Of a stretch of DNA of 64,000 bases, positions 1 through 64,000 are shown piece after piece (position 1 is the stretch's first letter; each line of letters opens with the position of its first letter). The translations under genes and the position numbers were made by a program. Origin of the DNA: a virus. The notes under the pieces were generated by a model. The model was not told the origin of the DNA. It worked only from the letters and a program-made list of their open reading frames with translations, and ran no database searches. Where the stretch lies: the IMG/VR virus record IMGVR_UViG_3300042146_000099, positions 1-64,000 of that record. The stretch is one strand, 5' to 3'.

Positions 1-2
1 AG

Positions 3-377
3 GGGCATGGAGACCAGCGGATCCACATGCCGAAGCGCTGGCTGTTCCACTACGCCGATCACAGGGTGAAGCCCCGCACGGTTATCGCTGACGAGGTCAT
101 GGACTTCATCCGGGCGGCCGGGCCGGACGTCGAACTGTGGGCGAACTACGGGGCGTACGACCATGTCTGTCTCGCCCAACTCTGGGGGCGGATGATCGAC
201 CTCCCCGAGGGTGTCCCGATGTTCACCTGCGACATCCAGCAGGAGAGGGCCCGCCTCGGGCTGGGCTGGGATGAGTTGCCGAAGCAGATGTCTGGCGAGC
301 ACAACGCGCTCGCGGACGCCCGCCACAACAGAGTCGTCCGGCGCTGGCTGGCCGAACAGGAAGCGAGTAGGTCATGA
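3..377 (+). CDS. 3'-5' exoribonuclease-like protein (DEDDh, RNase AS-like), 5'-truncated by the window edge
   Basis: ELWANYGAYDHV..LWG.MIDLP and HNALADA motifs; frame is open to the window start. Confidence 0.75.
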   Translation, partial: GHGDQRIHMPKRWLFHYADHRVKPRTVIADEVMDFIRAAGPDVELWANYGAYDHVCLAQLWGRMIDLPEGVPMFTCDIQQERARLGLGWDELPKQMSGEHNALADARHNRVVRRWLAEQEASRS

Positions 378-745
378 AGTGGTTCGGTAGGGAGCCGGTG
401 GCGATCCTGGCGTTCATCGCGGTCGCACTCAAGCTGGGTGCGGCGTATGGCTGGGACGTGAGCGCGGAGCAGCAGGCGCTCGTCATGGCGGTGCTGTCGG
501 GTGTCGTCGCGCTCGTCGAGGCGCTCGTCCTCAAAACCGGTGCTGTGTACGCGGCGATCGTGAACCTCGCGCAGGCCGGACTGGCGCTGTTCCTCGGGTT
601 CGGGCTGGAGATGTCGGCGGAGCAGCAAGCCCTGTGGATGCTGGTGATCGAGGGCGGGGTCGCGCTCGTTGCTGTCCGGCCGCAGGTGACTGCCCCGATA
701 GCGGCGGTGCGGCTGGAGCAGTCCAGCGTCGTCAAGGCAGCCTGA
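374..745 (+). CDS. Holin-like membrane protein
   Basis: 123 aa, about 4 hydrophobic segments, starts FGREPVA as in actinophage holins; ATGA overlap with the upstream gene. Confidence 0.7.
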   Translation: MKWFGREPVAILAFIAVALKLGAAYGWDVSAEQQALVMAVLSGVVALVEALVLKTGAVYAAIVNLAQAGLALFLGFGLEMSAEQQALWMLVIEGGVALVAVRPQVTAPIAAVRLEQSSVVKAA

Positions 746-778
746 CCTGTCCCATGAGCGCGTCGGGGAGGTGGTGGC

Positions 779-1045
779 GTGGACGCGGCCATGGTGACGG
801 CGATCGCGGCGGTGGTCGTCGGCACCCTGTCCGCGGGGGGCGTCATGTACGGCAGCCGCGGCGCGAACAGGGCGGCCAGGGAGGCCAACGCGGTGACCGG
901 ATACGACAGCCTGACGAAGGCCTTGGTCGCGGAGCGGGACAAGGCGGAGGCGGACCAGGCGAAGGCGGAAGCGCGCGTTCAGACGCTGGAGTTGGAGGTC
1001 GCGCGCTTGCGTCTGCTGGTGACCCAGCTGGGGGGGACGCCATGA
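779..1045 (+). CDS. Lysis-cassette membrane protein (N-terminal TM plus coiled coil)
   Basis: Hydrophobic N-terminus, heptad-rich C-terminus, GGGGAGG RBS. Confidence 0.65.
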   Translation: MDAAMVTAIAAVVVGTLSAGGVMYGSRGANRAAREANAVTGYDSLTKALVAERDKAEADQAKAEARVQTLELEVARLRLLVTQLGGTP

Positions 1046-1722
1046 CGCGGACCCAGGTGGTGTTGTACCGGAATCGGCGTGTGCTGCTGCTGGTTGCGGT
1101 GTTGTTGACGCTGGGTGGTGGGGTGGCGTTGTCGCTGATCCTGATCGGGCGGGAGGCGGATGCCCGTCAGCAGCTTGCGCGCGAGGCTGATTTGCGGGGT
1201 GAGGCGGTGTCGGTGCTGGCGGGTGATGTGCGGGCGCTCAGGGAGCAGGTGAAGGCGGGGGGTGAGACGCCGGTGGCACCGGATCCGACGCGGGCCGTGG
1301 AGGATCTGCCGGACCGGGCGGAGGTGCCGGTGCCAATCCCGGGGCCGCGCGGGGCCCAGGGCGAGAAGGGCGAGCGCGGGGAACCGGGACCAGCCGTCAC
1401 GGGGCCTTCCGGGCCTCCGGGGAGGGATGGCGCGGACGGGGCTGATTCGACGGTGCCGGGGCCGTCTGGTCCGGCGGGTCCTCCGGGTGCGGATTCCACG
1501 GTGCCTGGTCCGAGCGGTCCGCCGGGCAGGGATGGTCGTGACGGGGTCGACGGCGAGGATGGGCAGACGTGCCCGGATGGCTATTCGTTGCAGACGCCGT
1601 CGTGGGATCCGGATGCGTTGGTGTGCCGGAAGGACGGGGCGCCGGACCCTGACGAGCCTGGCAACGGTGGTGGTCCGCAGGCGGAGGGTGCGTTGGATCC
1701 GCAGCGCCGCGTGTACGCGTGA
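1042..1722 (+). CDS. Membrane-anchored collagen-like (Gly-X-Y) protein of the lysis cassette
   Basis: ATG 1042 overlaps the previous stop; TM helix, coiled coil, GPxGxxG repeats, C-terminal CPDGY...C motif. Confidence 0.8.
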   Translation: MTRTQVVLYRNRRVLLLVAVLLTLGGGVALSLILIGREADARQQLAREADLRGEAVSVLAGDVRALREQVKAGGETPVAPDPTRAVEDLPDRAEVPVPIPGPRGAQGEKGERGEPGPAVTGPSGPPGRDGADGADSTVPGPSGPAGPPGADSTVPGPSGPPGRDGRDGVDGEDGQTCPDGYSLQTPSWDPDALVCRKDGAPDPDEPGNGGGPQAEGALDPQRRVYA

Positions 1723-1733
1723 AGGGAGTCGAT

Positions 1734-1874
1734 ATGGCTCGGATGCTTGGCCGTCGTGTGTGGCGTGGCCAGACGGTGGAGGATCGTGCGTTGCGACGTA
1801 AGCACTGGCGGGCGCGGGAGAAGCGGGAGTGGCGGCGGGAGACCATGTTGCGCGTCTCCGCAAAATGGTTCTGA
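1734..1874 (+). CDS. Small Arg-rich peptide (46 aa, MARMLGRRVW...)
   Basis: Translated by hand; AAGGGAG RBS upstream; below the ORF-track cutoff. Confidence 0.4.
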   Translation: MARMLGRRVWRGQTVEDRALRRKHWRAREKREWRRETMLRVSAKWF

Positions 1875-2088
1875 CCTGCGGCGTCATCACTTTGCGGACA
1901 GCCACAAAGCGACAAAGGTTTTCAGTAGGCGGGGCCTCGTACGTGATCACGCCGCTTCGACGACTTCGGCCTTCACCGCCACCCCGACCCCGGACATGAC
2001 TGCGCCCCGGACTGTGTGCCAGGCAGTGACAGAACCCCGGGGCGTACCAGGCCAGTATGCGGCCGCGACCACCGCCCTGTCGACGGCA

Positions 2089-2268
2089 TCAGGCCGCCTC
2101 CACCACCTCAGCCCGTTTCGCCGCCGCCCACTCCACACACAGCCGCTCGTACTCCCGCCGCTGCTCCTGCGACAGGCGCACACGCGGGTCCACCCACAGG
2201 CGCTGGATCTCCGCGTTCACGACCGCAGCAGAGCGCACGCCACCAGAGGCGGAAGGGTTGGGGGACAT
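2089..2268 (-). CDS. Small protein (59 aa, MSPNPSASGGVRSAAVVNAEIQRLW...EWAAAKRAEVVEAA)
   Basis: Translated by hand; divergent from the HTH-TPR gene; resembles small proteins I recall beside Streptomyces XRE regulators. Confidence 0.65.
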   Translation of the reverse strand: MSPNPSASGGVRSAAVVNAEIQRLWVDPRVRLSQEQRREYERLCVEWAAAKRAEVVEAA

Positions 2269-2425
2269 ACCGTCAGCCTATCGAGCGAGCCCCCCGAAGA
2301 CTCACGCCCACCCCCACCAAATGGAGAAGGCCCCCACGGACCGCAATCCGTAAGGACCTTACCCACGCACAACACCGACCGATCGGCGTACCGTTCCAGA
2401 TGTCGAGTCAGGAACGGAGACCAGT

Positions 2426-3646
2426 ATGCCCCACCCCACCGACACAGCCGAGAGCAACGGCCAGCGCCTCGCCCGACTCCGTAAGCGCCACCGCTGGACA
2501 CAAGCCCGCCTCGCCCTCGAATCCGGCTACTCCCTCGCCGCCATCCGCGCCTTCGAACAAGGACTGCGCAGCCTCGACCGCGCCGCCGTCGTCCTCACCT
2601 TCGCCCAAGCCCTCGACTGCCACCCCACCGAAATCACCGGAGCCCCCTACGTGCCCGTCCAAACCGACCGCGACGGGCAAGCCGCCGTCGCCTCGGTAGC
2701 CGCCGTACGCCGCGCGTTGATGCGCCACGGTCGGCCAGCCCGCCCCACCGAGCAGGAGGCCGCAGCCGTCGACCTCCCGCAACTGCGGACCCGCGTCGCA
2801 GAAGCCAACACGCACCGGCAGGCGGCAGCCCTCACCAAGTCGGGTGAACTCCTGCCCGCACTCCTGCGAGACCTGCAAGTCGCCGCCGAACTCACCACCG
2901 ACGACCAGCGCCGCGAAACGTACGGCCTCCTCGCCTCCGCGTACGAGTGCGCCATGCAGTACCTGTACAAACTCGGCCACACCTCGGACGCCACCCTCGC
3001 CACCGAACGCGTCCTCTGGGCCTCACAAGAAACCGGCGACCGGCTGCGGATCCTGGCCGCCCACTGGTACGACGCAGGCGAGTTCCTCACCATCGGCGAG
3101 CACGACGAGGCCGGCGCCATCATCGACGACGCCCTCGCCGAACTCGGCGCTCTGCGCACACCGGGCCCAGAGGCGGTGTCACTCAGGGGCGCGTTCCATT
3201 TGAAGGCATCGCTGAACCTGGCCCGCGCCAAGGATGCCAAGGCTGCCGTCCGCCACCTCGGGCACGCCCAGCAGGCGGCCGAGGAGCTCGGCGAGGACCG
3301 CAACGACTGGCAGATGCAGTTCGGCCCCACCAACACCGCCCTGTGGTCCGTGAGCCTTCCCGTGGAACTGGGCCACGGCAAGGACGCGGTGGCCCGCGCG
3401 GAGAAGGTGAAGCTCCCGGTCGGCTACTCCCGCGAGCGGCACTCCCACTTCCACATCGACCGCGGCCGCGCCTACTTCTACAACGGGCAGCGGGACCAGG
3501 CGGTGGCCGCGTTCTTGGACGCGGAGCGACTGGCACCGCAGGCGACGCGGGCGCATGCCGGAGTGCGGGAGACGGTCGGCACGATGATCCGAACCCGGCA
3601 GCGGGGGGAGTTGGTAGAGTTGGGGATCCGGCTCGGCGTCGTCTGA
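2426..3646 (+). CDS. XRE-family HTH regulator with C-terminal TPR-like helical domain
   Basis: N-terminal LARLRKRHRWTQARLALESGYS...FEQG HTH; Ala/Leu-rich helical repeats; FGPTN motif. Confidence 0.85.
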   Translation: MPHPTDTAESNGQRLARLRKRHRWTQARLALESGYSLAAIRAFEQGLRSLDRAAVVLTFAQALDCHPTEITGAPYVPVQTDRDGQAAVASVAAVRRALMRHGRPARPTEQEAAAVDLPQLRTRVAEANTHRQAAALTKSGELLPALLRDLQVAAELTTDDQRRETYGLLASAYECAMQYLYKLGHTSDATLATERVLWASQETGDRLRILAAHWYDAGEFLTIGEHDEAGAIIDDALAELGALRTPGPEAVSLRGAFHLKASLNLARAKDAKAAVRHLGHAQQAAEELGEDRNDWQMQFGPTNTALWSVSLPVELGHGKDAVARAEKVKLPVGYSRERHSHFHIDRGRAYFYNGQRDQAVAAFLDAERLAPQATRAHAGVRETVGTMIRTRQRGELVELGIRLGVV

Positions 3647-3654
3647 CGCGAGTC

Positions 3655-3667
3655 CTACAGTCTGTAG
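3655..3667. promoter_or_regulatory. Palindrome CTACAG-T-CTGTAG, candidate operator for the downstream small-gene operon
   Basis: Perfect 6-bp inverted repeat immediately after the regulator stop codon. Confidence 0.4.
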
Positions 3668-3699
3668 CACTTCAGTGACCCCCTGGCCTCTAGCGTCGG

Positions 3700-4053
3700 T
3701 TGAGCAGCACAAACCGCACGATGCCAGGGGGTCAGCGCATGCCAGCCAGCAGAACCAGTGAGTCCACTGCGGCCGAGCTCGACGCCCTGGCGCTGCCCGA
3801 CCCGGCCCGCCTCGAAGAGGACCAGCGGTGCGGCCGCCAATGCCTGTGGTGCCCGACCCTGCTCACGGTAGAGAACGCCGTCGACCTCGGCGAACGCCGC
3901 GAACCCGAGCACTGGTTCCCCCGCTGCTGCACCACCTGCATACGGGCCGCCGACCGGGCCCACAACGGCATGTGCGAGACGTGCGTGGAAACGCCGGGAG
4001 CCTGCGAGACCGCGGCCGCGCTGCGACATCTGGTGAGGGAGCACGCCCGGTGA
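3700..4053 (+). CDS. Cys-rich hypothetical protein (start uncertain)
   Basis: CxxC motifs; coupled to the next gene. Confidence 0.6.
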   Translation: MSSTNRTMPGGQRMPASRTSESTAAELDALALPDPARLEEDQRCGRQCLWCPTLLTVENAVDLGERREPEHWFPRCCTTCIRAADRAHNGMCETCVETPGACETAAALRHLVREHAR

Positions 4054-4241
4054 AGGGCCCTCAGCAACGGCGCAGGCCCGCAGCCCCCAGGCGCTGGTGC
4101 AACTGGCACGACGGCCTCTCGGAGACCTCGCTGCTCGTCCAGATCATCCAGGCGGCCACCGGTCCGGGCGGCATGCAGTACGCCTGCGCCCGCTGCCGCG
4201 AGCAGCACGGCCTCATACCGCTGGCGGAGCGTGCGACATGA
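4050..4241 (+). CDS. Small putative Zn-binding protein
   Basis: GTGA overlap; WCNWH...YACARC motif. Confidence 0.6.
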   Translation: MKGPQQRRRPAAPRRWCNWHDGLSETSLLVQIIQAATGPGGMQYACARCREQHGLIPLAERAT

Positions 4242-4435
4242 GCGCCCCGCTCCCCGCCGCCACCAGCCTCACCTACCGCCAATACCAGGGCTGGGACTGC
4301 GTCTGGTGCGGCAAGCAGCTCACCACCGGCGCCGTCAGCGCAGGCCGAGCCCAAGGCTCATCCGGCGCCCACGACCTCAGCATCGAGGTCTACGCCTGCC
4401 CCAACTGCGCACCACCCGCACCCGAAGGAACGTGA
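4238..4435 (+). CDS. Small putative Zn-binding protein
   Basis: ATGA overlap; CVWCG...YACPNC motif. Confidence 0.65.
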   Translation: MSAPLPAATSLTYRQYQGWDCVWCGKQLTTGAVSAGRAQGSSGAHDLSIEVYACPNCAPPAPEGT

Positions 4436-4623
4436 TGACCCAGACCACCCCCGCCATCCAGGCCGCGCAGTCCGCCGGCCGTGCCGCAGGCTACTGCTGG
4501 ATGCGGCATCCCAGCGGAAGCGCGCACTGCACCCGGCCGCCACACGGCGACGGCCAGCACGAGAGCTACTACGTCGGCCGCATATCCGCGGACGCCACGA
4601 CAGGCGTCAAGTGGCAGGCGTAA
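4435..4623 (+). CDS. Small Cys/His protein
   Basis: TGATG overlap; YCW...HCTRPPH motif. Confidence 0.6.
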   Translation: MTQTTPAIQAAQSAGRAAGYCWMRHPSGSAHCTRPPHGDGQHESYYVGRISADATTGVKWQA

Positions 4624-4629
4624 CTCAGC

Positions 4630-4735
4630 CCCTGCCGCTGTGACCTTCCCGGCGGCAGGCCCCGCCCGCTGTGCCGACAGGCGGGCGAAGGGTGACCCGC
4701 GGTCAGGCGTCCCCCGTGGCCGACCGCGGGTCACC
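4630..4735. terminator. Three consecutive GC-rich hairpins between convergent genes
   Basis: CCTGCCGC/GCGGCAGG, CGCCCGC/GCGGGCG and GGTGACCCGCGGTC/GACCGCGGGTCACC stems. Confidence 0.55.
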
Positions 4736-4964
4736 GCACTAAATCCGCAAGCGGCACACCAAGCGCATCAGCGATGAGCAGCAAGTCCGTGAGATGAGGA
4801 TCGCTGATCGCGGTCTCGTACCGGTGGATCGTCTTGTGGTCGCGACCAACCTGCTCGCCGAGCTGTATCTGGGAGAGCTTGGCTTCGCGGCGGGCGGCGC
4901 GGATGCGTTCCCCGATCTCCCGGCGGCAGATGGGCACCCAGTCGGGCATGGGGTCGAGAGGCAC
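4731..4964 (-). CDS. XRE-family HTH protein
   Basis: IGERIRAARREAKLSQIQLGEQVG...IHRYE...IADALGV; GTG start inferred. Confidence 0.85.
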   Translation of the reverse strand: MPLDPMPDWVPICRREIGERIRAARREAKLSQIQLGEQVGRDHKTIHRYETAISDPHLTDLLLIADALGVPLADLVR

Positions 4965-5167
4965 CCGCCCAAGCTGGAACGATCTTGATGGGAAGTCTTT
5001 ACCTGGCGGGGTAAATCTTGGGATCTTGGGAACCCGACAGATAAGTGCAGGCGTCGTACAACTGATCGCGGAACCCGCGAGTCCCCTTAAGCGGCCCGTC
5101 TCCGAGAGCTTCCCAGGCGATTGGAGAGCGGGCCACAGGGCCCCCAACTACACGGTTGGGGGCCCTG

Positions 5168-6571
5168 CTACTTCCACTCAATCCGCACCGCGTCCCGGTC
5201 CCAATACGAGCCGCCCCTCTGCCGTCCAATCCGCGCCGGCAGAACACGCACCGTCATCGCCCAGTCGATCGCCGCCCGCCGCCGCGCCAGATCCATCCCC
5301 GCCCACGTTGCTTCCACGTCATCGGCACCGATCAGCTCGGCCACGGGGTTGACCTTGACCGCCGACGCAAGGAGAGCCTCCGCTCTCTCCTTCCTCGCCC
5401 GCGCCCCAGAGCGGGCAACCCGCCACTCCTGCATGTCGATCTCACCCGCACCAAACGCGGCAGCCAACTCGTCGAGCTTCTCCCGCGCCACCCGCAGCTC
5501 CTCCTGCGCCGCCTTCACATCGACGCCTTCCTCCTCCCTCCCAGCAAACAGCTCCGCAGCGTCAGGCTCCTTGACCCGCCGCAGGAGATGGGACTGCACC
5601 CACTTGTCGAGGAGAACGAGGTCACGGAGCACGCAGCCGCTCTTGCGGCACTTGTACTTGGCGGGCTTCCCGCCGCCCTTCGAGAACGACGTGAGAGTTT
5701 CTCCGCACACCCCGCACAGATACAGGCCGCTGCCCAGATGCTTGCGGACGTTCGACGCGGACGGGATGCGGGACGGGTCTTCAAGGACACCGCGCAGGCT
5801 CCGCCATGTCGGCTCGTCAATCACCGCATCCCACTGCGACCGGCCCGCCTCCTCCCCGCGATGCTGGAGAATGCCCGCGTTCCGCGGCCGCTTCAGCATC
5901 CGCGCAAGACTGCTTCCGTCCCATGCCGACCCGGTTGAGGTGAGCAGCCCGCGCTCGTTGAGATCCGCGGCGAGGGACCTGATGGACGCCCCGGCGAGGA
6001 CGGCCTCGGCCGTCTCGCGGATGACTGCGATCTCTTCGTGGACGGGCGTAATCCCGTCGGCTTCCCAGCCGTAGGGGCGGGGGCCGCCGGACCACTCGCC
6101 GCGCTGGACTTTCTGGTCGCGTGCCCGCCGCTGCCGCTCGATCATCCGCTCAACTTCGTAGCGGGCCATGGCCCCGAGCTGGCGGGCCTGCCACCGGCCG
6201 GTCGCGGTGGTGAGGTCGAGGGCCCCGGCTTTGACGGTGCGGGTCTGCACGTTGCGGGGCTCGCACACGTCGATGTACTCCTCCAGTTCGGAGGGGCGCC
6301 GGTGGAGGCGGTCGGTGTGCCAGGCGATGACGGTGCCGTAGAGGCCGGCGCGGAGGTCGTCGAGCATTTGCTGGTAGTCGGGGCGCGGCTTGCCGGAGTA
6401 CGCGGAGAGGTCGTTGTCGGTGTAGACCTTGATGATGGTGAGGCCGAGTTCGGCGGCGAGGGCTTCGCAGTCTTCGCGCTGTCGGTCGATGCCGAGGCCG
6501 CCGCCTTCGCGGTCTTCGCTCATGCGGCAGTAGATGCAGGCGAGTTGCGGGTCTGCTGGGTCTTGACGCAT
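5168..6571 (-). CDS. int: Large serine recombinase (phage integrase)
   Basis: YCRMS catalytic Ser, DRLHR, recombinase domain (RPYGW), zinc ribbon CGVCG...YKC...C and coiled coil. Confidence 0.97.
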   Translation of the reverse strand: MRQDPADPQLACIYCRMSEDREGGGLGIDRQREDCEALAAELGLTIIKVYTDNDLSAYSGKPRPDYQQMLDDLRAGLYGTVIAWHTDRLHRRPSELEEYIDVCEPRNVQTRTVKAGALDLTTATGRWQARQLGAMARYEVERMIERQRRARDQKVQRGEWSGGPRPYGWEADGITPVHEEIAVIRETAEAVLAGASIRSLAADLNERGLLTSTGSAWDGSSLARMLKRPRNAGILQHRGEEAGRSQWDAVIDEPTWRSLRGVLEDPSRIPSASNVRKHLGSGLYLCGVCGETLTSFSKGGGKPAKYKCRKSGCVLRDLVLLDKWVQSHLLRRVKEPDAAELFAGREEEGVDVKAAQEELRVAREKLDELAAAFGAGEIDMQEWRVARSGARARKERAEALLASAVKVNPVAELIGADDVEATWAGMDLARRRAAIDWAMTVRVLPARIGRQRGGSYWDRDAVRIEWK

Positions 6572-6587
6572 GCCTCATGATGGCACG

Positions 6588-6645
6588 TTAAGGGTGGGTT
6601 CCACATGCGTTCGGCAGGCCGAACGCTAAGGAAACCCACCCTTAA
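6588..6645. other. Candidate intact attP site
   Basis: Two 28-bp arms in inverted symmetry (TTAAGGGTGGGTT-N6-GCGTTCGGC / GCCGAACGC-N6-AACCCACCCTTAA) around an AG core at 6616-6617, just upstream of int. Confidence 0.75.
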
Positions 6646-6654
6646 AGGTGCAGG

Positions 6655-6948
6655 TCAGTGGCTGGCGAGGCCCAGCAGGGCTGCGGAGATGCCGACTCGG
6701 GTGGGATCGCGCGACCAGATGCCGAGGGTGGTGACGCGGTCGGCGTATCGATTCAGCTCTTCGAGGAGTGCCCGGTCGATGGATCCGGGGCGCACGATGA
6801 GGAGGGTGAGGTCTTCGAGTTCGATCTCCATCATCATGCGCCCGTCGGGGAGTTCGAACGGCGGGCAGCCGGGGGGCAGTTCGTCACTGAAAACGATCTG
6901 CGCCCGGACCGTCTTGCGGGCGGTGTTGGCGGTGCAGTGTTCCGGCAT
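6655..6948 (-). CDS. Hypothetical protein between repressor and integrase
   Basis: ORF with a G-rich RBS; typical position. Confidence 0.6.
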   Translation of the reverse strand: MPEHCTANTARKTVRAQIVFSDELPPGCPPFELPDGRMMMEIELEDLTLLIVRPGSIDRALLEELNRYADRVTTLGIWSRDPTRVGISAALLGLASH

Positions 6949-6979
6949 GGGACCCCCATGGACGTGCCGCATCTTCGAT

Positions 6980-7008
6980 TCGATAGCACGTTCGAACATC
7001 GATGTTCG
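6980..7008. promoter_or_regulatory. SOS-box-like and palindromic operator cluster
   Basis: TCGATA-GCAC-GTTCGA (2 mismatches to actinobacterial TCGAAC-N4-GTTCGA) overlapping the perfect palindrome CGAACATCGATGTTCG. Confidence 0.45.
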
Positions 7009-7158
7009 TGCAGGCTACCTCAATCACACGCTTCCCAGGCGGATCGCCAATGCTGCCATCTCGAACAGGTTGCGACTACACCCAGCCAATAAGTACTACT
7101 GGGAGTGATCGCCATGGCCAATGATCTTGTGCAGGGATCAGCAGAATGCCCGATTTGA

Positions 7159-7569
7159 TTACTGGCCTTCGGCCAGCGACCGCATCAGAGCCCGGATCGC
7201 CTCGCGCTGAGTCGGCGTCAACCGATCCGCGTCCGCCAGGAACGCCCGCGCCTCAGCCGACTCGCTGAACACCGGCTCCGCCCCGAAGAACTGAGCGCCC
7301 GCCGCATCCTGCAGCACACCTACAGGCATTCCGAGTCCGGCCGCCATGCCGCGCAGCGTCTCATAGTCGGGAGCCTCGACCGGCTCACCGGTCGCAAGAC
7401 GGTGAAGCCATGACGACTTGACAGTCTGCTCGCCTGACTCGGGGTCGATACAGCGCGCGGCAAGCCTCGCGTAGCCGAGGCCGAGCTCTTCTTTCCGCTG
7501 CACGACGATGTCACGGAGCTGAGATCGCCCGCCCGTCGCCTTGGGATTTCGCGCTGCCATGAGGGTCAT
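7159..7569 (-). CDS. XRE-like immunity repressor
   Basis: HTH-like (LGYARLAAR...SSWLHRL...GMAAGLG); divergent from the early operon. Confidence 0.75.
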   Translation of the reverse strand: MTLMAARNPKATGGRSQLRDIVVQRKEELGLGYARLAARCIDPESGEQTVKSSWLHRLATGEPVEAPDYETLRGMAAGLGMPVGVLQDAAGAQFFGAEPVFSESAEARAFLADADRLTPTQREAIRALMRSLAEGQ

Positions 7570-7671
7570 GATGCCACTCCGGTGTGTCTCGTGGGCTGTG
7601 GGGTGTCCACGCGATCAGGGGGGCGTGGCCGACAACCCCCCTGATTACACAGGGCTCTTCACCCTGCGCGC

Positions 7672-7771
7672 TGGACAGAGTGTCCACGGAAGTGGACGGC
7701 GCGCACTAGGGCGTACGGCTGGTTTGGCGGAATTCACACCCGACCATCCAAGACGGTGGACATACCGTCCA
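7672..7771. promoter_or_regulatory. Operators TGGAC-N5-GTCCA in the divergent lysis/lysogeny switch
   Basis: TGGACAGAGTGTCCA (7672-7686) and TGGACATACCGTCCA (7757-7771), plus extra half-sites. Confidence 0.65.
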
Positions 7772-7840
7772 CGCCATGCAATGCTCTAACCATCCAAGCG
7801 GTGCAACACCGCAAGGCGATTCATTGCATGAGGTGGACGC

Positions 7841-8146
7841 GTGACCACATCCATCCCCGCCCAACCCGCCCAAGACCTGCTCTTCGTCGTCGACGCGGAA
7901 CTCCTTGAACGCCTGATGAAGCGCACCAAGACCGGTGCCGAGATCAGCGGGCGGGAACTGACCAGGCTGGCCGGCATTGCCAGCGGAACCATCAGCAACG
8001 TCCTGACTGGCGGACGGCCCCGGCTTCAGGGCGCCACCGTGGCCCCGATCTGCGACGTGCTTGGCGTCGAGCTGCTGGTGCTGTGCACCCCGGTCGAGCG
8101 ACTGGAACCCGCAGCGGCTCGGCTGGCTGAGTTGAGCGCGGCATGA
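7841..8146 (+). CDS. Cro-like HTH protein
   Basis: SGRELTRLAGIASGTISNVLTG...ICDVLGV; first gene of the early operon. Confidence 0.8.
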   Translation: MTTSIPAQPAQDLLFVVDAELLERLMKRTKTGAEISGRELTRLAGIASGTISNVLTGGRPRLQGATVAPICDVLGVELLVLCTPVERLEPAAARLAELSAA

Positions 8147-8328
8147 GCGAGCCGTTCTCACTCGCCGATGCAGAGGCCACTTTCGGCCCCGACGACTGGG
8201 AGCACATCGGCGACGCCGTCGCTGCCGCTCCCCCATTCAGCCCCGAGCAGGTCATGGCCTTGCGGGCCTTGTTCGCCGCCGGTCGCGTGGCACGGCCGAC
8301 GGGCCCGTCGGAGACGAACGCCGCCTGA
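8143..8328 (+). CDS. Small hypothetical protein
   Basis: ATGA overlap; APPFSPEQ...LRALF. Confidence 0.65.
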   Translation: MSEPFSLADAEATFGPDDWEHIGDAVAAAPPFSPEQVMALRALFAAGRVARPTGPSETNAA

Positions 8329-8413
8329 CCCCACCCACGCCGAAGGGCCGCCCGCTTGTCCGGCCTGGCAGCCCTCGATCGGCGAACCCCACCACACAGA
8401 AAGTGAGGCCTCG

Positions 8414-8791
8414 ATGGCCACATCCTTGCAGACCCCGACCGTTGAGCAACTCGCGTGGCGCACTGAGCAGGACGCCCGTGAGCGGAACGAGCGGGCTTAC
8501 TGCGTCACCGTCGACATTCAGGACTTGCCGTCTGGTCACGTCGCCTACCAGGCGACGGCGGACGCGGTGCTGGTGACGGCGACGAACATGGACGTTCTCG
8601 GCGAGTGGCTGTTCGTGATGGGCGGGACGGTTGAGAAGGCCGACCTGTCGCACGGTCAGACGGTGTGGACGCTGCACACGTCGACGTGGTCGGACTCACC
8701 GAAGTTCCCGCCGGTGCCGGTGCATGTGACGGTGGTGCAGCTGACGGGCGCCCCTGTGATGCACGAGATCGCTGCGGCGGTGGCGGCGTGA
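8414..8791 (+). CDS. Hypothetical phage protein
   Basis: ATG with GAGG RBS; GC-rich third codon positions. Confidence 0.65.
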   Translation: MATSLQTPTVEQLAWRTEQDARERNERAYCVTVDIQDLPSGHVAYQATADAVLVTATNMDVLGEWLFVMGGTVEKADLSHGQTVWTLHTSTWSDSPKFPPVPVHVTVVQLTGAPVMHEIAAAVAA

Positions 8792-9687
8792 GCGCCGGGG
8801 AGAGGGCCGTCGAGTTGGCGGCTGCGGTGGAGGCTGCGGGTGGTGCGTTGCCGCTGCCGGTCGGGCCGCAGATGCCGGACTTCCCGCCGCCACCCGTGAC
8901 CGAGGTGGAGAAGCTCCACGCGGAGAGGGCGCGCCTTCAAGGTCTTCTCGCTGAGGCGGTCGCTGATGCGCACCGGGCTCGCCGCGAGCGGGACGAGATG
9001 CGTGAGCGGGTGTCGGAGCCGTACGGCTGCACGCACTGCGGGATCACGAAGCGCGGCCATGGCCGCCGGTGGACGACGGGCGTGGGGTATCACGCGTGGA
9101 CTGCGCCGCCGGAGGGTCAGGTCGCGGAGCGGATGAAGGCTCGGCGCACGGTGCGGTTGGCGGCGCGTGCGGGCGAGTTGGGGCGGCTGCGGGCGCAGGT
9201 TGAGGCGCTGCTTGTGGAGCGGCACTCGACGAACGAGGCGCTTGATGACGTGGTGCAGGCGCTGCGGGCGAAGGAGTCGTCTGCTCTGCCGTGGGCGCAC
9301 GCGATGGACGACGGCGACCTGAGTGGCTTCCTCGATGATCTGGTGTCTGCGGCGCTGAACCGGTGGCGGCATGACCCGGAGGTGCCGGACCGGGAGACGC
9401 TCGCGGACATCGAGAAGGTGTGCGCGGACTGGCGGACGCCGGGTCAGGGATTGCGGAGTGATGAGCCTGAGGCGCCGGGTCCGGACGCGGAGGCGGATGG
9501 GATCACGCGGCGGATCGCTCCGACGCAGGCTCTGCACGAGGAGCGTGCGGCGGGGGAGACGGATCCGGGGCGGCGTGCGGCGTGGCGGATGCTCGCGGAG
9601 CCGGAGCCTGAGTTCCACGAGTTCCTGTACCACCCGTACACGAAGGGCCACGACCGGCCCGAGACGGGCGGTGACGGCCGTGGCTGA
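8788..9687 (+). CDS. Hypothetical protein with coiled coils and CxxC
   Basis: GTGA overlap; GCTHCG motif. Confidence 0.65.
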   Translation: MSAGERAVELAAAVEAAGGALPLPVGPQMPDFPPPPVTEVEKLHAERARLQGLLAEAVADAHRARRERDEMRERVSEPYGCTHCGITKRGHGRRWTTGVGYHAWTAPPEGQVAERMKARRTVRLAARAGELGRLRAQVEALLVERHSTNEALDDVVQALRAKESSALPWAHAMDDGDLSGFLDDLVSAALNRWRHDPEVPDRETLADIEKVCADWRTPGQGLRSDEPEAPGPDAEADGITRRIAPTQALHEERAAGETDPGRRAAWRMLAEPEPEFHEFLYHPYTKGHDRPETGGDGRG

Positions 9688-10084
9688 CACCACCCGGAAG
9701 GCGATGCTTACGGTCGCCGCCCACGCGAAGGACGCCGACGACTGCCGCGAGCTGCTGGACATGCTCGGCATCGCCCCGACCGCGCCGAAGCGTCGTGGCC
9801 GCCCGCGTGGTGAGTACGGCCACGGCCACCCGACGAGGTACGCGCAGGGCTGCCGCTGCACCGAGTGCCGGGCTGCGAACGCCGAGCGGCAGCGGGTACA
9901 GCAGCGGCGCCGCATCGGCGATCCCGAGGCGGCCGACCGTGCGGGGCACGGTAACGCGTCGACGTACCAGAACTACGGCTGCCGTTGCCGTCCGTGCACG
10001 GAGGCGAACACCGCGAAGAGTCTCGCGTACAAGGCGCGGCGTCGTGAGCGTGCGGCGCTTGCCGAGACGGGCGGTGGGTCGTGA
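9680..10084 (+). CDS. Putative Zn-finger protein with two HG-x3-Y-x2/3-GCRC-x2-C repeats
   Basis: HGHPTRYAQGCRCTEC and HGNASTYQNYGCRCRPC. Confidence 0.7.
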   Translation: MADTTRKAMLTVAAHAKDADDCRELLDMLGIAPTAPKRRGRPRGEYGHGHPTRYAQGCRCTECRAANAERQRVQQRRRIGDPEAADRAGHGNASTYQNYGCRCRPCTEANTAKSLAYKARRRERAALAETGGGS

Positions 10085-10329
10085 CCGGCCTGTCTCTCGG
10101 CGAGGTCTTCTTCCTCGCTCTCGGCATCGGCGGGTTCGTCCGCTTCGGCTGGTGCCTGGTCTACCTGATCGGCGACGAAGAGCCGATGCCCGCATGGCTG
10201 GACAAGGCCCTGGACGTCGTTGTCGGGCTTGTGCTCGCTGCGGTCGCTGCTGTCAGGCGCCAGGCCATGACGGCTGCCGCGCTCCTCGCTCTCCTCCTCC
10301 CTGCCAGCCCGGAAGGGGCCACGTCATGA
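10081..10329 (+). CDS. Small membrane protein
   Basis: Hydrophobic segments; coupled start and stop. Confidence 0.6.
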   Translation: MTGLSLGEVFFLALGIGGFVRFGWCLVYLIGDEEPMPAWLDKALDVVVGLVLAAVAAVRRQAMTAAALLALLLPASPEGATS

Positions 10330-10706
10330 ACCGCCTGCGTCTGTACCTGCACCGCCTGTTCCGCCGCCCCGCGATCACCAACCCGATGCGGATCTACACC
10401 CGCCGCATCCCGGACGGGCTGATGCTCGACTTCGAGGAGTACTTCACGTACGTGGTCGAGCAGATCGCGGACAACGAAGACATGCTCGCCCTGTTCATGG
10501 AGATCGTCGACGACCGGGCCACGTCCCGCGAGCACGACGGGTGGGAGCCGGAGCGGCTGTACGTGGAACAGCTCGCAGGGATGGTGGGTCACGAGATCCC
10601 GTTCCGTGGCAAGGCGCTGGCCGCGCTGGCAGACCGGCTGCGGGCTGGGGTGCCGACTGGGTCTGTGTCGCTCCCCGCGCAGCGCCAGATCGGTGGTGCG
10701 GCATGA
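10326..10706 (+). CDS. Hypothetical protein
   Basis: ATGA overlap. Confidence 0.65.
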   Translation: MNRLRLYLHRLFRRPAITNPMRIYTRRIPDGLMLDFEEYFTYVVEQIADNEDMLALFMEIVDDRATSREHDGWEPERLYVEQLAGMVGHEIPFRGKALAALADRLRAGVPTGSVSLPAQRQIGGAA

Positions 10707-11242
10707 GCGATCCCACCTGGATCTGCACGAACAACCCGTGGCACGACTGGGACGGCCTGACCTGCCGCTGGTGCGACGCCACCCGCACTCCCGCTGAGGC
10801 GATCGTGTCGGGGCTCGCCAGCAGGCGGGGCGGGACTGAGGACGCCGCGAAGGCGCTCCTCGACGCACACCGCTCCGAGGTCCTCGCCGAGGCCGACCTG
10901 CTCCCCAAGGCGAACGTCGTGGCCTGGCTGGTAAAGAAGGCCCGCGAGGACACCCCGGTGTGGCAACTCGCCTCGAAGGTCGACCGTGGCGCGGTCCGCC
11001 CGGACAACCTGCGGATGCTGCCGCCGGATTTCTTCGAGCCTGGCCACTCCTACACCCACCGCGACGGCACCGACTTCCACTGTGTCGCGGTCACCGCCCA
11101 CCCGCAGACCGGTGAGCGGCTCGCGATGGGCTGGCACGTCGACAGCTGGGGCTTGCACTACCCGGCCACCGTCGGCATCAACCAGTGGCGCCACGAGTAC
11201 GACGGCGTGCAGCCGCCGACCAGCACCGAGGCCGCCGAGTGA
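10703..11242 (+). CDS. Hypothetical protein
   Basis: ATGA overlap; C-terminal DFFEPGHSY...F.CVAVTAHP..GE domain familiar from Streptomyces phages. Confidence 0.65.
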   Translation: MSDPTWICTNNPWHDWDGLTCRWCDATRTPAEAIVSGLASRRGGTEDAAKALLDAHRSEVLAEADLLPKANVVAWLVKKAREDTPVWQLASKVDRGAVRPDNLRMLPPDFFEPGHSYTHRDGTDFHCVAVTAHPQTGERLAMGWHVDSWGLHYPATVGINQWRHEYDGVQPPTSTEAAE

Positions 11243-11421
11243 CCGCCCGCCAATTGCGGACCGCCCTCCACTGGACGGCCGTCACCGCCGCCGCCCTCCT
11301 CTTCGCCCAATGGGGCCCCTTCGACGGCTGGCAAGCCACCGCCACCACCACGGTCATCGCAGCCGGGGTCGGGCTGATCGGACTCGCCACCGCACCACAC
11401 CCGAACGGAGCCCAACGATGA
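11239..11421 (+). CDS. Small membrane protein
   Basis: Two hydrophobic segments; GTGA overlap. Confidence 0.55.
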   Translation: MTARQLRTALHWTAVTAAALLFAQWGPFDGWQATATTTVIAAGVGLIGLATAPHPNGAQR

Positions 11422-11678
11422 CGACCGCCACGTCTGCCGGCCCCACCGGACGGCTCGCCTACCTCCTCGACGCCATCCGCGCACAAGGCGGCCGCTGGAC
11501 CACCAGCAAAGCATTCAACGCCTACCGCAACCTGCCGCAACTCGCCGCGATGGGGCCCGGCCAGATCCGCATCGCCGCCCGCGGCGACCTCCGCGACCTC
11601 GCCGCGTGGGGCTGGCTCACCGCCCACGACGACGCCGGCCGCCGCGAGTACACCCTCAACGCCCGAAAGGACCACTAG
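11418..11678 (+). CDS. Small winged-helix-like hypothetical protein
   Basis: ARGDLRDLAAWGWL...RREYTL pattern. Confidence 0.6.
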   Translation: MTTATSAGPTGRLAYLLDAIRAQGGRWTTSKAFNAYRNLPQLAAMGPGQIRIAARGDLRDLAAWGWLTAHDDAGRREYTLNARKDH

Positions 11679-12532
11679 TGACCCGCCTGACCGAACAGCA
11701 GGTTGGATTCCTGCTCCAGCCCATCAGCGGCAACCGCGTCCGCAACCTGCGCGGCATGTCCCACCTCGAAGCATGGGACGTGCGCCGCCAACTGATCCGC
11801 ATCTTCGGCTTCGATGGCTTCACCGTCGAGACCCTCTCACTGGAACTCGTCCACGAGCGGGGCGACCAGCGGAAGAAGAAGAACAGCAACGACACCTACA
11901 CCGCGTGGACGATCGTCTACCGGGCGCAGGTCCGCCTCACGGTCAGGACCACGGACGGGCAGGTCATCGCCACGTTCGAGGACGCCGCCGCCGGGGACGC
12001 CGTCAACCAGCCGTCCGTCGGCGACGCCCACGACCTCGCCATGAAGACGGCCCTGTCGCAGGCGCTGAAGCGATGCGCGGTCAACCTCGGCGACCAGTTC
12101 GGGCTGTCCCTGTACAACGACGGTTCGCGAGACGCGGTGGTCATGCGGTCGCTGGCGTACATGGGCGAGCCGGTGAAGGAGTCGGAGGACACCCCCGTCG
12201 GCAGCGAGCCGACGCCGCAAGGCCAGGCCACCGAGCCCGAGCCGGACCCGACGACCCCGGCCAGCGCTGCCACCCCGGCTCAACAAGCGCCACCCGCGCC
12301 CGTCGCCGTGCCGGACCCCCCGCAACAGCAGCGTCCCGGCTCGATGCCCCCCGCTGGCCCGAACGAGCGGCAGACCGCCCTCGACGCAATGTGGGACGCC
12401 GCCCGCGCCGCCGCCTTTGTCGACGGCCTTCCCGCCCAGTTCGAGTCGGCGTTCGGCCACGCCATCGAGCAGGGCACCGCCGCCGAGTTCCGGCAGGCCA
12501 CTGATCTGATGCGCGGCTCCGTCGCCGCCTGA
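11678..12532 (+). CDS. Rad52/Rad22-family single-strand annealing protein
   Basis: SHLEAWDVRRQLIRIFGF...AMKTALSQALKRCAVNLGDQFGLSLY. Confidence 0.9.
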   Translation: MTRLTEQQVGFLLQPISGNRVRNLRGMSHLEAWDVRRQLIRIFGFDGFTVETLSLELVHERGDQRKKKNSNDTYTAWTIVYRAQVRLTVRTTDGQVIATFEDAAAGDAVNQPSVGDAHDLAMKTALSQALKRCAVNLGDQFGLSLYNDGSRDAVVMRSLAYMGEPVKESEDTPVGSEPTPQGQATEPEPDPTTPASAATPAQQAPPAPVAVPDPPQQQRPGSMPPAGPNERQTALDAMWDAARAAAFVDGLPAQFESAFGHAIEQGTAAEFRQATDLMRGSVAA

Positions 12533-12550
12533 CCACCTGCCGCACACCAA

Positions 12551-12579
12551 GGGGCGCCCCGCGGCTATCGGGGCGCCCC
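12551..12579 (+). terminator. Intergenic GC hairpin
   Basis: GGGGCGCCCCG-N7-CGGGGCGCCCC. Confidence 0.5.
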
Positions 12580-12596
12580 GCCCACCAGGAGATCAC

Positions 12597-13124
12597 ATGA
12601 ACGTGAAGGAAGCAGCGGCCAGGGCCGCTGTCCTCGACACCTTGCACAAGGCCATCGGCGACGAGTTGAAGGCCGCCAAGCGCGACCTGGAGGACGGGCT
12701 GCGCGCCGCGAAGGCGGAGACCGGAACCCAGAAGGTCGCCATCAGCCTCGACGAGCAGCAGGACATCGGGACCGCCAGCCTCGTCCAGCCAGCCGCCGCG
12801 GCCATCGTCGCCGACGCCGAGAAGTTCAAGGCGTGGGTGATGGACCACTACGCGAGCGAGATCGAGCGGAAGTTCGTCACCGAGGTCCGCACCTCGTTCA
12901 CCGCCCGCCTGCTGAAGGAGATGACCGCTGCGGGGGTCGCGCAGTGGGCGGACCCAGAGACGGGCGAGATCCACGACGTGCCGGGCGTGGAGATGCAGGG
13001 CCGGGCCGCGTACACGCGGCTGACGGTGCCGGACGCGGGTAAGCAGGCGATCGGTCAGGCCTGGCAGTCGGGCGCGCTCTCGCATCTGGTGCTTCCCCAG
13101 CTCGCCGCTGGAGGTGCCGAATGA
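12597..13124 (+). CDS. Hypothetical protein of the recombination module
   Basis: AGGAG RBS; C-terminal DPETGEI..VPGV motif. Confidence 0.7.
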   Translation: MNVKEAAARAAVLDTLHKAIGDELKAAKRDLEDGLRAAKAETGTQKVAISLDEQQDIGTASLVQPAAAAIVADAEKFKAWVMDHYASEIERKFVTEVRTSFTARLLKEMTAAGVAQWADPETGEIHDVPGVEMQGRAAYTRLTVPDAGKQAIGQAWQSGALSHLVLPQLAAGGAE

Positions 13125-13867
13125 GTGCCAACCCGCAGCTCGGTCCGACCCGTGCCTTCGATCTCCCGTGGCACCGCGGACCGCTCGCCTCGTACGACTG
13201 CGAGACGAACGGCGTCAACACCGCCGAGGCCCGCATCGTCACCGCCGCCCTGGTCCGCCCCAACGGGCGGGTGCTGGAGTGGCTGTCGGACCTCGACGGG
13301 GCCACGATTCCCGAGGGCGCCTACAAGGTGCACGGCATCAGCACCGAGCACGCCCACGCCCACGGCCGACCGGCCAAGGCAGTCGTCGAGGAGATCGCCG
13401 ACGCCATCGCGGGTGAGCTGTCCGCCGGGCGCGCGTCGCTGGTGGTGATGAACGCGCCTTTCGATCTGCCGCTACTGGACGCTGAGTGCGCCCGGTACGG
13501 GGTGGAGACGGTGGCGGACCGGATCGGCTGCGTCGAGCCCGTGATTGATCCGCTCGTCCTGGATCGGTACGTGGACCGGTACCGGTCCGGGAAGCGGACG
13601 TTGGAGGCGCTGGCCGCGCACTACAAGGTGACGTTGACCGACGCGCACACCGCGAAGGCCGACGCCCTGGCCGCGCTCGGCGTCGCTGTGCGGATCGGCG
13701 AGCAGTACCCGCAGTTGCAGCTTCCGGCGCACCGGATCCACTTGAACCAGGTGCACTGGCATGCGGCGTGGGCCGCGAACTTCCAGAAGTACCTGCGGGG
13801 TAAGGGCCAGGCGGACGCGGTGATCGACGGCACGTGGCCGCTCCGTCCGGTCGGGAGCGCGTCGTGA
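13121..13867 (+). CDS. DnaQ-like 3'-5' exonuclease (DEDDh)
   Basis: YDCETNG, VHGIS, MNAPFD and AHTAKADA motifs. Confidence 0.92.
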   Translation: MSANPQLGPTRAFDLPWHRGPLASYDCETNGVNTAEARIVTAALVRPNGRVLEWLSDLDGATIPEGAYKVHGISTEHAHAHGRPAKAVVEEIADAIAGELSAGRASLVVMNAPFDLPLLDAECARYGVETVADRIGCVEPVIDPLVLDRYVDRYRSGKRTLEALAAHYKVTLTDAHTAKADALAALGVAVRIGEQYPQLQLPAHRIHLNQVHWHAAWAANFQKYLRGKGQADAVIDGTWPLRPVGSAS

Positions 13868-14193
13868 AGTGGGTGAGCGGCGCCAAGCACGCCGCCCTTC
13901 AGGCCCGCTGTGACCGCACCGCCCGCGAACTGGAGAGCGCCGACAAACTCTCCGCGGAGCGCCTCGCCACCATCACCCGGCTGCGCGCCGAGCTGGAGCA
14001 GCTGCGGGACGCCAAGCCGAACAGCCCCGTCCAGCAGCCGCAGCCCGTCGTCGGGGACGCCGAGCTCCGCCGTCAGCTCAACCTCGCGTACCGCACGATC
14101 CGCGAGCAGGCCGCCCAGCTGGAGCGGCTGCAGGACTCGCACATCGCGGACACCCGCGAACTGCACGACCTGCGGCAGGGGGCGGCGTCGTGA
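13864..14193 (+). CDS. Coiled-coil hypothetical protein
   Basis: GTGA overlap; heptad pattern. Confidence 0.6.
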   Translation: MKWVSGAKHAALQARCDRTARELESADKLSAERLATITRLRAELEQLRDAKPNSPVQQPQPVVGDAELRRQLNLAYRTIREQAAQLERLQDSHIADTRELHDLRQGAAS

Positions 14194-14495
14194 GGATCTC
14201 CCGCCGCGAGCTGGAGGCTCGCATCCGCCGCCAGGCCAACCGTATCGACGGGCTGATCGTCGAGCGGGACACGTTCGAGAAGAACGCGGCCGCCGCCGTG
14301 TACGCCCTGGAGCAGGTCGCGGGCGAACTGTCCCGCGCGAAGGACGTCGTGGCCATGGCGATCGTCGCGGCCGGCCACCCGTCGACCGTCGTCCACGACG
14401 TCCGCTCGTTCGCCGACTCGCTGCGTGAAGCCCTCGCCGCCAGCGGCGTGGATCTGCGCCTGGAGCTCGCCCGACTGGAAGGGGCAGAGCTGTGA
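14190..14495 (+). CDS. Hypothetical protein
   Basis: Coupled ORF. Confidence 0.6.
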   Translation: MRISRRELEARIRRQANRIDGLIVERDTFEKNAAAAVYALEQVAGELSRAKDVVAMAIVAAGHPSTVVHDVRSFADSLREALAASGVDLRLELARLEGAEL

Positions 14496-14839
14496 ACGAC
14501 CGGATCACTGCCGGGGCGATGGTCCTGATGGTCGACCTCGCCGCCGCCGCACAGTTGGCCCGCTGGTACGTACGTCCGCTCGCCGGGCCGGGCCGCCACC
14601 GGATGCCGAAGCCGCCACTGCGGGACGTGCTGGACGAGGTCACGTTGCAGGAACTGCTGCCGCCGTGGCCCGAGCCCGAAACCCCGTACGGGGCGGCCGT
14701 GGCGCAGGGCTGGCGCTGGTGCCCGAACTGCGTGCGGACCGAACCCGCAGTGCTGAACCGCCACGGCTGGACATGCGGGCACTGCCTCGAAGCCGTACCC
14801 GCCGACACCACCACGATCACCACGGGGGCCCGCCCATGA
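14492..14839 (+). CDS. Hypothetical protein with C-terminal Zn ribbon
   Basis: WCPNC...WTCGHC. Confidence 0.6.
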   Translation: MNDRITAGAMVLMVDLAAAAQLARWYVRPLAGPGRHRMPKPPLRDVLDEVTLQELLPPWPEPETPYGAAVAQGWRWCPNCVRTEPAVLNRHGWTCGHCLEAVPADTTTITTGARP

Positions 14840-15426
14840 CCACACTGTTCGACGCGCCGGAAGACGTCCGTAGCGTCCGGCACGGCCGATCGGAACCTCC
14901 CCGATCCTTGAAGGTCTGCGGCCTCGACCTGGCGATCGGCGCCACTGGCATCTGCCTTCCCGATGGCACTGCCGCCACCATCAAGCCCGCGCTCAAGGAA
15001 GACGCGCGCCTCATCGAGATCCGCGACCGCATCGCCCAACTCCACGACGAACGCCACGCTACCGACCTCGTCGTCCTCGAAGACGTTCCCGCCACCATGA
15101 AGGGCGCCGCCGGGAAGATCATCCCGATGCTGCACGGAGCCGTGCGCGCGATGCTCATGGACGCGGGCATGCCGTACGCGGTGATCCCGCCCTCCACATT
15201 GAAGGCGTTCGCGACCGGCAAGGGCAACGCGGACAAGACCGCCATGGCGATGGCCGCGTACAAGCGGACCGGGCGGGAGTTCAGCGACGACAACCAGTGC
15301 GACGCCTTCTGGCTCCGCGCGGCCGCCCTCGACCACTACGGGCAGCCGGAGTTCAGCCTCCCCGCAGCACAGCGTGAACGGCTCGCCAAGGTCGTGTGGC
15401 CCGACCTCAAGGCGGTGGCCCGGTGA
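14836..15426 (+). CDS. RuvC-like Holliday junction resolvase
   Basis: GLDL...TG, VVLED, PSTLKAFATGKGNADK, DNQCDA motifs. Confidence 0.88.
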   Translation: MTTLFDAPEDVRSVRHGRSEPPRSLKVCGLDLAIGATGICLPDGTAATIKPALKEDARLIEIRDRIAQLHDERHATDLVVLEDVPATMKGAAGKIIPMLHGAVRAMLMDAGMPYAVIPPSTLKAFATGKGNADKTAMAMAAYKRTGREFSDDNQCDAFWLRAAALDHYGQPEFSLPAAQRERLAKVVWPDLKAVAR

Positions 15427-15686
15427 GCGTGCCGCAGATCTACACCGTCATCGTCCTCGCCGTCCTCGGTGCGATCGTCTGCGCCTGGCAGGTCCGCCGC
15501 GCTCTCCGCGAACCGTCGGAGCGGGACCGCATCGTCGCCGAAGCCCGCGCCCAGGCCAGCCTCGTCCTCGACGACCACGCGCCCGGCATCAACACCGGCT
15601 GGCAAGACATCTGCGAACTCATCTACTCCCTGCCCGCCGCCAACCGGCACCTCAGCCAAGAACACCGGAAGGAGGAAGAAGCATGA
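15423..15686 (+). CDS. Small membrane-anchored protein
   Basis: N-terminal TM segment; GTGA overlap. Confidence 0.55.
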   Translation: MSVPQIYTVIVLAVLGAIVCAWQVRRALREPSERDRIVAEARAQASLVLDDHAPGINTGWQDICELIYSLPAANRHLSQEHRKEEEA

Positions 15687-16414
15687 GGCGCCCAAAGGTC
15701 CTCGACCTTTTCTGCTGCGCTGGCGGAGCAGGCATGGGCTACTGGCGCGCCGGCTTCGACGTCGTCGGCGTCGACATCGTGCCCCGGCCGCGCTACCCCT
15801 TCCGCTTCATCGAAGGCGACGCCCTGGACGCGATGCGGGAAATGTGCCAGGACTTCAACCTCGTCCACGCCTCCCCGCCCTGCCAACCCGGCTGCACCCT
15901 CACCAAAGGCACCAACCGCGGCCGCCAGTACGCCGACTTCATCCCGCAGATGCGCGAACTGTGCCTCTGGTACGGCGTGCCCTGGGTCATCGAGAACGTC
16001 ACCGGCGCCGACATCCGCAAAGACCTCACCCTCTGCGGCGAGATGTTCGGACTCGGAGTCATCCGCCACCGCCACTTCGAGATCGGCTGTGTCGGAGGCT
16101 GGCCCATCGAGCAGCCCAAGCACCTCAAGCACCGCGGCCCCGTCCGGGGCTGGCGCCACGGCGTCTACCGCGACGGTCCGTACATCGCCGCGTACGGCAA
16201 GGGCGGCGGCAAGGGGACGGTCGCCGAGATGCAGCAGGCGATGGACATCACGTGGACCGACGTTCACGAGGAGCTGACCGAGGCGATTCCGCCGGCGTAC
16301 ACGGAGTACATCGGCCGCCAGTTCATCACGACGGGCGAGTGGGGTGCCGCGTTCATTCCGGATCCGGAGGCCCGTGCGGAGGCTGTGCGGCGGGTTGAGG
16401 CGGTGGCGTCGTGA
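15683..16414 (+). CDS. Short C5-cytosine DNA methyltransferase-like protein
   Basis: LDLFCCAGG (motif I), HASPPCQ (IV), IENV (VI), RHRHFE. Confidence 0.85.
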   Translation: MRRPKVLDLFCCAGGAGMGYWRAGFDVVGVDIVPRPRYPFRFIEGDALDAMREMCQDFNLVHASPPCQPGCTLTKGTNRGRQYADFIPQMRELCLWYGVPWVIENVTGADIRKDLTLCGEMFGLGVIRHRHFEIGCVGGWPIEQPKHLKHRGPVRGWRHGVYRDGPYIAAYGKGGGKGTVAEMQQAMDITWTDVHEELTEAIPPAYTEYIGRQFITTGEWGAAFIPDPEARAEAVRRVEAVAS

Positions 16415-16983
16415 GCCACTACAACGGTTCCGTTCCCGAGACGCCCCGCAAAACCAGCTGGCGCGACCGCAGCGCCTGCCACGGCGAAGACCCCGACCTG
16501 TTCGCCCCGGAAGGCACCACTGGCCGCTGGGTTCAGGTCATCGCCGACGCCAAAGCCGTGTGCGACCGCTGCACGGTACGCCCCGACTGTCTGGCGTGGG
16601 CGCTCGAAACCCGGCAGGACCACGGCATCTACGGCGGCCTCACCGAAGACGAACGCCGTCTCCAGCTCCGGCGGACCGCCCGCGACACTCGCAAGCCCCG
16701 AGGCCCCCAACTGCCGCACCCCACCAGCCTCCAAGAGCTCCTCGACCGGCACACCACCCTGCAACCCGGCGGGCACCTCCTGTGGACCGGGGCGAAAACC
16801 CCCGACTTCCGCAGACGGCAACTCACCCCGAACCAGGTGGCGTTCATCGTCGACCGCGGATACGAGCCGAACGGGGCCGTGCACCGGCTGTGCGACGTGA
16901 AGGGGTGTGTGCAGCCGTCGCATTTGGCGGACACGCAGGAACGCCGACAGCGGGCCGCGGCGACTGAGAAGGCCAGCGCGTGA
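16411..16983 (+). CDS. whiB: WhiB-family regulator fused to a degenerate HNH-like domain
   Basis: W...AC...DPDLF...AKAVCDRCTVRPDC...GIYGGLTEDER; C-terminal WTG...HRLC...CVQPSHL. Confidence 0.88.
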   Translation: MSHYNGSVPETPRKTSWRDRSACHGEDPDLFAPEGTTGRWVQVIADAKAVCDRCTVRPDCLAWALETRQDHGIYGGLTEDERRLQLRRTARDTRKPRGPQLPHPTSLQELLDRHTTLQPGGHLLWTGAKTPDFRRRQLTPNQVAFIVDRGYEPNGAVHRLCDVKGCVQPSHLADTQERRQRAAATEKASA

Positions 16984-17198
16984 GCGCCGAGCCGGCGGGC
17001 CGTGATCCGCCGCTTCTGGACTGGCGGGACTCCTCGCATTGGAGCCACCAGCAGAAGCCCTGCCGCTACTGCGGGGGGCTGACGAACCTCCGCGACAGCA
17101 AGCACAGCCCAGCCCACAAAGCGTGCGCAGAACAAGCCCTCGCCCAGCAGGCCGCCGAGCAGGCGGACGCCTACCACAACGAAGGACACCTCGGATGA
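16980..17198 (+). CDS. Small Zn-binding protein
   Basis: PCRYCG...AHKACAE. Confidence 0.65.
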   Translation: MSAEPAGRDPPLLDWRDSSHWSHQQKPCRYCGGLTNLRDSKHSPAHKACAEQALAQQAAEQADAYHNEGHLG

Positions 17199-17347
17199 GC
17201 CACTTCACCGCTGCTCTGTTCACCGGGGCTGTGATCGCGGCGGTCGTGTACGCGGACGGCGCCCACCCGGTCACGGCGCTTGTTGTCGGCGGTGCGGTGG
17301 CGGTCGGGGTGTGGGTGCTCGCGTACGCCATCGACCGCCGCCACTGA
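17195..17347 (+). CDS. Small membrane protein
   Basis: Two hydrophobic segments; ATGA overlap. Confidence 0.55.
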   Translation: MSHFTAALFTGAVIAAVVYADGAHPVTALVVGGAVAVGVWVLAYAIDRRH

Positions 17348-17406
17348 CCACTGAAGCGCCCCGACGATCCGACCTCGCCGGGGCACCCAACCCCAAGGAG
17401 ACCACG

Positions 17407-18105
17407 ATGAACGACCCCCTCGCCTACGGCCCGAACGGAATCCGCTGCGGCTGCGGTAAGGACGCCCACTCCAACCTCGTCCCCTGCCAGCCCGACCAGC
17501 CGCTGCCCGACCACCACATCGGCCGGTCGTGGACGACGCACGAGATCGAAGACGGCTGCCCGTGCGTGAAGGCGCCGTGCGGACTCGTCGTCCAGCGCGA
17601 GGTCACCAAGGACTGCCAGCAGCACCACTGGTCCGGCGCGAAGTCCATCCGCCAGTCGCACCCGGCCGACGCGTGCCCGGGCAGCGTGCCCGTGCCCGAC
17701 CGCCCGTACACCGACGACGACCTCCGCACCGAAGCCGCCCGCCAAATCTCCGCCCACAGGCCGGACGCACACCCGGAACAGACCTACGCCGCCATGCTCG
17801 ACGCCCGCATCGAGAGCACCCGCGACACCGACGGGCCCACATGGTCCGAGGCACTCGACGCCTCCGAACTCAATGCCCCGGCTCTCGCGATCCACGCGCT
17901 CATCGAGGACGCCGCCGACACATCCCGCTGGGCCGTCGACCTCGGCGCCGACGGCCTGGAGCCCAGCGACGAGCACGTCATCACCCTTGGCGCCGACGAC
18001 AAGCCCATCGCCCGCATCCACTTCGCGTTCGAGCCCGGCATGCCCGAGGAGATGCGGACCGCGCTCGTCGAAGGCATCGGCCAGGCCATGAGCGCCTACC
18101 TCTGA
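17407..18105 (+). CDS. Hypothetical protein with Cys/His-rich N-terminus
   Basis: AAGGAG RBS; GC-rich third codon positions. Confidence 0.65.
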   Translation: MNDPLAYGPNGIRCGCGKDAHSNLVPCQPDQPLPDHHIGRSWTTHEIEDGCPCVKAPCGLVVQREVTKDCQQHHWSGAKSIRQSHPADACPGSVPVPDRPYTDDDLRTEAARQISAHRPDAHPEQTYAAMLDARIESTRDTDGPTWSEALDASELNAPALAIHALIEDAADTSRWAVDLGADGLEPSDEHVITLGADDKPIARIHFAFEPGMPEEMRTALVEGIGQAMSAYL

Positions 18106-18211
18106 GCCATCCACCCCCGGGCGGCCGACCCCCACGGCCGCCCACCGGGGCCCGCGACTTCCCTCAACCGCGGGCCCCGGGACTTCCCAACCAGACACCG
18201 AAAGGCACAGC

Positions 18212-19093
18212 GTGACGACCCTCGTAGCCACTGCCGGCCCCGACGAGCCGCAGGCCGCCGTCAGCATCGACACGTTCGACTTCCACGGCCACCGCGCCGC
18301 CGTTCTCACCGACCACCGCGGACATTGGGTATTCCCGAAACAACTGTCGGCGTTCATGGGGCTTGACGGCGATAACCAGCGGAAGCGCATCAACCGAAAC
18401 CACTGGTCACAGGGCTGGACTGCCACCATGGCAGTGCAGATTCCTGGCGATGCGCAGACCCGCGAGCACTTCCTGCTGCATCAACGTCGACTCCCTACAT
18501 GGCTCGGCTCAATCACGACCGGCAACATCAAGAACCAGAACGTACGTGCCGAGGTCGAACGGCATCAGACCGAGTTCGCCGACGCCCTCGCTGACTACCT
18601 CACCAAAGGCGTAGCGATCAACCCGCGGGTCGAGAAACCCATGACCGAGTTGGAGCTCGCCCACCGGTACATCGCCGCCCTGGAGCGCGAGCAGACGCTC
18701 GTCGTGGCCAATGGGCAACTTGCCGAGCAGGTAGCGGAGATGGCGCCAAAGGCCGAGGGCTACGACGACCTCATCGCCGCAGACGGGTACCTGGACATGA
18801 ACGCCGTCGCCAAGGTCCTCGGCCCCGTCACCGGCAACCTCGGCCGGACGCGCTTCATCAACCTGCTGCGCGGCATGGGGATCATCCTCCAAGCCTCCGC
18901 CCTGCCGTACCAGCACCTCATCGACCGCGGGTACTTCGCCGTCCGCACCGAGGTCACGCCGTCCGGCGGCGCGCACCCGTACACGGTCGTCACGCCCAAG
19001 GGCCTGCGCTGGCTTCACGCCGAGCTCCGCGAGGACCGGCCCACCCTCGGCCACGGCGACGGACCGCCGGCGCTCCCCTCCAGCCAGCCGTAG
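18212..19093 (+). CDS. Phage antirepressor (AntA/P22-AR-like N-terminus plus KilAC/ANT C-terminus)
   Basis: PKAEGYDDLI...MNAVAKVL...GRTRF..LLR..G...PYQ..IDRGYF...VTPKGLRWL. Confidence 0.88.
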   Translation: MTTLVATAGPDEPQAAVSIDTFDFHGHRAAVLTDHRGHWVFPKQLSAFMGLDGDNQRKRINRNHWSQGWTATMAVQIPGDAQTREHFLLHQRRLPTWLGSITTGNIKNQNVRAEVERHQTEFADALADYLTKGVAINPRVEKPMTELELAHRYIAALEREQTLVVANGQLAEQVAEMAPKAEGYDDLIAADGYLDMNAVAKVLGPVTGNLGRTRFINLLRGMGIILQASALPYQHLIDRGYFAVRTEVTPSGGAHPYTVVTPKGLRWLHAELREDRPTLGHGDGPPALPSSQP

Positions 19094-19106
19094 CCGAGCA
19101 GCACGA

Positions 19107-19133
19107 CGGCCCCGCACGAACGGTGCGGGGCCG
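19107..19133. terminator. Bidirectional hairpin between convergent genes
   Basis: CGGCCCCGCAC-N5-GTGCGGGGCCG. Confidence 0.65.
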
Positions 19134-19158
19134 GAAACGACAGAAGGGAGGGGCGGTG

Positions 19159-19356
19159 TCAGGACTCGGCGATGGTGCGGGCGGCGTTCACGTCGCGCGC
19201 GTCCTTCTGCCGGCGCCACTCTGCGACCTCGCGCTTGATGTACATGCGCAGGTCTGCGGATCGGGCGACGCCCTTCTCCTCGCAGAGTTGCCCGTACGCA
19301 GCCCACGTCTCGTCGTCGACGCGGATCACTCGCTGCGGGGTCGGGTTGCTGGCCAT
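19159..19356 (-). CDS. Ribbon-helix-helix DNA-binding protein
   Basis: TPQRVIRVDDETWAAY...RSADLRMYI; palindrome TGTCTAGACA upstream near 19429. Confidence 0.7.
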   Translation of the reverse strand: MASNPTPQRVIRVDDETWAAYGQLCEEKGVARSADLRMYIKREVAEWRRQKDARDVNAARTIAES

Positions 19357-19530
19357 GTCCACAGAGTAGCGGCTGTCTGGGCACCCGCGATACACCCCAT
19401 CGCTCGCGACTCTCGCAACGCTATGCACTGTCTAGACACAAGAGATACAATTGGGGTGCGTTCAAGGGCGGGCCCAAGGCGCCCATCGCCCATGCCCCGA
19501 CCCCGACCAGCACGATCGAAAGAAGCAGAG

Positions 19531-20046
19531 ATGGCCGTCTCTCAGCGCCTGCGATACGAGATCCTCCGCAGGGACAACCACGCCTGCCGCTACTGCGGCG
19601 CCACGGCGCCCGACGTGAAACTCAACGTCGACCACGTCATCCCCACGTCGCTCGGCGGCAGCGACCAGCCGGACAACCTCGTCACCGCCTGCGCTGCCTG
19701 CAACGGCGGCAAGACCAGCAGCATGCCGAACGCCATGGTGGTTGCCGACCCCAACCAGGACACGTTCCGGCAGGCGGCCGAGGTGCGCCAGGTCGCACTC
19801 GCGCTGGCCGGCGTGGTGCGCACGACGTGGCTGGAGAACTGGCGACTCCGTCACGGGGATCAGCCGGATACCGACCTTGAGCATGAGTTCTACGCGCGCC
19901 TTGTAGCCGCCGTCTGGGAAGGGCGTACGCAGGATCAGTTGGTCATCGCAGCCCGCTCGGCGGCCATGGGGCGGAACGCCGAAGTGGACTACTTCGCCTA
20001 CCACGTTGCCTGCGAAGACGCTGACGAGAAGGCCGGTGACCTCTGA
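19531..20046 (+). CDS. HNH endonuclease domain protein
   Basis: RYEILRRDNHACRYCG...VDHVIP..LGG...NLVTACAACNGGK. Confidence 0.92.
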   Translation: MAVSQRLRYEILRRDNHACRYCGATAPDVKLNVDHVIPTSLGGSDQPDNLVTACAACNGGKTSSMPNAMVVADPNQDTFRQAAEVRQVALALAGVVRTTWLENWRLRHGDQPDTDLEHEFYARLVAAVWEGRTQDQLVIAARSAAMGRNAEVDYFAYHVACEDADEKAGDL

Positions 20047-20909
20047 TGGCCCGCATCCGCACGATCAAGCCCGAGTTCTTCACCTCGCTCACCGTCGCCG
20101 ACCTCACGCCCGAGCAGCGACTCACCTTCATCGGGCTGTGGACCCACGTGGACGACGAAGGTCGGTGCGTCGATGACCCGCGTCTGATCAAGGCCGCGAT
20201 CTGGCCGCTCGACGACCGCACCGCCGCCGACATCGAGATCGACCTGAAGGCACTCACTGAGTCCTCACTGATTACTCGCTACACGCTCAATCGCAAGCGC
20301 TACCTCGCCGTCACAGGCTGGGAGGAGCACCAGCGGATCAACCGTCCGACCGCGAGCAAGCTCCCGGCCCCGGAAGAGGGCGATCCCACGCCTCCCGACC
20401 CCGTGACCAGGTACAACGGCACCTCACTGAACACTCACGCACAACTCAGTGAGGACTCACCACAGGAAAGGAAAGGAAAGGAAGGGAACAGGGAAGGGAA
20501 GGGAACCCCCCTACCCCCCGCGTCCCACCAGCCTCACGTAGACGACTCCGAAGGCCCGAGCGGGAAGACCCGCTCCGAGCTGATGGCCGAGGACTGGTGG
20601 CAGCAGTACGGCCGCCGCACCGCACAGACGAAGCGCACCATCCGGCAGGCCATCGCTGACGCCCTCACGAACGGCATCGACCCCGACGAGCTGCGCGCCG
20701 CCCTCGGCCGTCTCGGCGAGACCTCGAAGCCAGTCACCGGCGGCACGCTCCAGTTCGCCCTCGCGGACATCCGCAAGCCGTCTCCCGGCGGCGCCGTCAT
20801 CCCCTTCACCGGCCGCCAACAAGCCCAGCAATCCGAAACCGACGCCTGGTTCGACCGCGCGATGGAACGCGCCCGCGCCCGCGACGAAGCCGCAGGAGAC
20901 ACCGCATGA
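20046..20909 (+). CDS. Phage replication initiator
   Basis: MARIRTIKPEFF...LTFIGLWTHVDDEGR...WEEHQRINRP; internal repeats. Confidence 0.8.
   Translation: MARIRTIKPEFFTSLTVADLTPEQRLTFIGLWTHVDDEGRCVDDPRLIKAAIWPLDDRTAADIEIDLKALTESSLITRYTLNRKRYLAVTGWEEHQRINRPTASKLPAPEEGDPTPPDPVTRYNGTSLNTHAQLSEDSPQERKGKEGNREGKGTPLPPASHQPHVDDSEGPSGKTRSELMAEDWWQQYGRRTAQTKRTIRQAIADALTNGIDPDELRAALGRLGETSKPVTGGTLQFALADIRKPSPGGAVIPFTGRQQAQQSETDAWFDRAMERARARDEAAGDTA
20253..20505. repeat. Iteron-like repeats and purine run inside the initiator gene (candidate origin)
   Basis: CTCACTGA at 20253, 20264 and 20423; 14-bp inverted pair 20258-20271/20446-20459; (GGAAA/GGAAG)n at 20464-20505. Confidence 0.6.
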
Positions 20910-21553
20910 ACAGCCAGCAAGCAGCAGTCCTCTGCCGCTACGTCCGCGCCCTCTGCCCCCAGCAGAAGTTCGACGAGTACACCCCCGACGCCTGGCACGA
21001 CGTCCTCCGCAACTATCTCCTCGAAGAAGCCCGCACCGCCGCCGCCACGATCGCCAACAAGCAGCCGTTCGTATCCCCCGGCGAGATCGCCACCGAGATC
21101 CGCCGCATGCACGCCGACCGTCTCGGCCGACACACTGACCCCACCCCGAGGGCGAACCCGGACGACGTCGCCGCATACAAGGCCGAACTGGCCGCGACCC
21201 GCGCCGCCGTCGCCACTGGCCAGGCCCCACCCTCCCAAGCTGAGCTCGCCGCCGGGCCCATGCACCCCGACGTTGCCGCCCGCCTCAAGACGCTCGGCGA
21301 ATACGTACCCCGCCACGTCGACGAAGCCCTCGACGAGTACCGCCCCGTCAAGGCCGCCCGCCGCGCCGCGATCGCCGAAGGCCAGCCCGACGCCCTCTCC
21401 GTGCCATGCGGCTGGTGCGACGCCCCGGTCGACGAAGCGTGCCGCTCCCGCCGTATCGACCCGCGCGGCGGAGCGATCAAGAACCGGCGCCGCGAGACAC
21501 CACACCCTTCCCGCGTCGAAGACGCCCGCGACGCCATGCAGGAGCAGCAGTGA
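20906..21553 (+). CDS. Putative helicase loader/inhibitor-like protein with C-terminal Zn finger
   Basis: Follows the initiator; DAWHDVL..Y...EA..A; CGWC...C...PHPSR. Confidence 0.55.
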   Translation: MNSQQAAVLCRYVRALCPQQKFDEYTPDAWHDVLRNYLLEEARTAAATIANKQPFVSPGEIATEIRRMHADRLGRHTDPTPRANPDDVAAYKAELAATRAAVATGQAPPSQAELAAGPMHPDVAARLKTLGEYVPRHVDEALDEYRPVKAARRAAIAEGQPDALSVPCGWCDAPVDEACRSRRIDPRGGAIKNRRRETPHPSRVEDARDAMQEQQ

Positions 21554-21879
21554 CCGACCACCCCGTCCACCGCGACGACATCGCAGCGCTCCGCAAGGAA
21601 GACGACCTCAAGGCGTACATGCGCAGCCTCCTCCGCCCCACCCAGAAAACCGGCACCCCGCCCAAGCGGAAACCCAAACGCATGTGGGGTGCCATCCCGA
21701 TACCCCCCGACCACAAACCGGGCCAATGGCCACCCGGCACCAGCCCACCCGGACCAGCCCCCGAACGCCACCTCCCCAACGCCGTCTGGGAAGCCGCCGA
21801 ACCGCACTACAGCAACGAGATCAACCGCCCCGACCAGCCATGCGACTGCGGCAACTGCACTCCGAAGGAGGAGGCGTGA
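21550..21879 (+). CDS. Hypothetical protein
   Basis: GTGA overlap; CDCGNC. Confidence 0.6.
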   Translation: MTDHPVHRDDIAALRKEDDLKAYMRSLLRPTQKTGTPPKRKPKRMWGAIPIPPDHKPGQWPPGTSPPGPAPERHLPNAVWEAAEPHYSNEINRPDQPCDCGNCTPKEEA

Positions 21880-22238
21880 GCCCCATCCGGCCCGAGAACC
21901 GCGACCGGTACCCGTCCGACTGGAAGCAGATCAGCATCCGCATCCGCACCGAACGGGCGGCCGGACGCTGCGAATGCCTCGGCGAATGCGGCATCGACCA
22001 CAGCGGCCGATGCACCGCCGAGCACAGCAAGGCCCATCCGGTCACCGGCTCGAAGGTCGTCCTCACGACGGCCCACCGCGATCACACGCCGGAGAACGTC
22101 GACGACGCGAACCTCTTCGCCGCCTGCCAGCGCTGCCACCTGCGGTACGACGCTCCGCACCACCGCGAAACCGCAGCAGCCACCCGCCGCGCCGCGATCG
22201 AAGCCGCCGGCCAACTCGCCCTCGACCCGCCCCCGTAG
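21876..22238 (+). CDS. HNH-like protein
   Basis: PIRPENRDRYP.DW...CEC.GEC...VVLTTAHRDHTPEN...NL..ACQRCHLRYD. Confidence 0.8.
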   Translation: MSPIRPENRDRYPSDWKQISIRIRTERAAGRCECLGECGIDHSGRCTAEHSKAHPVTGSKVVLTTAHRDHTPENVDDANLFAACQRCHLRYDAPHHRETAAATRRAAIEAAGQLALDPPP

Positions 22239-22358
22239 CCAAGCCCCGCCCGGTACCCGCTGCACCAGCCCCCGCGGCCGACGACTCCCCATCGACAGCC
22301 ACGACGCACGCATCCAAGCCCACACCACGCAGAGCCGACCCGACGAAGGAGCCAGCCA

Positions 22359-22751
22359 GTGACCAGCCGCTACGTCTACGACCCGCTGAACGGCGAACGC
22401 CCCACCGAGAGCCTCCAGCAGAAGGCCGACCGCATCCGCGCCGAGCAAGGCCTCCCGCCCGAGTCCGAGCACTCCGGCCCGCAGACCTGCCACTGGTACG
22501 ACGACGGCCACGGCGGACGCTTCCTCATCCCCGGCTGCATGACCCGCGTCATCAACCCCGACGTCGACGTCTGCTCCTGCAAGACGATCGAGGAGCAGCT
22601 GGACGACGCCCGCGAGCAGATCGCCAAGCTGAAGCAGGCGCGCGACAGCCTCCAGAAGTGGCACGACCACATCTGCCGCGCCGTGTACGACCACACCGAC
22701 GGCGTGAAGATCATGAAGCAGGCGGCCGACCGAGCAGGGATCGGCCGATGA
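22359..22751 (+). CDS. Hypothetical protein
   Basis: AAGGAG RBS; Cys motif plus coiled coil. Confidence 0.65.
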   Translation: MTSRYVYDPLNGERPTESLQQKADRIRAEQGLPPESEHSGPQTCHWYDDGHGGRFLIPGCMTRVINPDVDVCSCKTIEEQLDDAREQIAKLKQARDSLQKWHDHICRAVYDHTDGVKIMKQAADRAGIGR

Positions 22752-23149
22752 CCCGGGGAGCTGGCCGCAGCCGCGGCTACCGCGCCCAAGACTCCGAACT
22801 CCGCCCCGGCAAAACCGTCGTCCCCTTCGGCGAGAAGACGACGATCTGCCCCGCCTGCCGCCAGCACAAGCACAACGCGTGCTGGGCCCACACCGCAGCC
22901 CTCGGTATCGGCGGAGAACCCGGCTGCCCCTGCGGCTGCCACGTCCCCCTCGACGAGCCGTTGATGACCGACGAGGCGATCGACGACATGGCCGCGCACG
23001 GCCTCCTCGCCGAGCACGTCAAGTTCCAAACCGCCATGGCCCTCCGGTCGTCCCTCGCCATCCACTACCCCGAGGTCTGCCGCCGCTGCACTGCCATCGA
23101 AGGCGCCAAGGCCGGCCAACAGGACGCGCTCCCGCTGGAGGACACGTGA
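22748..23149 (+). CDS. Cys-rich hypothetical protein
   Basis: ATGA overlap; CPAC...H..C...CPCGCH. Confidence 0.6.
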   Translation: MTRGAGRSRGYRAQDSELRPGKTVVPFGEKTTICPACRQHKHNACWAHTAALGIGGEPGCPCGCHVPLDEPLMTDEAIDDMAAHGLLAEHVKFQTAMALRSSLAIHYPEVCRRCTAIEGAKAGQQDALPLEDT

Positions 23150-23454
23150 CCCGCCACTGCCGCATCGACGGATGCCCCACCCCCGCCGCCAAACAACGCC
23201 GCGTCTGCCACCGCCACTACAACCGCATCCGCCGCTACGGCGACCCCGACTTCAACACCTGGACAGTGGCCGACGACCAAGACGTCGCCACGATCATCCG
23301 CGAGCAGCGACCCGCCGAGGGCCTGACCCGTCTCGAACGCGTCCTCGTCGCCCAAGGCCTCACCCAACTGGGCCTGCCCGCCGAGGAGATCGCCCGGATC
23401 CTCGCCGTCACCCCACGCACCGTCTACCGCTGGCGCGCCCGCACCGCCGCCTAA
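23146..23454 (+). CDS. HTH protein with N-terminal Cys/His motif
   Basis: CRIDGC...CHRHY.R.RRYGDP; LPAEEIARILAVTPRTVYRWR. Confidence 0.75.
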   Translation: MTRHCRIDGCPTPAAKQRRVCHRHYNRIRRYGDPDFNTWTVADDQDVATIIREQRPAEGLTRLERVLVAQGLTQLGLPAEEIARILAVTPRTVYRWRARTAA

Positions 23455-23527
23455 CCGATCACCAACGCGCGACCCCATCGCCACCACCCGCCATCCACAC
23501 GACCTGACCCACGAGTAAGGAACCGCC

Positions 23528-23953
23528 GTGACCAGCACACCCGCCCGCACGAACACCCCCGACCGCGTCAACGACGACGGCACCCGCACGATCAAGATGA
23601 AGCGCGCCTGCAACGGATGCGGCAAACACCTCGGCGACGTCACCGAGCAGGAGATGGCCCGCGGCATCAACGGCCTGCCACTCCCCGACGTCCGCCGCGA
23701 GTGCCCCTCCTGCGGGCCCACCGCGCCCGAACCCCGCTGCCTGCCCGTGTCCGCCGTCGACGGCGACGAGGCGTGCTTGGACGGCGACTGCGACCACGCC
23801 GTCGAGGCGGGCGCCGACTACTGCACGAACACCAGCAGGCACACGCTCTGCGTCACCCACTCCGAGATCAACAACGACGGCGCGATCACCCACGCCGAGC
23901 CGTGGCCGTGCAGGCACAGCCACCAGGTCGCCGCCGTCTCGTCTGTCGTCTGA
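23528..23953 (+). CDS. Cys-rich hypothetical protein
   Basis: ACNGCG...DVRRECPSC. Confidence 0.65.
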   Translation: MTSTPARTNTPDRVNDDGTRTIKMKRACNGCGKHLGDVTEQEMARGINGLPLPDVRRECPSCGPTAPEPRCLPVSAVDGDEACLDGDCDHAVEAGADYCTNTSRHTLCVTHSEINNDGAITHAEPWPCRHSHQVAAVSSVV

Positions 23954-23975
23954 CCACCCACCACCAGGAGACCCG

Positions 23976-24719
23976 ATGACCCCGTACTGGGAAGACCCCG
24001 ACAGCGGCCTGCAGCTCTACTTGGGGGACATGCGCGAGGTGCTGCCCGCGCTCGACATACAGGCCGATTGCATCGTCACGGATCCGCCGTACTCGGAAAC
24101 GAGCCTCGCCTGGGACCGCTGGCCCGACGGCTGGCCCGCCCTCGCAGCCACCGCCGCCAACTCGATGTGGTGCTTCGGCTCGATGCGCATGTTCCTCGAC
24201 CGCGGCCCGGAGTTCGCCGACTGGAAGCTGAGCCAGGACATCGTCTGGCAGAAGGCCAACGGCACCGGATTCGCCACCGACCGCTTCAAGCGCGTCCACG
24301 AGATCGCCACCCACTGGTACCGCGGCGACTGGAGCGCGGTGCACCACGACACCCCGCGCGTCGCGTACACCGGCCCGGACAAGCACGCCCGCGCCCGCGC
24401 CTCCCGCACTCCGCACACCGGGGCGATCGGCGGGTTCCTGTACGAGGACGACGGGACGCGGCTGATGCGGTCTGTGCTGGATGCCCCGTCGGTGCGCGGT
24501 GGCTGGCATCCCACCCAGAAGCCCCACGGCGTCTTGGATCCGCTGATCCGCTACGCCTGCCCGCCCAGCGGTCTCGTGCTGGATCCGTTCGCCGGGTCGG
24601 GAAGCACGCTGGATGCCGCACGGCAGGCCGGACGGCGGGCGATCGGCATCGAAGCCCACGAGCCGTATGCGGAAGCCGCCGCGCGTCGTCTGGACGCGTT
24701 CGTGCTGCCCGCCGTGTAG
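23976..24719 (+). CDS. N4-cytosine/N6-adenine DNA methyltransferase (beta class)
   Basis: TDPPY, HPTQKP, VLDPFAGSGST, AIGIE motifs. Confidence 0.93.
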   Translation: MTPYWEDPDSGLQLYLGDMREVLPALDIQADCIVTDPPYSETSLAWDRWPDGWPALAATAANSMWCFGSMRMFLDRGPEFADWKLSQDIVWQKANGTGFATDRFKRVHEIATHWYRGDWSAVHHDTPRVAYTGPDKHARARASRTPHTGAIGGFLYEDDGTRLMRSVLDAPSVRGGWHPTQKPHGVLDPLIRYACPPSGLVLDPFAGSGSTLDAARQAGRRAIGIEAHEPYAEAAARRLDAFVLPAV

Positions 24720-24757
24720 CCCCCGCCGACCACCAACCCACACACAAGGAGCAGCAC

Positions 24758-25792
24758 ATGAACAGCCAGCCCGACCAGCCGCCGACTCTCCGACTCCTCA
24801 GCCTCGGCGCCGGCGTCCAATCCACCACCCTGCTGATGCTCGCCGCCGAAGGCCGCCTCCCCGGCCTGGACGGTGCGATCTTCGCGGACACCGGGTGGGA
24901 GCCCGCCGCCGTGTACGAGCACCTCGACCGGCTGGAGGCTGAAGTCGCCAAGCCCGCAGGGATCCCGATCTACCGGGTGTCGACCGGCCGGATCCAGGAC
25001 GACGTCCTCGACCCCGACAAACAGCGCTCCCTGCCCGCCCACACCCGCGACCCTGAGACGGGCGAGGACGGCATGTTGAACCGGCGGTGCACGCAGACGT
25101 ACAAGCTCACCCCGATCCTCCGTCAGACCCGGCTCCTCCTCGGCGCGCAGACGTCCGACCCGCACCCGTGCCGGTACTGCGACGGCGAGGGCGAGCGGAT
25201 CGCCCCGTGGCGCGCCAAGCGCGGTGACATGACCACCGGCCCGTGCTCCGTCTGCGACGGCACTGGCGTACTCGTCCGCGTCGGCCAGCCGGCCAAGGGT
25301 GTGTGGGCCGAGCAGTGGATCGGCTTCTCCACTGACGAGATCGGCCGGGTCTCCGACCGCGGCGACACCCGCTACTCGAAGTCCCGGCATCCGCTGCTGG
25401 AGTTGGGCATGTCCCGCACCCAGTGCGAGGCGTACCTGAAGCACCACGGCTGGACATCGGTGGAGAAGTCGGCGTGCATCGGCTGCCCCTTCCACGGCAA
25501 CGCCGAATGGCGCCGGATCCGAGACACCGACCCGGAGTCGTGGGCTGAGGCAGTTCGCTTCGACAAGGCGTACCGCACCGGGCCCGGGCTGCGGCACGAA
25601 CGGTTCCTGCACATCTCCCGCAAGCCTCTGGACGAAGCCCCGATCGACAAGATCCGGCGGTCCGAGTGGCAGATGGACACGTTCTTCGACGTGGCCTACG
25701 AGGCGGAGCTTGCCGAGAACGGTGACCCGGACGGCTGCTCCCCGTGGGCGTGCCGGTCGGGAGCGCCGGTCTCCGCTGACGACGCGGCGTGA
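24758..25792 (+). CDS. PAPS-reductase-like (PP-loop/ANH superfamily) protein
   Basis: LSLGAGVQST, IFADTGWE, RRCT..YK, WIGFSTDE..R, KSACIGCPFH; inserted CxxCxG repeats. Confidence 0.8.
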   Translation: MNSQPDQPPTLRLLSLGAGVQSTTLLMLAAEGRLPGLDGAIFADTGWEPAAVYEHLDRLEAEVAKPAGIPIYRVSTGRIQDDVLDPDKQRSLPAHTRDPETGEDGMLNRRCTQTYKLTPILRQTRLLLGAQTSDPHPCRYCDGEGERIAPWRAKRGDMTTGPCSVCDGTGVLVRVGQPAKGVWAEQWIGFSTDEIGRVSDRGDTRYSKSRHPLLELGMSRTQCEAYLKHHGWTSVEKSACIGCPFHGNAEWRRIRDTDPESWAEAVRFDKAYRTGPGLRHERFLHISRKPLDEAPIDKIRRSEWQMDTFFDVAYEAELAENGDPDGCSPWACRSGAPVSADDAA

Positions 25793-25896
25793 ACGTGAGG
25801 CGGCCCGCGCTGCCGTTAACAGCGCGGGCCCAGCCCGAACCCTACCCACCCGCCGTGCCGTCCTTGGGGCGGCCGGCACCCACCCCTGGAGCACCG

Positions 25897-26655
25897 ATGA
25901 CCGACACCACCGAGACCGAGCGCCTTCACGATCAGATCCTCAGCCTGCAAGCCGAACTGGCGACAGTGCGCGATCTGCTGCGCACGGAGAACCAGCGCGC
26001 GAACGCGGCGATCGACCGCGAGGAGACCGCCGAGGAGGCCGCGCTCGAAGCGCACGAGGAGGTACGGCGGCTGCGCGCCGCTTCGGCTGTTGTGCCTGCC
26101 GCAGACCGGGCCGCCGTGCTCCGGGACTTCGTGTCCGAGCTCGACGAGCGACTCCTCGGCTGCTGCGAGGAGTGCAACGCCTGCGCGGCAATCGCCCGCG
26201 ATCTCGCCGCCGAACTGGCCGTCGAGTCTGCCGCCGTGGATCGGGTGGCCGCCGAAACACCACAACCCGAGACGGACGCCGTACTCCTCGCTCTCGTCCG
26301 CGACTTCCTCGACCCCGACCCCTGCCAGTTCGACCACCACGGCTACTGCCAGGCGCACGCCGCTGGGTTCGGCGGCGAGCCGATGAGCTGCCCCCACCGC
26401 CGCGCCCGGGAAGTGCTCGCGGAGATCGACAGCGGGCAGCCCGGCCCGGCTGTTGAGGCGCAGCCCGGCAACGACACCAAGACGCCCGTCGGCTACAGCG
26501 GCAAGGGCCGCCTCTGGTGCCTCACCTGCCGCCGCCCCGACGGCGAGAACCTCCCCGTCACCATCGCCGTCGTCCGCGACGGGGAGCTGTGTGCGGGCTG
26601 CGGACGGGACGTCGTCGACGTCGCGCGCGCCACCGAGCAGCCGAAGGAGGCCTGA
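25897..26655 (+). CDS. Mosaic hypothetical protein
   Basis: GGAG RBS; coiled coil plus several Cys/His modules. Confidence 0.65.
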   Translation: MTDTTETERLHDQILSLQAELATVRDLLRTENQRANAAIDREETAEEAALEAHEEVRRLRAASAVVPAADRAAVLRDFVSELDERLLGCCEECNACAAIARDLAAELAVESAAVDRVAAETPQPETDAVLLALVRDFLDPDPCQFDHHGYCQAHAAGFGGEPMSCPHRRAREVLAEIDSGQPGPAVEAQPGNDTKTPVGYSGKGRLWCLTCRRPDGENLPVTIAVVRDGELCAGCGRDVVDVARATEQPKEA

Positions 26656-26657
26656 CC

Positions 26658-26852
26658 GTGGCCGAGTACCGCGTCAGCCGCTACGCGCACAGCCGCATCT
26701 ACCGCTGGCAGTGGCGCTGCCTCCACGCCGAACACGTCGGCGTGAACCCGAACCCGGTCCGTTGCCCGGAAGGCGGTGTGGCCCGCTCGGAGGACGAGGC
26801 GAACCGGACGGCGGCCGAGCACGCGCAGGCCCATGACGGAACGCCGCCGTGA
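26658..26852 (+). CDS. Small hypothetical protein
   Basis: AAGGAGG RBS. Confidence 0.55.
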   Translation: MAEYRVSRYAHSRIYRWQWRCLHAEHVGVNPNPVRCPEGGVARSEDEANRTAAEHAQAHDGTPP

Positions 26853-27021
26853 CCGTGCGGCGGCCCGTGCGCCCACAACAGGCCCGAGAAAGCCGCTGTG
26901 CGCCCGTCTCCCGGCCTCAACCCCGCTCGCGCGGCTCTCGCGACGCCGGAACCCCTCCAGCGGCCCGCAGGCACCCGCACAGCGCTTCGCCCCCACAAAC
27001 CCGACGCAACCGGAGCAACAC

Positions 27022-27396
27022 GTGACAAACCCGTACCGCGTCCTCGTCACCGGCAGCAGGACCTGGAACGACCAAGCCGTCATCTGGCAGGCCCTCGCCA
27101 ACGTCGTCCGCCAACTCCCCCCAGACCGCGAGGTCGTCCTCGTCCACGGCGCATGCCCGCGCGGCGCCGACGAGATGGCCCACCAGTGGATGCGCGGCTA
27201 CGGCGGCGTCATCGAAGCCCACCCAGCGAACTGGGTGAAGCACGGCAAGGCCGCCGGGTTCCGCCGCAACGCCGAGATGGTCGCCCTCGGCGCGGACATC
27301 TGCTTGGCGTTCATCCGCAACAACTCCCGTGGCGCCTCCCACACCGCCGCCCTCGCCGAGAAGGCAGGCATCCCGACCAGGAGGTACACCGCGTGA
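27022..27396 (+). CDS. SLOG-family (YspA/DUF2493-like) protein
   Basis: RVLVTGSRTW, LVHGACPRGAD, HPANW..HGKAAGFRRNAEMV. Confidence 0.85.
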   Translation: MTNPYRVLVTGSRTWNDQAVIWQALANVVRQLPPDREVVLVHGACPRGADEMAHQWMRGYGGVIEAHPANWVKHGKAAGFRRNAEMVALGADICLAFIRNNSRGASHTAALAEKAGIPTRRYTA

Positions 27397-27551
27397 ACCC
27401 CGCCGACGCCGAGCAACAGCGCCGCAACGCCATCCACTCCGTCTCCGGCCGCGTCATCGACTGCTGCGAGACCGGCGAAACCGACTGCCCTTGCATCTGC
27501 CACGACGACACGGACGACCAGTGCCCGGCACCCGAGGAGCAGCAGCCGTGA
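27393..27551 (+). CDS. Small Cys-rich protein
   Basis: GTGA overlap; CC...CPCICH. Confidence 0.5.
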   Translation: MNPADAEQQRRNAIHSVSGRVIDCCETGETDCPCICHDDTDDQCPAPEEQQP

Positions 27552-27790
27552 CCGCCCCCGACGTCCTCACCTCCGCCGCCAAGGAACTCCTCGCCGACCC
27601 CGACAGCCGCGAGATCGTCCTCCCCTCCGGCGCGATCATCTCCGCCACCCTCGCCACGCCCCTCGCCGTCTGGCTGACCGCAGAAGCCCGCCGCATCTCC
27701 TGCGCGTCCTCGACAGCCGGTCAAGAGATCGTCGGCCGCAACGCCCTCGCGGTGGCGCGCGCCATCCTCGGCACCCAGGAGACCGCATGA
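27548..27790 (+). CDS. Hypothetical protein
   Basis: Coupled ORF; ALAVARAILG. Confidence 0.6.
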   Translation: MTAPDVLTSAAKELLADPDSREIVLPSGAIISATLATPLAVWLTAEARRISCASSTAGQEIVGRNALAVARAILGTQETA

Positions 27791-28290
27791 GCATCTACGC
27801 GTCGATCGAAGGCGTCGGCGGCGACAGCGACCCCGAACACCTCGGCAAGCCCTGGATCTACCGCGGCAGCCACCTCACCCCCGCCGAAGACGACCCCCGC
27901 AACGGCGTGATCGGCCTCGCCCTCATCCCCTCCCACATCACCGCCGACGCCCGCGACGACTCCCCAGCCGACGGCCCACCATGGCCATGGCTACGCCTGC
28001 GCCTCACCGTCGACGGCGACGACCCGACCGTCCTCATCAACCCCGCACAAGCACGGTTCCTCGCCGAGCAGCTCGCTACCTGGGCCGACCGCGCAGACCC
28101 GCCCGAGTTCCCCGGCGGACAGCACTGGTGGATCCACACCCGGCTCCCCTCCGGCAGCAGCGTCTGCGGGCCCGGCAGCAGCGACCGCGACGCCGTCGTT
28201 ACCCGGCTGGCCGAGCTCCGGGCCGCGAACCCGAACGCCACCTACCGGCTCGTCTGCGACACCAGCCGCAGCACCGTGGAGGACGCGTGA
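27787..28290 (+). CDS. Hypothetical protein
   Basis: ATGA overlap; PWIYRGSH motif. Confidence 0.65.
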   Translation: MSIYASIEGVGGDSDPEHLGKPWIYRGSHLTPAEDDPRNGVIGLALIPSHITADARDDSPADGPPWPWLRLRLTVDGDDPTVLINPAQARFLAEQLATWADRADPPEFPGGQHWWIHTRLPSGSSVCGPGSSDRDAVVTRLAELRAANPNATYRLVCDTSRSTVEDA

Positions 28291-28751
28291 CCGACCAGCC
28301 CAAGGAACACGACGTCGTGCGCGCCGCACGCCTCGACAGCCTCAGCGTCCTTCTCACCCGCATCGCCAACGGCCGAACGCTCACCCCGGAAGAGGCCCGG
28401 CTCCTGGTGAAGCACGTGGGCGTCGAGGTCAGCGAGTCCACGACCGCGCGAGCCGTCGGCGCCGAACTCGCCGCGCTCACCCAGCGTCTCGACATCGGCG
28501 ACGCACAAGCCTGGTGCAAGTACTGCCGCCGCGCCTGGGACAGCCCCGCACACCGCTGCGAGTCGGACGCTGAGCAGCGGGTGCAGCGGATCGCTGAACT
28601 CCGTGATCGGTGGCTGATGGCCGGGCCGCCGCCCCTCGGCACGCCCCTCGCACGCTGGTGGGACAAGCGGCTCGCTGAACTGAACGCCGCCCTCGACGAG
28701 CCCGCACCCGCCACGCCGACAGCGACCCAAGCGACCGACCAACCGAAGTGA
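28287..28751 (+). CDS. Hypothetical protein
   Basis: GTGA overlap; GPPPLGT...RWWDKRLAEL. Confidence 0.65.
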   Translation: MTDQPKEHDVVRAARLDSLSVLLTRIANGRTLTPEEARLLVKHVGVEVSESTTARAVGAELAALTQRLDIGDAQAWCKYCRRAWDSPAHRCESDAEQRVQRIAELRDRWLMAGPPPLGTPLARWWDKRLAELNAALDEPAPATPTATQATDQPK

Positions 28752-28775
28752 ACACGCCTGCCGCAAACAGCGAAA

Positions 28776-28800
28776 CGCCCGCCCTCACCCAGGACGGGCG
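28776..28800. terminator. Hairpin between convergent genes
   Basis: CGCCCGCCCT-N5-AGGACGGGCG. Confidence 0.5.
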
Positions 28801-28816
28801 CTTCCACACACCGCGC

Positions 28817-28993
28817 TCAGACCGACGACTGGAACGCCGCCACCGACACCCTGCCCGGACCCTTCGGCTCCTGCCCGCGGGGCGCGATCCGCGTCAACGC
28901 CGGCGAACCACCACCGCGGGCGAGACGGGCGAGCGGCACCCGCTCCGGACCGTCAGGCTCGGGCTGGTCGCCGGGGAGGAGGATCGTGTTCAT
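28817..28993 (-). CDS. FxSxx-COOH-type RiPP precursor-like peptide (58 aa)
   Basis: Hand translation MNTILLPGDQPEPDGPERVPLARLARGGGSPALTRIAPRGQEPKGPGRVSVAAFQSSV*; ends in AAFQSSV and has a VPLxxL...ALxRI leader pattern. Confidence 0.78.
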   Translation of the reverse strand: MNTILLPGDQPEPDGPERVPLARLARGGGSPALTRIAPRGQEPKGPGRVSVAAFQSSV

Positions 28994-29438
28994 CGGCTAC
29001 TCGCTCTCGTCGTGCTGGTGCTGTGGGGACCGTACCGGGCGCGCGGGGTCTGGCATGCTGGTTGCGGCAACGCTCGTCTGCTCGCGGGAAACCCGGGCCC
29101 CCGAGAATCCGTCGGGTGACAGCCGGGCGGGCCGTCTGCCGGGACAAGGCCGGAACCAGGGAACTGGATCCCTCCCGCACTGCGGTTCCCCGTCGGGGAG
29201 GTCAGCCGCGCGGGATGCGGCCCCCGGAGACAGCACACGGCCCGCCACCCTGACTGGGGTAGCGGGCCGTTGCCACGGGGCGCCCTCCGCTGCGGACCAC
29301 CGACCGTACGCGCACGGTGTGGGTGAGGGAAGACCTCGAACGGGTGAACGGCACCCACTGTCGTACCCGCCCCGTACCCTGATCGTGCTGGCCCGTCGCA
29401 AGCTGCTGCCGACCGGTCAGTGGTGCTGAACAACAAGA

Positions 29439-29469
29439 GCGCCCCGCCTCACTGACCGAGGCGGGGCGC
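29439..29469 (-). terminator. Hairpin terminator after the DUF6221-like gene
   Basis: GCGCCCCGCCTC-N7-GAGGCGGGGCGC followed on the minus strand by TCTTGTTGTT. Confidence 0.65.
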
Positions 29470-29502
29470 AGCTGTTCGGGGCTCAACCCCACGACGTGTC
29501 GC

Positions 29503-29922
29503 TCATGGCCAGTCCTCCTTATATCCGGGCCTGTCAGCGTATGGGAGGGCCATCTCGCGGACGGTCTGTTTCGCGAAGTGCACAAGACGCGGGATGCCGG
29601 ACAGCATCTCCTCCTCGCAGCGGATGAGCATGCGCCTCTTGGCGTCGATCTCGCGCAGGACACGCGCCGGATCATGACGGGCGATGAATGCCGCCTGCCG
29701 CGCGCCGAGCGGGTTCAAATCATGACGCGTCGGCAGCCCGCTCTCCGGGTCGGTGTCGTACTCCAGCACGGGATTGCCCATGTCGTCGTAGATCGCGCCA
29801 TCACCCCGTTCGTGAGCGATCAGTTCCCAGCAGTCCCCGCCGTCCTGCCGTGCCGCACGCGCGGCCGCTTCTTCGGCGTCGAGCTGGGTGCTGAGCCAGC
29901 GCACAAGATCCTCCACGATCAC
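29503..29922 (-). CDS. DUF6221-like actinophage protein
   Basis: AFIARHDPARVLREIDAKRR...ALPYADRPGY.EDW. Confidence 0.8.
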   Translation of the reverse strand: MIVEDLVRWLSTQLDAEEAAARAARQDGGDCWELIAHERGDGAIYDDMGNPVLEYDTDPESGLPTRHDLNPLGARQAAFIARHDPARVLREIDAKRRMLIRCEEEMLSGIPRLVHFAKQTVREMALPYADRPGYKEDWP

Positions 29923-30440
29923 CCCTCCGACTCCTGCTGCGCCTTCTTCTTCGCCCGGTCAGCCTTGGCCCGTTGCGCCGTACTCACGCCCTTGCTGATC
30001 TGCTGGGCGCGCTCCGGCGTGACACCGTAGGGCGTGATCACGACCAACGGCTTCCTCTGCCTAGTCACAACGATGGGCATGCCTGACTCTGCCACCTGAT
30101 CGATGGTCCCTCCCGCCCCCAGCGTGAAGCGCGAGATCGGCAGCACCTCGCCGGGAGGCGCGCCGTGTACAGCGTGCACCCAGCGGACGGACGCCACGTT
30201 GTAGCGGGGGTGCTCCTCGTGGATCACACGCTGCTCCTCGGCCCACGCCGCCTCGCGGTCCGGAAGCCACCGGATCTCCTTGGTCGAAACTTCCGGCCAC
30301 CATTCCTTGTCGGCCTTGTGATCCGCGAAGCGCGTCTTGATGTCGTAGGTGATACCCACATACAGCAGCGTCTCGTCAGCGTCATAAAGCCGGTATACGG
30401 CTGTCTCGCGGGGGCCGCTGGATCGGTTCGGTACAGTCAA
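29919..30440 (-). CDS. GIY-YIG nuclease-like domain fused to a Phd/YefM-like domain (copy 1)
   Basis: TAVYRLYD...LLYVGIT...RF..H...E...I..EHPRYN; C-terminal IDQVAESGMPIVVTRQRKPLVVITP. Confidence 0.78.
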   Translation of the reverse strand: MTVPNRSSGPRETAVYRLYDADETLLYVGITYDIKTRFADHKADKEWWPEVSTKEIRWLPDREAAWAEEQRVIHEEHPRYNVASVRWVHAVHGAPPGEVLPISRFTLGAGGTIDQVAESGMPIVVTRQRKPLVVITPYGVTPERAQQISKGVSTAQRAKADRAKKKAQQESEG

Positions 30441-30509
30441 GGCAGTGCCTTCCTTGCTTGGTTCGGCGCTTCACAGCCCGAGTGGCCTGGACCGCCGCTC
30501 GGGCTTCTC

Positions 30510-30812
30510 TCATTCCTCAGCAGGCTTCTTCCGGGGCTTCGTGCCCCACGCGCTGCCGTGGCCCCGCTCGATGTTCTGGACGACTCCGAGAGGCAGCTTC
30601 AGCCGGGCGGCGATCTTCCGATACGAGATCTCCTGCGCGCGCATCAGCTCGATCGCCTGCCGCTGGAACTCGCGCAACTCGGGCGCCCGCTCCTTGTAGC
30701 TGGCCAACACCTCGCTACTCACCACGGCGCGCTCGATCGGGTCCTCGATCTCGTCGATCTCTCTCAGAGCGTCGATCACCTTGCGCGCCTCCTCGGTGAC
30801 GTCGTCGATCAT
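30510..30812 (-). CDS. HTH regulator divergent from the transfer operon
   Basis: ISYRKIAARLKLPLGVVQNIERG. Confidence 0.75.
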   Translation of the reverse strand: MIDDVTEEARKVIDALREIDEIEDPIERAVVSSEVLASYKERAPELREFQRQAIELMRAQEISYRKIAARLKLPLGVVQNIERGHGSAWGTKPRKKPAEE

Positions 30813-30849
30813 TCCCGTCCTCCCAATGGGGCGGGCCACTTGCCTCAGT

Positions 30850-30865
30850 GTATGCCATGGCATAC
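30850..30865. promoter_or_regulatory. Perfect 16-bp palindrome GTATGCCATGGCATAC (candidate operator)
   Basis: Lies in the divergent intergenic region. Confidence 0.6.
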
Positions 30866-30984
30866 GCTCGGATCGAGGGGCCAGCCCAAGGTTCCTCAGC
30901 ACCAACAGGAATGCCCCGGACAGGAGTTCGCACCTCCTGCCGGGGCCAGCCATCCCCCTGCCGTGAACAGGAAGGACAGCCACC

Positions 30985-31185
30985 GTGGATCGTAACGGCC
31001 AGCCGCAAGCCGGGCCCAGCCCCCGCGCCATCGCCATCCGCAACGCCGCCGACGCGGCCAACGCCTACCAGGCCAGCCCGGACACGTACACGCTGCACCG
31101 CATGCAGTCCGCCGTACAGACCGCGCAAAACCTCGGCGCCACCCTCCGCGACATCCGCGCCGCACGCCCGGCGGTGACCTCGTGA
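30985..31185 (+). CDS. Small hypothetical protein
   Basis: AAGGA RBS; AQNLGATLRDIRAA resembles the C-terminus of 31544-31735. Confidence 0.6.
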   Translation: MDRNGQPQAGPSPRAIAIRNAADAANAYQASPDTYTLHRMQSAVQTAQNLGATLRDIRAARPAVTS

Positions 31186-31283
31186 CCTGCTGCGGCCGAC
31201 CCCTCCAGCGCGACGGCCAGCAACTTGTCTGCGGACGCTGCGCCGCCTGGTACGACCCCGGCACCCAAGGAGCCGACCGATGA
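31182..31283 (+). CDS. 33-aa Zn-ribbon peptide
   Basis: Hand translation MTCCGRPLQRDGQQLVCGRCAAWYDPG...; coupled at both ends. Confidence 0.55.
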   Translation: MTCCGRPLQRDGQQLVCGRCAAWYDPGTQGADR

Positions 31284-31468
31284 GCGGCACCTACCCGTAC
31301 ACCCACACCTGGGACGAGGACGGCATCCAACGCCAAGCCCAAATCCACCTCGCCGACAACGGCAGCGAAGCCGTCTGGGACCCACGCACCCCCGGCGACT
31401 CCTACCCGTGGCAAGACCTCGACAACGAGAACCGCCGCCACAGCGACAGCGAAATCACCACCCTCTGA
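31280..31468 (+). CDS. Small acidic protein
   Basis: AAGGAG RBS; ATGA overlap. Confidence 0.6.
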   Translation: MSGTYPYTHTWDEDGIQRQAQIHLADNGSEAVWDPRTPGDSYPWQDLDNENRRHSDSEITTL

Positions 31469-31543
31469 ACCCCCCAAGACCGCCGCGCGCCCAGTACCAC
31501 CCCCCGGCTGGGCGCGCGGCCTCGACTCCGAGAGGACCCCGCC

Positions 31544-31735
31544 ATGGGACTCAGGAACACCGTCGCCTTCGCCGCCACCCACGTCGCGGCCCAAGCCGCG
31601 CTGGACGCCGAAAACGCCGCCCCCGAAGACACGGCCGCGCTCACCCAGAAGGCGGAAGAGAAAGCCGCCCGCGCCGTCAGCCTCGGCGTAACCCCTGAGG
31701 ACATCGCCGCCGCCACCAGCCTGCGCCGCCACTGA
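31544..31735 (+). CDS. Small hypothetical protein
   Basis: GAGGA RBS. Confidence 0.6.
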   Translation: MGLRNTVAFAATHVAAQAALDAENAAPEDTAALTQKAEEKAARAVSLGVTPEDIAAATSLRRH

Positions 31736-31772
31736 CCGGCTGCCCGATCCGCCCATCCGAGAGGAACCCGCC

Positions 31773-31916
31773 ATGGACAAGAAGGTCACGATCTACGAAT
31801 CCGACGGCGACGTCATCGAAACCAAGACCAGCGACGACGACACCGCCGCCGCCTACGAAGACCTGCCCTTCCAAGTCGGCCACATCACCCGCGTCGACGT
31901 GACCGACGCCGACTGA
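31773..31916 (+). CDS. 47-aa acidic peptide (MDKKVTIYESDGD...)
   Basis: Hand translation; GAGGA RBS. Confidence 0.6.
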   Translation: MDKKVTIYESDGDVIETKTSDDDTAAAYEDLPFQVGHITRVDVTDAD

Positions 31917-31933
31917 AGCGACGAGGACCCGCC

Positions 31934-32347
31934 ATGACCGACACCATCGAAGCCATCCGCTACACCGCCGATGTCGTCGTCACCACCACCGACGGCCACG
32001 TCCTCCTCATCGAACGCGGCTGGGACCCCCACAAGGGCGCGTGGGCGCTGCCCGGCGGCCACGTCGACCCCGGCGAGACGTCCCGCACGGCCGCCGCTCG
32101 CGAGCTGGCCGAAGAGGCCGGCGTGCACGCGGCACCCACCGAACTCGTCCAGGTCGGTGTGTTCGACCAGCCCGGCCGTGACCCGCGCGGCCGGTACGTC
32201 ACCGTCGCCTACCAGCTGACCGTCATCCCCGGAACGATCACCGAGCCGGGTGACGACGCGGTGCGCGCCGAATGGTGGCCGCTGAACGCCCTTCCCCGGC
32301 TGGCGTTCGACCACGCCGACATCCTCGCCGCCGCCCTCCAGAACTGA
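31934..32347 (+). CDS. Nudix hydrolase (as found in AICE/pSAM2-type transfer regions)
   Basis: Nudix box GGHVDPGETSRTAAARELAEEAGV; RDPRGR; LAFDH. Confidence 0.93.
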   Translation: MTDTIEAIRYTADVVVTTTDGHVLLIERGWDPHKGAWALPGGHVDPGETSRTAAARELAEEAGVHAAPTELVQVGVFDQPGRDPRGRYVTVAYQLTVIPGTITEPGDDAVRAEWWPLNALPRLAFDHADILAAALQN

Positions 32348-32442
32348 CCGACTGGCGGTAGCCCACGGCCCACGTCCCAACCGGTACGCGGGCCCTGGAA
32401 ATCCACCAGCCACCACCGCACCAACCCGAAAGGAGCCCCGCC

Positions 32443-33378
32443 GTGACCAGTCGACAGCCGGCCACTGAGCGCCGCTTCACGACTCTCACCCCGATCGCCC
32501 TGGTCTTCACCGCGGTGTCGCTGTGCTGGACTGGCTGGTCTATCACCGACCTGATCGAGTCCGGCGCCTGGGGCATCCTCGCCGCCGTGTCCGTCGACGG
32601 CCTGTGGGGAGTCGTCCAGTACCTCTCCTACAAGCGGATCGGCGGCCGAACCATCGAGGTCGTGGAATGGGTGACGCTCGTCGTCGCCTGCGCCCTCCTC
32701 GCCTGGCACGGCTGGACCATCACCCCGGCCGCGGCGTTCGCCGGCGCGCTCCCCCCGATCGTCGCGAAGATCTCGTGGGTCGGGGACATCCGGCTGCGCA
32801 TCCTGCGCTCTTACGATCCGACCGCGCTGACTGCGGAGCAGGAAGCCGAGATCAACGACGTTATCCGCGACAGCGAGTACCAGGCCCGCCTGAAGGCCGC
32901 GCAGATCGAGCGGGAGGCTGCGGAGGACATCGCCGCGATCCGCGCCAAGGGCAAGGTCGACATGGAACGCCTTGAGGTCGACTTCGAGGTGGGCATCAAG
33001 GAGATCACCACGCGGGCCGACCTGAAGCGGCGGACTCCGGTCACGATCGACGATCAAGGCGCCGAGCGCGCCGAACCCGAACCCGGCCCGGTGGTCGCCG
33101 CGCTCACCGAACAGTTCGCGAGTCTGCGGTCCGTCCTCGGCGAACTCGCTCGCGATCGCACCGCCGAACTCGACCCGAACCCGCTGGTCAACACGGCGAA
33201 TCAGGTTCGCGAACCCGTCGCGAGCGTGGCCGATCTCGCTCGCGATTTCGTCGGGAAGATGAGCGACAACAAGCACGTAACGGAAGCGATCATGCGCGTC
33301 CGTCCGGAGGCCAACCGGGACTCCGTTGCCGCCGCCGTCCGCAAGGCGCGCAAGACAGCCGAAGGGCCGTACCTGTGA
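32443..33378 (+). CDS. SpdB-like multi-TM spreading/transfer protein
   Basis: About 4 N-terminal TM helices, coiled coil, low-complexity linker and basic C-terminus; lies upstream of TraB. Confidence 0.65.
   Translation: MTSRQPATERRFTTLTPIALVFTAVSLCWTGWSITDLIESGAWGILAAVSVDGLWGVVQYLSYKRIGGRTIEVVEWVTLVVACALLAWHGWTITPAAAFAGALPPIVAKISWVGDIRLRILRSYDPTALTAEQEAEINDVIRDSEYQARLKAAQIEREAAEDIAAIRAKGKVDMERLEVDFEVGIKEITTRADLKRRTPVTIDDQGAERAEPEPGPVVAALTEQFASLRSVLGELARDRTAELDPNPLVNTANQVREPVASVADLARDFVGKMSDNKHVTEAIMRVRPEANRDSVAAAVRKARKTAEGPYL
33072..33246 (+). repeat. Co-oriented 8-bp repeats CGAACYCG (clt-like locus)
   Basis: Copies at 33072, 33078, 33141, 33165, 33176 and 33210; five TCGCGA palindromes interleaved. 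Confidence 0.55.
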
Positions 33379-33674
33379 CCAAGCCGACGCTCCTCCTCGT
33401 GTCCGTGGCCGGCCTCCTCGCCGCCGCGATTGCCGCCTCGTGGTTCCCCAGCAGCCCGCTCCTCGCGGCCGTCGCCGGGTATTGCGCGGTCGTCGGGTCG
33501 CTCGCCCACGCCACCGGCGCTCCCGTGTGGCGGACCGTCGGCGCGTCCTGCCTGCTGCTCGCCGCGACGCTCGCCCTGCTCCTGAAGGCGCTGCGGCACC
33601 TGATCGACCTGACCCTGTGGATCCTCGGCGCCACCAGCGCCGTTGCCCTCACCGCTGCGAAGGCCACCGCATGA
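33375..33674 (+). CDS. Small multi-TM (Spd-like) protein
   Basis: Almost wholly hydrophobic; coupled to both neighbours. Confidence 0.6.
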   Translation: MTKPTLLLVSVAGLLAAAIAASWFPSSPLLAAVAGYCAVVGSLAHATGAPVWRTVGASCLLLAATLALLLKALRHLIDLTLWILGATSAVALTAAKATA

Positions 33675-35626
33675 ACACCCCCAACGCCCCGGTGTACACG
33701 CCGATCCCGATGACGATGACGGCCGACGGCGCCACCGCCCAGTACAAAATCCCAGGTCACGGCCTTGCGGTGTCGTCGTCGTCATCGTCGTCGTCACGCC
33801 GGACCTGGAACCGCTGCCTGTACTGCGCCACCACCTTCGGCCAGTGGATCGCACGCCGCCGCTACGAACTCGCCCCCGCCGCCGGCACCAGCCTGATCAC
33901 CACGCTCGGCCTCGCCCAAGACGGAATGGGCGCAGCCCTCGCCTACGGCACCCTCGCCGCCGGAGCCGGTGCCGCCGCTCTCGCCGGCCTGAAGCACAAG
34001 AACCCGCTCGTCACACACGTCGGGGCCGCCGGATTCATCGCCCTCGCCGACATCACCACCGCGGTCACCGCCGGGTTCTCGTGGCCGACCGCGACCGCCT
34101 GGGCCCTGTCCACGGGCGCCGCGTACGGGGTGTACGGGCCGTGGCTCGCCACCCAGCGCAACGCCCGAATGAAGCTGCACGTCGACACCGTCAAAGCCAA
34201 GGGCGCCGTCCCCGAGGCGCTCGGCCTGGAAGCCGCCGACCCCGGCCTGACCGGAGCGTCCCCCGAGGAGACAGCGCTGCGCCGCGGCTTCCACGCCCTC
34301 ACCGGCGCCGTACCGCTCGCCGTCACTGCGTTCCACCGCATGGCCGACGGCTCCTGGTCGTGCCTGCTGAAGACGCCGCCCGGGAAGAACACCGCGCCCG
34401 CCCTGCTGGCGAAGCGAGCCCAGCAGCTGCAGGCCAACATGGGCGTGCCCGGCAAGCTCACTCTCGCCGAGGGCCCGGAAGCGAACGACTTGATCGTCAA
34501 GGTCGCCATGTCCGACGCGCTCGCCGCCACCCTCACCGTCACCGACACCGGCGTCACCACCTGCCGCGAACCCGTCCTCCTCGGCCGCGACGAAGACAGC
34601 AACGAGTTCCTCCTCACCTTGCTGTACCGGCACACCCTCGTGGCCGGCGCCTCCGACTGGGGGAAGTCCGGCATCGTCAACCTCATCCTGAAGCGCCTGA
34701 ACCGGTGCACGGATGTGGACCTGTACGGCATCGACATGAAGCCCGGCGCGCCCGAGCTTGGGCCGTGGCGCGGCCGGATGAAGAAGCTGGCGACCACGAA
34801 GGAGGAAGCCCGCGCGCTGCTGCTGTGGCTCCGCGGTGAGTGCCAGCGGCGTGGCGCGATCCTGGAGGCGCTGTCGAAGCAGGCGATGGCTGAGGGTCGG
34901 GGCCCGGTCCGTAAGTGGATTCCCGGCGTTCACGGGCCTGCGATCTTCGTGGTCACCGACGAGCTCGCCGAGCTGGTCCGCCAGGATCCGGAGCTCGCTG
35001 AGATCTACGAGTCGCTGCTGGCCATCATGCGGTTCCTCGCCATGCAGTGCGTGTCCGCGACCCAGCAGCCGTCCCGGAAAGTCTTCGGCGGGTCCACCGA
35101 CGCCCGCGGCAACTACGGCAACCGCATCTCCACCCGCGCCGGCGAGGCCGGGCACGCGCCGCTCATCTTCGGGCAGGGGTGCCAGAAGAACGGGTGGCGG
35201 CCGGAGCTCCTCGACCTGCCGGGGAAGTTCCTCGCCCAGACCCCGGAGCACGACACCCCGCGTGTGTACCGGGCCGAGTACGTGTCCGACACCGACATCG
35301 CGGCGGAGGTCGGCTTCTACTACTCCGACATGCGGGACACCGAGGAACAGCCCGCGATCACCGACGAGCCATGGGTGAAGATCTTCGCCGACCCGAAGTT
35401 CCCCGACGGCACACCGTGCACCGCAGGCCAGTGGCGGGACCTGTACCGCGTGTTCGCCGACATGAAGGACGGGGCGACGAAGAAGGAACTCGCCGAGGCG
35501 TGCAACATCAGCCGGGACACGGCGATGCGCGCGATCGACGAGTGGACCAAGCACGGGGTGTTGGAGCGCCGCGATGGCCGCTCCCGTCGCTACTACCTGC
35601 CCGGAGCCACCAATGAGTCTGCCTGA
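33671..35626 (+). CDS. traB: TraB-like FtsK/SpoIIIE DNA translocase
   Basis: N-terminal TM helices, Walker A AGASDWGKS, IDMKPG, Walker B VVTDE, ATQQP, C-terminal winged HTH. Confidence 0.85.
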   Translation: MNTPNAPVYTPIPMTMTADGATAQYKIPGHGLAVSSSSSSSSRRTWNRCLYCATTFGQWIARRRYELAPAAGTSLITTLGLAQDGMGAALAYGTLAAGAGAAALAGLKHKNPLVTHVGAAGFIALADITTAVTAGFSWPTATAWALSTGAAYGVYGPWLATQRNARMKLHVDTVKAKGAVPEALGLEAADPGLTGASPEETALRRGFHALTGAVPLAVTAFHRMADGSWSCLLKTPPGKNTAPALLAKRAQQLQANMGVPGKLTLAEGPEANDLIVKVAMSDALAATLTVTDTGVTTCREPVLLGRDEDSNEFLLTLLYRHTLVAGASDWGKSGIVNLILKRLNRCTDVDLYGIDMKPGAPELGPWRGRMKKLATTKEEARALLLWLRGECQRRGAILEALSKQAMAEGRGPVRKWIPGVHGPAIFVVTDELAELVRQDPELAEIYESLLAIMRFLAMQCVSATQQPSRKVFGGSTDARGNYGNRISTRAGEAGHAPLIFGQGCQKNGWRPELLDLPGKFLAQTPEHDTPRVYRAEYVSDTDIAAEVGFYYSDMRDTEEQPAITDEPWVKIFADPKFPDGTPCTAGQWRDLYRVFADMKDGATKKELAEACNISRDTAMRAIDEWTKHGVLERRDGRSRRYYLPGATNESA

Positions 35627-36050
35627 GCCCTACCAGCGCTACGCACACCCGCCCGTCGTCACGCCGGCCAACGTCGAGCTGTACACGGAGCGGCCCCCGA
35701 TCGCCTGGGTTGCTGACCCCCGTGACCCGTCCCTGTCTGTGCCGATTGATGCCCGGCTCATTCAGAGGCCGGAGCCTGCACCGCCGCGGGATTTGACCCC
35801 GCAGCCTCTGTTCGACCCGCTGGCGCAGCGTCTCCTCGCTGGCGGGCTCGGTGTCGGTGCCGCGGGTGCTGGTGTCGGGTTCGGCCTCGGCCAGTTGGCG
35901 GCCGGGTTTGCGTTGATGGGGACGAGTGGGCTGGCGCTGCTGGTCGGCCTGTTGCTGGCGGCCAGCGTGCGGGGTGGGTCGGTGACGCATGTCCGGCAGG
36001 AGGTCCACAACCATGCGAAGTGGTTCGGGAGGAACACGACGAACCTGTGA
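35613..36050 (+). CDS. Membrane protein following TraB
   Basis: Pro-rich N-terminus, Gly-rich TM pair. Confidence 0.65.
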   Translation: MSLPEPYQRYAHPPVVTPANVELYTERPPIAWVADPRDPSLSVPIDARLIQRPEPAPPRDLTPQPLFDPLAQRLLAGGLGVGAAGAGVGFGLGQLAAGFALMGTSGLALLVGLLLAASVRGGSVTHVRQEVHNHAKWFGRNTTNL

Positions 36051-36073
36051 GCGTGCCACACTGAAAGCCCCCT

Positions 36074-36106
36074 GGCCTCGCCGCGTCCCCCCGTCGCGGC
36101 GAGGCC
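36074..36106. terminator. Hairpin between convergent operons
   Basis: GGCCTCGCCGCG-N9-CGCGGCGAGGCC. Confidence 0.6.
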
Positions 36107-36306
36107 GCCTCACATCCGGGAGCCCCTCATGGTCGTCACGATCAAACCCCGTCCGCCGGCCGCCGCGTTGCCGCGTCCGGTGGTGCCTCTCGCGAGGGTG
36201 GTGCCGCGTCCGACAGCTCGGCGGGGTGCGTCGTTCACGTCGGCGTTGTAGCCGTCTACGAGTAGGCCCCGCACCGGTCCGGGCGGGGCTTTCGTCATGC
36301 GGTGAG

Positions 36307-36477
36307 CTACCAGCCGGAGGCGTCGGGCCAGAACTCGTCATCGTCGGGTGGGCAGGTGCACAGGTCAGACCATTCGGCGACGCCGCATTCGCATCGTGGG
36401 CAGTCGCAGGAGCCGATGCCGTCGCCGTATCCGTGGTGCAGGTCGGGGAGGTTGCACACGTCGCATCGCGCGCTCAT
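36307..36477 (-). CDS. 56-aa Cys-rich peptide
   Basis: Hand translation MSARCDVCNLPD...CDCPRCEC...; AGGAG RBS; ATGA overlap. Confidence 0.55.
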   Translation of the reverse strand: MSARCDVCNLPDLHHGYGDGIGSCDCPRCECGVAEWSDLCTCPPDDDEFWPDASGW

Positions 36478-36707
36478 GTGGGCTCCTCGTCCGGGCGCAC
36501 CGGGCCCGCGCTTCGGCAGGCGCGGCAGGTGACTGCGATCTCGGTCGATGCGGAGAGCGGCCGGTCGACGGTGCGCCCGATCGAGTCCTCCAAGACGATG
36601 CGCTTCCCGCAGGCGGTGGTCATCGGTCGAGTGTGCGGGACGGGCACGTCGTGGACACGGGTGCCGCCCTTGAGGCGGATACGACGGGTCTCCTCAGCCT
36701 TGAACAC
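36474..36707 (-). CDS. Small Zn-binding protein
   Basis: VH...TACGK...VTCRAC. Confidence 0.6.
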   Translation of the reverse strand: MFKAEETRRIRLKGGTRVHDVPVPHTRPMTTACGKRIVLEDSIGRTVDRPLSASTEIAVTCRACRSAGPVRPDEEPT

Positions 36708-37011
36708 TGGCGCTCCGTTCCGGGCAGGTGCGTGGGTCTTCCCCGTCGCACGCCTCGCACCAGTGCTGGATCACCGCGAGCGGCGCCTGACACAGGCAGT
36801 CCTCGCCGGGGCACTCCTCGATCTCCGCGCGGCAGCACTGGTGCACGAGGTGCCACGCCAGCTCCGGCCAGTCCGGCGGGTACTGGGTATCGCAGTCACC
36901 GCCGACGCCTTGGCAGCGCGGCCACGAGTCCTCCTCGCGCGGCGGCAGGTTGTCCCACGGCAGCGGCGACAGCCATGAGGGGCGTTCGGGGGTCTCGCTG
37001 GTCGTGGTCAT
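36694..37011 (-). CDS. Cys-rich hypothetical protein
   Basis: ATGA overlap; many Cys. Confidence 0.55.
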   Translation of the reverse strand: MTTTSETPERPSWLSPLPWDNLPPREEDSWPRCQGVGGDCDTQYPPDWPELAWHLVHQCCRAEIEECPGEDCLCQAPLAVIQHWCEACDGEDPRTCPERSASVQG

Positions 37012-37496
37012 GCGGTCGGCTCCTCGTTCGTGCCGTACACCTCGTCGTGCGTTAGCAGACCCATGGCGAGTGCCTCAACCGCTGCGTCGTAGTTCTCGGG
37101 CGACATAACGACTCCGGCAACCTTGCCTCGCCGCGTGATCGCAACGTCCCTGCCGCCGAACTGGGTCGCGTCCAAGAGGTCAGAGATTCGGAGTCGGGCT
37201 TGCGACTGAGTCAGCGCGTCCGGAATGGGGAAGTGTGTGGCGACCAGGCTCGTTCGGGCGCCTGCCGTGTTGTATAGCGGCTCCTCTGCCTGGACGGCCG
37301 AGCGTTCTGCCTTCTCTGCCGCTTCTCGGTCGGGGTGCCATTCCACCGTGCGACGCCGGACCAGCGACCACCACGGCTTGTCGGAGGCGTGCTGCGTCCA
37401 CCGGATCTCTGGCTGCGTACTGATGCCGACATAGAGCAGCGCTCCGCCGTCGTCGTAGAGGCGGTACAGGGCGGTGCGCTGACTTGAGGTCGTCAC
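37008..37496 (-). CDS. GIY-YIG nuclease-like domain fused to a Phd/YefM-like domain (copy 2)
   Basis: TALYRLYD...LLYVGIS...RW..H...E..AV..EEPLYN; SQARLRISDLLD...VAITRRGKVAGVVMSPENYD. Confidence 0.8.
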   Translation of the reverse strand: MTTSSQRTALYRLYDDGGALLYVGISTQPEIRWTQHASDKPWWSLVRRRTVEWHPDREAAEKAERSAVQAEEPLYNTAGARTSLVATHFPIPDALTQSQARLRISDLLDATQFGGRDVAITRRGKVAGVVMSPENYDAAVEALAMGLLTHDEVYGTNEEPTA

Positions 37497-37726
37497 GAGG
37501 GTGTCACCTTCCCGTCGCGGATGCGGGCGACGTACTCCCGCGTGTAGCCCGTGGCCTCAACGACTTCGCTGAGTCGGCCGCGCGGATACGGCTTGGGCTC
37601 CGGGAAAAGCAGCGGGATGAGGGCGCGGATGCGGTCGCGGTCCTCGTCGTTTTGGCTCTCGCGTTCCTTGATCCGGCGCGCGATGGCGCGGACTTCGTCG
37701 AGCTGCTCTTGGTAGTGGTCTGACAT
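37493..37726 (-). CDS. Small HTH regulator
   Basis: LSEVVEATGYTREYVARIRDG. Confidence 0.7.
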   Translation of the reverse strand: MSDHYQEQLDEVRAIARRIKERESQNDEDRDRIRALIPLLFPEPKPYPRGRLSEVVEATGYTREYVARIRDGKVTPS

Positions 37727-37733
37727 GACCCCA

Positions 37734-37799
37734 GTATGCCACCAATGTAGGCGGACGCAATGTGCCTACAGAGTTGACATGAGAACTGAGTAGGCATAC
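37734..37799. promoter_or_regulatory. Divergent promoter with TTGACA -35 and GTATGCC/GTAGGC repeats
   Basis: GTATGCC (37734) and GGCATAC (37793); TGTAGGC-N11-GCCTACA; TTGACA at 37774. Confidence 0.6.
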
Positions 37800-37835
37800 G
37801 TTGGTCTCACAAGGAACGAACCGAGGGGGCCACCG

Positions 37836-38225
37836 ATGAGGCACACCAAGAACGAGACCAGCACCACCACCCTCACCCGCCTCATCACCGCCCTCGACAA
37901 GCAGCAGCCCGTGACCGTCACGTACGTCAAGGCCGACGGGACCGAGACCATCCGCACCATCGAGATCCACGACGTCCTGGTCACCGCCGCTGGCGACATC
38001 GTCCTCCGCGCGATGGACCGCGACACGGCGGAGATGCGCTCCTTCCGGATCGACCGCATCCAGACCTACACGGTCCACCGGACCGCGTACCTGATCGAGC
38101 GCCCCGCCGCCGACGAGCCCAAGACCCGCCCGGCACAGGGCCTCGCCACCGTCACCGTGCTGTACCCGGTGGACCTCCCGGCCGCCGACCGGATCGAACT
38201 CCTCGCCACCGCTCTTGCCGCCTGA
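37836..38225 (+). CDS. Stand-alone WYL domain protein
   Basis: VTVTYVKADGTETIRTIE...MDRDTAEMRSFRIDRI. Confidence 0.85.
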   Translation: MRHTKNETSTTTLTRLITALDKQQPVTVTYVKADGTETIRTIEIHDVLVTAAGDIVLRAMDRDTAEMRSFRIDRIQTYTVHRTAYLIERPAADEPKTRPAQGLATVTVLYPVDLPAADRIELLATALAA

Positions 38226-38263
38226 CCGCCCTCCCGCGCACCACCACGAGAACGGAACCCGCC

Positions 38264-38686
38264 ATGCGCTTCCAGACCTGCCGCCGCCACCCCAACGCCG
38301 GCCGCTTCCTCGCCGAATGCTCGGGCTGCAAGCAGGAGCTGCACGACATGCAGGAACGCAACCGCGCGATCGCCGCCGCCTCCAGGGCCCTCGTCGGCAT
38401 CAACGCCCCGGCCGACGCCGAGATCCTCGACGCCACCTGGGTGCGCGGTGCCCTCATCGTCGCCACCCGGCAGCCGTCCTCGATCGCGTTCGAGTACGCC
38501 GTCGACGCCTTCCGGCCCCCCACCGTGGAGGAGTTGGACCCGGACCAGGACGAGCCGCGCGCTCCGGGCGAGTGGATCCTCGTCGACCAGTACGGCGAGC
38601 ACAGCGCCGATGCGGTACCGGGCATGGTCGCGGACGCGACCGCGTACCTGCGGGAGCTGTTCCCGCTCAGGAAGCTCGCCGCCTGA
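38264..38686 (+). CDS. Hypothetical protein
   Basis: CRRH...ECSGC N-terminus. Confidence 0.65.
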   Translation: MRFQTCRRHPNAGRFLAECSGCKQELHDMQERNRAIAAASRALVGINAPADAEILDATWVRGALIVATRQPSSIAFEYAVDAFRPPTVEELDPDQDEPRAPGEWILVDQYGEHSADAVPGMVADATAYLRELFPLRKLAA

Positions 38687-38747
38687 CTGCCTGCCGTCGC
38701 CCCACGTCCGGGGCGGCGGCACTTCCCTCGCCGCCTAGGAGCCGACC

Positions 38748-38951
38748 ATGCTCACCTACCCCTACACCGAAGGCCAGACCGTCACCTACCACGGCAGCGT
38801 CACCGAACGGCACGGACGCACCTACCAGGCATGGCTCTGCCGCTGCCGCCACGCGCACGCGGTCGAGCAGCCCCGGTTCATGCTCTCCGACCCCGACACC
38901 GGCCGCGCCGTGGCCTGGCATGTTCGGCCCACGTCACTCACCCCCGCCTGA
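38748..38951 (+). CDS. Small hypothetical protein
   Basis: AGGAG RBS; VTYHGSV..RHG motif. Confidence 0.6.
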   Translation: MLTYPYTEGQTVTYHGSVTERHGRTYQAWLCRCRHAHAVEQPRFMLSDPDTGRAVAWHVRPTSLTPA

Positions 38952-38969
38952 CACGACAGGAGAAACCCC

Positions 38970-39446
38970 GTGGACTTCCACACCGCCCTCAACCAGACCA
39001 TCGCCGACCTCACCCCCCAGCCCTGGACCCACACCAGCCCCGACGCCCGCACCCTCCGCGTCATCCCCGCCGGCCTGACCGCCGACCAGGGCGACGCCGA
39101 GGTCATGCTCCGTGTCAGCGGGCCTCTCGTGACCGGCCTGTACGCCTACGACCTCACCGGCCCGAACACCCGGGGCGCGGCGGAGATCGGTGTCACCACG
39201 GCTGTACTGCCGCAGCTGATCGCCGCACTGGAGGGGCGGTCCGGGTGGGAGCACGCGGACGGGTGGAGCGACCCGACCGGCATCACGGTGACACCGGACC
39301 TGCAGGTGACGGTCACCGAGGGGCATCACGACGGCCGCGAGTGGATTGGGGTGACGGAGTCGGTACAGCTGCCCGAGGAGCAGCGGATGCCGCTCGCGTC
39401 CGCGCTCCGCCGCGCGATGGACGTCGCCAAGAGCTGGGAGGGATAG
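38970..39446 (+). CDS. Hypothetical protein
   Basis: AGGAG RBS. Confidence 0.65.
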   Translation: MDFHTALNQTIADLTPQPWTHTSPDARTLRVIPAGLTADQGDAEVMLRVSGPLVTGLYAYDLTGPNTRGAAEIGVTTAVLPQLIAALEGRSGWEHADGWSDPTGITVTPDLQVTVTEGHHDGREWIGVTESVQLPEEQRMPLASALRRAMDVAKSWEG

Positions 39447-39516
39447 CCGCATCCATTCGGGGGCCGTCCGACTGCGGCCCCCGTTCCCCGCCCGCCTGAC
39501 CGCCCGACCCGACAGG

Positions 39517-39888
39517 ATGAACCACATGAACCCGCACCTCTGGTACGACCGCGAAGGCCAGCCCATCGACGTCGAGGAGGCGGACACCCTCCTCGGTAAC
39601 CCCGACTACAAGCGCGTCGGGCTCACCGAGATCACCTCAGCCAGCAACCCGGACACCAGCTACCGGGTCTCCACCGTCTGGCTCGGCGTCAACCACGCCT
39701 TCGGCGACGGACCGCCGATCATCTTCGAGACGATGGTGTTCGGCCCCGAGAACGCCGACGAGTACATGCAGCGGTACGCCACCGAGGACGAGGCGCGCGC
39801 CGGGCACGCCGAGACGGTCACGGTCGTCGCCGCCACGGTGCCCGACGAGACCGTCACCGACCTTGACGACTGGCCCAAGACCGCCTGA
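39517..39888 (+). CDS. Conserved phage hypothetical protein
   Basis: VSTVWLG.NH...PIIFETMVFG...RY.T..EA..GH motif. Confidence 0.7.
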   Translation: MNHMNPHLWYDREGQPIDVEEADTLLGNPDYKRVGLTEITSASNPDTSYRVSTVWLGVNHAFGDGPPIIFETMVFGPENADEYMQRYATEDEARAGHAETVTVVAATVPDETVTDLDDWPKTA

Positions 39889-39904
39889 CCCCGCCAACGT
39901 CTGA

Positions 39905-39941
39905 GGCCCTCCTCCCCAGGGAAGAGGGCCCTTCGCCGTTT
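39905..39941 (+). terminator. Hairpin terminator
   Basis: GGCCCTC...GAGGGCC followed by CTTCGCCGTTT. Confidence 0.55.
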
Positions 39942-40006
39942 CACCTTCACACACTGCGCACATCCGATATCGTCCCCCACCCGCGACACCACACCCAGGG
40001 GGACCC

Positions 40007-40345
40007 ATGAACCAGCCACCCACCACACGCCCCATGTACCCACAACCCTGGCAACGCTGGGCATGGGCAGCCCTCCCCGCCATCAGCGCCACCGCCCTCA
40101 CCTTCATCCCGTTCCTCATCGCCTGGCATCGACGAGTCGTCGGCTGGCGCACCGCAGCCGTGTACACGCTCCTCAGCGGCATCACCATCGCTGGCGCAAT
40201 CACCGAAGTCGACATCCACCAGTGGGGAACAGTCTGGCGGGAGGTCATCCGCTACACAGGCTGGGCATACCTGCTCGTCGGCGTTGCCCACGTCGCACTA
40301 CTGGACTGGCCACGGAAGACCAGCCACGAAACCGCCAAGGGTTAG
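40007..40345 (+). CDS. Small membrane protein (moron-like)
   Basis: About 3 TM segments; own GGGGGA RBS downstream of a terminator. Confidence 0.65.
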   Translation: MNQPPTTRPMYPQPWQRWAWAALPAISATALTFIPFLIAWHRRVVGWRTAAVYTLLSGITIAGAITEVDIHQWGTVWREVIRYTGWAYLLVGVAHVALLDWPRKTSHETAKG

Positions 40346-40385
40346 AACACGCCGAGGCCCCGGAGCCGCAGCGCATCTGAGCGTC

Positions 40386-42062
40386 TCAGGAAACTCCGTA
40401 CCACTGCGACGCCCAGCCCGTGTTGATGATGCTCGTCGACTGCTGCGTCAAGTCCAGGCTGGCCGGGAGCGACGTCTGACCGGTGAGCATGTTGGAGTAA
40501 CGCAAGCTCGGCGCGGACAGGTTGGCGTTCACGCTGATGCCCGCGCCGGACGCCTTGAAGTGCAAAACGTTGGTGGTCCACGTTCCGTTGAGGAGCATGG
40601 CGATGAAGTACTCGCCGGGCGCGGCAGTGAACGGGGCGGTCAGGCTGATGCCTTTGGCGACCGCGCCGGTCATCAGGTCGGCGGAGATGTCCGCCGTCAC
40701 CCCGACGCGGGTGCCAGCCGCGTTGTACACGCCGAGGTAGCAGTTGCTGAGGCTGGCGCCGGTGTCGATACCGGACAGGCCGAACCAGACCTGCGACCAG
40801 GTGATGCTCTTACGGATCTGGATCTTCGTCAGGGTGATTCGGCCACCGACGCCGCCGCTCGACTGCGCGGTGACGTGCCCGGCAATGTCCGGGTCATACG
40901 TCCACGCCAGCAGACCCTGATCGGAGGGGTAACTCGCCGGATAGTCGAGATTGATGCCCGACGCTGACGGCCCGGCCCCGGAGACCTTCACAACCTCCAG
41001 CGTCGACCCGGCCTTCAGGCTCACCGCGGTGGCGTTGCTGGACGACTGCGCCCATTGCAGCCGCAGCGTCCCTGCCGTGGCACCAGTGGCGACAAAGCCG
41101 TGCGGCAGCGCTATCAGTCCGGCCAGCGTCGCCGACGACGCCATCACACCCACATCCACCTCGGCGCCGAACCGACGGCCAGCCATCTTCAACTGGGCTG
41201 AGCCGTCGGGGGTGGTGGTGCCGAGGGTGCCGGCGACCGGGGACCATCCGCCCGTCGCTCCGGACGGTGCAGTGAAGCTGATTTTGGCGTCGGCTGCTTC
41301 GGGCCCGTCGAACAGGAGCATGCCGGTGAACCGGTAGACGCTGTTGGCTTCGAGGCTGGCGAAGAGATGGGTGTCATTGCTGACGGCGGTAGTGGACGTG
41401 CGGGTTTCGTCGGTTGCTTTGACTGCCGTCTGTGTGAGCGCGGACAGCGCGGCGATCTGTGTGTCGGTGTAGGCGCGGTCGCCGTGCGGGTCGGATGCTG
41501 CTGTGTGGGTGGGGACGGCGTCTCCGGCGGAGACGGTGCCCGTGCTGGTGCCGACATTGAGGATGGCGGCGCCGCCGAGGCCAAGGTTCGTGCGCGCGGT
41601 TGCGGTGGAGCCAAGGTCGGAGAGGTTGTTTGCGGCCTCCAATAGGCCGGTGATGACGCCGGTGTCGCCGTTGACGGAGAGCACGGCTGGCGAGGAGACG
41701 GTGCCGCTGCTGGACTCCACGGGCGCCAACGAAGGCAGGGCCACGGTGGGTGTGGCGGCGGGGAGGCTGATGTTGTAGGCGCGGCCGGGTGCGTTCGTGA
41801 ACTCCTCGTCGACGCGGTAGGTCCAGCCGGTGGGGCTGAAGTCGTCGGCGTCGGTGGCGAGGAGTGTTTCCGTGAAGTAGCCGGATGCGCTGAGGGTGGC
41901 GTTGACGGTACCGAGGGCGATGACGCCGTGGGTGGCTGAGGTGACGCGGGACACGGACGGCGTGAACGTGATGGTGCCGGTGTAGGGGTCGCCGTCGAGG
42001 GTGCGGTATCCGGCTGCTCCGGCGGTGACGGTCACCGTTTCTACGCCGTTGGGGAAGGCCAT
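40386..42062 (-). CDS. Tail fibre/minor virion protein (fibre B)
   Basis: AGGAGG RBS at ATG 42062; NNLSDL..TARTNLGLG and H..ASDPHGDRAY fibre motifs; Ser/Thr/Gly-rich; shares a domain with 51598-52671. Confidence 0.8.
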   Translation of the reverse strand: MAFPNGVETVTVTAGAAGYRTLDGDPYTGTITFTPSVSRVTSATHGVIALGTVNATLSASGYFTETLLATDADDFSPTGWTYRVDEEFTNAPGRAYNISLPAATPTVALPSLAPVESSSGTVSSPAVLSVNGDTGVITGLLEAANNLSDLGSTATARTNLGLGGAAILNVGTSTGTVSAGDAVPTHTAASDPHGDRAYTDTQIAALSALTQTAVKATDETRTSTTAVSNDTHLFASLEANSVYRFTGMLLFDGPEAADAKISFTAPSGATGGWSPVAGTLGTTTPDGSAQLKMAGRRFGAEVDVGVMASSATLAGLIALPHGFVATGATAGTLRLQWAQSSSNATAVSLKAGSTLEVVKVSGAGPSASGINLDYPASYPSDQGLLAWTYDPDIAGHVTAQSSGGVGGRITLTKIQIRKSITWSQVWFGLSGIDTGASLSNCYLGVYNAAGTRVGVTADISADLMTGAVAKGISLTAPFTAAPGEYFIAMLLNGTWTTNVLHFKASGAGISVNANLSAPSLRYSNMLTGQTSLPASLDLTQQSTSIINTGWASQWYGVS

Positions 42063-42090
42063 GGGTTCCTCCTGCCGCCGCCTCTCCTTG

Positions 42091-42133
42091 GAATCGTAGC
42101 TTGCGCTTGCCAAATTCCTCCGAATCGTAGGAT
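42091..42133. promoter_or_regulatory. GAATCGTAG direct repeats and TAGGAT -10 in the divergent promoter
   Basis: Copies at 42091 and 42122 (31 bp apart); TAGGAT at 42128. Confidence 0.5.
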
Positions 42134-42141
42134 GGTTCTCG

Positions 42142-42228
42142 CGACCCTTTCGGAGGGGTCGATGGCAGGGGGGTTCTCTTGCGGGTTGCCCCCTGCCATC
42201 TCAAACCCGCAAGCAACCCGCGCAGGAG
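42142..42228 (+). ncRNA. Structured 5' leader (hairpin plus H-type pseudoknot-like element)
   Basis: 12-bp stem 42161-42172/42189-42200; loop 42178-42187 is complementary to 42204-42213. Confidence 0.45.
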
Positions 42229-42234
42229 TGAGCT

Positions 42235-42858
42235 ATGCAGGACCCGCTCACCGTCGCCTTCGAGATCCGGCGACCATGGCCGCGCATTGACGCCTACGGC
42301 ACCCGGCAAGCAGCACGGAACGGCGTCCGTTGGCAGTTCCGCCGCTACCACGACACCGTGATCTGGGGGCGCGCCCTCCGCTGGCCCACCCTGATCACCG
42401 TCTGGCACCGCGACCCGTCCGGCTACGACCACACCACCTGCCGCAAGGCACGCTGGCGCCTGCACATTCACCACTGGCGCCTCCAGATCCACCCGTTCCA
42501 GCATCTGCGGCGGCGGCTCCTCACCCGCTGCGCCTGGTGTCACGGGCGGGACCGCAAGGGCGACCGGGTCAACCACTCCCACTCCTGGGATGGTCCCCGT
42601 GCCCGCTGGTGGCAGGGCGAACGCGGGCTGTTCCATGCTGACTGCTCGTCGATCAAGCGGGCCCACTCGACGTGCACCTGCACGCGGCCCGTCCTAGACC
42701 ACGACATCTACGGGGAGTGCGCCCGCTGCGGGCTGTTCCGGCCCTTCGGGTTCACAGACGCCAACCTTGCCCGCGCCCGCGACCTCCAGACCGTGCCACG
42801 TGGCGGCCGCCGAGCCGACGCGGAGGAGAGGCCTGAGCGGGACGGAGGCGAGCCGTGA
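42235..42858 (+). CDS. Trp/His/Cys-rich hypothetical protein
   Basis: AGGAG RBS; DPLTVAFEIRRPWP...ITVWH.DP. Confidence 0.7.
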   Translation: MQDPLTVAFEIRRPWPRIDAYGTRQAARNGVRWQFRRYHDTVIWGRALRWPTLITVWHRDPSGYDHTTCRKARWRLHIHHWRLQIHPFQHLRRRLLTRCAWCHGRDRKGDRVNHSHSWDGPRARWWQGERGLFHADCSSIKRAHSTCTCTRPVLDHDIYGECARCGLFRPFGFTDANLARARDLQTVPRGGRRADAEERPERDGGEP

Positions 42859-42962
42859 AGCATCTGTGCGCCGCACTGGCGGCCCTGTTCGCGTTCGCCG
42901 CCCTCGTCCAGCCCGCCGAGGTCCGCGTCGACTACACGCCCGTCATACGGAGCAGCCGATGA
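42855..42962 (+). CDS. 35-aa peptide with signal-peptide-like N-terminus
   Basis: Hand translation MKHLCAALAALFAFAALVQPAEVRVDYTPVIRSSR; GGAGG RBS; coupled at both ends. Confidence 0.6.
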   Translation: MKHLCAALAALFAFAALVQPAEVRVDYTPVIRSSR

Positions 42963-43402
42963 GCCACCCCTGCACCCGCCCCGAATGCGGTGCTCAGCTG
43001 CACACCGACCCGTGGGGCGTCCCCGTCCAATGCCCCCACACCGAGCCCGTAGCCGACACGGGGCGGCGTTGCCCGCGCTGCGACTGCCCCGACGGGCACG
43101 AGCAGTGCGAACACTGCAAGGTCTGCCCGCACGCAGGCGGAAGCTGTACGGACCCTGACGACGACGCGCGTGCCCGAGCAGAGAAAGCCGAGGCCGCCAT
43201 CACCCGCGTACGCGAAGTGCTCGCCGAGCGCCTCGCCGAAGTCGCCGAACGCGAGGCCGACGGCATGCTGCCCTTCGGCACGCCGGGCGCCTCCTGGTGC
43301 GACGCGGTCACCGTCACCTGCGCCCGCATCGAAGACGCCCTCCGCCCGAAGACGGCAGCCACGGGCGTACCAGCCGAACCGGACCCGCAGGAGGCGCCGT
43401 GA
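42959..43402 (+). CDS. Cys-rich hypothetical protein
   Basis: ATGA overlap. Confidence 0.6.
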   Translation: MSHPCTRPECGAQLHTDPWGVPVQCPHTEPVADTGRRCPRCDCPDGHEQCEHCKVCPHAGGSCTDPDDDARARAEKAEAAITRVREVLAERLAEVAEREADGMLPFGTPGASWCDAVTVTCARIEDALRPKTAATGVPAEPDPQEAP

Positions 43403-43548
43403 ATACCGCCATCGCCATCACCGCGATCATCGCCGCCACGCTCGTCGCCAGCCAGATCATCACCGCTATCCGCGACGTGGCCAAAGCCAAGCACCAGCCC
43501 ACCCGCGAGCAGCACGCGCGCGACAACAGCAAGGAGAACGAGGCATGA
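43399..43548 (+). CDS. Small single-TM protein
   Basis: AGGAGG RBS; hydrophobic N-terminus. Confidence 0.55.
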   Translation: MNTAIAITAIIAATLVASQIITAIRDVAKAKHQPTREQHARDNSKENEA

Positions 43549-44501
43549 AGGTACTGGTCACCGGCGGCAGCGGCTTCATCGCCTCATGGATCCGCCGCGA
43601 ACTCACCACACGCGGCCACCACATCCTCGTCATGGACCACCAGGACCGCCGCCAGCATTTGGCGCCCGGTGAGGAGTTCTTCCTCGGCGACGTCCGCGAC
43701 GCCACCGCCGTCACCGAGGCCGCCGCCCACGTCGACGGCATCATCCACCTTGCCGCCGTCCTCGGCACCCAAGAGACCATCCACAACCCGCGCCCGTCCG
43801 CCGAGACGAACATCCTCGGCTCGCTGAACGTCTTCGAAGCGGCCGCCCAGTACAACCTGCCCACCGTGTACGCCGGGGTGGGCAACCACGCCTTCAGGCT
43901 CGTCGGAACCGGCTGCTACACGATCACCAAGAGCGCGGCCGAAGACCTGGCCCGCATGTACAACCTCTACCGCGACGGCGGCCGGATCACGATCGTCCGC
44001 CCCGTCAACGCCTACGGGCCCGGCCAGTCCATCGCCAAGCCGTATGGCACGAGCAAGGTGCGAAAAGTGATGCCAGCGCTGACCTGCCGCGCCCTCACCG
44101 ACACGCCCATCGAGGTCTACGGGGACGGCACCCAGGTGTCCGACTGCGTCTGGGTGAAGGACGTGGCGACGGCGTTCGTGGCCGCTTTGGAGCACACGGC
44201 AGAGTACGGCCACACCGAGCGGCCAGTGGAAGTCGGGCCCGCCAGCTCCGTGACGGTCAACGACATCGCGAGGATGGTGGCGGAGGAGGCCTCCAAGCAC
44301 ACCGGCCTTGCGCCGGTGGACATCGTGCACTTGCCCATGCGGCCCGGTGAAGTTCCGAACGCTGTGGTCAAGTCGGACGTGTCCACGCTCCAGCAGATCG
44401 GCCTGGACGCTGCCGATTTCTTGCCGCTCGAAGACGGCATTCGCCAGACCGTCGAGTACTACGCCACCGAGTGGTTGCCGGGATGGAGCCCGAGTCGATG
44501 A
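43545..44501 (+). CDS. NAD-dependent NDP-sugar epimerase/dehydratase (extended SDR) 1
   Basis: VTGGSGFIAS, HLAA, YTITK, RPVNAYGPGQ, VYGDGTQ, RPGE. Confidence 0.92.
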   Translation: MKVLVTGGSGFIASWIRRELTTRGHHILVMDHQDRRQHLAPGEEFFLGDVRDATAVTEAAAHVDGIIHLAAVLGTQETIHNPRPSAETNILGSLNVFEAAAQYNLPTVYAGVGNHAFRLVGTGCYTITKSAAEDLARMYNLYRDGGRITIVRPVNAYGPGQSIAKPYGTSKVRKVMPALTCRALTDTPIEVYGDGTQVSDCVWVKDVATAFVAALEHTAEYGHTERPVEVGPASSVTVNDIARMVAEEASKHTGLAPVDIVHLPMRPGEVPNAVVKSDVSTLQQIGLDAADFLPLEDGIRQTVEYYATEWLPGWSPSR

Positions 44502-44974
44502 CGACGGAAGTGGCGACGAGGCGCTGCCCCGACTGCAAGGAAACAAAGCCGCTCGATGAGTTCTACTACAACCCGAAGAGCACGCTCAAGACTCGAACCT
44601 CTTCCCACTGCAAGGTGTGTGCGCGACGGCGGGTCCGGGAGCACAACAAGCGCAACGCTGAAGCGATTAGCGAACGGCGTAAAGCCGCACGGCGGACGCC
44701 AGAAGGCCAACGCAAGAGCCGGGACCGAGACCTGCGGCGGCACTACGGCATTGGTCTCGTCGATCTGGAGCGGATGATCCGTGCGCAGGGAGGACGCTGC
44801 GCGATCTGCGAGGACGAGTTCGAGTCTGACAAGCACACGCACGTCGACCACTGCCACTTCAGGGGCACTGTCCGGGGCATCCTCTGCTCGTCGTGCAACC
44901 TCATGCTCGGGCACGCCAAGGACGACCAGCGGCGGCTTCTCGCTGCCGCTCAGTACCTGGAGCTGCCGTCATGA
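44498..44974 (+). CDS. Endonuclease VII-type HNH endonuclease
   Basis: RHYGI...QGGRCAIC...VDHCH...VRGILC..CN..LG. Confidence 0.9.
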   Translation: MTTEVATRRCPDCKETKPLDEFYYNPKSTLKTRTSSHCKVCARRRVREHNKRNAEAISERRKAARRTPEGQRKSRDRDLRRHYGIGLVDLERMIRAQGGRCAICEDEFESDKHTHVDHCHFRGTVRGILCSSCNLMLGHAKDDQRRLLAAAQYLELPS

Positions 44975-45984
44975 TGAAGGTCCACTTCTGGTCCGCCGAC
45001 ATGGCGGGTTCGGCATGGTACAGAGCCGTGATGCCCGCGATGGGCCTCTCCTGGCTCGGCCACACCGCCACCCACCACCCCCGCCTGCCCCGGAACTGGG
45101 AGTCGTACGACACGATCGTCGGCTGCCGCGTCGCCCAGACCAGCCCGTCGAAGATGTGGTGGCACCTCAAGCAGGAGGGGAAGCGGCTCGTCCTCGACCT
45201 TGACGACGACTACTTCCACATCGACCCGTCCAACGCTGCCGCGGTGCGCGTGTGGGATCGGGACATGCTCGGCCGGCTGGCCCACAACATGGGCGTCGCG
45301 GATCTCGTGACGTGCTGCTCGGAGCCTCTCGCGGCCGTGCTGCGGGACTACGCGGAGAACGTTGTGGTCATTCCGAACGGTCTGCCCGCGCAGTATCTGG
45401 GCAAGCCACGCGACTACCGGGCTGACGACCGGCCGTTGTATGTGGGGTGGGCGGGGACAGCGTCGACGGTGGCCGAACTGCCGGAGGCGGTGCGCGCCCT
45501 GAACCGGATCTCGCAGTACCCGCGCCCCGGTGGGGTGATGGTGCGGCTGGTGGGGATCGATGCGAAGCAGGCGATGGGCCTTGGGTTGAAGGGCCGTCGG
45601 ATTGGTGCGCTCGGGTGGGTGGAGCGGGTGGAGCACTATCTGCAAGCCGTTGAGGAGTTCGACGTGTGGGTGGCTCCGTATCGGGATACGGCGTTCAACC
45701 GGGCGAAGTTCCCGACGAAGTGGCTGGAGTCCAGCGTTCTCGGCATTCCGTTGATCGCGTCGGATACGGAGGCGTACCGCGCGGTGATTCGGCATGGGGA
45801 GAACGGGTTCCTTGTGCGGTACGAGCACGAGTGGGGCCGCTATCTGAAGCAGCTAGTCGACGATCCCGACCTTCGTCAGCGGGTCGGTATGACGGCGCGG
45901 GGTGAGGCGTCGGGGAGCATCATGCAGGCGTTGCATCACCGGTGGGAGGACGCCGTACGCGTACCCGTGGAGGTGAGCACGTGA
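44971..45984 (+). CDS. Glycosyltransferase, GT-B fold (GT4-like)
   Basis: WYR...P, DLDDDYF, VIPNGL, GWAGT, FNRAK..TKWLE...GIPLIASD..AY...IRHGENGFL. Confidence 0.9.
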   Translation: MMKVHFWSADMAGSAWYRAVMPAMGLSWLGHTATHHPRLPRNWESYDTIVGCRVAQTSPSKMWWHLKQEGKRLVLDLDDDYFHIDPSNAAAVRVWDRDMLGRLAHNMGVADLVTCCSEPLAAVLRDYAENVVVIPNGLPAQYLGKPRDYRADDRPLYVGWAGTASTVAELPEAVRALNRISQYPRPGGVMVRLVGIDAKQAMGLGLKGRRIGALGWVERVEHYLQAVEEFDVWVAPYRDTAFNRAKFPTKWLESSVLGIPLIASDTEAYRAVIRHGENGFLVRYEHEWGRYLKQLVDDPDLRQRVGMTARGEASGSIMQALHHRWEDAVRVPVEVST

Positions 45985-46556
45985 CCTCCCCCGACTGGAC
46001 GATGGCCGTGTCCCTGCACGCGGCTGACGGGCCGGGAATGGCCCGCTTCACCTGTGTCCCCCGTGACAGTGATCTGCTCGTGACTGGCGTAGTGGAAGCC
46101 ACCGACCACGGCATCGTCATCACATCCATGGAGTTCTCCACGCAGGCCCCTTCCGGCATCACGGCGACCACGAACCGTTCCTTCCGCCTCGGCGAGCTGC
46201 TCGCCTACCTCCGCACCGCGCGGGAACTGGACGAAACACGGCGTGCCCTCGGTCTGCACCAGAGCGCCGCCGAGCCAACCGCCGTGTCCCCTGAAACGAC
46301 CTTGCGACCCCGACGGGGTGGGCGCCCTGCCGTGGGCGACGAGACCCTCCGCGCGCTGGCGGTCGCGTACTTGGAGGAGTGCGCGCACGGCAAGCCAGCG
46401 GGATCTGTGGCGAGAGTCGCCAGTCGCTTCGGCCGTCCAGAAGAGACCATCCGCACGTGGCTCGCCCGTGCCCGGAAAGAGGGCTGGCTGACCGCTGGAG
46501 TCAGGGGCAGGCGAGGAGCCGAAGCAGGGCCGCGCCTGCGAGAGGAGAAGGCGTGA
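45981..46556 (+). CDS. DUF6214-like protein with C-terminal HTH (paralog 1)
   Basis: LRALAVAYL...VARVASRFG...TIRTWLARARKEGWL. Confidence 0.7.
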   Translation: MTSPDWTMAVSLHAADGPGMARFTCVPRDSDLLVTGVVEATDHGIVITSMEFSTQAPSGITATTNRSFRLGELLAYLRTARELDETRRALGLHQSAAEPTAVSPETTLRPRRGGRPAVGDETLRALAVAYLEECAHGKPAGSVARVASRFGRPEETIRTWLARARKEGWLTAGVRGRRGAEAGPRLREEKA

Positions 46557-46810
46557 CCGCCGAACTGCCCTGCTGCCAGGGTCTGCCAGAGCACACGTAC
46601 GGGACTGAGTGCCTGCACCACCGCGAGGAGTCGTTCGACATCAGCACCGAGGACGGGCGAAAGGCTCTCGCCCGGAAGATGGCGGACGACTGGCGGGAGA
46701 ACGGCGGGGTGCTGCCCCCTGGCGTCACCTACATCCGGCTGGAGCCCGGCGAGCACATCCTCAGCGGGGAAGACATCCGCCGTCTCCTCGAAGGTGAGGA
46801 GGACCAGTGA
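46553..46810 (+). CDS. Hypothetical protein
   Basis: GTGA overlap. Confidence 0.55.
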   Translation: MTAELPCCQGLPEHTYGTECLHHREESFDISTEDGRKALARKMADDWRENGGVLPPGVTYIRLEPGEHILSGEDIRRLLEGEEDQ

Positions 46811-47301
46811 TCCACATCCCCATCACAGACAGTGCACTGCCCGGCGTCGAAGCCACCTTCTCCTACGCCCTCCGAGGGGACACCCTCGCTCTGATCGAAG
46901 TACGCATAGCGGCAGCAGGCACCGTATCCGTGCCCGCCATTCAGGAAATGCCGCTCAGCCGCTGGGAAAAGCGGGCTTGGGGTACTGCGATGAGGCGGCT
47001 CCTAGCAGCTGAGGAGACACCGGAGCGCCGCGTTCTCGCACGGCATCCGCAACTGGCGAACGTCACGCACGGCAACGCCCTCCGGCGCTGGAAGTCCCTG
47101 GTGCACCTCGCCAGCGTTGCAGCCGAGTACGCAGATGCGATGGAAGCGGGCGCCAGCAACCCAGCCCAGACCGTTGGGCACCGGCACAACGTTTCAGCGG
47201 CCACCGTACGTGGCTGGCTGCACCGTGCACGCAGGGAGGGTCTCGCGCCAACAAGCACACACCCCAACGCGGTGGGCAGCAGGAAGGACGGCAACGCGTG
47301 A
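46807..47301 (+). CDS. DUF6214-like protein with C-terminal HTH (paralog 2)
   Basis: LASVAAEY...PAQTVG...VSAATVRGWLHRARREGL. Confidence 0.7.
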   Translation: MIHIPITDSALPGVEATFSYALRGDTLALIEVRIAAAGTVSVPAIQEMPLSRWEKRAWGTAMRRLLAAEETPERRVLARHPQLANVTHGNALRRWKSLVHLASVAAEYADAMEAGASNPAQTVGHRHNVSAATVRGWLHRARREGLAPTSTHPNAVGSRKDGNA

Positions 47302-47507
47302 CGGGCCCGGAGCATTACCGCGAAGGCGAGGAGCGGCTACGCGCCAGCGACTACCAGCGCGCGCAAGCAGGCGACGAAGGCGACCTCACCACCGCCATCC
47401 ACGAAGCCGCCATGGCCCAAGCCCACTTCACAGCCGCGCTCGTCGCGCTCCTCGCCTACGACCGGCAACCCGACAGCGTCGCCTGGCAGAAGGCGGTCGG
47501 CTGGTGA
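47298..47507 (+). CDS. Conserved small actinophage protein
   Basis: MTGPEHYREGE.RL...AQAHFTAAL. Confidence 0.7.
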   Translation: MTGPEHYREGEERLRASDYQRAQAGDEGDLTTAIHEAAMAQAHFTAALVALLAYDRQPDSVAWQKAVGW

Positions 47508-47815
47508 GTAACAAGATGACCTGCCTGGGTTGCCAGTCGCATACGTCAGCGGTCCTCACCGCCTACGAAGACGGCGAGCCGTGCCCCTACTGCAAGCTGT
47601 CCGCCGCCGCGACCTTGGAGATCCAGACCATCCGCAGGGCGCGCGCCGACGATGAACTGAAGGCGAAGCTGGAGCAGGCGATCAAGGAGCGCGACGAGGC
47701 GCAGCGGGAACGCGACTGGGCGAAGCAGCGTCTCGCCCACGTCGAGAGCGAACTCACCGACCTTGTGGAACGGATCCGTCGACCGCTCAGCGATGAACCG
47801 GGGAGCGTCTGGTGA
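47504..47815 (+). CDS. Zn ribbon plus coiled-coil protein
   Basis: CLGC...CPYC then heptads. Confidence 0.6.
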   Translation: MSNKMTCLGCQSHTSAVLTAYEDGEPCPYCKLSAAATLEIQTIRRARADDELKAKLEQAIKERDEAQRERDWAKQRLAHVESELTDLVERIRRPLSDEPGSVW

Positions 47816-48681
47816 ACATTCTCGTCACTGGTGCGGCCGGATTCATCGGCAGCCACCTCGTCCGCGCCCTGGAAGCGCGCGGGCACACGATCACCGGCAT
47901 GGACAAGCGGAACGGACTGCCCACCACGGACCTTTCCCAGCTCCGGCGCACCGTGGACACCGCCGAGCCCGACGTGATCGCGCACCTCGGCGCCTCCTGC
48001 TCCACCTCGGTGAGCCTCGCCGATCCGGCCAGTGACTTCACGGACAACGTGGTGGGCACCTTCAACATCGCGGAAGGCGCACACCGGGCGGGCAACATCC
48101 CCGTCGTCTACACCAGCAGCGTCAAGGTCCACCCCGGCGCTGATGGGCTCACCGCCCCCCTCGGCCTGTCCAAAGCCGTCGGCGAGGACTACCTCCGCCT
48201 CTACCGCGAGCTGTACGGGCTGCCGTCCGTCATCCTCCGGCCCTCCACCGTCTACGGGCCCGGCCAGAACGGCAGCGCCGAAGCAGGCTGGGTGACGTGG
48301 TTCCTGCGCGCCTTCTGCGACCGCAAGCCCATCACCATCCACGGCGACGGCAGCCAGTCCCGGGACATCCTCTACATCGACGACTTCACGAGTCTCCTTG
48401 TCGACATAGTCGAGCACCACGCCGACTACGCGACCGCGACCGAGCCGTACGACGTCGGCGGCGGCCCCGACAACGAACTCGAACTCCTGCAACTCGTGAA
48501 CGCCCTCGAAATCGAGACCGGCACCCGGCACCCCGTCACCCACGACAAGCGCCTCCCCGGCGACCTCCAGCGCGTCGTCACCGACAACGCGGCCATCACC
48601 GCCGTACGCGGCTGGACACCCACCACCCACTGGTTCGACGGCATCCGGGAGACGCTCAACTGGATCGGAGAACAGTGGTGA
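47812..48681 (+). CDS. NAD-dependent NDP-sugar epimerase/dehydratase-like protein 2 (catalytic Tyr replaced by Leu)
   Basis: VTGAAGFIGS, YTSS, PLGLSK at the YxxxK position, RPSTVYGPGQ, GDGSQSRD. Confidence 0.88.
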   Translation: MNILVTGAAGFIGSHLVRALEARGHTITGMDKRNGLPTTDLSQLRRTVDTAEPDVIAHLGASCSTSVSLADPASDFTDNVVGTFNIAEGAHRAGNIPVVYTSSVKVHPGADGLTAPLGLSKAVGEDYLRLYRELYGLPSVILRPSTVYGPGQNGSAEAGWVTWFLRAFCDRKPITIHGDGSQSRDILYIDDFTSLLVDIVEHHADYATATEPYDVGGGPDNELELLQLVNALEIETGTRHPVTHDKRLPGDLQRVVTDNAAITAVRGWTPTTHWFDGIRETLNWIGEQW

Positions 48682-49436
48682 AAGTCGGCGTCATCATCCC
48701 CGCCCGCAACGCAGGCGAGTGGATCGAGGAGATGCTCATCTCGATCCAATCCCAGACACATTCCGCGCGGGCATACATCGCCGAAGACTGCGGCAGCGAT
48801 GGCACCTACGCATGGCTACGTCGGCGCCCTGACCTGTGGGCGGGACTGCGGCGGAACCGGAAACGGCTCGGCTGGGCCGGCAGTCTCAACGCCGCCGCGA
48901 AGCTTGCGCTCAACGATGGCTGTGACGCCGTGTTCACCGCGTCCGCCGACGACAAGCTGCATCCCGAGTGCATCGCCCGCTGCGTGTCCGCCCTCAACGC
49001 CGACGGCGGCCGAGACTTCGTCATCCCGCACGCGAAGCAGTTCGGTGAAGCCGACCACGTCCAAGCCAGCCTCCCGGACGCCGACCTCGACGACCTTGTG
49101 CGCTGGCCGCCGCTGATCGACAAGGGCCTGTTCCGGCGTGAGACGTGGGAGCGAGTGGGCGGCTACAGCGCGAAGGCGACGCCGTCGGGCACGTACGGGA
49201 CGGCGGAGGACTGGGACTTCTGGATCCGCGTCTGGAAGGCCGGGCTCACCCGCTACGCGGTCGTCGAGCAGCCGCTGTATCTCGTGCGCGTCCATCCCGG
49301 CCAACTGTCCGACACTCGCGGCGAGTATCACGCGGCGACCGTGGATCTGCTTCGGCGGCTGCATCCGGATCTGCCGTGGCCGGACGACGCGCACGTCTGG
49401 CCACCACGACACCGCACCACAAGGAGGACGCCTTGA
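48678..49436 (+). CDS. Glycosyltransferase family 2
   Basis: VIIPARNA, EDCGSDGT, SADD, VGGY...EDWDFWIR. Confidence 0.92.
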   Translation: MKVGVIIPARNAGEWIEEMLISIQSQTHSARAYIAEDCGSDGTYAWLRRRPDLWAGLRRNRKRLGWAGSLNAAAKLALNDGCDAVFTASADDKLHPECIARCVSALNADGGRDFVIPHAKQFGEADHVQASLPDADLDDLVRWPPLIDKGLFRRETWERVGGYSAKATPSGTYGTAEDWDFWIRVWKAGLTRYAVVEQPLYLVRVHPGQLSDTRGEYHAATVDLLRRLHPDLPWPDDAHVWPPRHRTTRRTP

Positions 49437-49666
49437 GCGTCAACATGCACGCCATCCTCGTCGGCCTCCTGTCCGTCAGCCACACGCGCGAACAGGCTGA
49501 CCACGCGGCGCGAACGGTCCTGGACCAGCACGCTCACGAACTCGCCAAGCAGATCCGCGCGGCATCCATCAGCTGGGGGCGGGTCCCGGACATGGACGCC
49601 GACGACGCTGCCGACCTCATCGACCCGAAGGCGCAGCGCGCCAGCACCGAAGGAGACACCCCGTGA
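49433..49666 (+). CDS. Small phage protein
   Basis: AAGGAGG RBS; HAHELAKQIR...AADLIDP. Confidence 0.6.
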   Translation: MSVNMHAILVGLLSVSHTREQADHAARTVLDQHAHELAKQIRAASISWGRVPDMDADDAADLIDPKAQRASTEGDTP

Positions 49667-50562
49667 TCGACGGCCACAAGGTGATCGCCTGGACGCCTTA
49701 CGGACGGGTCAGGACGTACAGCATCCTGATCAAGTACCTCCAGCGAGACGTCGAACGCGGCCTCGTCGACGAGGTCTGGGCCTATATGAACACCGACCCC
49801 GTCGGCCAGGAAGACGACATCGCCTACGCCCACCAGCTGGCCGAACAGCACGACTGGTTCCACCTCAAGCACCGCCCCGAAGGTATCGACCTCGGCAACC
49901 TCCCCAAGCAGCGGTACACCGGCCTCGCCTACCGGGAGATGGTCGACCCGCACGCGGTCTATCTGAGATTCGACGACGATGTGGTGTACATCCACGAGGC
50001 GGCCATCGAGAACCTCGTCCGCGCCCGCCTTCAGATGCCCGCGCCCACCGCGGTGTTCCCCGTCATCTTCAACAACGCGCTGTGCTCTTACTTCCTCCAG
50101 ATCTGCCGCAAGGTCCCGATGGAGTGGGGCGAGGTCAAGCCCTACTGCATGGACCCAATCGGCTGGGCATCCGGGCCGTTCGCGGTGAAGCTCCACAGCC
50201 TCCTCCTCGACCACATCGAGGCTGGCACGGTCGAGGATCTGTACCTGTACCAGGACTTCCCGATCCAGAACCCCAACGACGGCAGCAACGGCATGCAGTT
50301 CTCCGTGTCCTGCTTTGCCAGCCTCGGCAGCATGTACGCCAACCTCCCCGACGGTCCCGGTGTCCTCGTCCCCGACGAGGAGGAGAGCTGGACCACCGTC
50401 CACCGCCCCCTCGCCATCGGCGTGCCCAACATCCTCCGCGGGGACGCGATCGTCAGCCATTACTCGTTCTTCACCCAGGGGCCGTTCCTTAATGCGGCCA
50501 GAATTCTGGACCGGTACCGGGAAGTCGCTGAGAAGCTGACACTGCCCGAGGCGTCGTCGTGA
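49663..50562 (+). CDS. Putative GT-A-fold glycosyltransferase of uncertain family
   Basis: TPYGR, YLRFDDDVVYI (DxD), DEE and HYSFFTQ motifs; operon context. Confidence 0.65.
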   Translation: MIDGHKVIAWTPYGRVRTYSILIKYLQRDVERGLVDEVWAYMNTDPVGQEDDIAYAHQLAEQHDWFHLKHRPEGIDLGNLPKQRYTGLAYREMVDPHAVYLRFDDDVVYIHEAAIENLVRARLQMPAPTAVFPVIFNNALCSYFLQICRKVPMEWGEVKPYCMDPIGWASGPFAVKLHSLLLDHIEAGTVEDLYLYQDFPIQNPNDGSNGMQFSVSCFASLGSMYANLPDGPGVLVPDEEESWTTVHRPLAIGVPNILRGDAIVSHYSFFTQGPFLNAARILDRYREVAEKLTLPEASS

Positions 50563-51077
50563 ACACAGACGAGCGGTGGGCCTCGGTGGTTGGGGCTGAG
50601 GGGCGGTACGAGGTCAGCGACCGTGGTCGTGTCCGCAGTCTCCTCGGACGCTCCCCCCGGCTCCTGACGTTGAAGCCCAACTCCAACGGCTATATGACCG
50701 TGAACATCTACAGCGGCAGCCAGCCGAGGCGGCGCCGGTCCGTCCATCAACTGGTCGCGGAAGCGTTCATAGGCCCGCATCCGCCAGACACCGACGTACG
50801 CCATCTGAACGGTGTGAAGACGGACTGCCGTGCCACCAATCTTGCCTACGGCAGCCGCTCGCAGAACATGCTGGACCTGGTCGAGCATGGCGGCTGCGTG
50901 AACGCGAACAAGACCCACTGCGGCGTCTGCGGTACACCGTACGACGCTGCCAACACCTACAGGCGCCCGGATGGCGGGCGCGAGTGCCGCCGGTGCGCCC
51001 GGAGGCGTAGAGCGGAACACGAAGCGCGAACTGGACCCCGTAAGAGGGTTCGCAGGAAGAAGGCGGTCACCGCATGA
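50559..51077 (+). CDS. NUMOD4-HNH homing endonuclease
   Basis: YEVSDRGRVRS, VHQLVAEAFIG, VRHLNG...NL.YG...QN, KTHC...NTY...RECRRC. Confidence 0.92.
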   Translation: MNTDERWASVVGAEGRYEVSDRGRVRSLLGRSPRLLTLKPNSNGYMTVNIYSGSQPRRRRSVHQLVAEAFIGPHPPDTDVRHLNGVKTDCRATNLAYGSRSQNMLDLVEHGGCVNANKTHCGVCGTPYDAANTYRRPDGGRECRRCARRRRAEHEARTGPRKRVRRKKAVTA

Positions 51078-51346
51078 ACCAGCCGCAGCAGCCGGGTACG
51101 CAGGTCAGTGTCGAGGACGTGTTCCCCGTCTACCGGAAACGCGTCAGCGACCTCCAGGACGAGACCCTCATCCTCCGCGCGAAGGTCGACGTGCTGGAGA
51201 AGCAGCTTGCCGCAGCGCAGGCGGAGAACGAGCGCCTGAAGCAGGCCGCCAGCACCCCCGCCGGCCCGGACCAAGCCACGCCGACAAACGTGGCGGCCAG
51301 CACGGTTAAGGACGCCGCCAGCCCAGGAGCGACCCGATCGCGATGA
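51074..51346 (+). CDS. Coiled-coil hypothetical protein
   Basis: ATGA overlap; heptads. Confidence 0.6.
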   Translation: MNQPQQPGTQVSVEDVFPVYRKRVSDLQDETLILRAKVDVLEKQLAAAQAENERLKQAASTPAGPDQATPTNVAASTVKDAASPGATRSR

Positions 51347-51395
51347 CTCCCACCTCGATCAGCAGGATCACTTCGAATGTGGACACAGCGGCCTC

Positions 51396-51587
51396 CTAGA
51401 TAGCTGTGGACACGATGTCGACACGGCGGGACTGGACGTTGCTCGCGCCGGGGATCTCGGCGAGGAACCCGCGGATGTGTGCGGCGAGCGCCGTCTCGTC
51501 GACTTCGCCGCCGTCGGAGACGGTGAGGGTGATGCTGGGGTTGGTGTTCGGGGTGGTCGCGGTGACCACGATGTTCGGATAGTCCAC
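51396..51587 (-). CDS. Small protein downstream of the tail fibre
   Basis: AAGGAG RBS. Confidence 0.6.
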   Translation of the reverse strand: MDYPNIVVTATTPNTNPSITLTVSDGGEVDETALAAHIRGFLAEIPGASNVQSRRVDIVSTAI

Positions 51588-51597
51588 GAGGTTCTCC

Positions 51598-52671
51598 TTA
51601 TGCGACGCGTTCGAGGGTCATGAATGATCCGGCTTGGACGGTGGTGGCGTTGGCGTCGGACGAGTTCTGCGCCCACTGGAGTTGGAGGTTTCCGGCGGTG
51701 CTGGAAACGATGAGGAGTCCGGTGAGTTCGATGCCGATGACGCTGGTGGTCAGGCCGTAGGAGGCCACGGTTGAGCCGCTGGTGGCGGTGTTGCGGGCGA
51801 TGTATTCGCCGTCACCGAACGCGCCGGACGCGAGGAGGGTGTGCGGGCCCTTGCCGGAGAAGTGGCAGACCGCGCCGGTGGGGAAGGTGAACGCGAATTT
51901 GATGTCTCCGTTGGCGTCGGTGGCGTCGGTGGCCATGATCCATACTCGGAAGACGTAGGTGCAGTTCGCGGCGACGGCGAGGAGTAGTTCGTTGTCGTTT
52001 TGCAGGGTGGTGCTGCTGGTGACGGATTCGTCTGCGGTCTTGCGGACGTAGGACCGGGCGCCGATGCCGGTGACCGACATGTTGCCGCTCACGGACATGT
52101 TGCCGGTGACGGCGAGGGTGCCGCCGACTGTGAGGTTGCTGGTGGTGGTGAGGGAGCCGGTGATGGTGAGAGCAGCGGTGCCGCTGCGGGTGAGGGTGGT
52201 GTCGGGGGTGGTTCCGCCGCCGGGGCCCCAACTCATGGCGCCGTCGGTGTCGAGGAGGTATCGGCTGGCGGTGTCGCCTGTGACGCGGAGGCTGAGTGCG
52301 TCGGTGCCGGTGGTGGCGTTGACGATGGCGATGCTGGCTACGCTGGCGGATGAGCCGATGTTGAGTTGTTTGCCGCTGGTGAGGTCGAGGTCGGCGTTGA
52401 ACGTTGAGCTGCTGTTGGGGATCTGCACCCACGAGGCGCTGGCGGGGCTGGTGCCGTTGGAGAAATAGGTGCGGTACGCGGTGTCGGACTCGGCGATGCC
52501 TTTGCCGCTGTAGGGGCTGCTGGGTCGGGTGCTGGAGGTGACGACTTGGAAGCCTGCTGCCGCGTCGACCTTGTCCCAGTTCTGGCCGATATCTTGCGAG
52601 TAGTTGACCAGCTCGGAGCCGTCGGAGAGGGATTTGTACAGGCCGAGTCGTGTGGTGGGAGTGTCAGGCAC
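51598..52671 (-). CDS. Tail fibre/receptor-binding protein (fibre A)
   Basis: TTRLGLYK...NWDKVD N-terminus; beta-repeat xTGNxxV; C-terminal LQWAQ domain. Confidence 0.8.
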   Translation of the reverse strand: MPDTPTTRLGLYKSLSDGSELVNYSQDIGQNWDKVDAAAGFQVVTSSTRPSSPYSGKGIAESDTAYRTYFSNGTSPASASWVQIPNSSSTFNADLDLTSGKQLNIGSSASVASIAIVNATTGTDALSLRVTGDTASRYLLDTDGAMSWGPGGGTTPDTTLTRSGTAALTITGSLTTTSNLTVGGTLAVTGNMSVSGNMSVTGIGARSYVRKTADESVTSSTTLQNDNELLLAVAANCTYVFRVWIMATDATDANGDIKFAFTFPTGAVCHFSGKGPHTLLASGAFGDGEYIARNTATSGSTVASYGLTTSVIGIELTGLLIVSSTAGNLQLQWAQNSSDANATTVQAGSFMTLERVA

Positions 52672-52885
52672 CGGCCGTCTCCTCTGCGATCACGGCGATG
52701 TCGTCGTTGGGGGTGTTGCAGCGGGCGCACCATCCCCGGTACACGCCGTCGACGTTCTCCGGGATGGACACGCGGTAAGTGACGTCTTCGACCGGGCAGC
52801 CAGCGGTTCGGCAGGTGATGTCGGCGGTGACGGTGGGCCAATTCTCAAGGTCCCACTCGCCGTTCTCGTCGGGCTGTACGGTCAT
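52664..52885 (-). CDS. Small Cys-containing tail-associated protein
   Basis: TCRTAGCP...CARC; TGATG overlap. Confidence 0.65.
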   Translation of the reverse strand: MTVQPDENGEWDLENWPTVTADITCRTAGCPVEDVTYRVSIPENVDGVYRGWCARCNTPNDDIAVIAEETAGA

Positions 52886-55770
52886 CAGGGCCTCCCTATG
52901 ATCATCCAGTCGAGGTTGGTGTTCGTGGTGTTCGTCCGGTACACCCACACCGTGATGCTGGTGCCGGACACGGCGGTTTGGGCGACGCCCATCACCGTGG
53001 AGCCGATCACCGTGGTCTGGGCGGTGACGAAGCCGTAGAAGTTGTTGCCCGCGATATCGAACCCGGTCACCGTGACGGACGTGGGCGTGTTGGCGACGGG
53101 CGAGATGGTCGCGAAGCCGACGCCCAGGGACTCGGGGCTCCAGATGCCGTAATGGCGGGTGATGCCGTCGTCGTCGAAGTGGATGTAGTTCCAGTCAGCA
53201 GCAGTCGGCCCGAACCAGCCGATCTCCGCCCGGTCTTCCCTGGCGAGGAACGATCCGCCGAAGTTGCCGCCAACTCCGGAGAACCATGCGGTCCTCATGC
53301 GGGTGTCGTCGACTTCGGCATAGCCGCCGGTGGCGTAGTACAGGCCATCGCCTGCGTTCAGCTTGTACCGGCCGAACGTGGCTGTGTTCTCGTCCATGGC
53401 GACGGTGGAGAAAACCCCGCTGGCGAGCGCTGTCGTGGTCATCTGAATACCGGCGGCAGCGTCGGGTGTGAGGTTGGTGTCGAAGGCTTGGATGAAGCTG
53501 TAGTTTGATCCGGTTTCGGCGTAGAAGCGGATCTCCGGCAGCAGTGCTGAGGTGGGGTTGATTTCGATGCGCCTGCCGGTGGTGCCGGATTTGAGTTGTC
53601 CGATGATCGATACGGATCCGTCGGCGCTGGCGATGTCGACGGTTTGGGTGCCGCCCGCGTTGTAGGCCTGCATGCCTGCAGAGTTGAGTTCGACGCGGGC
53701 GCCGGTTTCGGCGGTGCGGATGGACGCGCCGAGGAGCCAGTTCGCTGAGATCTGCCCGGCGGTCACTTTCGAGACGGTGAGGTCGCTGATGTGGGCGTCG
53801 TCGATGAGGAGTGCGGTCGCCGATGCCGCGTCGGACGGGCCGGACTTGTTGCCGGTCTGGTCGACTGCGATGACGCGTACGTAGCGGGCTGATGTCTCCT
53901 CGACCTGCACGGTGGCGACCACGGGGATCTGCGCTTGGATCATCCCCGCCGTCGCCGACACCTTCGCCTTCAGCGTCGACTCCGACGGCGTGAACCCGGG
54001 CTCGTAGTCGACGTGGATCTCCAGGTGGTGAAGATCCGACTCCAGGTTGAACGTGCCGCCCGAACTCTTGCCCAGCTCGTGCGTGACCTGCACCGCGATC
54101 CGTGACGCGGCCACTGACGGGGCGGCTGGTGTTGACGGCGGCAGGTTGTCGGACGAGGCCACGAACGTTGTCGTCCCCGACCATGTGCCGGTGTTGCCGG
54201 TCTTGTCGACGGCGCGGATCTGCACGTCGTAGCCGACCCCAGGGCTGAGGTCTTGGAGTTGGGCGGTGCTTTCGCCCCAGGCCACGTACATGACCTGCCA
54301 CTCGTCGTCGGGCGCGGCGAACGGCTGCGCCCACGTCTGCATGTCCATCCACCGGATTTGGGAGACTTGCGTCCAGGTGGCGGGGTAGATCATGTCGGTG
54401 TCGACGGCGTACCGGATCTCGTAGTGGTCGCCATCGAGGACGGTGGAGCCGTCGATGTTGTTGGGGGCGTTCCAGGTGAGGATGACGCGGGCGCGGGTGA
54501 AGCCGCGGGCGTCAAGGTAGGCGGTGCCGGTGAACGGCGTCACGAACGTCGGGATGCCGGGGATGGAGGTGTCGGCGTTGGGCCGCGATCCGATCGGCTC
54601 GGTCGAGGTGTTGGTGAGTTGCCGGGAGAAGTCCCCGACGGTGACGGTGCTGGTGCCGTCGGTTTCGAAGTCGACGTAGTCGGTGAGGTCGGTCCACGTG
54701 CCGTTCGCTGACCGGTAGGCGACCGTGTAGCCGCTAGTGATGGCCCACGACGTTTCGGTGACCTGGAGTTTGATCGGGTTGAGGCGCAGGCCCCGGAATG
54801 TGATCTCCGTGGACGTGTCGACGAGTCCGGCGTCCGGGTCGTACACCCACACCCGGTCCCCGACCACGAACGAGCCGTGAACGTCGTAGTCGCTGGTAGA
54901 GAGGGTGAGCGCGTTCCGCGTCGAAGTGAACCTCGACAACTGCAGCGCGGCCCGGATCTCGGCGTTCGTCGTCGACGTATCCGACTCGCTGACCAACCTG
55001 GTGAGCTTGAGCGGGCCGCCGTGGATGTCCTTGAACCCGGTCGCCGGGGCAATGTCCGCCGCGCCGGTGGCGATGCTGTCGCCCTCCCCCTCCGCCAACA
55101 GGACGACGCGGGTCGAATAGTCCTCCATATCCCGGGTGACGTCCATGCTGCCAGGCAGCGCCCGCAGCGCCATGTCCTCACCCGCGCCCTTGGTGAGGAT
55201 CACGCACGTCGGGTTGACCACGAACAGGTTGGAGTCCGGGCCGGCGTCCAATGTTCCGTCGCCGTTGACGCGCCACGACACCGGGACGCTCTCCGACGAC
55301 ATGGTGTCGCACACGTACGAGATCGCCGTGCGGGGTGTCTCGTACTGGTGCCGTCCGGTGTACGTGCCGGACACGGAGTGGATGGTGCCTGCGGTGACCG
55401 CGCCGGAGGCGGGGAGCAGCATGTTGATGGTGGTCGCGAAGGAGGCGCTGGCGGGTTCGACGGCGTTCTCAAAAACGTCGCCTTTGCCGTCTTCGTCGCC
55501 GAGCCAGAACGCCATGCCGACGCCGCCGATGCTGATGTCGTCGGCGGGTGCGTTCGTACGGCCGTCGTCGCCCACGGTCTTCGTACGGACCACGCCGACG
55601 TAGCGGGCCACGTCGAGGAGGTTGTCGCCGTACTGGGCGGGGTCGAGGCGTCCGGGGATGATCGCGACGTGGCCGAAGTAGTCGATGCCGTCGAGGACGT
55701 CGCGGGGCACACCGCCGAGGAGTTTGACCTCCCACGAGCCGAGAGCTTTGAGGACTTCGGTGACCGCCAC
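52885..55770 (-). CDS. Large minor tail protein (hub/central fibre) with Fn3-like domains
   Basis: 961 aa; LSPGVGYDVQIRAVDKTGN; position after the distal tail protein. Confidence 0.85.
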   Translation of the reverse strand: MAVTEVLKALGSWEVKLLGGVPRDVLDGIDYFGHVAIIPGRLDPAQYGDNLLDVARYVGVVRTKTVGDDGRTNAPADDISIGGVGMAFWLGDEDGKGDVFENAVEPASASFATTINMLLPASGAVTAGTIHSVSGTYTGRHQYETPRTAISYVCDTMSSESVPVSWRVNGDGTLDAGPDSNLFVVNPTCVILTKGAGEDMALRALPGSMDVTRDMEDYSTRVVLLAEGEGDSIATGAADIAPATGFKDIHGGPLKLTRLVSESDTSTTNAEIRAALQLSRFTSTRNALTLSTSDYDVHGSFVVGDRVWVYDPDAGLVDTSTEITFRGLRLNPIKLQVTETSWAITSGYTVAYRSANGTWTDLTDYVDFETDGTSTVTVGDFSRQLTNTSTEPIGSRPNADTSIPGIPTFVTPFTGTAYLDARGFTRARVILTWNAPNNIDGSTVLDGDHYEIRYAVDTDMIYPATWTQVSQIRWMDMQTWAQPFAAPDDEWQVMYVAWGESTAQLQDLSPGVGYDVQIRAVDKTGNTGTWSGTTTFVASSDNLPPSTPAAPSVAASRIAVQVTHELGKSSGGTFNLESDLHHLEIHVDYEPGFTPSESTLKAKVSATAGMIQAQIPVVATVQVEETSARYVRVIAVDQTGNKSGPSDAASATALLIDDAHISDLTVSKVTAGQISANWLLGASIRTAETGARVELNSAGMQAYNAGGTQTVDIASADGSVSIIGQLKSGTTGRRIEINPTSALLPEIRFYAETGSNYSFIQAFDTNLTPDAAAGIQMTTTALASGVFSTVAMDENTATFGRYKLNAGDGLYYATGGYAEVDDTRMRTAWFSGVGGNFGGSFLAREDRAEIGWFGPTAADWNYIHFDDDGITRHYGIWSPESLGVGFATISPVANTPTSVTVTGFDIAGNNFYGFVTAQTTVIGSTVMGVAQTAVSGTSITVWVYRTNTTNTNLDWMIIGRP

Positions 55771-55773
55771 CCG

Positions 55774-56982
55774 CTACCTCCTCACTCCGTAGACGGCTTC
55801 CGGCATGCACGCCGTGTACTGGTTCCGCAGGTCCGTAGCCGCATCCCCGGAGACCGCGGACCCGCCGCCGGCCGCCACGCCGATCCAGAAGTCCAGGCTC
55901 GTGGCGCTGGACTTGAGGACGCCTCCGTTGGCGTGGGCGGTGAACGACCGGGCGGATCCGGCGGCGAAGCGGTTGCCGCCGGCGTCGTCTCCGGTGGCCG
56001 TGACGTAGCCGGATGCGGCGAACGAGGTGTTGGTCTCCACCGTGGACCGGTAGGCGGCGAGGGTGGCCGACGTGCCGGTTTGGAGGTAGCCCTCGATGAA
56101 GCGGGAGCCGCGGCGGAGGGTGAGGTCGAGGCTTGCCCGTCCGGGGTTGAGGCCCTTGGTGAGGCGCATGATGCACATTTCGGGGTCGTTGCGCAGCAGG
56201 GTCGCCCCGTCCCACGAGGTGATCGACGAGGCGGATCCGGCGACGGAGACGTTCCACTCCTTGGAGTGGTAGGCGCCGCTGGTGTAGGCCTGCACGTCGA
56301 GCGTCCCGGACACGCCGGGCGTGACGTTGACGAGGCCGTTCGACAGGGCCCACCCGGTGGCGGCGAGGGGCACATCGACGCCGTACACCTCCTGCGACGC
56401 TGCCGTGGTGACCTTGACTCGTCCGTCGAGAAAGTCGGTGGGCGCGCAGCCCCAGCGTGGGGACACGTTCGCGGGCACCCCGCGGTAGACGGTCATCGCG
56501 CCGTCCGCGCCGGTGCGGGTCATCGTCGTCGCGTTGGTGGAGCCGGTGTAGTAGGCGTAGTGACCGATGGGTGGGGCGTGCCAGCGTTCCCCGGTCAGGC
56601 CGAAGTCATTCAACCTCACGGCGCCGGTGAGCCTGCTCTGGAGATCGGTTTCGGCATCCGACCCGATCCGCTCCAGGCTCACCTTCCAGTCGGCGGTGAC
56701 GCGTTCGTTCAGGTGCTCCGTGTACGTCGACCCGGCGGACTTGATGGTGTAGTAGCCGTTGCGTTCCGGCTTGTCGGTGAACGTGACCGGGATGCACTGG
56801 CCGGGCGTGAGGGCGTTGATGCCGTCGTGCCGGGCCACGACCTGCGCGCGGGTCAGGGGCGGATAGGACTCCTGCCCTTCGAGATCGAGAGAGCGTGTCT
56901 CGCCGCCGGACTCGGCAACGGCGAACGTCTCCCGCAGCGGGATACGGCCGATGGTCGTGTCGCCCCAGTTGTACAAGGCCAT
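55774..56982 (-). CDS. Minor tail protein (distal-tail position)
   Basis: Directly follows the tape measure; beta-rich. Confidence 0.75.
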   Translation of the reverse strand: MALYNWGDTTIGRIPLRETFAVAESGGETRSLDLEGQESYPPLTRAQVVARHDGINALTPGQCIPVTFTDKPERNGYYTIKSAGSTYTEHLNERVTADWKVSLERIGSDAETDLQSRLTGAVRLNDFGLTGERWHAPPIGHYAYYTGSTNATTMTRTGADGAMTVYRGVPANVSPRWGCAPTDFLDGRVKVTTAASQEVYGVDVPLAATGWALSNGLVNVTPGVSGTLDVQAYTSGAYHSKEWNVSVAGSASSITSWDGATLLRNDPEMCIMRLTKGLNPGRASLDLTLRRGSRFIEGYLQTGTSATLAAYRSTVETNTSFAASGYVTATGDDAGGNRFAAGSARSFTAHANGGVLKSSATSLDFWIGVAAGGGSAVSGDAATDLRNQYTACMPEAVYGVRR

Positions 56983-59900
56983 CAGGCCCGCCCCCTATCG
57001 AACTTACGGAGCGCTTCCTTCATCTCCGCCACCAGAGCGTTCGCGGCCGCGCGCCGGTCAGCGGCCGTGGAGAAGTCGAAGGAGCCGCTGACGGTGATGT
57101 TCTCGATGGTCACGCCGCCACCTGAGCGCACCAGCGCATCGAACATGGCGGTCTGCTGCGGGTCGAGGATGCGTTCCGGCCGGCCGGTGGCGTTGACGGC
57201 CATCGTCGCGCCGGGCTGCAACAGGCCACCCGAGTCGAACTTCGCGGCCGGCGCGAAGCCCCAGCGGCTGGTGAACATGGGGTCCTTGTAGGAGCGGGCG
57301 CGTTTCCCGATCACCACGCCGTCTCCGCCGCGGCTCTCCACGTTGACGCCTGCAATGGTGCCCGCGGTGTGGCCGACGCCGCTGTTTGTGATGCCGATCT
57401 GGTAGGGGGAGTTCAGGTTCCGCACCCACCCGGACGGTCCGTTGTTCCCGACGAAGCTGCCGGTCGCCCACCGGCGGTGGGGGCGTTCCCCGCGGATGAC
57501 GGATTCGATTGCCGATGTCAGGCCGGAGCAGTCCCAGCTGGGGTTGCCGTTGCCGCCCCACTGGTACGGGAGGCCGTGCTGGGTTTTCGCCCAGGAGAGG
57601 GCCTTCTGCACGCCGGGGCCGCCGACGGCCTTCTTGTCTTCCTTGGTGAACCAGCCCATCATCCCGTCGACCGCACGGTTGCTGAGTCCCCGCAGGAGGT
57701 TCCCAATACCGGTGTTGGGAATGCGGGCGATGAGCGGCCGTACCAGGGACCGCAGTGCCTTCTGCGCGGCTTCCTTCAGGCCGCCGACGACGAGGTCCTT
57801 GGCCCAGGATGCGGCGTCGCCGAGCTTGCCCAGGCCGGAGGTGATGTTCCCGACGATGCCGCCTTCGTCGAAGTGCTGCACCGGGCCTTGCTGGCGGCGC
57901 CGTTCTTCCTGCCTGCTGGGGTTTCCGCCGGTCTGGGTGGGCCGGTCCTGGCCGAGCATGGCGTCGATGCCGCGCTGCCCGCCCAACTGCGCCACCTGGG
58001 ACTTGGAGAGGATGCGTTCGCCGGGGGTGAGCATGGCGGGGACGGTGTCGCTGTTGCCGGTGCCGGGGACGACGCCGCCCTTGTTGAAGCCGAGCTTGAT
58101 GGCGGGCAGCGTGAGGTTCGAGTTGATCTTTCCGGCGATGGTGTTCCACATCCTTCGGACGCCGTTGTTGTAGACGGTGCCCACCACGTACCGGACGGGG
58201 CTGGCGATCTTCGATTTGATGCCGTCCCAGATCCGGCCGAGACTGTCCCGCAGTGCGGTGAATGCGTCCCGCATCGCATTCATGAAGGAGCCGATGCGGT
58301 CGCGGATCGTTGAAAAGATCGACGACATTTTGTCGCGGGCGCCGTTCCACAGCCCGTTCCACACGTTCGTGATCGACGTGCGCAGACTGGTCATGCTGTT
58401 GCGGACGGACTGCCACGCGTTCGACATAGACGACCTGAGACCGGACCAGAAACTGTTCCAGCGTTCCCGTACAGACGCCCACAGGTCCCGCCAGGTTTTG
58501 ACGAGCCAGTCCTTCAGCGCGCCAAAGATCCGCTTCGTGGCCGCCCACAACCCGGTGAAGTTGCGGACAATCTCTCGCACCAAGTCGGGGATGATGCTGT
58601 GGCCGACGAGGACGTCGTACAGCCAACGGAATTTGTCGACAACCCACTTCACGACTTCCGCAGCCTTGTCCGCGAACTTCGTCAGCCAGCCGACGACGGT
58701 CGTGATGACCGGCACCACGGTGTTGATCGCACCGGCCAGCACCCCCGACATGAGGCCGGCCAGGCGGACGATCAGCGGCAGCAGTGGCTCGATCACCTGC
58801 ATCGCCAGATTGATCAACGCCGCCGACATCTGCCCAAGCACCGGGATCAGCGGCGCGAACGCCTGGTACAGCGGCGTGAGTAGCGGCGCCAACTGGCCGA
58901 TGAACCTCCCGAACGTCGCCACCGCCGGGATCAGCGCGGCGATCACCGGTTGCAGGCCTTTGACCAGGGCGCCGACGAGGATCGTCACGATGTTCCCGAC
59001 GACGGGCAGAACCGGCGCCAAAGCGCTGATCACCACTCCGAGGAGGTCCCCGATCGGCTTCAGCAGCGGCATGACCATGCGGACGACACGGACGAGGATG
59101 TCGCCGAGCTGAGACACCACCGGCAGCAACGCGTCAATGATCGGCATCAAGGCTTTACCGAGCGCCGCAGCGAGATCCGCCAGAACGGGCCCGAGTTTCT
59201 CCGCCAGATCGCGGACGACAGGCGCCATTGCCTCCAGCAGTGGCAGCGCCGCCTGAAGCACCGAGCCGAGCGTCCCGGCGAAGAGTTTCGCGATCGCGTT
59301 CACGGCCTCGAAAATCGACGTCAGCGCCTGCTGAATCTCCGGCATCGCGGTGATCCGCCGCAGCTCCGCGAACACTGACCCGAGCGCGCCGAGGGCATCG
59401 CCGCCACCAGCCGCGGCAGCCTTCATGATGTTCCCGAGCGTCCCGAAAATGTCCCCGAGTAGCTGCCCGAACTGCTTCGCGATGTCGACCGCGCCACTGA
59501 TGGCCTGTTCCAGCGATCCCGAGGCAAGCCCCTCGGAGATCTTCTGCGAGATGCGGTCCGCCATCCGACCCGCCGCATCCGTGATCCGCTGAAACGCCGG
59601 GCTGGCGGCGATGGACAGTTGGGTGAGGCCGGTCAGGAACTGGCCCGGGATCCGGTTGAGGTTGCCGAAGCCCTTGTTGAGGCCGTCGAACATCTGCTTG
59701 AGCTGGCCCGTCTTCGACAGCTCGATGACCGCGCCGGCCGCGTTCTTCGCCATCGCGTTGAGGTTGTCGGCCATCCCGACGAGCCCGCCTCGTAGAGGCG
59801 GGATGACTGCGGTGCTGAGGCGGGTGAACGTGGTGCCGAGCCCGCGGAAGAGGGCATCCTGCACGTCCAACTTCAGTCCCCGCCACGCCGCGCCCTGGGC

Positions 59901-61574
59901 GATGACGGCGTTGACGAACTCGCGGGCGTTCGGCGACAACTTCGCCATCGCGTCGCCCAGCTTGTTCACTGCTGCGGCGCCGGCCGTTTGCGCGTCCGAG
60001 AGGGCCCTCGCTGCGTCAGCGACAGCGGCATGCGCGTCGGCGATGTCCCGTGCCCCGTCGACTGCGGCTTTCCGGGCGGCTTCGCGGGCGTCCGCGACGT
60101 CCCGTTCGGCTGCCGCGATCCTCTGCAAACCGTCCTGGGTGGTGCGTGCCTGCTCAATCTCCGCATCCCGCAGCGCACGCGTCCGGTCCGCAACCTCACG
60201 GTTGGCGTCCGCGATGTCCTGCTTGGCGTCGACGACTGTCTTGCTGCCTTCGACTCCGGCCTTGTTCGCGGCCTCGGTCTCCTCGGTCAGCCGGGCGGTT
60301 TCGGTCTGCTGCTCTTTGAGCCGCTGGATGGCGCGGTCGTAGGCGAGCTGCGCTTCTTCCAGTTCCTCGGCGGTCGCCTTCGATCCCTTGGCCTTGACCG
60401 CGGCAAGTTCTTCCTCGGCGTCCTGGACGTCAAGGACCGCCTGACGCTGATCCAACTGCGCGCTGGCGAGCCGGTTGTTGAGGTCTTCGAGGTCCTGGGC
60501 GGCCTCGCGGCGGGCGTCGTTGAGGTCGCGCTGCGCCTGCCGTGCTTCCTTCTGTGCGTCGGCGAGGTCCCGTTCCGCCTGCGCGACCTGCTGGGCGGCG
60601 CGCCGGTTGGCGTCGGCAACATCCTGGACAGTCGCTTTCAGGCTGCGCTGGGCGTCCTCGACGCGGCGGGCTGCCTGCACACGGGCCTCGGCCGCGCGCT
60701 GCTCGGCGTCCTTCACGCCCTGCTGGGCTTTCGCGACGGCGCGCTGGGCGTTCTCCACCTGCCGGATGGAGTTGGTGGCGGCGCTTGCACCCGCGGTGGC
60801 CGGCGCGAACGCGGCCTTGAACGCGTCACCGATACCCGAGGTGCCGACCTTGACCGCGGCGAACGCGGTAGCCAGCGACAGCACAGCCGGGGCGGCGACG
60901 GCTGCTGCGGGCCCCATGGCGATGATGGACTGGCCGAGGGAGGCGACGGTGGGGAGTGCGCCGATGGCGGCGGCGCCGAGGATGGCGATGCGGGAGGACA
61001 GCATGCCGATGCCGCCTGCGGACCCGCTGGCTGAACCTCCAAGGCTGGCCAGTCCGCCGAGGCCCGACATGTTGGCCCGGATGTTGACGGTGCGGTCGCG
61101 GGTGAGAGCGGCGAGGCGGGCGGCTGCGTCGGCGGTGTCGGCGTCTGCGGTGACGCGGAGGGTGCGCCTGCGGGTGAGGTTCGCGATGTCGTCCGCCGCG
61201 ACGCGGGTGTCGACGTCGACACCGATACGGACCCGCCGCCGCTGCGTCAGATTGCGGATCTCATCCGCTGCGACGCGGGTGTCCGCCGTGGCGAGGATGC
61301 GGACCGTACGGTCGGCGGTGAGCCGGTCCAGCTTTGCGGTGACGCGCCGCATCGACGCCTCATTGAGGTCGGCGTCGATGACCGCTTTGAGGACGGTGCG
61401 GGAGTGCTGGTCGGCGAAGCGGCGCAGCTGTGCGAGCGCGGCCGTGTCGTCGATGTCGAGGGTGACGGTCGCCTTGTTCTTCGACTGCCGCAGCCGCTGC
61501 ATGGCGCGGTCATAGCCGGACTCGTCGGCGGTGACCTCGACGTATCCCTCTGCGATGCGAAAAGCCCCGGCCAT
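56982..61574 (-). CDS. Tape measure protein with C-terminal NlpC/P60-like peptidoglycan hydrolase
   Basis: 1530 aa; IAEGYVEV start, coiled coils, Trp-spaced repeats, DTVPAMLTPGE, PYQWGG...DCSGL...GHT. Confidence 0.95.
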   Translation of the reverse strand: MAGAFRIAEGYVEVTADESGYDRAMQRLRQSKNKATVTLDIDDTAALAQLRRFADQHSRTVLKAVIDADLNEASMRRVTAKLDRLTADRTVRILATADTRVAADEIRNLTQRRRVRIGVDVDTRVAADDIANLTRRRTLRVTADADTADAAARLAALTRDRTVNIRANMSGLGGLASLGGSASGSAGGIGMLSSRIAILGAAAIGALPTVASLGQSIIAMGPAAAVAAPAVLSLATAFAAVKVGTSGIGDAFKAAFAPATAGASAATNSIRQVENAQRAVAKAQQGVKDAEQRAAEARVQAARRVEDAQRSLKATVQDVADANRRAAQQVAQAERDLADAQKEARQAQRDLNDARREAAQDLEDLNNRLASAQLDQRQAVLDVQDAEEELAAVKAKGSKATAEELEEAQLAYDRAIQRLKEQQTETARLTEETEAANKAGVEGSKTVVDAKQDIADANREVADRTRALRDAEIEQARTTQDGLQRIAAAERDVADAREAARKAAVDGARDIADAHAAVADAARALSDAQTAGAAAVNKLGDAMAKLSPNAREFVNAVIAQGAAWRGLKLDVQDALFRGLGTTFTRLSTAVIPPLRGGLVGMADNLNAMAKNAAGAVIELSKTGQLKQMFDGLNKGFGNLNRIPGQFLTGLTQLSIAASPAFQRITDAAGRMADRISQKISEGLASGSLEQAISGAVDIAKQFGQLLGDIFGTLGNIMKAAAAGGGDALGALGSVFAELRRITAMPEIQQALTSIFEAVNAIAKLFAGTLGSVLQAALPLLEAMAPVVRDLAEKLGPVLADLAAALGKALMPIIDALLPVVSQLGDILVRVVRMVMPLLKPIGDLLGVVISALAPVLPVVGNIVTILVGALVKGLQPVIAALIPAVATFGRFIGQLAPLLTPLYQAFAPLIPVLGQMSAALINLAMQVIEPLLPLIVRLAGLMSGVLAGAINTVVPVITTVVGWLTKFADKAAEVVKWVVDKFRWLYDVLVGHSIIPDLVREIVRNFTGLWAATKRIFGALKDWLVKTWRDLWASVRERWNSFWSGLRSSMSNAWQSVRNSMTSLRTSITNVWNGLWNGARDKMSSIFSTIRDRIGSFMNAMRDAFTALRDSLGRIWDGIKSKIASPVRYVVGTVYNNGVRRMWNTIAGKINSNLTLPAIKLGFNKGGVVPGTGNSDTVPAMLTPGERILSKSQVAQLGGQRGIDAMLGQDRPTQTGGNPSRQEERRRQQGPVQHFDEGGIVGNITSGLGKLGDAASWAKDLVVGGLKEAAQKALRSLVRPLIARIPNTGIGNLLRGLSNRAVDGMMGWFTKEDKKAVGGPGVQKALSWAKTQHGLPYQWGGNGNPSWDCSGLTSAIESVIRGERPHRRWATGSFVGNNGPSGWVRNLNSPYQIGITNSGVGHTAGTIAGVNVESRGGDGVVIGKRARSYKDPMFTSRWGFAPAAKFDSGGLLQPGATMAVNATGRPERILDPQQTAMFDALVRSGGGVTIENITVSGSFDFSTAADRRAAANALVAEMKEALRKFDRGRA

Positions 61575-61577
61575 GTC

Positions 61578-61964
61578 CTACCCTCCCTGCCCCATGCTGA
61601 CCAGGCCGGGGAATTTGGCCCGGAACTGGGTCAAGCTCAGCTCTGTGCTGTGGTCGTCCCGCTCGGGTGCGGGGGTGCTGCTGGTGCGGGTTGGGGTGTT
61701 GTCGCGTTCGTTTTCGGCTCGGGCGGCCATGACGCCGGTGTAGGCGGTGAGCCGGTAGGCGAGTGCGAAGTAGCGGCGGGCGGAGATCTCGTCGTGTTCG
61801 AGGTCGATGCCGTAGATGGCGAGGAAGTCGGCGTCCAGGTCGTCGGTGTGGTCGAGGACCCACAGGCGTTCTTCGATGCGTTCGATGACGGTGTCGGCGT
61901 AGGCCGGTTCTCGGATGTCGTCGAACCTGTCCAGCCACGACCGGTCGTCTACTTCGCTTTTCCC
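61578..61964 (-). CDS. Tail assembly chaperone, frameshifted (G-T type) extension
   Basis: Open -1 frame beginning at the slippery site; DLDADFLAIYGIDL motif. Confidence 0.75.
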   Translation of the reverse strand, partial: GKSEVDDRSWLDRFDDIREPAYADTVIERIEERLWVLDHTDDLDADFLAIYGIDLEHDEISARRYFALAYRLTAYTGVMAARAENERDNTPTRTSSTPAPERDDHSTELSLTQFRAKFPGLVSMGQGG

Positions 61965-62341
61965 CCCTTCTCCTTGCGGCTGAGGGCGAGGTCGAGGACC
62001 TTGTCGACGATCCACTCCATCTGCTCTTCCTCAAGGGCCTCCGACTGTTCCAGCGCCTTGTACGCGTCCTCGCCCAGGACGCGGGTGAGGAGCGGGGCGG
62101 TGGCGATGTCCCGGCCGTGCTCGCGCGCCTCGCGGAGGAACTGCAGGGCCACGCCGGGCGAGATGGACTTGGGGATCGTGTACTCGTCGTCGCCGATGTA
62201 GAACAGCGGGACGCGCTCGACCTCGATGGCGTCGTTGGATGCGATCCGGATCGGCTCGAAGTCGAGGGCCTCTTCGGTGCTGGTGGGCTTGGCTGCGGCC
62301 CTTTTGCGGGCCGCAGTCGTCTGACGGGTGGTGGATGCCAT
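61949..62341 (-). CDS. Tail assembly chaperone
   Basis: Between tail tube and tape measure; RVPLFYIGDDEYTIP. Confidence 0.85.
   Translation of the reverse strand: MASTTRQTTAARKRAAAKPTSTEEALDFEPIRIASNDAIEVERVPLFYIGDDEYTIPKSISPGVALQFLREAREHGRDIATAPLLTRVLGEDAYKALEQSEALEEEQMEWIVDKVLDLALSRKEKGGKAK
61958..61964 (-). other. -1 programmed ribosomal frameshift site G GGA AAA
   Basis: XXXYYYZ heptamer two codons before the chaperone stop, in the correct frame. Confidence 0.8.
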
Positions 62342-62380
62342 GGGTGGTGCTCCTCGCGGTGGGCAGGGGTCGGCGACCGG

Positions 62381-62941
62381 CTACGACGTTTGGTCGATGA
62401 TGTGGAAGGGGGTGATGCTGCTGCTCACGTAGTGGCCCGTGAACTTGCACGGGATCAGCGTCTGCTTGTCCTTGGTGTAGGACAGCTCGGACGACTCGGT
62501 GTTGAGCATGCGGCGGCCGATGATCCGGCGTGTGAGCTGGCTGGGGGCGTAGCCGTCGAGGATGAGCGCGAAGTAGTTGGGCTGCGTCGCGCTGGACGTG
62601 ACGTTGGGGTCGAAGCTCTTGAAGCCCGCCCCGGACGCCGAGGTGCCGCCGTTGAGGGAGATCGACAGGTTCTCCAGCGTCGGCTCCGCCAGCGACGTCT
62701 CGATCATGAAGTCCTGCTTCGTCAGCCGGGACCCGACGCGCAGGGTGATCTGGTCGACCTCCAGCTCGCTGTACGTCTGGTCGATGCTGAGCTTCACGCC
62801 GTCCTGCGTACCGCCGAGGTCCGTCCACGAGGACGCGGGCGGTACGGCGTTGACGGCGGTGTCGGCCGGCTCGGTCGCACCGAAGTTGCCCTTGTAGAGG
62901 GTTCCCGGCCCCTGAATCAGATTCGTGGTCGTAACGGACAT
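62381..62941 (-). CDS. Major tail (tube) protein
   Basis: NLIQGPGTLY...WTDLGGTQDGV...VDQ...LAEPTLENL. Confidence 0.88.
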   Translation of the reverse strand: MSVTTTNLIQGPGTLYKGNFGATEPADTAVNAVPPASSWTDLGGTQDGVKLSIDQTYSELEVDQITLRVGSRLTKQDFMIETSLAEPTLENLSISLNGGTSASGAGFKSFDPNVTSSATQPNYFALILDGYAPSQLTRRIIGRRMLNTESSELSYTKDKQTLIPCKFTGHYVSSSITPFHIIDQTS

Positions 62942-62945
62942 ATCG

Positions 62946-63134
62946 TCAGCTCTCCTTGCTTCCGGCCGCGCCGGCAGTGGTCTTCTTCGCGGGGTTGGCC
63001 GGGGCCGCGGTCGCGGGCGGCGTGCTCGGGGCGGTTTCCTCGACGAGGAGCCCCTGGCGCTTCAGGTCGAGGTACTCGGCGTCGTCGACCTCGATCGTCT
63101 TGTCGGGCTGCATGGTGGTGCGGACGGTCGGCAT
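62946..63134 (-). CDS. Small protein upstream of the tail tube
   Basis: MPTVRTTMQPD..IEVDDAEYLDLKRQGLL; TGATG overlap. Confidence 0.65.
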   Translation of the reverse strand: MPTVRTTMQPDKTIEVDDAEYLDLKRQGLLVEETAPSTPPATAAPANPAKKTTAGAAGSKES

Positions 63135-63358
63135 CAGCGGTAAGCCTCTCGACGAAGGGGGAACTGGTGGTGGGAGAACTGCGGGTGGAAGCGCAGTTCC
63201 AGGGCCTGCTCGGGCGGGATGCTCGGCGGGCACGGCACGATGCGGATGTTGCCGGTCAGCAGGAACTCCAGCTCGGCCCGGCTGTTGTGCACGAGCGTCT
63301 TCCCGCCGTAGGAGAGGAGGTCCCCGTGGGGGGTGTCCTCTTGAATGGCCCACATCAT
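63134..63358 (-). CDS. Small hypothetical protein in the tail operon
   Basis: GGAGG RBS; LSYGGKTLVHNSRAELEFL. Confidence 0.6.
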   Translation of the reverse strand: MMWAIQEDTPHGDLLSYGGKTLVHNSRAELEFLLTGNIRIVPCPPSIPPEQALELRFHPQFSHHQFPLRREAYR

Positions 63359-63804
63359 GAGGGCACCTCCGTCCAAGCGATCACCAAGCCGGGGATCAGG
63401 TAGTGGGCGTACGACGACGGATCGTCGGGGATCCGCCGGTGTTCGCCCGTGGTGTACGCAGACAGCACGCGGGCCTGCGGATATCCGGTGGGCAGGGTGA
63501 CGGTCTGCGGGATAGCGGGGTGGTCGTAGCAGGCCGCTTGGATGGCCTCGGCGAGCATGGCGGCCTTGTTCCACGGCGGTTTCTGCGAGTCCGTGTTCAC
63601 GGCCCAGCAGTCGACGCTCATGACGGGCTCGCGTAGCGGCACGTACAGGTTGGGGGTGCCGCCTGCGCTGGTGAGGGTGCAGAACCCGGACGCCGCCCAG
63701 GTGCTGTTGTCTTTGGGGAGGGTGGTGGCGACGCGGTCGCCGACGATGGTCTTGAGCCAGGCGGTGGCGACGAGTTCGGGGGTGGCCCGCAGTTGGAGGC
63801 TCAT
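63355..63804 (-). CDS. Tail terminator/completion protein
   Basis: Position and size; VATTLP...PVMSVDCWA. Confidence 0.7.
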   Translation of the reverse strand: MSLQLRATPELVATAWLKTIVGDRVATTLPKDNSTWAASGFCTLTSAGGTPNLYVPLREPVMSVDCWAVNTDSQKPPWNKAAMLAEAIQAACYDHPAIPQTVTLPTGYPQARVLSAYTTGEHRRIPDDPSSYAHYLIPGLVIAWTEVPS

Positions 63805-63998
63805 GCGGTCCTCCGCTGGAACAGAGCGGGCCGCAGGTACGGGTTCGGTGCGGTGCCGGGGTGGTTGACGCGGGCGACCGGGTGGTCGGCGCCGGGCCAG
63901 TACAGGGCCTTCGTGTTGCGCGGGACGATCACGTGCGGGGCGGTGCCGAGTTCGACGTCGGCCGCGTAGTTGCAGTCAAGGGAGCCGACCCGCAGCAC
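63801..63998 (-). CDS. HK97 gp10-like neck protein (5' end outside the window)
   Basis: YAADVELGT.PH...VNHPGT.PNPYLRPAL. Confidence 0.8.
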   Translation of the reverse strand: MLRVGSLDCNYAADVELGTAPHVIVPRNTKALYWPGADHPVARVNHPGTAPNPYLRPALFQRRTA

Positions 63999-64000
63999 CT

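Follow-up and report, generated by a model that had tools for sequence, protein, structure and literature searches.

An orphan FxSxx-COOH precursor gene carried by a temperate actinophage and its possible use against a host TIR/STAND module

Results

Organization of the locus

The window analysed here, a 64,000-nt stretch of viral DNA, belongs to a 73.5-kb IMG/VR virus record of a temperate actinophage that is 84% complete. A 58-aa ORF ending in VSVAAFQSSV and a stop codon had been proposed by a first-pass annotation made from the sequence, and its coordinates, minus-strand orientation, ATG start and TGA stop were all borne out (Table 1). The ORF lies in a 752-bp gap between plus-strand genes, which end at 28751, and a minus-strand block running from 30812 to 29503. 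Its earlier description as antisense to the early operon fits only in part: the plus-strand genes converge with the minus-strand block, and the ORF is co-oriented with that block. The ORF was passed over by a simple gene caller.

Table 1 Features at and around the peptide gene, in window coordinates.
Feature	Position	Strand	Details
167-aa gene, convergent neighbour	27787..28290	+	Kept beside the peptide gene in related phages
GC-rich hairpin, 13-pair stem, 5-nt loop	28773..28803	-	Starts 14 nt past the stop; followed by TTTCGCTGTTT
FxSxx-COOH (FxsA-type) precursor gene, 58 aa	28817..28993	-	ATG at 28993, TGA at 28819-28817
Non-coding region, upstream terminator to peptide start	28994..29438	-	Conserved in L031 and L032
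-10-like hexamer TACGGT (TAnnnT)	29029..29034	-	41 nt before the ATG
Strong intrinsic terminator of the upstream minus-strand block (DUF6221 gene)	29439..29469	-	13 pairs, 11 of them GC; tail TCTTGTTGTT
DUF6221 gene, co-oriented upstream neighbour	29503..29922	-	PF19730, 94 bits

That the peptide is encoded by a phage, as first proposed, was confirmed by the phage genes on both of its flanks, which include those for a serine integrase, Rad52, WhiB, an antirepressor and a tail tube protein together with a 1,530-aa ORF of tape-measure size. The integrase, HTH repressor-like genes and antirepressor mark the phage as temperate, and its host is inferred to be Streptomyces. A SLOG (YAcAr) gene and a NUDIX gene lie approximately 1.4 kb and 3 kb from the peptide gene, respectively. 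Upstream, a DUF6221 homologue also precedes the peptide gene in the related loci L005 and L032. Homologues of the 167-aa neighbour (71-89% identity) adjoin the peptide gene in L004, L031 and L034; the product has no Pfam or PHROG match and no usable Atlas match. The neighbour gene was found in one of 401 Streptomyces genomes, with no peptide beside that homologue in the 2.4 kb examined.

The minus-strand block is separated from the peptide gene by a strong terminator, the hairpin of which was found again in L032; this implies that the peptide gene needs a promoter of its own. The possible -10 element TACGGT noted earlier is present, and a TAnnnT hexamer occurs at -37 to -41 in all seven phage-borne loci with upstream sequence (G000, L005, where it reads TACCGT, L031, L032, L034, L002 and L003) and is absent from that position in 24 chromosomal upstream regions. 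A scan for consensus sigma-70 promoters returned no sites. The conserved TAnnnT hexamer is a candidate promoter element of the peptide gene, by sequence conservation. A promoter shared by the phage gene and host fxsA was ruled out, the 24 chromosomal upstream regions being unrelated.

Downstream, the hairpin terminator described in the first-pass annotation was also found. The 71-nt fold has a predicted energy of -41.4 kcal/mol (z -4.0; none of 200 shuffles folded as well), and the hairpin is absent from a consensus terminator scan because its T run is too poor for the rule applied. It probably terminates the peptide gene and may act in both directions, serving the plus-strand operon as well. 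In alignment, related loci carry GC-rich hairpin-like sequence after the peptide stop.

Relative to L031 and L032, the window has an insertion of approximately 85 nt in the non-coding region that leads from the upstream terminator to the start of the peptide gene. A fold of this region has 92 predicted pairs, 13 of them with compensatory changes, from an alignment of three sequences only, and no RNA element is proposed on that basis. An Rfam search of positions 28000-30000 gave no family at threshold and one far sub-threshold miRNA match, and a tRNA search of the window found none.

Identity of the encoded peptide

The peptide carries F-x-S-x-x directly before the stop (...AAFQSSV-TGA), and its assignment as a genuine FxSxx-COOH precursor was confirmed with two profile HMMs. 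TIGR04268 gave 35.4 bits (E 9e-9), above the curated cut-off of 28, and 34.7 bits in a six-frame search in which none of 14 control genomes matched. A second HMM was built only from 24 chromosomal peptides, each encoded directly upstream of FxsBH; with it the peptide scored 70.3 bits (E 8e-21), and the runner-up among 1,105 ORFs scored 11.5 bits. Thirty-seven homologous proteins of 31-102 aa were collected at E <= 0.01, and across all of them R18, L21, L24, A25, R35, R48, V49, V51, A52, A53, F54 and S56 are invariant.

These data bear on whether the ORF could be a chance reading frame in GC-rich DNA that ends in FxSxx by accident. Spurious ORFs are plentiful here (36 of at least 30 aa overlap the surrounding 3 kb), and two of the 1,102 six-frame ORFs with 30 or more codons in the whole record end in FxSxx-stop, so that the C-terminal pattern by itself is weak evidence. 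Codon usage is neutral and does not on its own single out the peptide frame, which has a log-likelihood ratio of -1.8; the antisense frame with the same third positions reaches +3.8. Against this stand the 37 full-length homologues of like length with their invariant C-terminal residues and the 70-bit score on an HMM of bona fide precursors, because of which a chance origin is effectively refuted.

The peptide had no match in PHROGs or in a Pfam set lacking PF27839, the family that appears as a precomputed annotation on its homologues. Neither megablast of positions 27000-31000 nor tblastn of the peptide against 50,697 GenBank phage records produced a match, and no cultured relative is known among those records. 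The locus was present in six sequencing runs, all of rhizosphere DNA, with no RNA run among those listed. Variant contigs over the ORF from two other metagenome runs contained paired 1-nt indels that restore the frame.

Maturation genes and the host module

The initial observation that the window contains no radical SAM or HExxH gene is true and extends to the whole 73.5-kb record (84% complete), in which no FxsB, HExxH, Radical_SAM or TIR_2 gene and no match to TIGR04269, TIGR04267 or PF04055 was found. Two related records, both 100% complete by CheckV, likewise contain no FxsB, HExxH, Radical_SAM or TIR_2 gene. The peptide gene is an orphan in the sequence covered, although the missing part of the window's record may still encode a maturase in this lineage. 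FxSxx-COOH precursors usually lie beside an FxsB radical SAM/SPASM maturase, and the peptide gene of the window does not; this adjacency describes where such genes normally lie and is not a property of the peptide itself.

Chromosomal homologues show that context. FxsBH directly follows the peptide homologue in 25 of 26 Streptomyces loci, and in 22 of the 26 it is followed in turn by FxsC, a TIR protein, and FxsT, a ParA-TIR-NB-ARC-TPR protein. Domain matches in the host loci include TIGR04269 (615 bits), TIGR04267 (179 bits), TIR_2, NB-ARC, TPR and a ParA-like AAA domain. By domain annotation FxsBH joins a radical SAM/SPASM cyclophane synthase and an HExxH domain in one protein, and FxsB is named a cyclophane-forming maturase in NCBIfam. 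FxsB is reported to have been characterised in a 2022 ACS Chem Biol study of rSAM/SPASM maturases from actinobacteria. FxsB was present in 54 of 81 sampled Streptomyces genomes, and S. ossamyceticus, the species in which a lysogen was found (see below), encodes three FxsB and at least four full FxsT proteins. The first-pass annotation did not link the host homologues to the FxsBH-FxsC(TIR)-FxsT module.

In the available text of PMC7159879 and of bioRxiv 10.64898/2026.10.19.760177, the FxSxx peptide system is predicted to be coupled to TIR/STAND conflict systems, the peptide is predicted to be an alarm signal or an antiviral agent, and the module is predicted to act in abortive infection or "apoptosis", signalled by the peptide. 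The same portion of the preprint describes FxsC and FxsT, where they cluster with FxsAB, as functionally uncharacterised (bioRxiv 10.64898/2026.10.19.760177). A demonstrated function of the Fxs peptide itself was not seen in the accessible parts of the literature searched. The host FxsBH-FxsC-FxsT module is accordingly regarded here as a predicted anti-phage system.

Phage-borne relatives and constraint on the peptide

Peptide genes with phage gene neighbours and without an Fxs enzyme were found in L004, L005, L031, L032, L034, L036 and L002/L003, of which L005 is a prophage in the isolate S. ossamyceticus NRRL B-3822. Orphan copies in other phages, whose existence had been raised as a question at the outset, thus occur both in related phages and a prophage and in L002/L003, a second, unrelated and complete phage type. 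In the related phages and the prophage the C-terminus is conserved, and AAFQSSV is kept in the phage clade. Two of the conditions named at the outset as refuting the proposal, the lack of an HMM hit and the lack of C-terminal conservation in related phages, therefore do not apply.

A phage clade with support of 90/92 contains G000, L005, L031 and L032 and none of the 24 chromosomal rows; it comprises 36 rows, of which gene context is known for those four. None of 500 label shuffles clustered the phage labels as tightly in the tree. Members of the clade share the N-terminus M-T-T-x-H-L-P-G-D-Q-P, in which T3, L6 and P7 are invariant in 17 sequences. The L002/L003 copies branch apart from this clade (100/99) and have an RBS region like that of the host genes. 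The L002 phage has just two Tad2-like (anti-Thoeris, anti-TIR) genes, and both, together with a NUDIX gene, are found 4-6 kb away from its peptide gene; the anti-TIR neighbourhood rests on two phage lineages.

Constraint within the phage clade is modest. Pairwise dN/dS ranged from 0.35 to 1.09, and pN/pS was 0.45 across the blocks picked by eye as conserved, compared with 0.90 in the remainder. The values near 1 for the closest pairs (1.09 for L031-L032 and 0.98 for G000-L032) are what would be expected of a passenger gene, acquired by recombination and nearly neutral, or of an unmodified peptide that acts outside the Fxs system. The phage lineage is also rare in isolates, one of 26 Streptomyces genome loci being of phage type and the neighbour gene occurring in one of 401 genomes, and no partner gene is common to all loci. 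Nevertheless, the ORF is open and its C-terminus invariant across a clade whose members are 59-86% identical, the conserved blocks are under more constraint than the rest, the paired indels restore the frame, and the start context and -10-like element are conserved. Two phage lineages carry the gene. On balance this explanation is improbable.

Discussion

The favoured explanation, to which we assign a probability of roughly 0.45, is that the gene is an orphan FxsA-type "moron" whose product host FxsBH matures in trans and the phage employs to manipulate the FxsC/FxsT module. A temperate Streptomyces phage would carry, where two transcription units converge, a precursor gene transcribed from its own -10-like element and ended by its own hairpin terminator. 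Since the phage has no maturase, the peptide could be modified only by host FxsBH, and FxsBH should accept it because it retains the host substrate's leader blocks and, unchanged, its core. The product would be a peptide with the same C-terminal Phe-x-Ser cyclophane as that of the host, under phage control. As the host peptide type adjoins FxsC and FxsT, the phage copy most likely manipulates that module, either by keeping it off or by establishing it in lysogens. The identity of the gene, its orphan status, its phage-specific clade and the architecture of the host loci are observed directly, and from them we infer transcription, maturation in trans and an effect on FxsC/FxsT.

The first-pass annotation had suggested that the phage borrows, mimics or jams the host Fxs system. 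The phage and chromosomal clades have in common GPERV[PS]LxxLA, SPALTR and GPGRVxVAAFQSSV, and this shared core (RVxVAAFQSSV) with its leader blocks appears to favour borrowing or mimicry over a dead-end jam. In a competitive jam, the phage peptide would bind FxsBH through its leader and be released slowly or not at all, starving the host precursor and blocking the host signal. Conserved leader blocks, a candidate promoter (TAnnnT) on the phage copy independent of the host's, and a phage-specific N-terminus and linker, conserved within the clade and able in principle to tune binding, are all compatible with it. A pure inhibitor, however, needs no crosslink residues, and F54 and S56 are invariant in 37/37 sequences with AAFQSSV kept in the phage clade, which makes such inhibition very doubtful. 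Phage and host peptides diverge over their first 12-15 residues, and if FxsBH reads these residues the phage peptide may not be a substrate. A complex prediction for the TPR part of FxsT (L015 residues 740-1335) with the phage peptide scored 0.00 without controls and speaks neither for nor against an interaction.

The gene could alternatively be lysogenic-conversion cargo with no role in defence, an extra precursor copy under its own promoter through which a lysogen makes more Fxs peptide, or makes it at other times, to the benefit of the host in signalling, development or competition. The phage is temperate, one copy resides in the prophage of an isolate, the core is identical to that of the host, and RiPP genes on prophages are known, e.g. 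sublancin on SPbeta (available text of 10.1101/2020.10.01.322628). Known prophage RiPP cargo, however, brings its own enzymes, and here the substrate travels alone. The host locus centres on TIR and STAND proteins, and the anti-TIR genes near the L002 copy point to conflict rather than housekeeping; a demonstrated function of any Fxs peptide was not seen in the accessible literature. We consider conversion cargo somewhat unlikely.

A more specific form of the favoured explanation, manipulation of FxsC/FxsT through a host-matured peptide, can also be formulated. The FxsA-derived cyclophane peptide might be an "all is well" ligand that holds a suicide module of FxsT and FxsC (a TIR NADase) off. 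Shutdown of host transcription by an infecting phage would deplete the peptide and the module would fire, unless the phage promoter resupplied peptide for maturation by long-lived host FxsBH, resulting in escape or in prophage control. This version is speculative and on present evidence rather unlikely; if true, the phage gene would be a RiPP counterpart of the antitoxin mimics that phages encode. It would then also be the first orphan RiPP precursor known from a virus to rely on a maturase of its host, and would provide a first functional handle on both Fxs peptides and TIR-ParA systems.

Among actinobacteria, FxSxx-COOH peptides and FxsB are common. A virus that carries the substrate only provides separate, evolutionary evidence for the importance of the peptide in conflict between phage and host. 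The substrate is intact across a phage-specific clade and is also present in a second phage type that branches apart. More broadly, the gene would add substrate-only, host-maturase-dependent RiPP genes, to which cluster-based genome mining is blind, to the known cargo of phages. One small gene and a natural lysogen (S. ossamyceticus) make the question testable. The accessible portion of the literature searched contains no described case of a substrate-only RiPP gene on a phage, though phage-borne copies may already be listed in the 2026 preprint, in its Figure 5G and supplementary neighbourhood tables. In the available text of PMC11118758, which treats RiPPs in prokaryote-phage interactions, nothing was found on phage-encoded precursors.

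The closest known system is chromosomal FxsA of Streptomyces (TIGR04268, TIGR04269, TIGR04276/NF040588, NF040586), which is encoded directly upstream of FxsBH-FxsC-FxsT. The phage peptide resembles it by HMM, in length class, in the leader blocks (GPERVxLxxLA, SPALTR) and in the core (RVxVAAFQSSV), at 51-69% identity. Unlike chromosomal FxsA, the copy in the window is on a phage in which no gene for a maturase, TIR or STAND protein was found; it is preceded by an upstream region and a -10-like element not seen before chromosomal copies, and begins with the phage-clade N-terminus where chromosomal FxsA has M-N-A-S-L-D..A-E-E-P-G-K.

With respect to chemistry, the triceptides are the nearest comparison, in which three-residue cyclophane-forming radical SAM enzymes (3-CyFEs) crosslink an aromatic residue to a C-beta on an aromatic-X-X motif (available text of PMC11499958 and PMC12912966). 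The FxS motif fits aromatic-X-X. With respect to cargo, the temperate Bacillus phage SPbeta carries the sublancin RiPP precursor (10.1101/2020.10.01.322628, in the text available). Both are temperate phages with a RiPP precursor gene, but SPbeta carries the precursor together with modification, immunity and export genes, whereas here the precursor is alone and the enzymes must be those of the host.

Phages are also known to encode look-alikes of host immune regulators and peptide signals, as in the pseudo-ToxI of phage PhiTE, the Tad2 sponge of Thoeris signals, and the arbitrium peptide AimP with its TPR receptor AimR. The logic would be the same in that a phage supplies a copy or look-alike of the small molecule that steers a host or phage decision system, and the TPR repeats of FxsT are also a feature of RRNPP-type peptide receptors. 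These cases differ in that the phage peptide needs host enzymes to mature and the immune function of Fxs is only predicted. Prochlorosins and ProcM provide the precedent for separation of substrate and enzyme, the precursors being encoded far from the maturase in one genome. Maturation in trans by an enzyme encoded elsewhere is the common element and is predicted here. For the phage peptide, unlike the prochlorosins, substrate and enzyme are on replicons with conflicting interests, those of a virus and its host.

Identity of the peptide gene

The 58-aa minus-strand ORF with an FxSxx ending that was flagged in the first-pass annotation is present and open throughout, and its translation ends in GPGRVSVAAFQSSV. 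Family membership, which had been left to a profile comparison, was borne out by a match to TIGR04268 (NCBIfam, FxSxx-COOH cyclophane-containing RiPP peptide) at 35.4 bits (curated cut-off 28), with no match to this model in 14 control genomes. Searching a large protein collection gave 37 proteins of comparable length, 59–100% identical to the peptide; across them, the leader blocks and the RVxVAAFQSSV C-terminus vary hardly or not at all.

Spurious frames are abundant in GC-rich DNA, and a chance ORF was weighed on that account: 36 ORFs of 30 aa or more overlap the surrounding 3 kb, and an FxSxx-stop ending also closes a second ORF of the record (among 1,102 six-frame ORFs that are 30 codons or longer, two end this way). 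The C-terminal pattern by itself is weak evidence for a gene. Likewise, the gene is not findable from codon statistics alone: GC3 is 0.86, the codon log-likelihood is neutral, the antisense frame with common third positions has a slightly better codon score, and a simple gene caller did not pick the ORF in the window. Against chance, an HMM built only from 24 chromosomal peptides, each directly before an fxsB gene, ranked the peptide ORF first among 1,105 ORFs of the record (70.3 bits, E 8e-21; runner-up 11.5 bits). A chance ORF is therefore hardly credible, and we regard homology as decisive for a real FxsA-type gene. An arginine-rich ORF overlapping the gene on the opposite strand is very likely its shadow; it explains how a caller that relies on composition can overlook the locus or place it on the wrong strand.

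Pairwise dN/dS within the phage clade was 0.35–1.09. The pN/pS ratio was 0.45 in three conserved blocks and 0.90 elsewhere, a partly circular comparison since the blocks were picked by eye. Synonymous third-position changes occur in the core VAAFQSSV, where the only residue to vary is the penultimate S, replaced by A in the two most divergent loci; with that exception, the C-terminal conservation looked for in related phages was found. The ORF is also covered by variant contigs of two further rhizosphere metagenome runs, which show 20 differences from it and two frame-restoring pairs of 1-nt indels. Together, these patterns suggest that the recognition blocks and core are maintained and that the linkers drift, as is typical of RiPP precursors. 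Beside them, the reading of the gene as a passenger, or of the peptide as independent of Fxs, appears quite improbable.

Phage setting and putative expression signals

The record is a linear IMG/VR virus of 73,469 bp (68.6% GC, CheckV 84% complete), the window covering its first 64 kb. Pfam annotation of 109 called genes identified a temperate actinophage with a serine integrase, Cro/CI-type HTH proteins, a Rad52-like recombinase, WhiB, an antirepressor, HNH nucleases, a DNA methylase, an FtsK-like ATPase and tail genes. The peptide gene sits in a 752-bp gap where a long plus-strand operon (last gene ending at 28751) converges on a minus-strand block consisting of an unknown gene, a GIY-YIG/Phd-like gene and a DUF6221 gene.

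Coordinates of features in the window and in related loci
Feature	Record	Position	Strand	Remark
Serine integrase	window	5168-6571		Pfam
YAcAr (cpYpsA-related SLOG) gene	window	27022-27396	+	~1.4 kb from peptide gene
Convergent neighbour of peptide gene	window	27787-28290		homologues in L004, L031
Antisense ORF	window	28748-29119	+	123 aa; GC3 0.88
Hairpin	window	28773-28803	-	13 pairs; starts 14 nt past peptide stop
Peptide gene	window	28817-28993	-	58 codons; ATG 28993, TGA 28819-28817
Conserved upstream region	window	28994-29438	-	insertion of ~85 nt
Conserved upstream region	L031	1-350		
Conserved upstream region	L032	3300-3637		
TACGGT hexamer	window	29034-29029	-	41 nt before peptide ATG
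Intrinsic terminator, strong	window	29469-29439	-	end of three-gene block
Three-gene block	window	30812 to 29503	-	
Paralogue 1	window	29919-30359	-	weak Pfam Phd/YefM match; N-terminus matches endonuclease PHROGs
NUDIX hydrolase gene	window	31934-32347	+	~3 kb from peptide gene
Paralogue 2	window	37008-37496	-	Pfam GIY-YIG N-terminally, Phd/YefM antitoxin C-terminally
575-aa gene	window	40386-42113	-	reverse orientation; strong coding signal; no Pfam hit
Sugar-modification block	window	43545-50562	+	
Tail genes	window	52 kb onward		Pfam
Peptide gene	L002	about 9956-10144	+	
Two Tad2-like genes and NUDIX gene	L002	3961-4302, 5731-5979, 6242-6811	+, -, -	

Because the upstream block ends in a strong terminator 445 nt before the peptide gene, the gene needs its own promoter. 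The TACGGT hexamer noted in the first-pass annotation was located, and a TAnnnT hexamer is kept at -37 to -41 in all seven phage-borne loci with upstream sequence; it was found at that place in none of the 24 chromosomal copies, which have upstream regions unrelated to those of the phage loci. The hairpin reported just 3' of the gene was also found. It is followed by TTTCGCTGTTT, and the 71-nt fold containing it has a free energy of -41.4 kcal/mol (z -4.0); the consensus terminator scan did not list it because of its poor T run. The gene thus appears to have the anatomy of a moron, a self-contained putative transcription unit between phage operons.

In three phages, the stretch of 340–450 nt that separates the DUF6221 terminator from the peptide start is conserved. 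This region is non-coding, as its indels are not multiples of three, and its consensus fold has 92 pairs, 13 with compensatory changes (three sequences only); it could be a leader or small RNA. The two paralogous genes lie in separate minus-strand islands and also have homologues close to the peptide in L034 and L036 (metagenome contigs). The sugar-modification block holds two NAD-dependent epimerase/dehydratases, GT1 and GT2 glycosyltransferases and several genes of no assigned family, is interrupted by an endonuclease VII gene, and may target DNA or the cell envelope. SLOG (YAcAr) and NUDIX families bind or cleave nucleotide-derived signals; SLOG homologues also occur near the peptide in L004 and L036.

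Orphan copies in related and unrelated phages

The first-pass annotation found no radical SAM or HExxH gene in the window, and this holds for the whole 84% complete record, in which neither the FxsB (TIGR04269) and HExxH-domain (TIGR04267) models nor Pfam Radical_SAM and TIR_2 gave a match. A maturase could lie in the missing ~16% of this phage lineage.

Relatives were sought in three collections by pattern scans and then tblastn, yielding L004 and L002/L003 among virus records, six metagenome-contig loci, and 26 loci from 25 Streptomyces genomes (GTDB species genomes). The proposed survey for orphan copies in other phages was thereby answered positively, both for related phages and a prophage and for the unrelated L002/L003. 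In L004 and L031, a homologue of the 27787-28290 gene (83–89% identity) is convergent with the peptide. In prophage L005 (24-kb contig, S. ossamyceticus NRRL B-3822), DUF6221 and then the peptide lie amid phage replication genes (DnaB, DnaC-like); the same order is seen in L032. L034 and L036 (49 and 93 kb) carry several window-gene homologues, and L033 and L035 were too short for a context call. No Fxs enzyme was found within the available flanks of the six phage-context loci (L004, L005, L031, L032, L034, L036).

In a tree of 68 peptides, the window peptide, L005, L031, L032 and 32 proteins without a context label form a clade (support 90/92) from which all 24 FxsB-adjacent chromosomal peptides are absent. 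Two changes of the phage/chromosome label suffice on the tree, and as few occurred in 0 of 500 shufflings. The phage-clade N-terminus reads M-(T/N)-T-x-H-L-P-G-D-Q-P versus the chromosomal M-N-A-S-L-D...A-E-E-P-G-K. Across residues 1-14 of 17 phage-clade sequences, T3, L6 and P7 do not vary, and conservation of D9 is 90% or higher; this N-terminus was not found in chromosomal precursors. It may serve as a partner site specific to the phages or as a stability signal. Contigs from rhizosphere runs X2 and X3 match the peptide ORF (28816-28993) and diverge in the flanks, with 245 other letters replacing 28719-28815 at one joint; the peptide gene is thus common to several related elements with different neighbours.

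L002 and L003, which come from related samples, are nearly identical to each other (one is 111.6 kb long and has terminal repeats, the other 48.2 kb; both CheckV 100% complete). They have almost nothing in common with the window phage, yet carry an orphan copy; no FxsB, radical SAM or TIR gene was found anywhere in them. Their copy branches apart from the phage clade (100/99) and has a ribosome-binding region like that of chromosomal copies, from which we read it as a probable independent and more recent capture, a point that a tree of 65 alignment columns cannot prove. The only two Tad2-like genes of this phage (Pfam name; anti-Thoeris) and a NUDIX gene lie 4–6 kb from the peptide. Tad2 is a sponge of TIR-made signals. 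With the SLOG and NUDIX genes near the window peptide, this is a weak pointer to an anti-TIR context, two lineages being too few for statistics. A MazE/MazF-like pair lies 2–4.5 kb from the L002 peptide on the other side from the Tad2-like genes.

The host Fxs module

The suggestion to look for fxsB on the host side was productive: all 25 Streptomyces genomes with peptide relatives carry one to six FxsB paralogues, and at least one was present in 54 of 81 evenly sampled Streptomyces genomes. FxsB itself has reportedly been characterised biochemically. At 25 of the 26 genome loci, the exception being prophage L005, a protein of ~800–880 aa is encoded within 50–300 nt after the peptide; in S. 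scabiei (L015) it is an FxsBH fusion (FxsB 615 bits, aKG-HExxH domain 179 bits). FxsC (TIR_2) and then FxsT (ParA-like AAA domain, TIR_2, NB-ARC, TPR repeats) follow FxsBH in 22 loci. Among the three remaining FxsBH loci, two contigs end too early and L027 has flank with no FxsC/FxsT match. The phage peptide thus derives from one specific host precursor type, that tied to the TIR/STAND module. S. ossamyceticus, the lysogen species, carries a canonical peptide-FxsBH locus of its own (L009), together with four or more full-length FxsT proteins; for the window phage itself, we infer the host.

Proposed role and comparison with known systems

Our tentative reading, with a probability of about 0.45, is that the peptide is a host-dependent mimic acting on the Fxs module. 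The gene would be transcribed from its own putative promoter, and host FxsBH would accept the peptide because GPERV(P/S)LxxLA, SPALTR and the last 14 residues are common to it and the host substrate; the expected C-terminal product is the same as the host's. The phage would then benefit by controlling the module: pre-arming or kin signalling by a prophage is conceivable, as is silencing of the module by a phage that supplies a ligand otherwise depleted by host shut-off, or swamping of the maturation enzyme. A peptide that jams the enzyme is very doubtful, since preservation of the crosslink residues and the entire core makes a true mimic more likely than a dead-end inhibitor. Plain lysogenic conversion is rather unlikely next to the mimic reading.

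The peptide family is already known and is not a new kind of molecule. What is new is that the substrate alone travels on viruses, with its own clade, N-terminus and putative promoter region, that a second phage type carries an orphan copy which branches apart in the tree (a probable independent capture), and that the system it comes from is predicted to act against phages. The literature searched, in which subscription journals were thinly represented, yielded no phage-encoded orphan RiPP precursor, and the accessible portions of PMC7159879 and an October 2026 preprint (10.64898/2026.10.19.760177) make no mention of a phage-borne one.

As far as the accessible text of PMC7159879 goes, systems that process FxSxx-type peptides in actinobacteria are linked with conflict systems whose effector is of TIR-AP-ATPase-TPR type, and the processed peptide is proposed to warn uninfected cells. 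In the available part of the preprint (10.64898/2026.10.19.760177), FxsC is an active TIR and FxsT combines ParA with an inactive TIR; the two are classed as a predicted, functionally uncharacterised 'TIR-ParA apoptosis system', and the FxsAB peptide is suggested to be either an antiviral or a diffusible alarm. For FxsC/FxsT, an immune role is thus far predicted. Triceptides are described, in the portions consulted, as three-residue cyclophanes formed on an aromatic-X-X motif through an aromatic-to-C-beta link (PMC11499958, PMC12912966), and the FQS of the phage peptide fits this motif.

Follow-up and report, generated by a model that had tools for sequence, protein, structure and literature searches.

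The locus described here raises the question of why a tailed temperate phage would carry genes resembling the DNA-transfer region of a Streptomyces plasmid, and whether these genes belong to the phage or to an AICE inserted into it. The window, meaning the whole stretch of DNA analysed, comprises 64,000 nucleotides and corresponds to positions 1-64000 of a 73,469-bp single contig whose first ORF runs on from the contig end. The 73.5-kb phage genome is complete, circularly permuted, temperate, tailed, and of Streptomyces type, and contains capsid, scaffold, portal, terminase-like, amidase, and tail genes. The module (window 30510-36106) is a self-contained operon transcribed in the direction opposite to its immediate neighbours, with a divergent helix-turn-helix (HTH) regulator at one end and a hairpin at the other (Table 1). 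The regulator is followed by four small ORFs, a Nudix gene, and genes for proteins of 311, 99, 651 (the ATPase), and 158 aa. Every element listed in the first-pass annotation (divergent regulator, small genes, Nudix hydrolase, multi-TM proteins, ATPase, and membrane protein) was found where it had been placed. The genes are translationally coupled, as the start of the 99-aa gene overlaps the stop of the spdB-like gene and its own stop overlaps the ATPase ATG; such coupling has also been described for spd operons (PMC4447253). The terminator proposed to close the operon is borne out by an 81-nt fold of -35.3 kcal/mol (z -2.96), which 0 of 200 shuffles matched; the hairpin lacks a U-tract, and the consensus terminator scan omitted it for that reason.

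Table 1. Coordinates of the module's genes and sequence elements, numbered from the first letter of the window.
Feature	Position	Strand	Remarks
HTH regulator, 117 aa	30510..30863	-	GC3-based start at 30863
16-bp perfect palindrome GTATGCCATGGCATAC	30850..30865	.	over regulator start codon; read from sequence
GGCCAGCC, 4 exact copies in 200 bp	30879..31078	+	divergent control region and first small ORF
Small ORF 1, 66 aa	30985-31185	+	high GC3
Small ORF 2, 62 aa	31280-31468	+	high GC3
Small ORF 3, 63 aa	31544-31735	+	high GC3
Small ORF 4, 47 aa	31773-31916	+	high GC3
Nudix hydrolase, 137 aa	31934..32347	+	PF00293 89 bits, E 3.5e-25; phrog_1198 E 1.4e-29
SpdB-type spread protein, 311 aa	32443..33378	+	hhalign vs pIJ101 SpdB
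CGAACCCG array, 4 exact and 2 one-mismatch copies	33072..33217	+	in linker-coding part of spdB-like gene; codon phases 2,2,2,2,1,2
99-aa membrane protein	33375..33674	+	hydrophobic segments across residues 1-95
TraB/Tra-type dsDNA translocase, 651 aa	33671..35626	+	PF01580
158-aa membrane protein, conserved downstream neighbour of translocase	35574..36050	+	hydrophobic stretch 87-138
Hairpin, GC-rich, operon end	36074-36085/36095-36106	+	12-bp perfect stem, 9-nt loop

The identity of the ATPase is central to the question. The protein, whose start was chosen from the GC3 frame switch and the ATGA overlap with the upstream stop, matches PF01580 at 26.0 bits (cut-off 24) over residues 320-451 and phrog_1358 at E 2e-20. 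Uncharged helices (68-160) are followed by an FtsK alpha/beta motor (about 198-540), whose Walker A (GASDWGKS, G326-S333) and Walker B (D430, E431) do not vary among 35 homologues, and by a winged helix at 589-642. The latter appears in the AF2 model (pLDDT 76) as helix-helix-helix-strand-strand, and the HTH matches at 594-641 all fall under Pfam cut-offs. The best Foldseek matches are 6t8o, an FtsK motor (E 2e-15), and 6o1w, which is TcpA, a coupling protein of conjugation (E 4e-15). The earlier description of an FtsK-family ATPase with N-terminal transmembrane helices and a C-terminal winged helix thus stands for the motor and the winged helix, whereas the transmembrane segments are weak: none in the N-terminus reaches a Kyte-Doolittle value of 1.5 (peaks 1.46-1.47). 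The helices at 68-160 contain 0-1 charged residue each, and the protein is presumably anchored in the membrane.

Comparison of the ATPase with TraB-type and chromosomal proteins relied on a careful maximum-likelihood tree of 33 rows, which does not include sequences from pSVH1, pSG5, pJV1, SLP1, or pSAM2. FtsK of the chromosomal type (Klebsiella and Streptomyces G001, together with one copy from a 19-kb plasmid) separates from every other row at 99/99, while the window ATPase groups with Gilgamesh gp10 and a copy from a 132.6-kb plasmid in a clade of 16 rows (98/98). This clade is nested with moderate support (81/89) in a 25-row group containing pIJ101 Tra and pFP1 Tra, and the small Tra proteins of AICE type (433-572 aa) make up a clade of their own (100/100). 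On these groupings the ATPase is assigned to the plasmid Tra/TraB type and not to chromosomal FtsK, in agreement with its initial reading as TraB.

A Spd-type companion had also been proposed, and one of the two multi-TM proteins, of 311 aa, proves to be a true SpdB homologue. A profile of 28 homologues aligned with pIJ101 SpdB at an hhalign probability of 96.5% (E 7.8e-10, 149 columns), and pairwise BLASTP gave 25% identity (E 0.002), so that homology to pIJ101 SpdB is assigned from sequence comparison. The homologues bear the precomputed family PF27080, which is absent from the local Pfam copy used for searches. In the AF2 model (pLDDT 73.6), helices at 15-38, 42-63, 68-93, and 95-123 precede a long one (131-197); a disordered linker then leads to a small C-terminal domain of three helices. 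SpdB2 is a four-TM oligomeric protein (PMC4447253), and the four predicted helices with the long helix fit its published description.

Fifteen related loci in phages and prophages contain the core of the module between different flanks, and all 15 retain a near-full-length translocase frame. SpdB-like genes occur in 7 of these loci, and in three loci a DUF2637 protein holds the SpdB place; the 99-aa gene is kept in 8/15, and the 158-aa family follows the translocase in at least 7/15 (L002, L003, L006, L007, L004, L005, L014), as well as in phage Gilgamesh. Terminase, portal, or capsid genes lie within 10 kb downstream in five of the six annotated loci, and for the sixth (L011) a capsid gene lies in another part of the record. 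The circular 132.6-kb "plasmid" likewise encodes an HK97-type capsid gene resembling that of Gilgamesh.

These loci bear directly on the possibility that the module is a passenger of no use to the phage, which would have acquired it as a decayed AICE or a plasmid's transfer region. The antiparallel orientation of the module and the variable flanks among relatives would agree with such an origin, and the paralogous GIY-YIG/Phd-like genes on either side (35% identical, E 2e-23) could mark a mobile cassette. However, the translocase frame is maintained throughout the related loci, the Walker motifs are invariant in the 35 aligned homologues, all members of the ATPase clade are phage-linked where context was checked, and the core keeps its place a few kb ahead of the packaging genes across phages of differing portal and capsid types. 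Annotation of the flanks revealed no adjoining tyrosine integrase, xis, or Rep gene. The only integrase detected in the phage is a serine recombinase (5168-6523), and a look at both sides of the module turned up no direct repeats resembling att sites. A passenger origin is therefore very improbable, and the first-pass annotation was right that no complete AICE is present; nor do the flanks suggest a decayed one. Its term "phage/AICE hybrid" goes too far in suggesting a one-off fusion, since the core is old and conserved. By comparative evidence, the module appears to be a native, conserved part of a temperate Streptomyces phage/phage-plasmid lineage.

AICEs such as pSAM2 carry traSA, spd genes, the pif Nudix gene, korSA, repSA, xis, and int (PMC2440964, PMC3218068), and they resemble the window in combining an FtsK-type Tra, Spd-type genes, and a Nudix gene in one neighbourhood. 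The window module differs in lacking adjoining rep, xis, and int genes and att repeats, in the separate grouping of its ATPase, and in its Nudix gene, which is of phage type and not conserved with the module. The transfer region of pIJ101 (NC_001387), korA, tra - spdA - spdB - orf66 - kilB, offers a further parallel, with a divergent repressor gene next to an operon that encodes small membrane proteins. The layout of its Tra matches that of the ATPase (648 vs 651 aa; motor 311-493 vs 320-451; winged HTH 594-631 vs 597-640), although identity is just 24% over 261 aa. The gene order is inverted, with spd upstream of the pump in the window and downstream in pIJ101, and the regulators belong to different families. 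No counterparts of SpdA, orf66, or KilB were detected in the module: the 99-aa protein has no similarity to SpdA or orf66, and the 158-aa protein has none to KilB. Comparable arrangements exist in the plasmids pFP1 (GntR, then small ORFs - DUF2637 - Tra) and p7 (Tra - 98 aa - DUF2637), and in pSAM1 (GntR, then small ORFs - SpdB-like).

Among phages, Gilgamesh gp10 (FtsK-like DNA translocase) and five Streptomyces "plasmids" of about 130 kb share the translocase clade of the window (98/98), with 36-43% identity over 75-79% of the protein, and Gilgamesh gp9 belongs to the 158-aa family (40% identity). In contrast to the window, SpdB-like and 99-aa genes are neither detected nor annotated upstream of the Gilgamesh translocase. 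Gilgamesh and its relatives are also about 130 kb in size, and the Gilgamesh integrase is of the tyrosine rather than the serine type. The phage-plasmid pZL12/phage ZL12 (GQ919031) resembles the window in being a tailed Streptomyces phage genome with an FtsK/SpoIIIE-type tra, membrane-protein neighbours, and a divergent regulator. Conjugal transfer of pZL12 reportedly requires tra and two adjacent genes (cited in PMC3583192). It differs in persisting as a plasmid, for which ParA/ParB have been reported (PMC4487206), where the window's phage has a serine integrase; its regulator is GntR-type, and in the tree its translocase sits on a long branch, distantly related and outside the clade that holds the window's ATPase. 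The original report on pZL12 is that of Zhong et al. (2010, J Bacteriol 192:3747), as cited in PMC3583192 and PMC4487206.

We give about an even chance to the reading that these genes form a plasmid-type dsDNA transfer or spread module native to the phage lineage, consisting of a TraB/Tra-like pump, an SpdB-type protein, two small membrane proteins, and a divergent, repressor-like HTH gene. From the sequence relationships, its most likely function would be to let phage DNA spread without capsids, inside hyphae or from one to another, and we infer the membrane assembly, the DNA target, and the transfer itself as follows. Once the regulator is relieved following infection or induction, the pump would form a ring in the hyphal membrane together with its Spd-type partners, and its C-terminal winged helix would bind phage DNA. 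Unpackaged phage dsDNA could then be pumped through septal cross-walls to neighbouring compartments, and possibly into touching hyphae too. If so, a single entry event could reach more mycelium, or a new host, without virions. The idea has been published for SpdB2 homologues on phages phiC31 and VWB, which were suggested to aid spread of phage DNA (Thoma et al., 2015; PMC4447253), and pZL12 provides an experimental precedent (cited in PMC3583192). The remark on phiC31 and VWB covers Spd homologues alone, whereas the window's phage has the pump too; neither phage is among the seven phage matches of the 311-aa protein.

FtsK-like genes are also annotated in the large Streptomyces phages Coruscant, Tomas, Naboo, and Mandalore, which we take to be lytic. 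If they are, conjugation to a new host is unlikely as the general role of the family.

Repeats were considered as a site on which the pump could act. The CGAACCCG array is the genome's densest 250-bp window for the motif (6 copies), and a bin at about 14.5 kb reaches at least 5. Most relatives have analogous arrays of other motifs at the equivalent place in the spdB-like linker, and across the 15 related loci the motif type did not co-vary with the translocase winged helix, whose putative recognition helix (SRDTAMRAI[D/E]EW) is near-identical in most loci and closely similar in the remainder. L012 and L014, for example, have translocases with 93% identity over the N-terminal part and 85% over the last 75 aa, yet their arrays consist of GGACCG and GAGCGCCC, respectively. 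No family-wide 7-/8-mer cluster was found besides a serine-codon run and CGAACCC (6/14 loci). In some relatives the arrays largely hold one codon phase and encode peptide repeats, and may therefore merely reflect a low-complexity linker; the CGAACCCG array is a candidate clt, not an established one.

That neither the comparison of the 15 loci nor the 7-/8-mer scan revealed a cis-acting site specific to the phage DNA is compatible with a role in exclusion or as a host-directed "kil" function. With the pump and its partners made by the prophage or soon after infection, plasmid or phage DNA entering the cell would be stopped or driven out again, or the host would grow more slowly, as happens with plasmid kil genes; the phage genome itself would not be moved. 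The divergent regulator and hairpin give the operon the appearance of a moron cassette, and PHROGs places the ATPase's families in "moron, auxiliary metabolic gene and host takeover." Unregulated traB is reported to be toxic and to form a Kil-Kor system (PMC4447253). PADLOC yielded a faint match to mad8 (E 8e-5) but no convincing match to a known defence family, the conserved winged helix favours sequence-specific DNA handling, and the sole characterised relatives of these proteins move the DNA of their own replicon (PMC4447253). We consider such a role doubtful. A function in segregation seems a little more doubtful still, in which the pump would act like FtsK, SpoIIIE, or SffA to clear or partition phage or prophage DNA at closing septa, e.g., so that spores and daughter compartments retain replicating or plasmid-state genomes, or for dimer resolution. 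The motor fold is that of FtsK, clade members reside on extrachromosomal elements (the 132.6-kb circular plasmid with its phage capsid gene; the relative Gilgamesh), and a published remark ties phage FtsK-like genes to Streptomyces development (PMC13587820). Yet annotation of the window's phage showed a serine integrase but no partition genes, and the ATPase stands apart from chromosomal FtsK in the tree. It also lacks the strongly hydrophobic four-TM anchor and long linker of FtsK; Streptomyces G001 FtsK has at least 877 aa and hydrophobicity peaks of 2.0-2.8, compared with 1.47 in the ATPase. The SpdB link likewise favours spread over septal clearing.

Control of the spread module would fall to the divergent regulator, a candidate kor-like repressor. 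Its residues 62-100 give sub-threshold Pfam matches to HTH_38 and Sigma70_r4 (E about 1e-3), and matches to NCBIfam sigma-factor region 4 lie far under cut-offs; by its Pfam and NCBIfam matches it is not GntR-type. An alternative upstream start (TTG at 31061) would yield 183 aa, and the protein is 39% identical to an equivalently placed gene in L008. The palindrome GTATGCCATGGCATAC is a candidate operator. Copies of GGCCAGCC start at 30879, 30944, 30997, and 31071, out of 10 on the + strand of the 73.5-kb genome, and the cluster is not kept in related loci.

The remaining genes lie at the start of the operon. The four small ORFs have no family match in Pfam, PHROGs, NCBIfam, or PADLOC; small ORF 1 also occurs upstream of the module in L009, L013, and L016, and small ORF 4 in L003. 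The Nudix gene had been taken for a usual companion of the module, a view that the related loci contradict, as none of the 15 carries it and an FtsK-like gene lies within 5 kb of the Nudix gene in only two of four phage relatives inspected. It is most closely related to Nudix genes of phages, of the ADP-ribose-pyrophosphatase type, with 68% identity to YDN12 gp65 and 64% to pZL12.76c, the latter 4.5 kb upstream of the pZL12 FtsK-like gene. By these comparisons it is a separate accessory gene and no conserved part of the module. Its best NCBIfam alignments, every one under cut-off, are to the Nudix half of NadM-Nudix proteins, and its predicted substrate is probably ADP-ribose or NAD-related nucleotides.

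The module is real and coherent, and the layout and positions that the first-pass annotation had assigned to it are borne out by gene calls, Pfam matches, hydropathy and the closing hairpin (see table). Genes in this region of about 70% GC were called by third-position GC content. The start of the ATPase gene is placed at 33671 because the high-GC3 frame switches there and an ATGA overlap joins it to the 99-aa gene. A Pfam scan of 17 proteins encoded in the module and on either side of it left 11 with no family at E 0.01 or better, and megablast of positions 30400-36200 against phages returned no match. A consensus promoter scan, which is ill-suited to Streptomyces promoters, gave no sites where 0.2 were expected. 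Two paralogous fusions of GIY-YIG and Phd/YefM-antitoxin-like domains (35% identity, E 2e-23) flank the module; both are candidates for nucleases of the homing type, with a possible part in moving or bounding the cassette.

Positions of the module genes, repeat clusters and compared features (window coordinates unless a locus is named)
Feature	Position	Strand	Remark
Serine integrase	5168-6523
GIY-YIG/Phd-YefM-antitoxin-like fusion	29919-30440	-
Regulator, 117 aa	30510-30863	-	weak HTH
GGCCAGCC cluster	30879-31078		operon control region
Four small ORFs	between regulator and Nudix gene	+	divergent from regulator
Nudix hydrolase	31934-32347	+	PF00293, E 3.5e-25
SpdB-like protein, 311 aa	32443-33378	+	precedes the 99-aa gene
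CGAACCCG array	33072-33217
Hydrophobic protein, 99 aa	33375-33674	+
FtsK/SpoIIIE-family ATPase (translocase), 651 aa	33671-35626	+
158-aa protein	35574-36050	+	hydrophobic stretch in C-terminal part
GC-rich hairpin	36074-36106		end of unit
GIY-YIG/Phd-YefM-antitoxin-like fusion	37008-37496	-
Sugar-nucleotide gene block	43170-50562
NAD-dependent epimerase/dehydratase genes	43170-44501; 47812-48681		in sugar block
Glycosyltransferases	44971-45984; 48675-49436		in sugar block
Linker arrays of related loci	L012:8990-9500; L014:9080-9420; L009:9330-9720; L002:9220-9500; L016:9380-9640
Type III polyketide synthase	L014:13726-14796		chalcone-synthase-like
pIJ101 Tra	L019:3897-5843
YDN12 gp71	L022:2425-4485

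The phage that carries the module is a temperate, tailed phage of the Streptomyces type. The window comprises bases 1-64000 of a single 73,469-bp contig, and the first ORF of this contig, which encodes an Rv2179c-like exonuclease, runs on from the contig end, which makes the sequence a complete, circularly permuted genome. In addition to the serine integrase, the genome encodes an HTH repressor-like protein, Rad52, an exonuclease, WhiB, an antirepressor, an HNH protein, a DNA methylase, and tail proteins that include a 1530-aa tape-measure-like protein. Beyond the window lie genes for an HK97-type capsid, a scaffold, an SPP1-type portal, an amidase, and a terminase-like protein. The last shares about 52% identity with its counterparts in Streptomyces phages of 68-69 kb, among them Yara, Dryad, and Wentworth. 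The TerL_ATPase profile PF03354 is uninformative here, as it missed all five records searched, including that of the known phage Gilgamesh. The stretch is present in 12 runs, all of which are DNA metagenomes from the rhizosphere.

The ATPase passes the PF01580 cut-off (26.0 bits against 24), while its C-terminal HTH matches in Pfam all lie under their own cut-offs. Its Walker A motif is GASDWGKS, and residues G326-S333, D430, and E431 are invariant in an alignment of 35 homologues. The AlphaFold2 (AF2) model built from these homologues (pLDDT 76) has five helices at 42-177, after which an alpha/beta region leads to a RecA-like motor, with a winged helix at 589-642. Foldseek matches the motor both to FtsK (6t8o and 2iut, E about 2e-15) and to TcpA, the conjugation coupling protein of pCW3 (6o1w, E 4e-15), and TcpA is the sole PDB relative found by sequence (E 3e-4). 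Helices 68-160 are nearly charge-free and weakly hydrophobic, and we infer that the N-terminal helices are inserted in the membrane. With this putative membrane region, the motor, and the C-terminal winged helix, the protein has the architecture of Tra/TraB proteins of about 600-800 aa. The same plan, nearly position by position, is found in Tra of plasmid pIJ101 (NC_001387; 648 aa, motor at 311-493, MarR-like HTH at 594-631), to which the window ATPase is 24% identical over 261 aa.

The alternative of a chromosomal FtsK is rejected on both architecture and phylogeny. The ATPase is without the strongly hydrophobic four-TM anchor and long linker of chromosomal FtsK; it measures 651 aa against 877 aa or more in one Streptomyces genome (G001), and its hydropathy peak is 1.47 against 2.0-2.8 in the FtsK of that genome. 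A maximum-likelihood tree of ATPase cores (33 rows, 304 columns; IQ-TREE, LG+C20) included the window protein, 8 of the 120 homologues listed, picked across 43-85% identity, five related loci, Gilgamesh gp10, one of five plasmids of about 130 kb, YDN12 gp71, pZL12.71c, the Coruscant and BtCS33 proteins, the Tra proteins of pIJ101 and pFP1, six further plasmid proteins, Klebsiella FtsK, and four FtsK-family genes of G001, whose EccC-type genes were left out. In this tree, chromosomal FtsK splits from all other rows (99/99), and small AICE-type proteins of 433-572 aa form a separate clade (100/100). The window translocase falls in a 16-row clade (98/98) with Gilgamesh and a 132.6-kb plasmid, and this clade joins the Tra proteins of pIJ101 and pFP1 in a 25-row group with moderate support (81/89). 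Thus, the claim that the ATPase is of TraB/Tra type and not a chromosomal FtsK holds in a sampling that leaves out the Tra proteins of pSVH1, pSG5, pJV1, pSN22, SLP1, and pSAM2.

Elsewhere in the tree, pIJ101 Tra has YDN12 gp71 as its sister (100/100), and the pFP1 Tra group has the Coruscant translocase (100/99). ZL12, BtCS33, and p7 have long branches and their own placements are unsure. Translocases of phages and plasmids are thus interleaved, and exchange between these two sorts of element took place more than once; by the two sister relationships, Streptomyces phages took up plasmid translocases of at least three clades. The closest plasmid-borne relatives of the translocase are on five circular Streptomyces plasmids of 129.7-132.6 kb, including NZ_CP107821.1. 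The 132.6-kb plasmid, which was the one searched, has an HK97-type capsid gene like that of Gilgamesh (129 kb), and the five plasmids look like Gilgamesh-type phage-plasmids filed as plasmids.

Searches with the ATPase yielded 15 related loci at 61-85% identity, 4 of them in genomes and 11 on viral contigs, and a near-full-length translocase frame is kept in all of them. By tblastn, 7 of the 15 loci have the SpdB-like gene, 8 have the 99-aa gene, and 4 have the 158-aa gene, with less than 10 kb of sequence upstream of the translocase in L006, L007, L008, and L015; alignment adds three more loci to the 158-aa family. Six loci were annotated, with 149 ORFs in all. Five of these have terminase, portal, or capsid genes of two portal/capsid types 4-10 kb downstream, and the record of the sixth has a capsid gene in another place. 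Since the module is conserved in phages, it follows that selection acts on it there. The alternative that the module is an AICE, in which int, rep, and tra share one att-bounded element of about 9-24 kb, fails on gene content. Annotation of the module and the phage genes found no rep, xis, or int beside the module, the sole integrase found being the serine recombinase 25 kb away, and a search for att-like direct repeats around the module returned only imperfect matches of 70-91%, none of them convincing. The earlier statement that the module is not a complete AICE therefore stands, the check for att-like repeats and int or rep remnants having been negative. In L014, a related 99-kb provirus contig, the module is followed 2 kb downstream by a type III polyketide synthase gene together with one for an MmyB-like regulator; pZL12 and pSLE1 are described as having a comparable solitary type III polyketide synthase (PMC4487206).

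A profile of 28 homologues of the 311-aa protein aligns with pIJ101 SpdB over 149 columns, colinear from the N-terminus (hhalign 96.5%, E 7.8e-10), and BLASTP of the single sequence gives E 0.002. In the AF2 model of the protein, four N-terminal helices (15-123) lead into a helix of 67 residues, beyond which come a disordered linker (201-258) and an end of three helices. The SpdB-like, 99-aa, and ATPase genes are translationally coupled, with overlaps of start and stop codons at 33375-33378 and at 33671-33674. The protein therefore has the features of an Spd protein, namely a four-helix integral membrane protein by AF2, encoded beside tra and translationally coupled. SpdB2 of pSVH1 is described as an oligomeric, DNA-binding, pore-forming protein with four TM segments that is essential for intramycelial spreading (PMC4447253). 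Assignment to DUF2637 (PF10935) was rejected, as the 311-aa protein has no Pfam match at E 0.01 or better and the hhalign probability of its family with four DUF2637 proteins is 2%. A DUF2637 protein takes the place of the SpdB-like gene in three related loci (L004, L005, and L014), and Tra is flanked by DUF2637 genes in plasmids pFP1 and p7. The SpdB-like N-terminal region occurs in 7 large Streptomyces phages and 12 Streptomyces plasmids. In plasmid pSAM1, the SpdB-like gene lies in a GntR-controlled region whose last gene is annotated as a conjugative DNA-transfer protein. Many SpdB-like homologues carry precomputed matches to PF27080, a family absent from the local Pfam copy, and some also have a winged-helix domain (PF13412) and are named transcriptional regulators in the source.

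The 99-aa and 158-aa proteins are both conserved alongside the pump, and the 158-aa family reaches Gilgamesh gp9, a membrane protein. Neither has any likeness to a pIJ101 protein; hhalign probabilities are 0.3% or less for the 99-aa protein against SpdA and orf66 and for the 158-aa protein against KilB. Prediction of a complex between translocase residues 40-300 and the 158-aa protein gave a score of 0.00 (mark 0.32).

The HTH of the divergent regulator resembles sigma-70 region 4 or HTH_38 at sub-threshold level. Its profile matches are not those of a GntR-type TraR/KorA repressor, and the regulator thus differs in HTH type from the GntR regulators of pIJ101, pFP1, pSAM1, and pZL12. Four exact copies of GGCCAGCC occur within 200 bp in the control region of the operon, out of 10 plus-strand copies genome-wide. 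The divergent regulator may bind to these copies, which do not recur as a cluster in the related loci. As for a clt locus, the motif of pSVH1 is GACCCGGA. More generally, clt loci are described as clustered direct repeats of 7-9 bp that are bound by the winged helix of the translocase (PMC3583192; PMC4447253). The CGAACCCG array of the window, a candidate clt, consists of four exact and two one-mismatch copies on one strand, one of them in a different codon phase. A clt would be the chief feature needed to place the module fully within the TraB system. Most relatives have denser arrays of other motifs at the equivalent position, within the stretch that encodes the disordered Spd linker and 0.4-1.0 kb upstream of the pump. 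These hypervariable motifs, among them GGACCG, GAGCGCCC, CGAACAC, and TCCGGACG, reach up to about 30 copies. Co-variation did not single out a clt, as changes in the linker motifs are not matched by changes in the winged helix. Most of the 15 loci have almost the same putative recognition helix. The array motif switches even between loci with 93%-identical translocases, as in L012 and L014, whose arrays differ although their pumps are almost the same. In 14 loci, with L013 (a near-duplicate of L009) and L015 (no upstream DNA) set aside from the motif set, no cluster of a common 7- or 8-mer was found within 3.5 kb on either side of the translocase start; the search returned a serine-codon run and CGAACCC in 6 of the 14 loci and nothing more. 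Much of the array sequence in L014 and L009 codes for peptide repeats.

The only characterised relatives of the module move the dsDNA of their own replicon both between and within hyphae, and the most economical reading is thus that the module would move phage DNA without virions. Spread across septa would be the more general version of this reading, given that large Streptomyces phages that we take to be lytic, Coruscant among them, also carry genes annotated as FtsK-like. A more far-reaching version, which we consider unlikely, is that an integrating, fully tailed temperate phage lineage possesses a second, capsid-free horizontal route. In this version, the TraB-like motor and its SpdB-type partners would pump the excised circular genome as naked dsDNA into adjacent hyphae that belong to another mycelium, and the genome would then cross septa. 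Mating would thus spread lysogeny without regard to receptors or surface defences, and the hypervariable arrays in the spdB-like linker would act as fast-evolving loading sites. The idea of virion-free spread is itself not new. The spread of phage DNA has been suggested in print for the Spd homologues of phiC31 and VWB (PMC4447253), and conjugal transfer of the plasmid-phage pZL12 is cited as dependent on tra and two neighbouring genes (PMC3583192). A full-text literature search, which is thin for subscription journals, found no experimental test of a translocase in an integrating Streptomyces phage.

If the module works like its plasmid relatives, phages of filamentous bacteria would not be confined to virions, and phage DNA could move across hyphal cross-walls and even between mycelia. 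This would change the view of infection spread, host range, lysogen frequency, and gene flow in soil Streptomyces, and would offer a testable reason for the FtsK-like translocases annotated in several unrelated Streptomyces phage groups. The value of the window is that a complete, integrative phage combines the pump with a demonstrable SpdB homologue, and that the question can be taken to experiment because cultured strains contain close prophage relatives.

The Nudix gene had been presented as a usual companion of transfer genes, which does not hold for this module, as the gene is found in none of the 15 related loci. Its nearest relatives are phage genes (YDN12, 68%; Geonosis, 67%; ZL12, 64%; PIS 136, 54%), and an FtsK-like gene lies within 5 kb in two of these four phages, 3-4.5 kb downstream in YDN12 and ZL12, with none annotated within 7 kb in Geonosis and PIS 136. 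Linkage of the Nudix gene to the module is suggestive at best. Nudix genes are described as common on AICEs, and Pif of pSAM2 as conferring conjugal immunity (PMC2440964; PMC3218068). The window protein has the Nudix domain described for Pif. Its best NCBIfam alignments, all below cut-off, are to the ADP-ribose-pyrophosphatase half of NadM-Nudix enzymes, and PADLOC returned only PDC-S07 for the Nudix protein and a faint mad8 match for the ATPase. On these sequence comparisons, the Nudix gene is read as a probable independent accessory.

The phage genome also carries a block of sugar-nucleotide genes that includes epimerase/dehydratase and glycosyltransferase genes, with an endonuclease VII gene inside it. 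The block may provide the phage with a glycosylation system that acts on virion, DNA, or host envelope, and similar sugar genes lie downstream of the module in three related loci (L006, L008, and L011).
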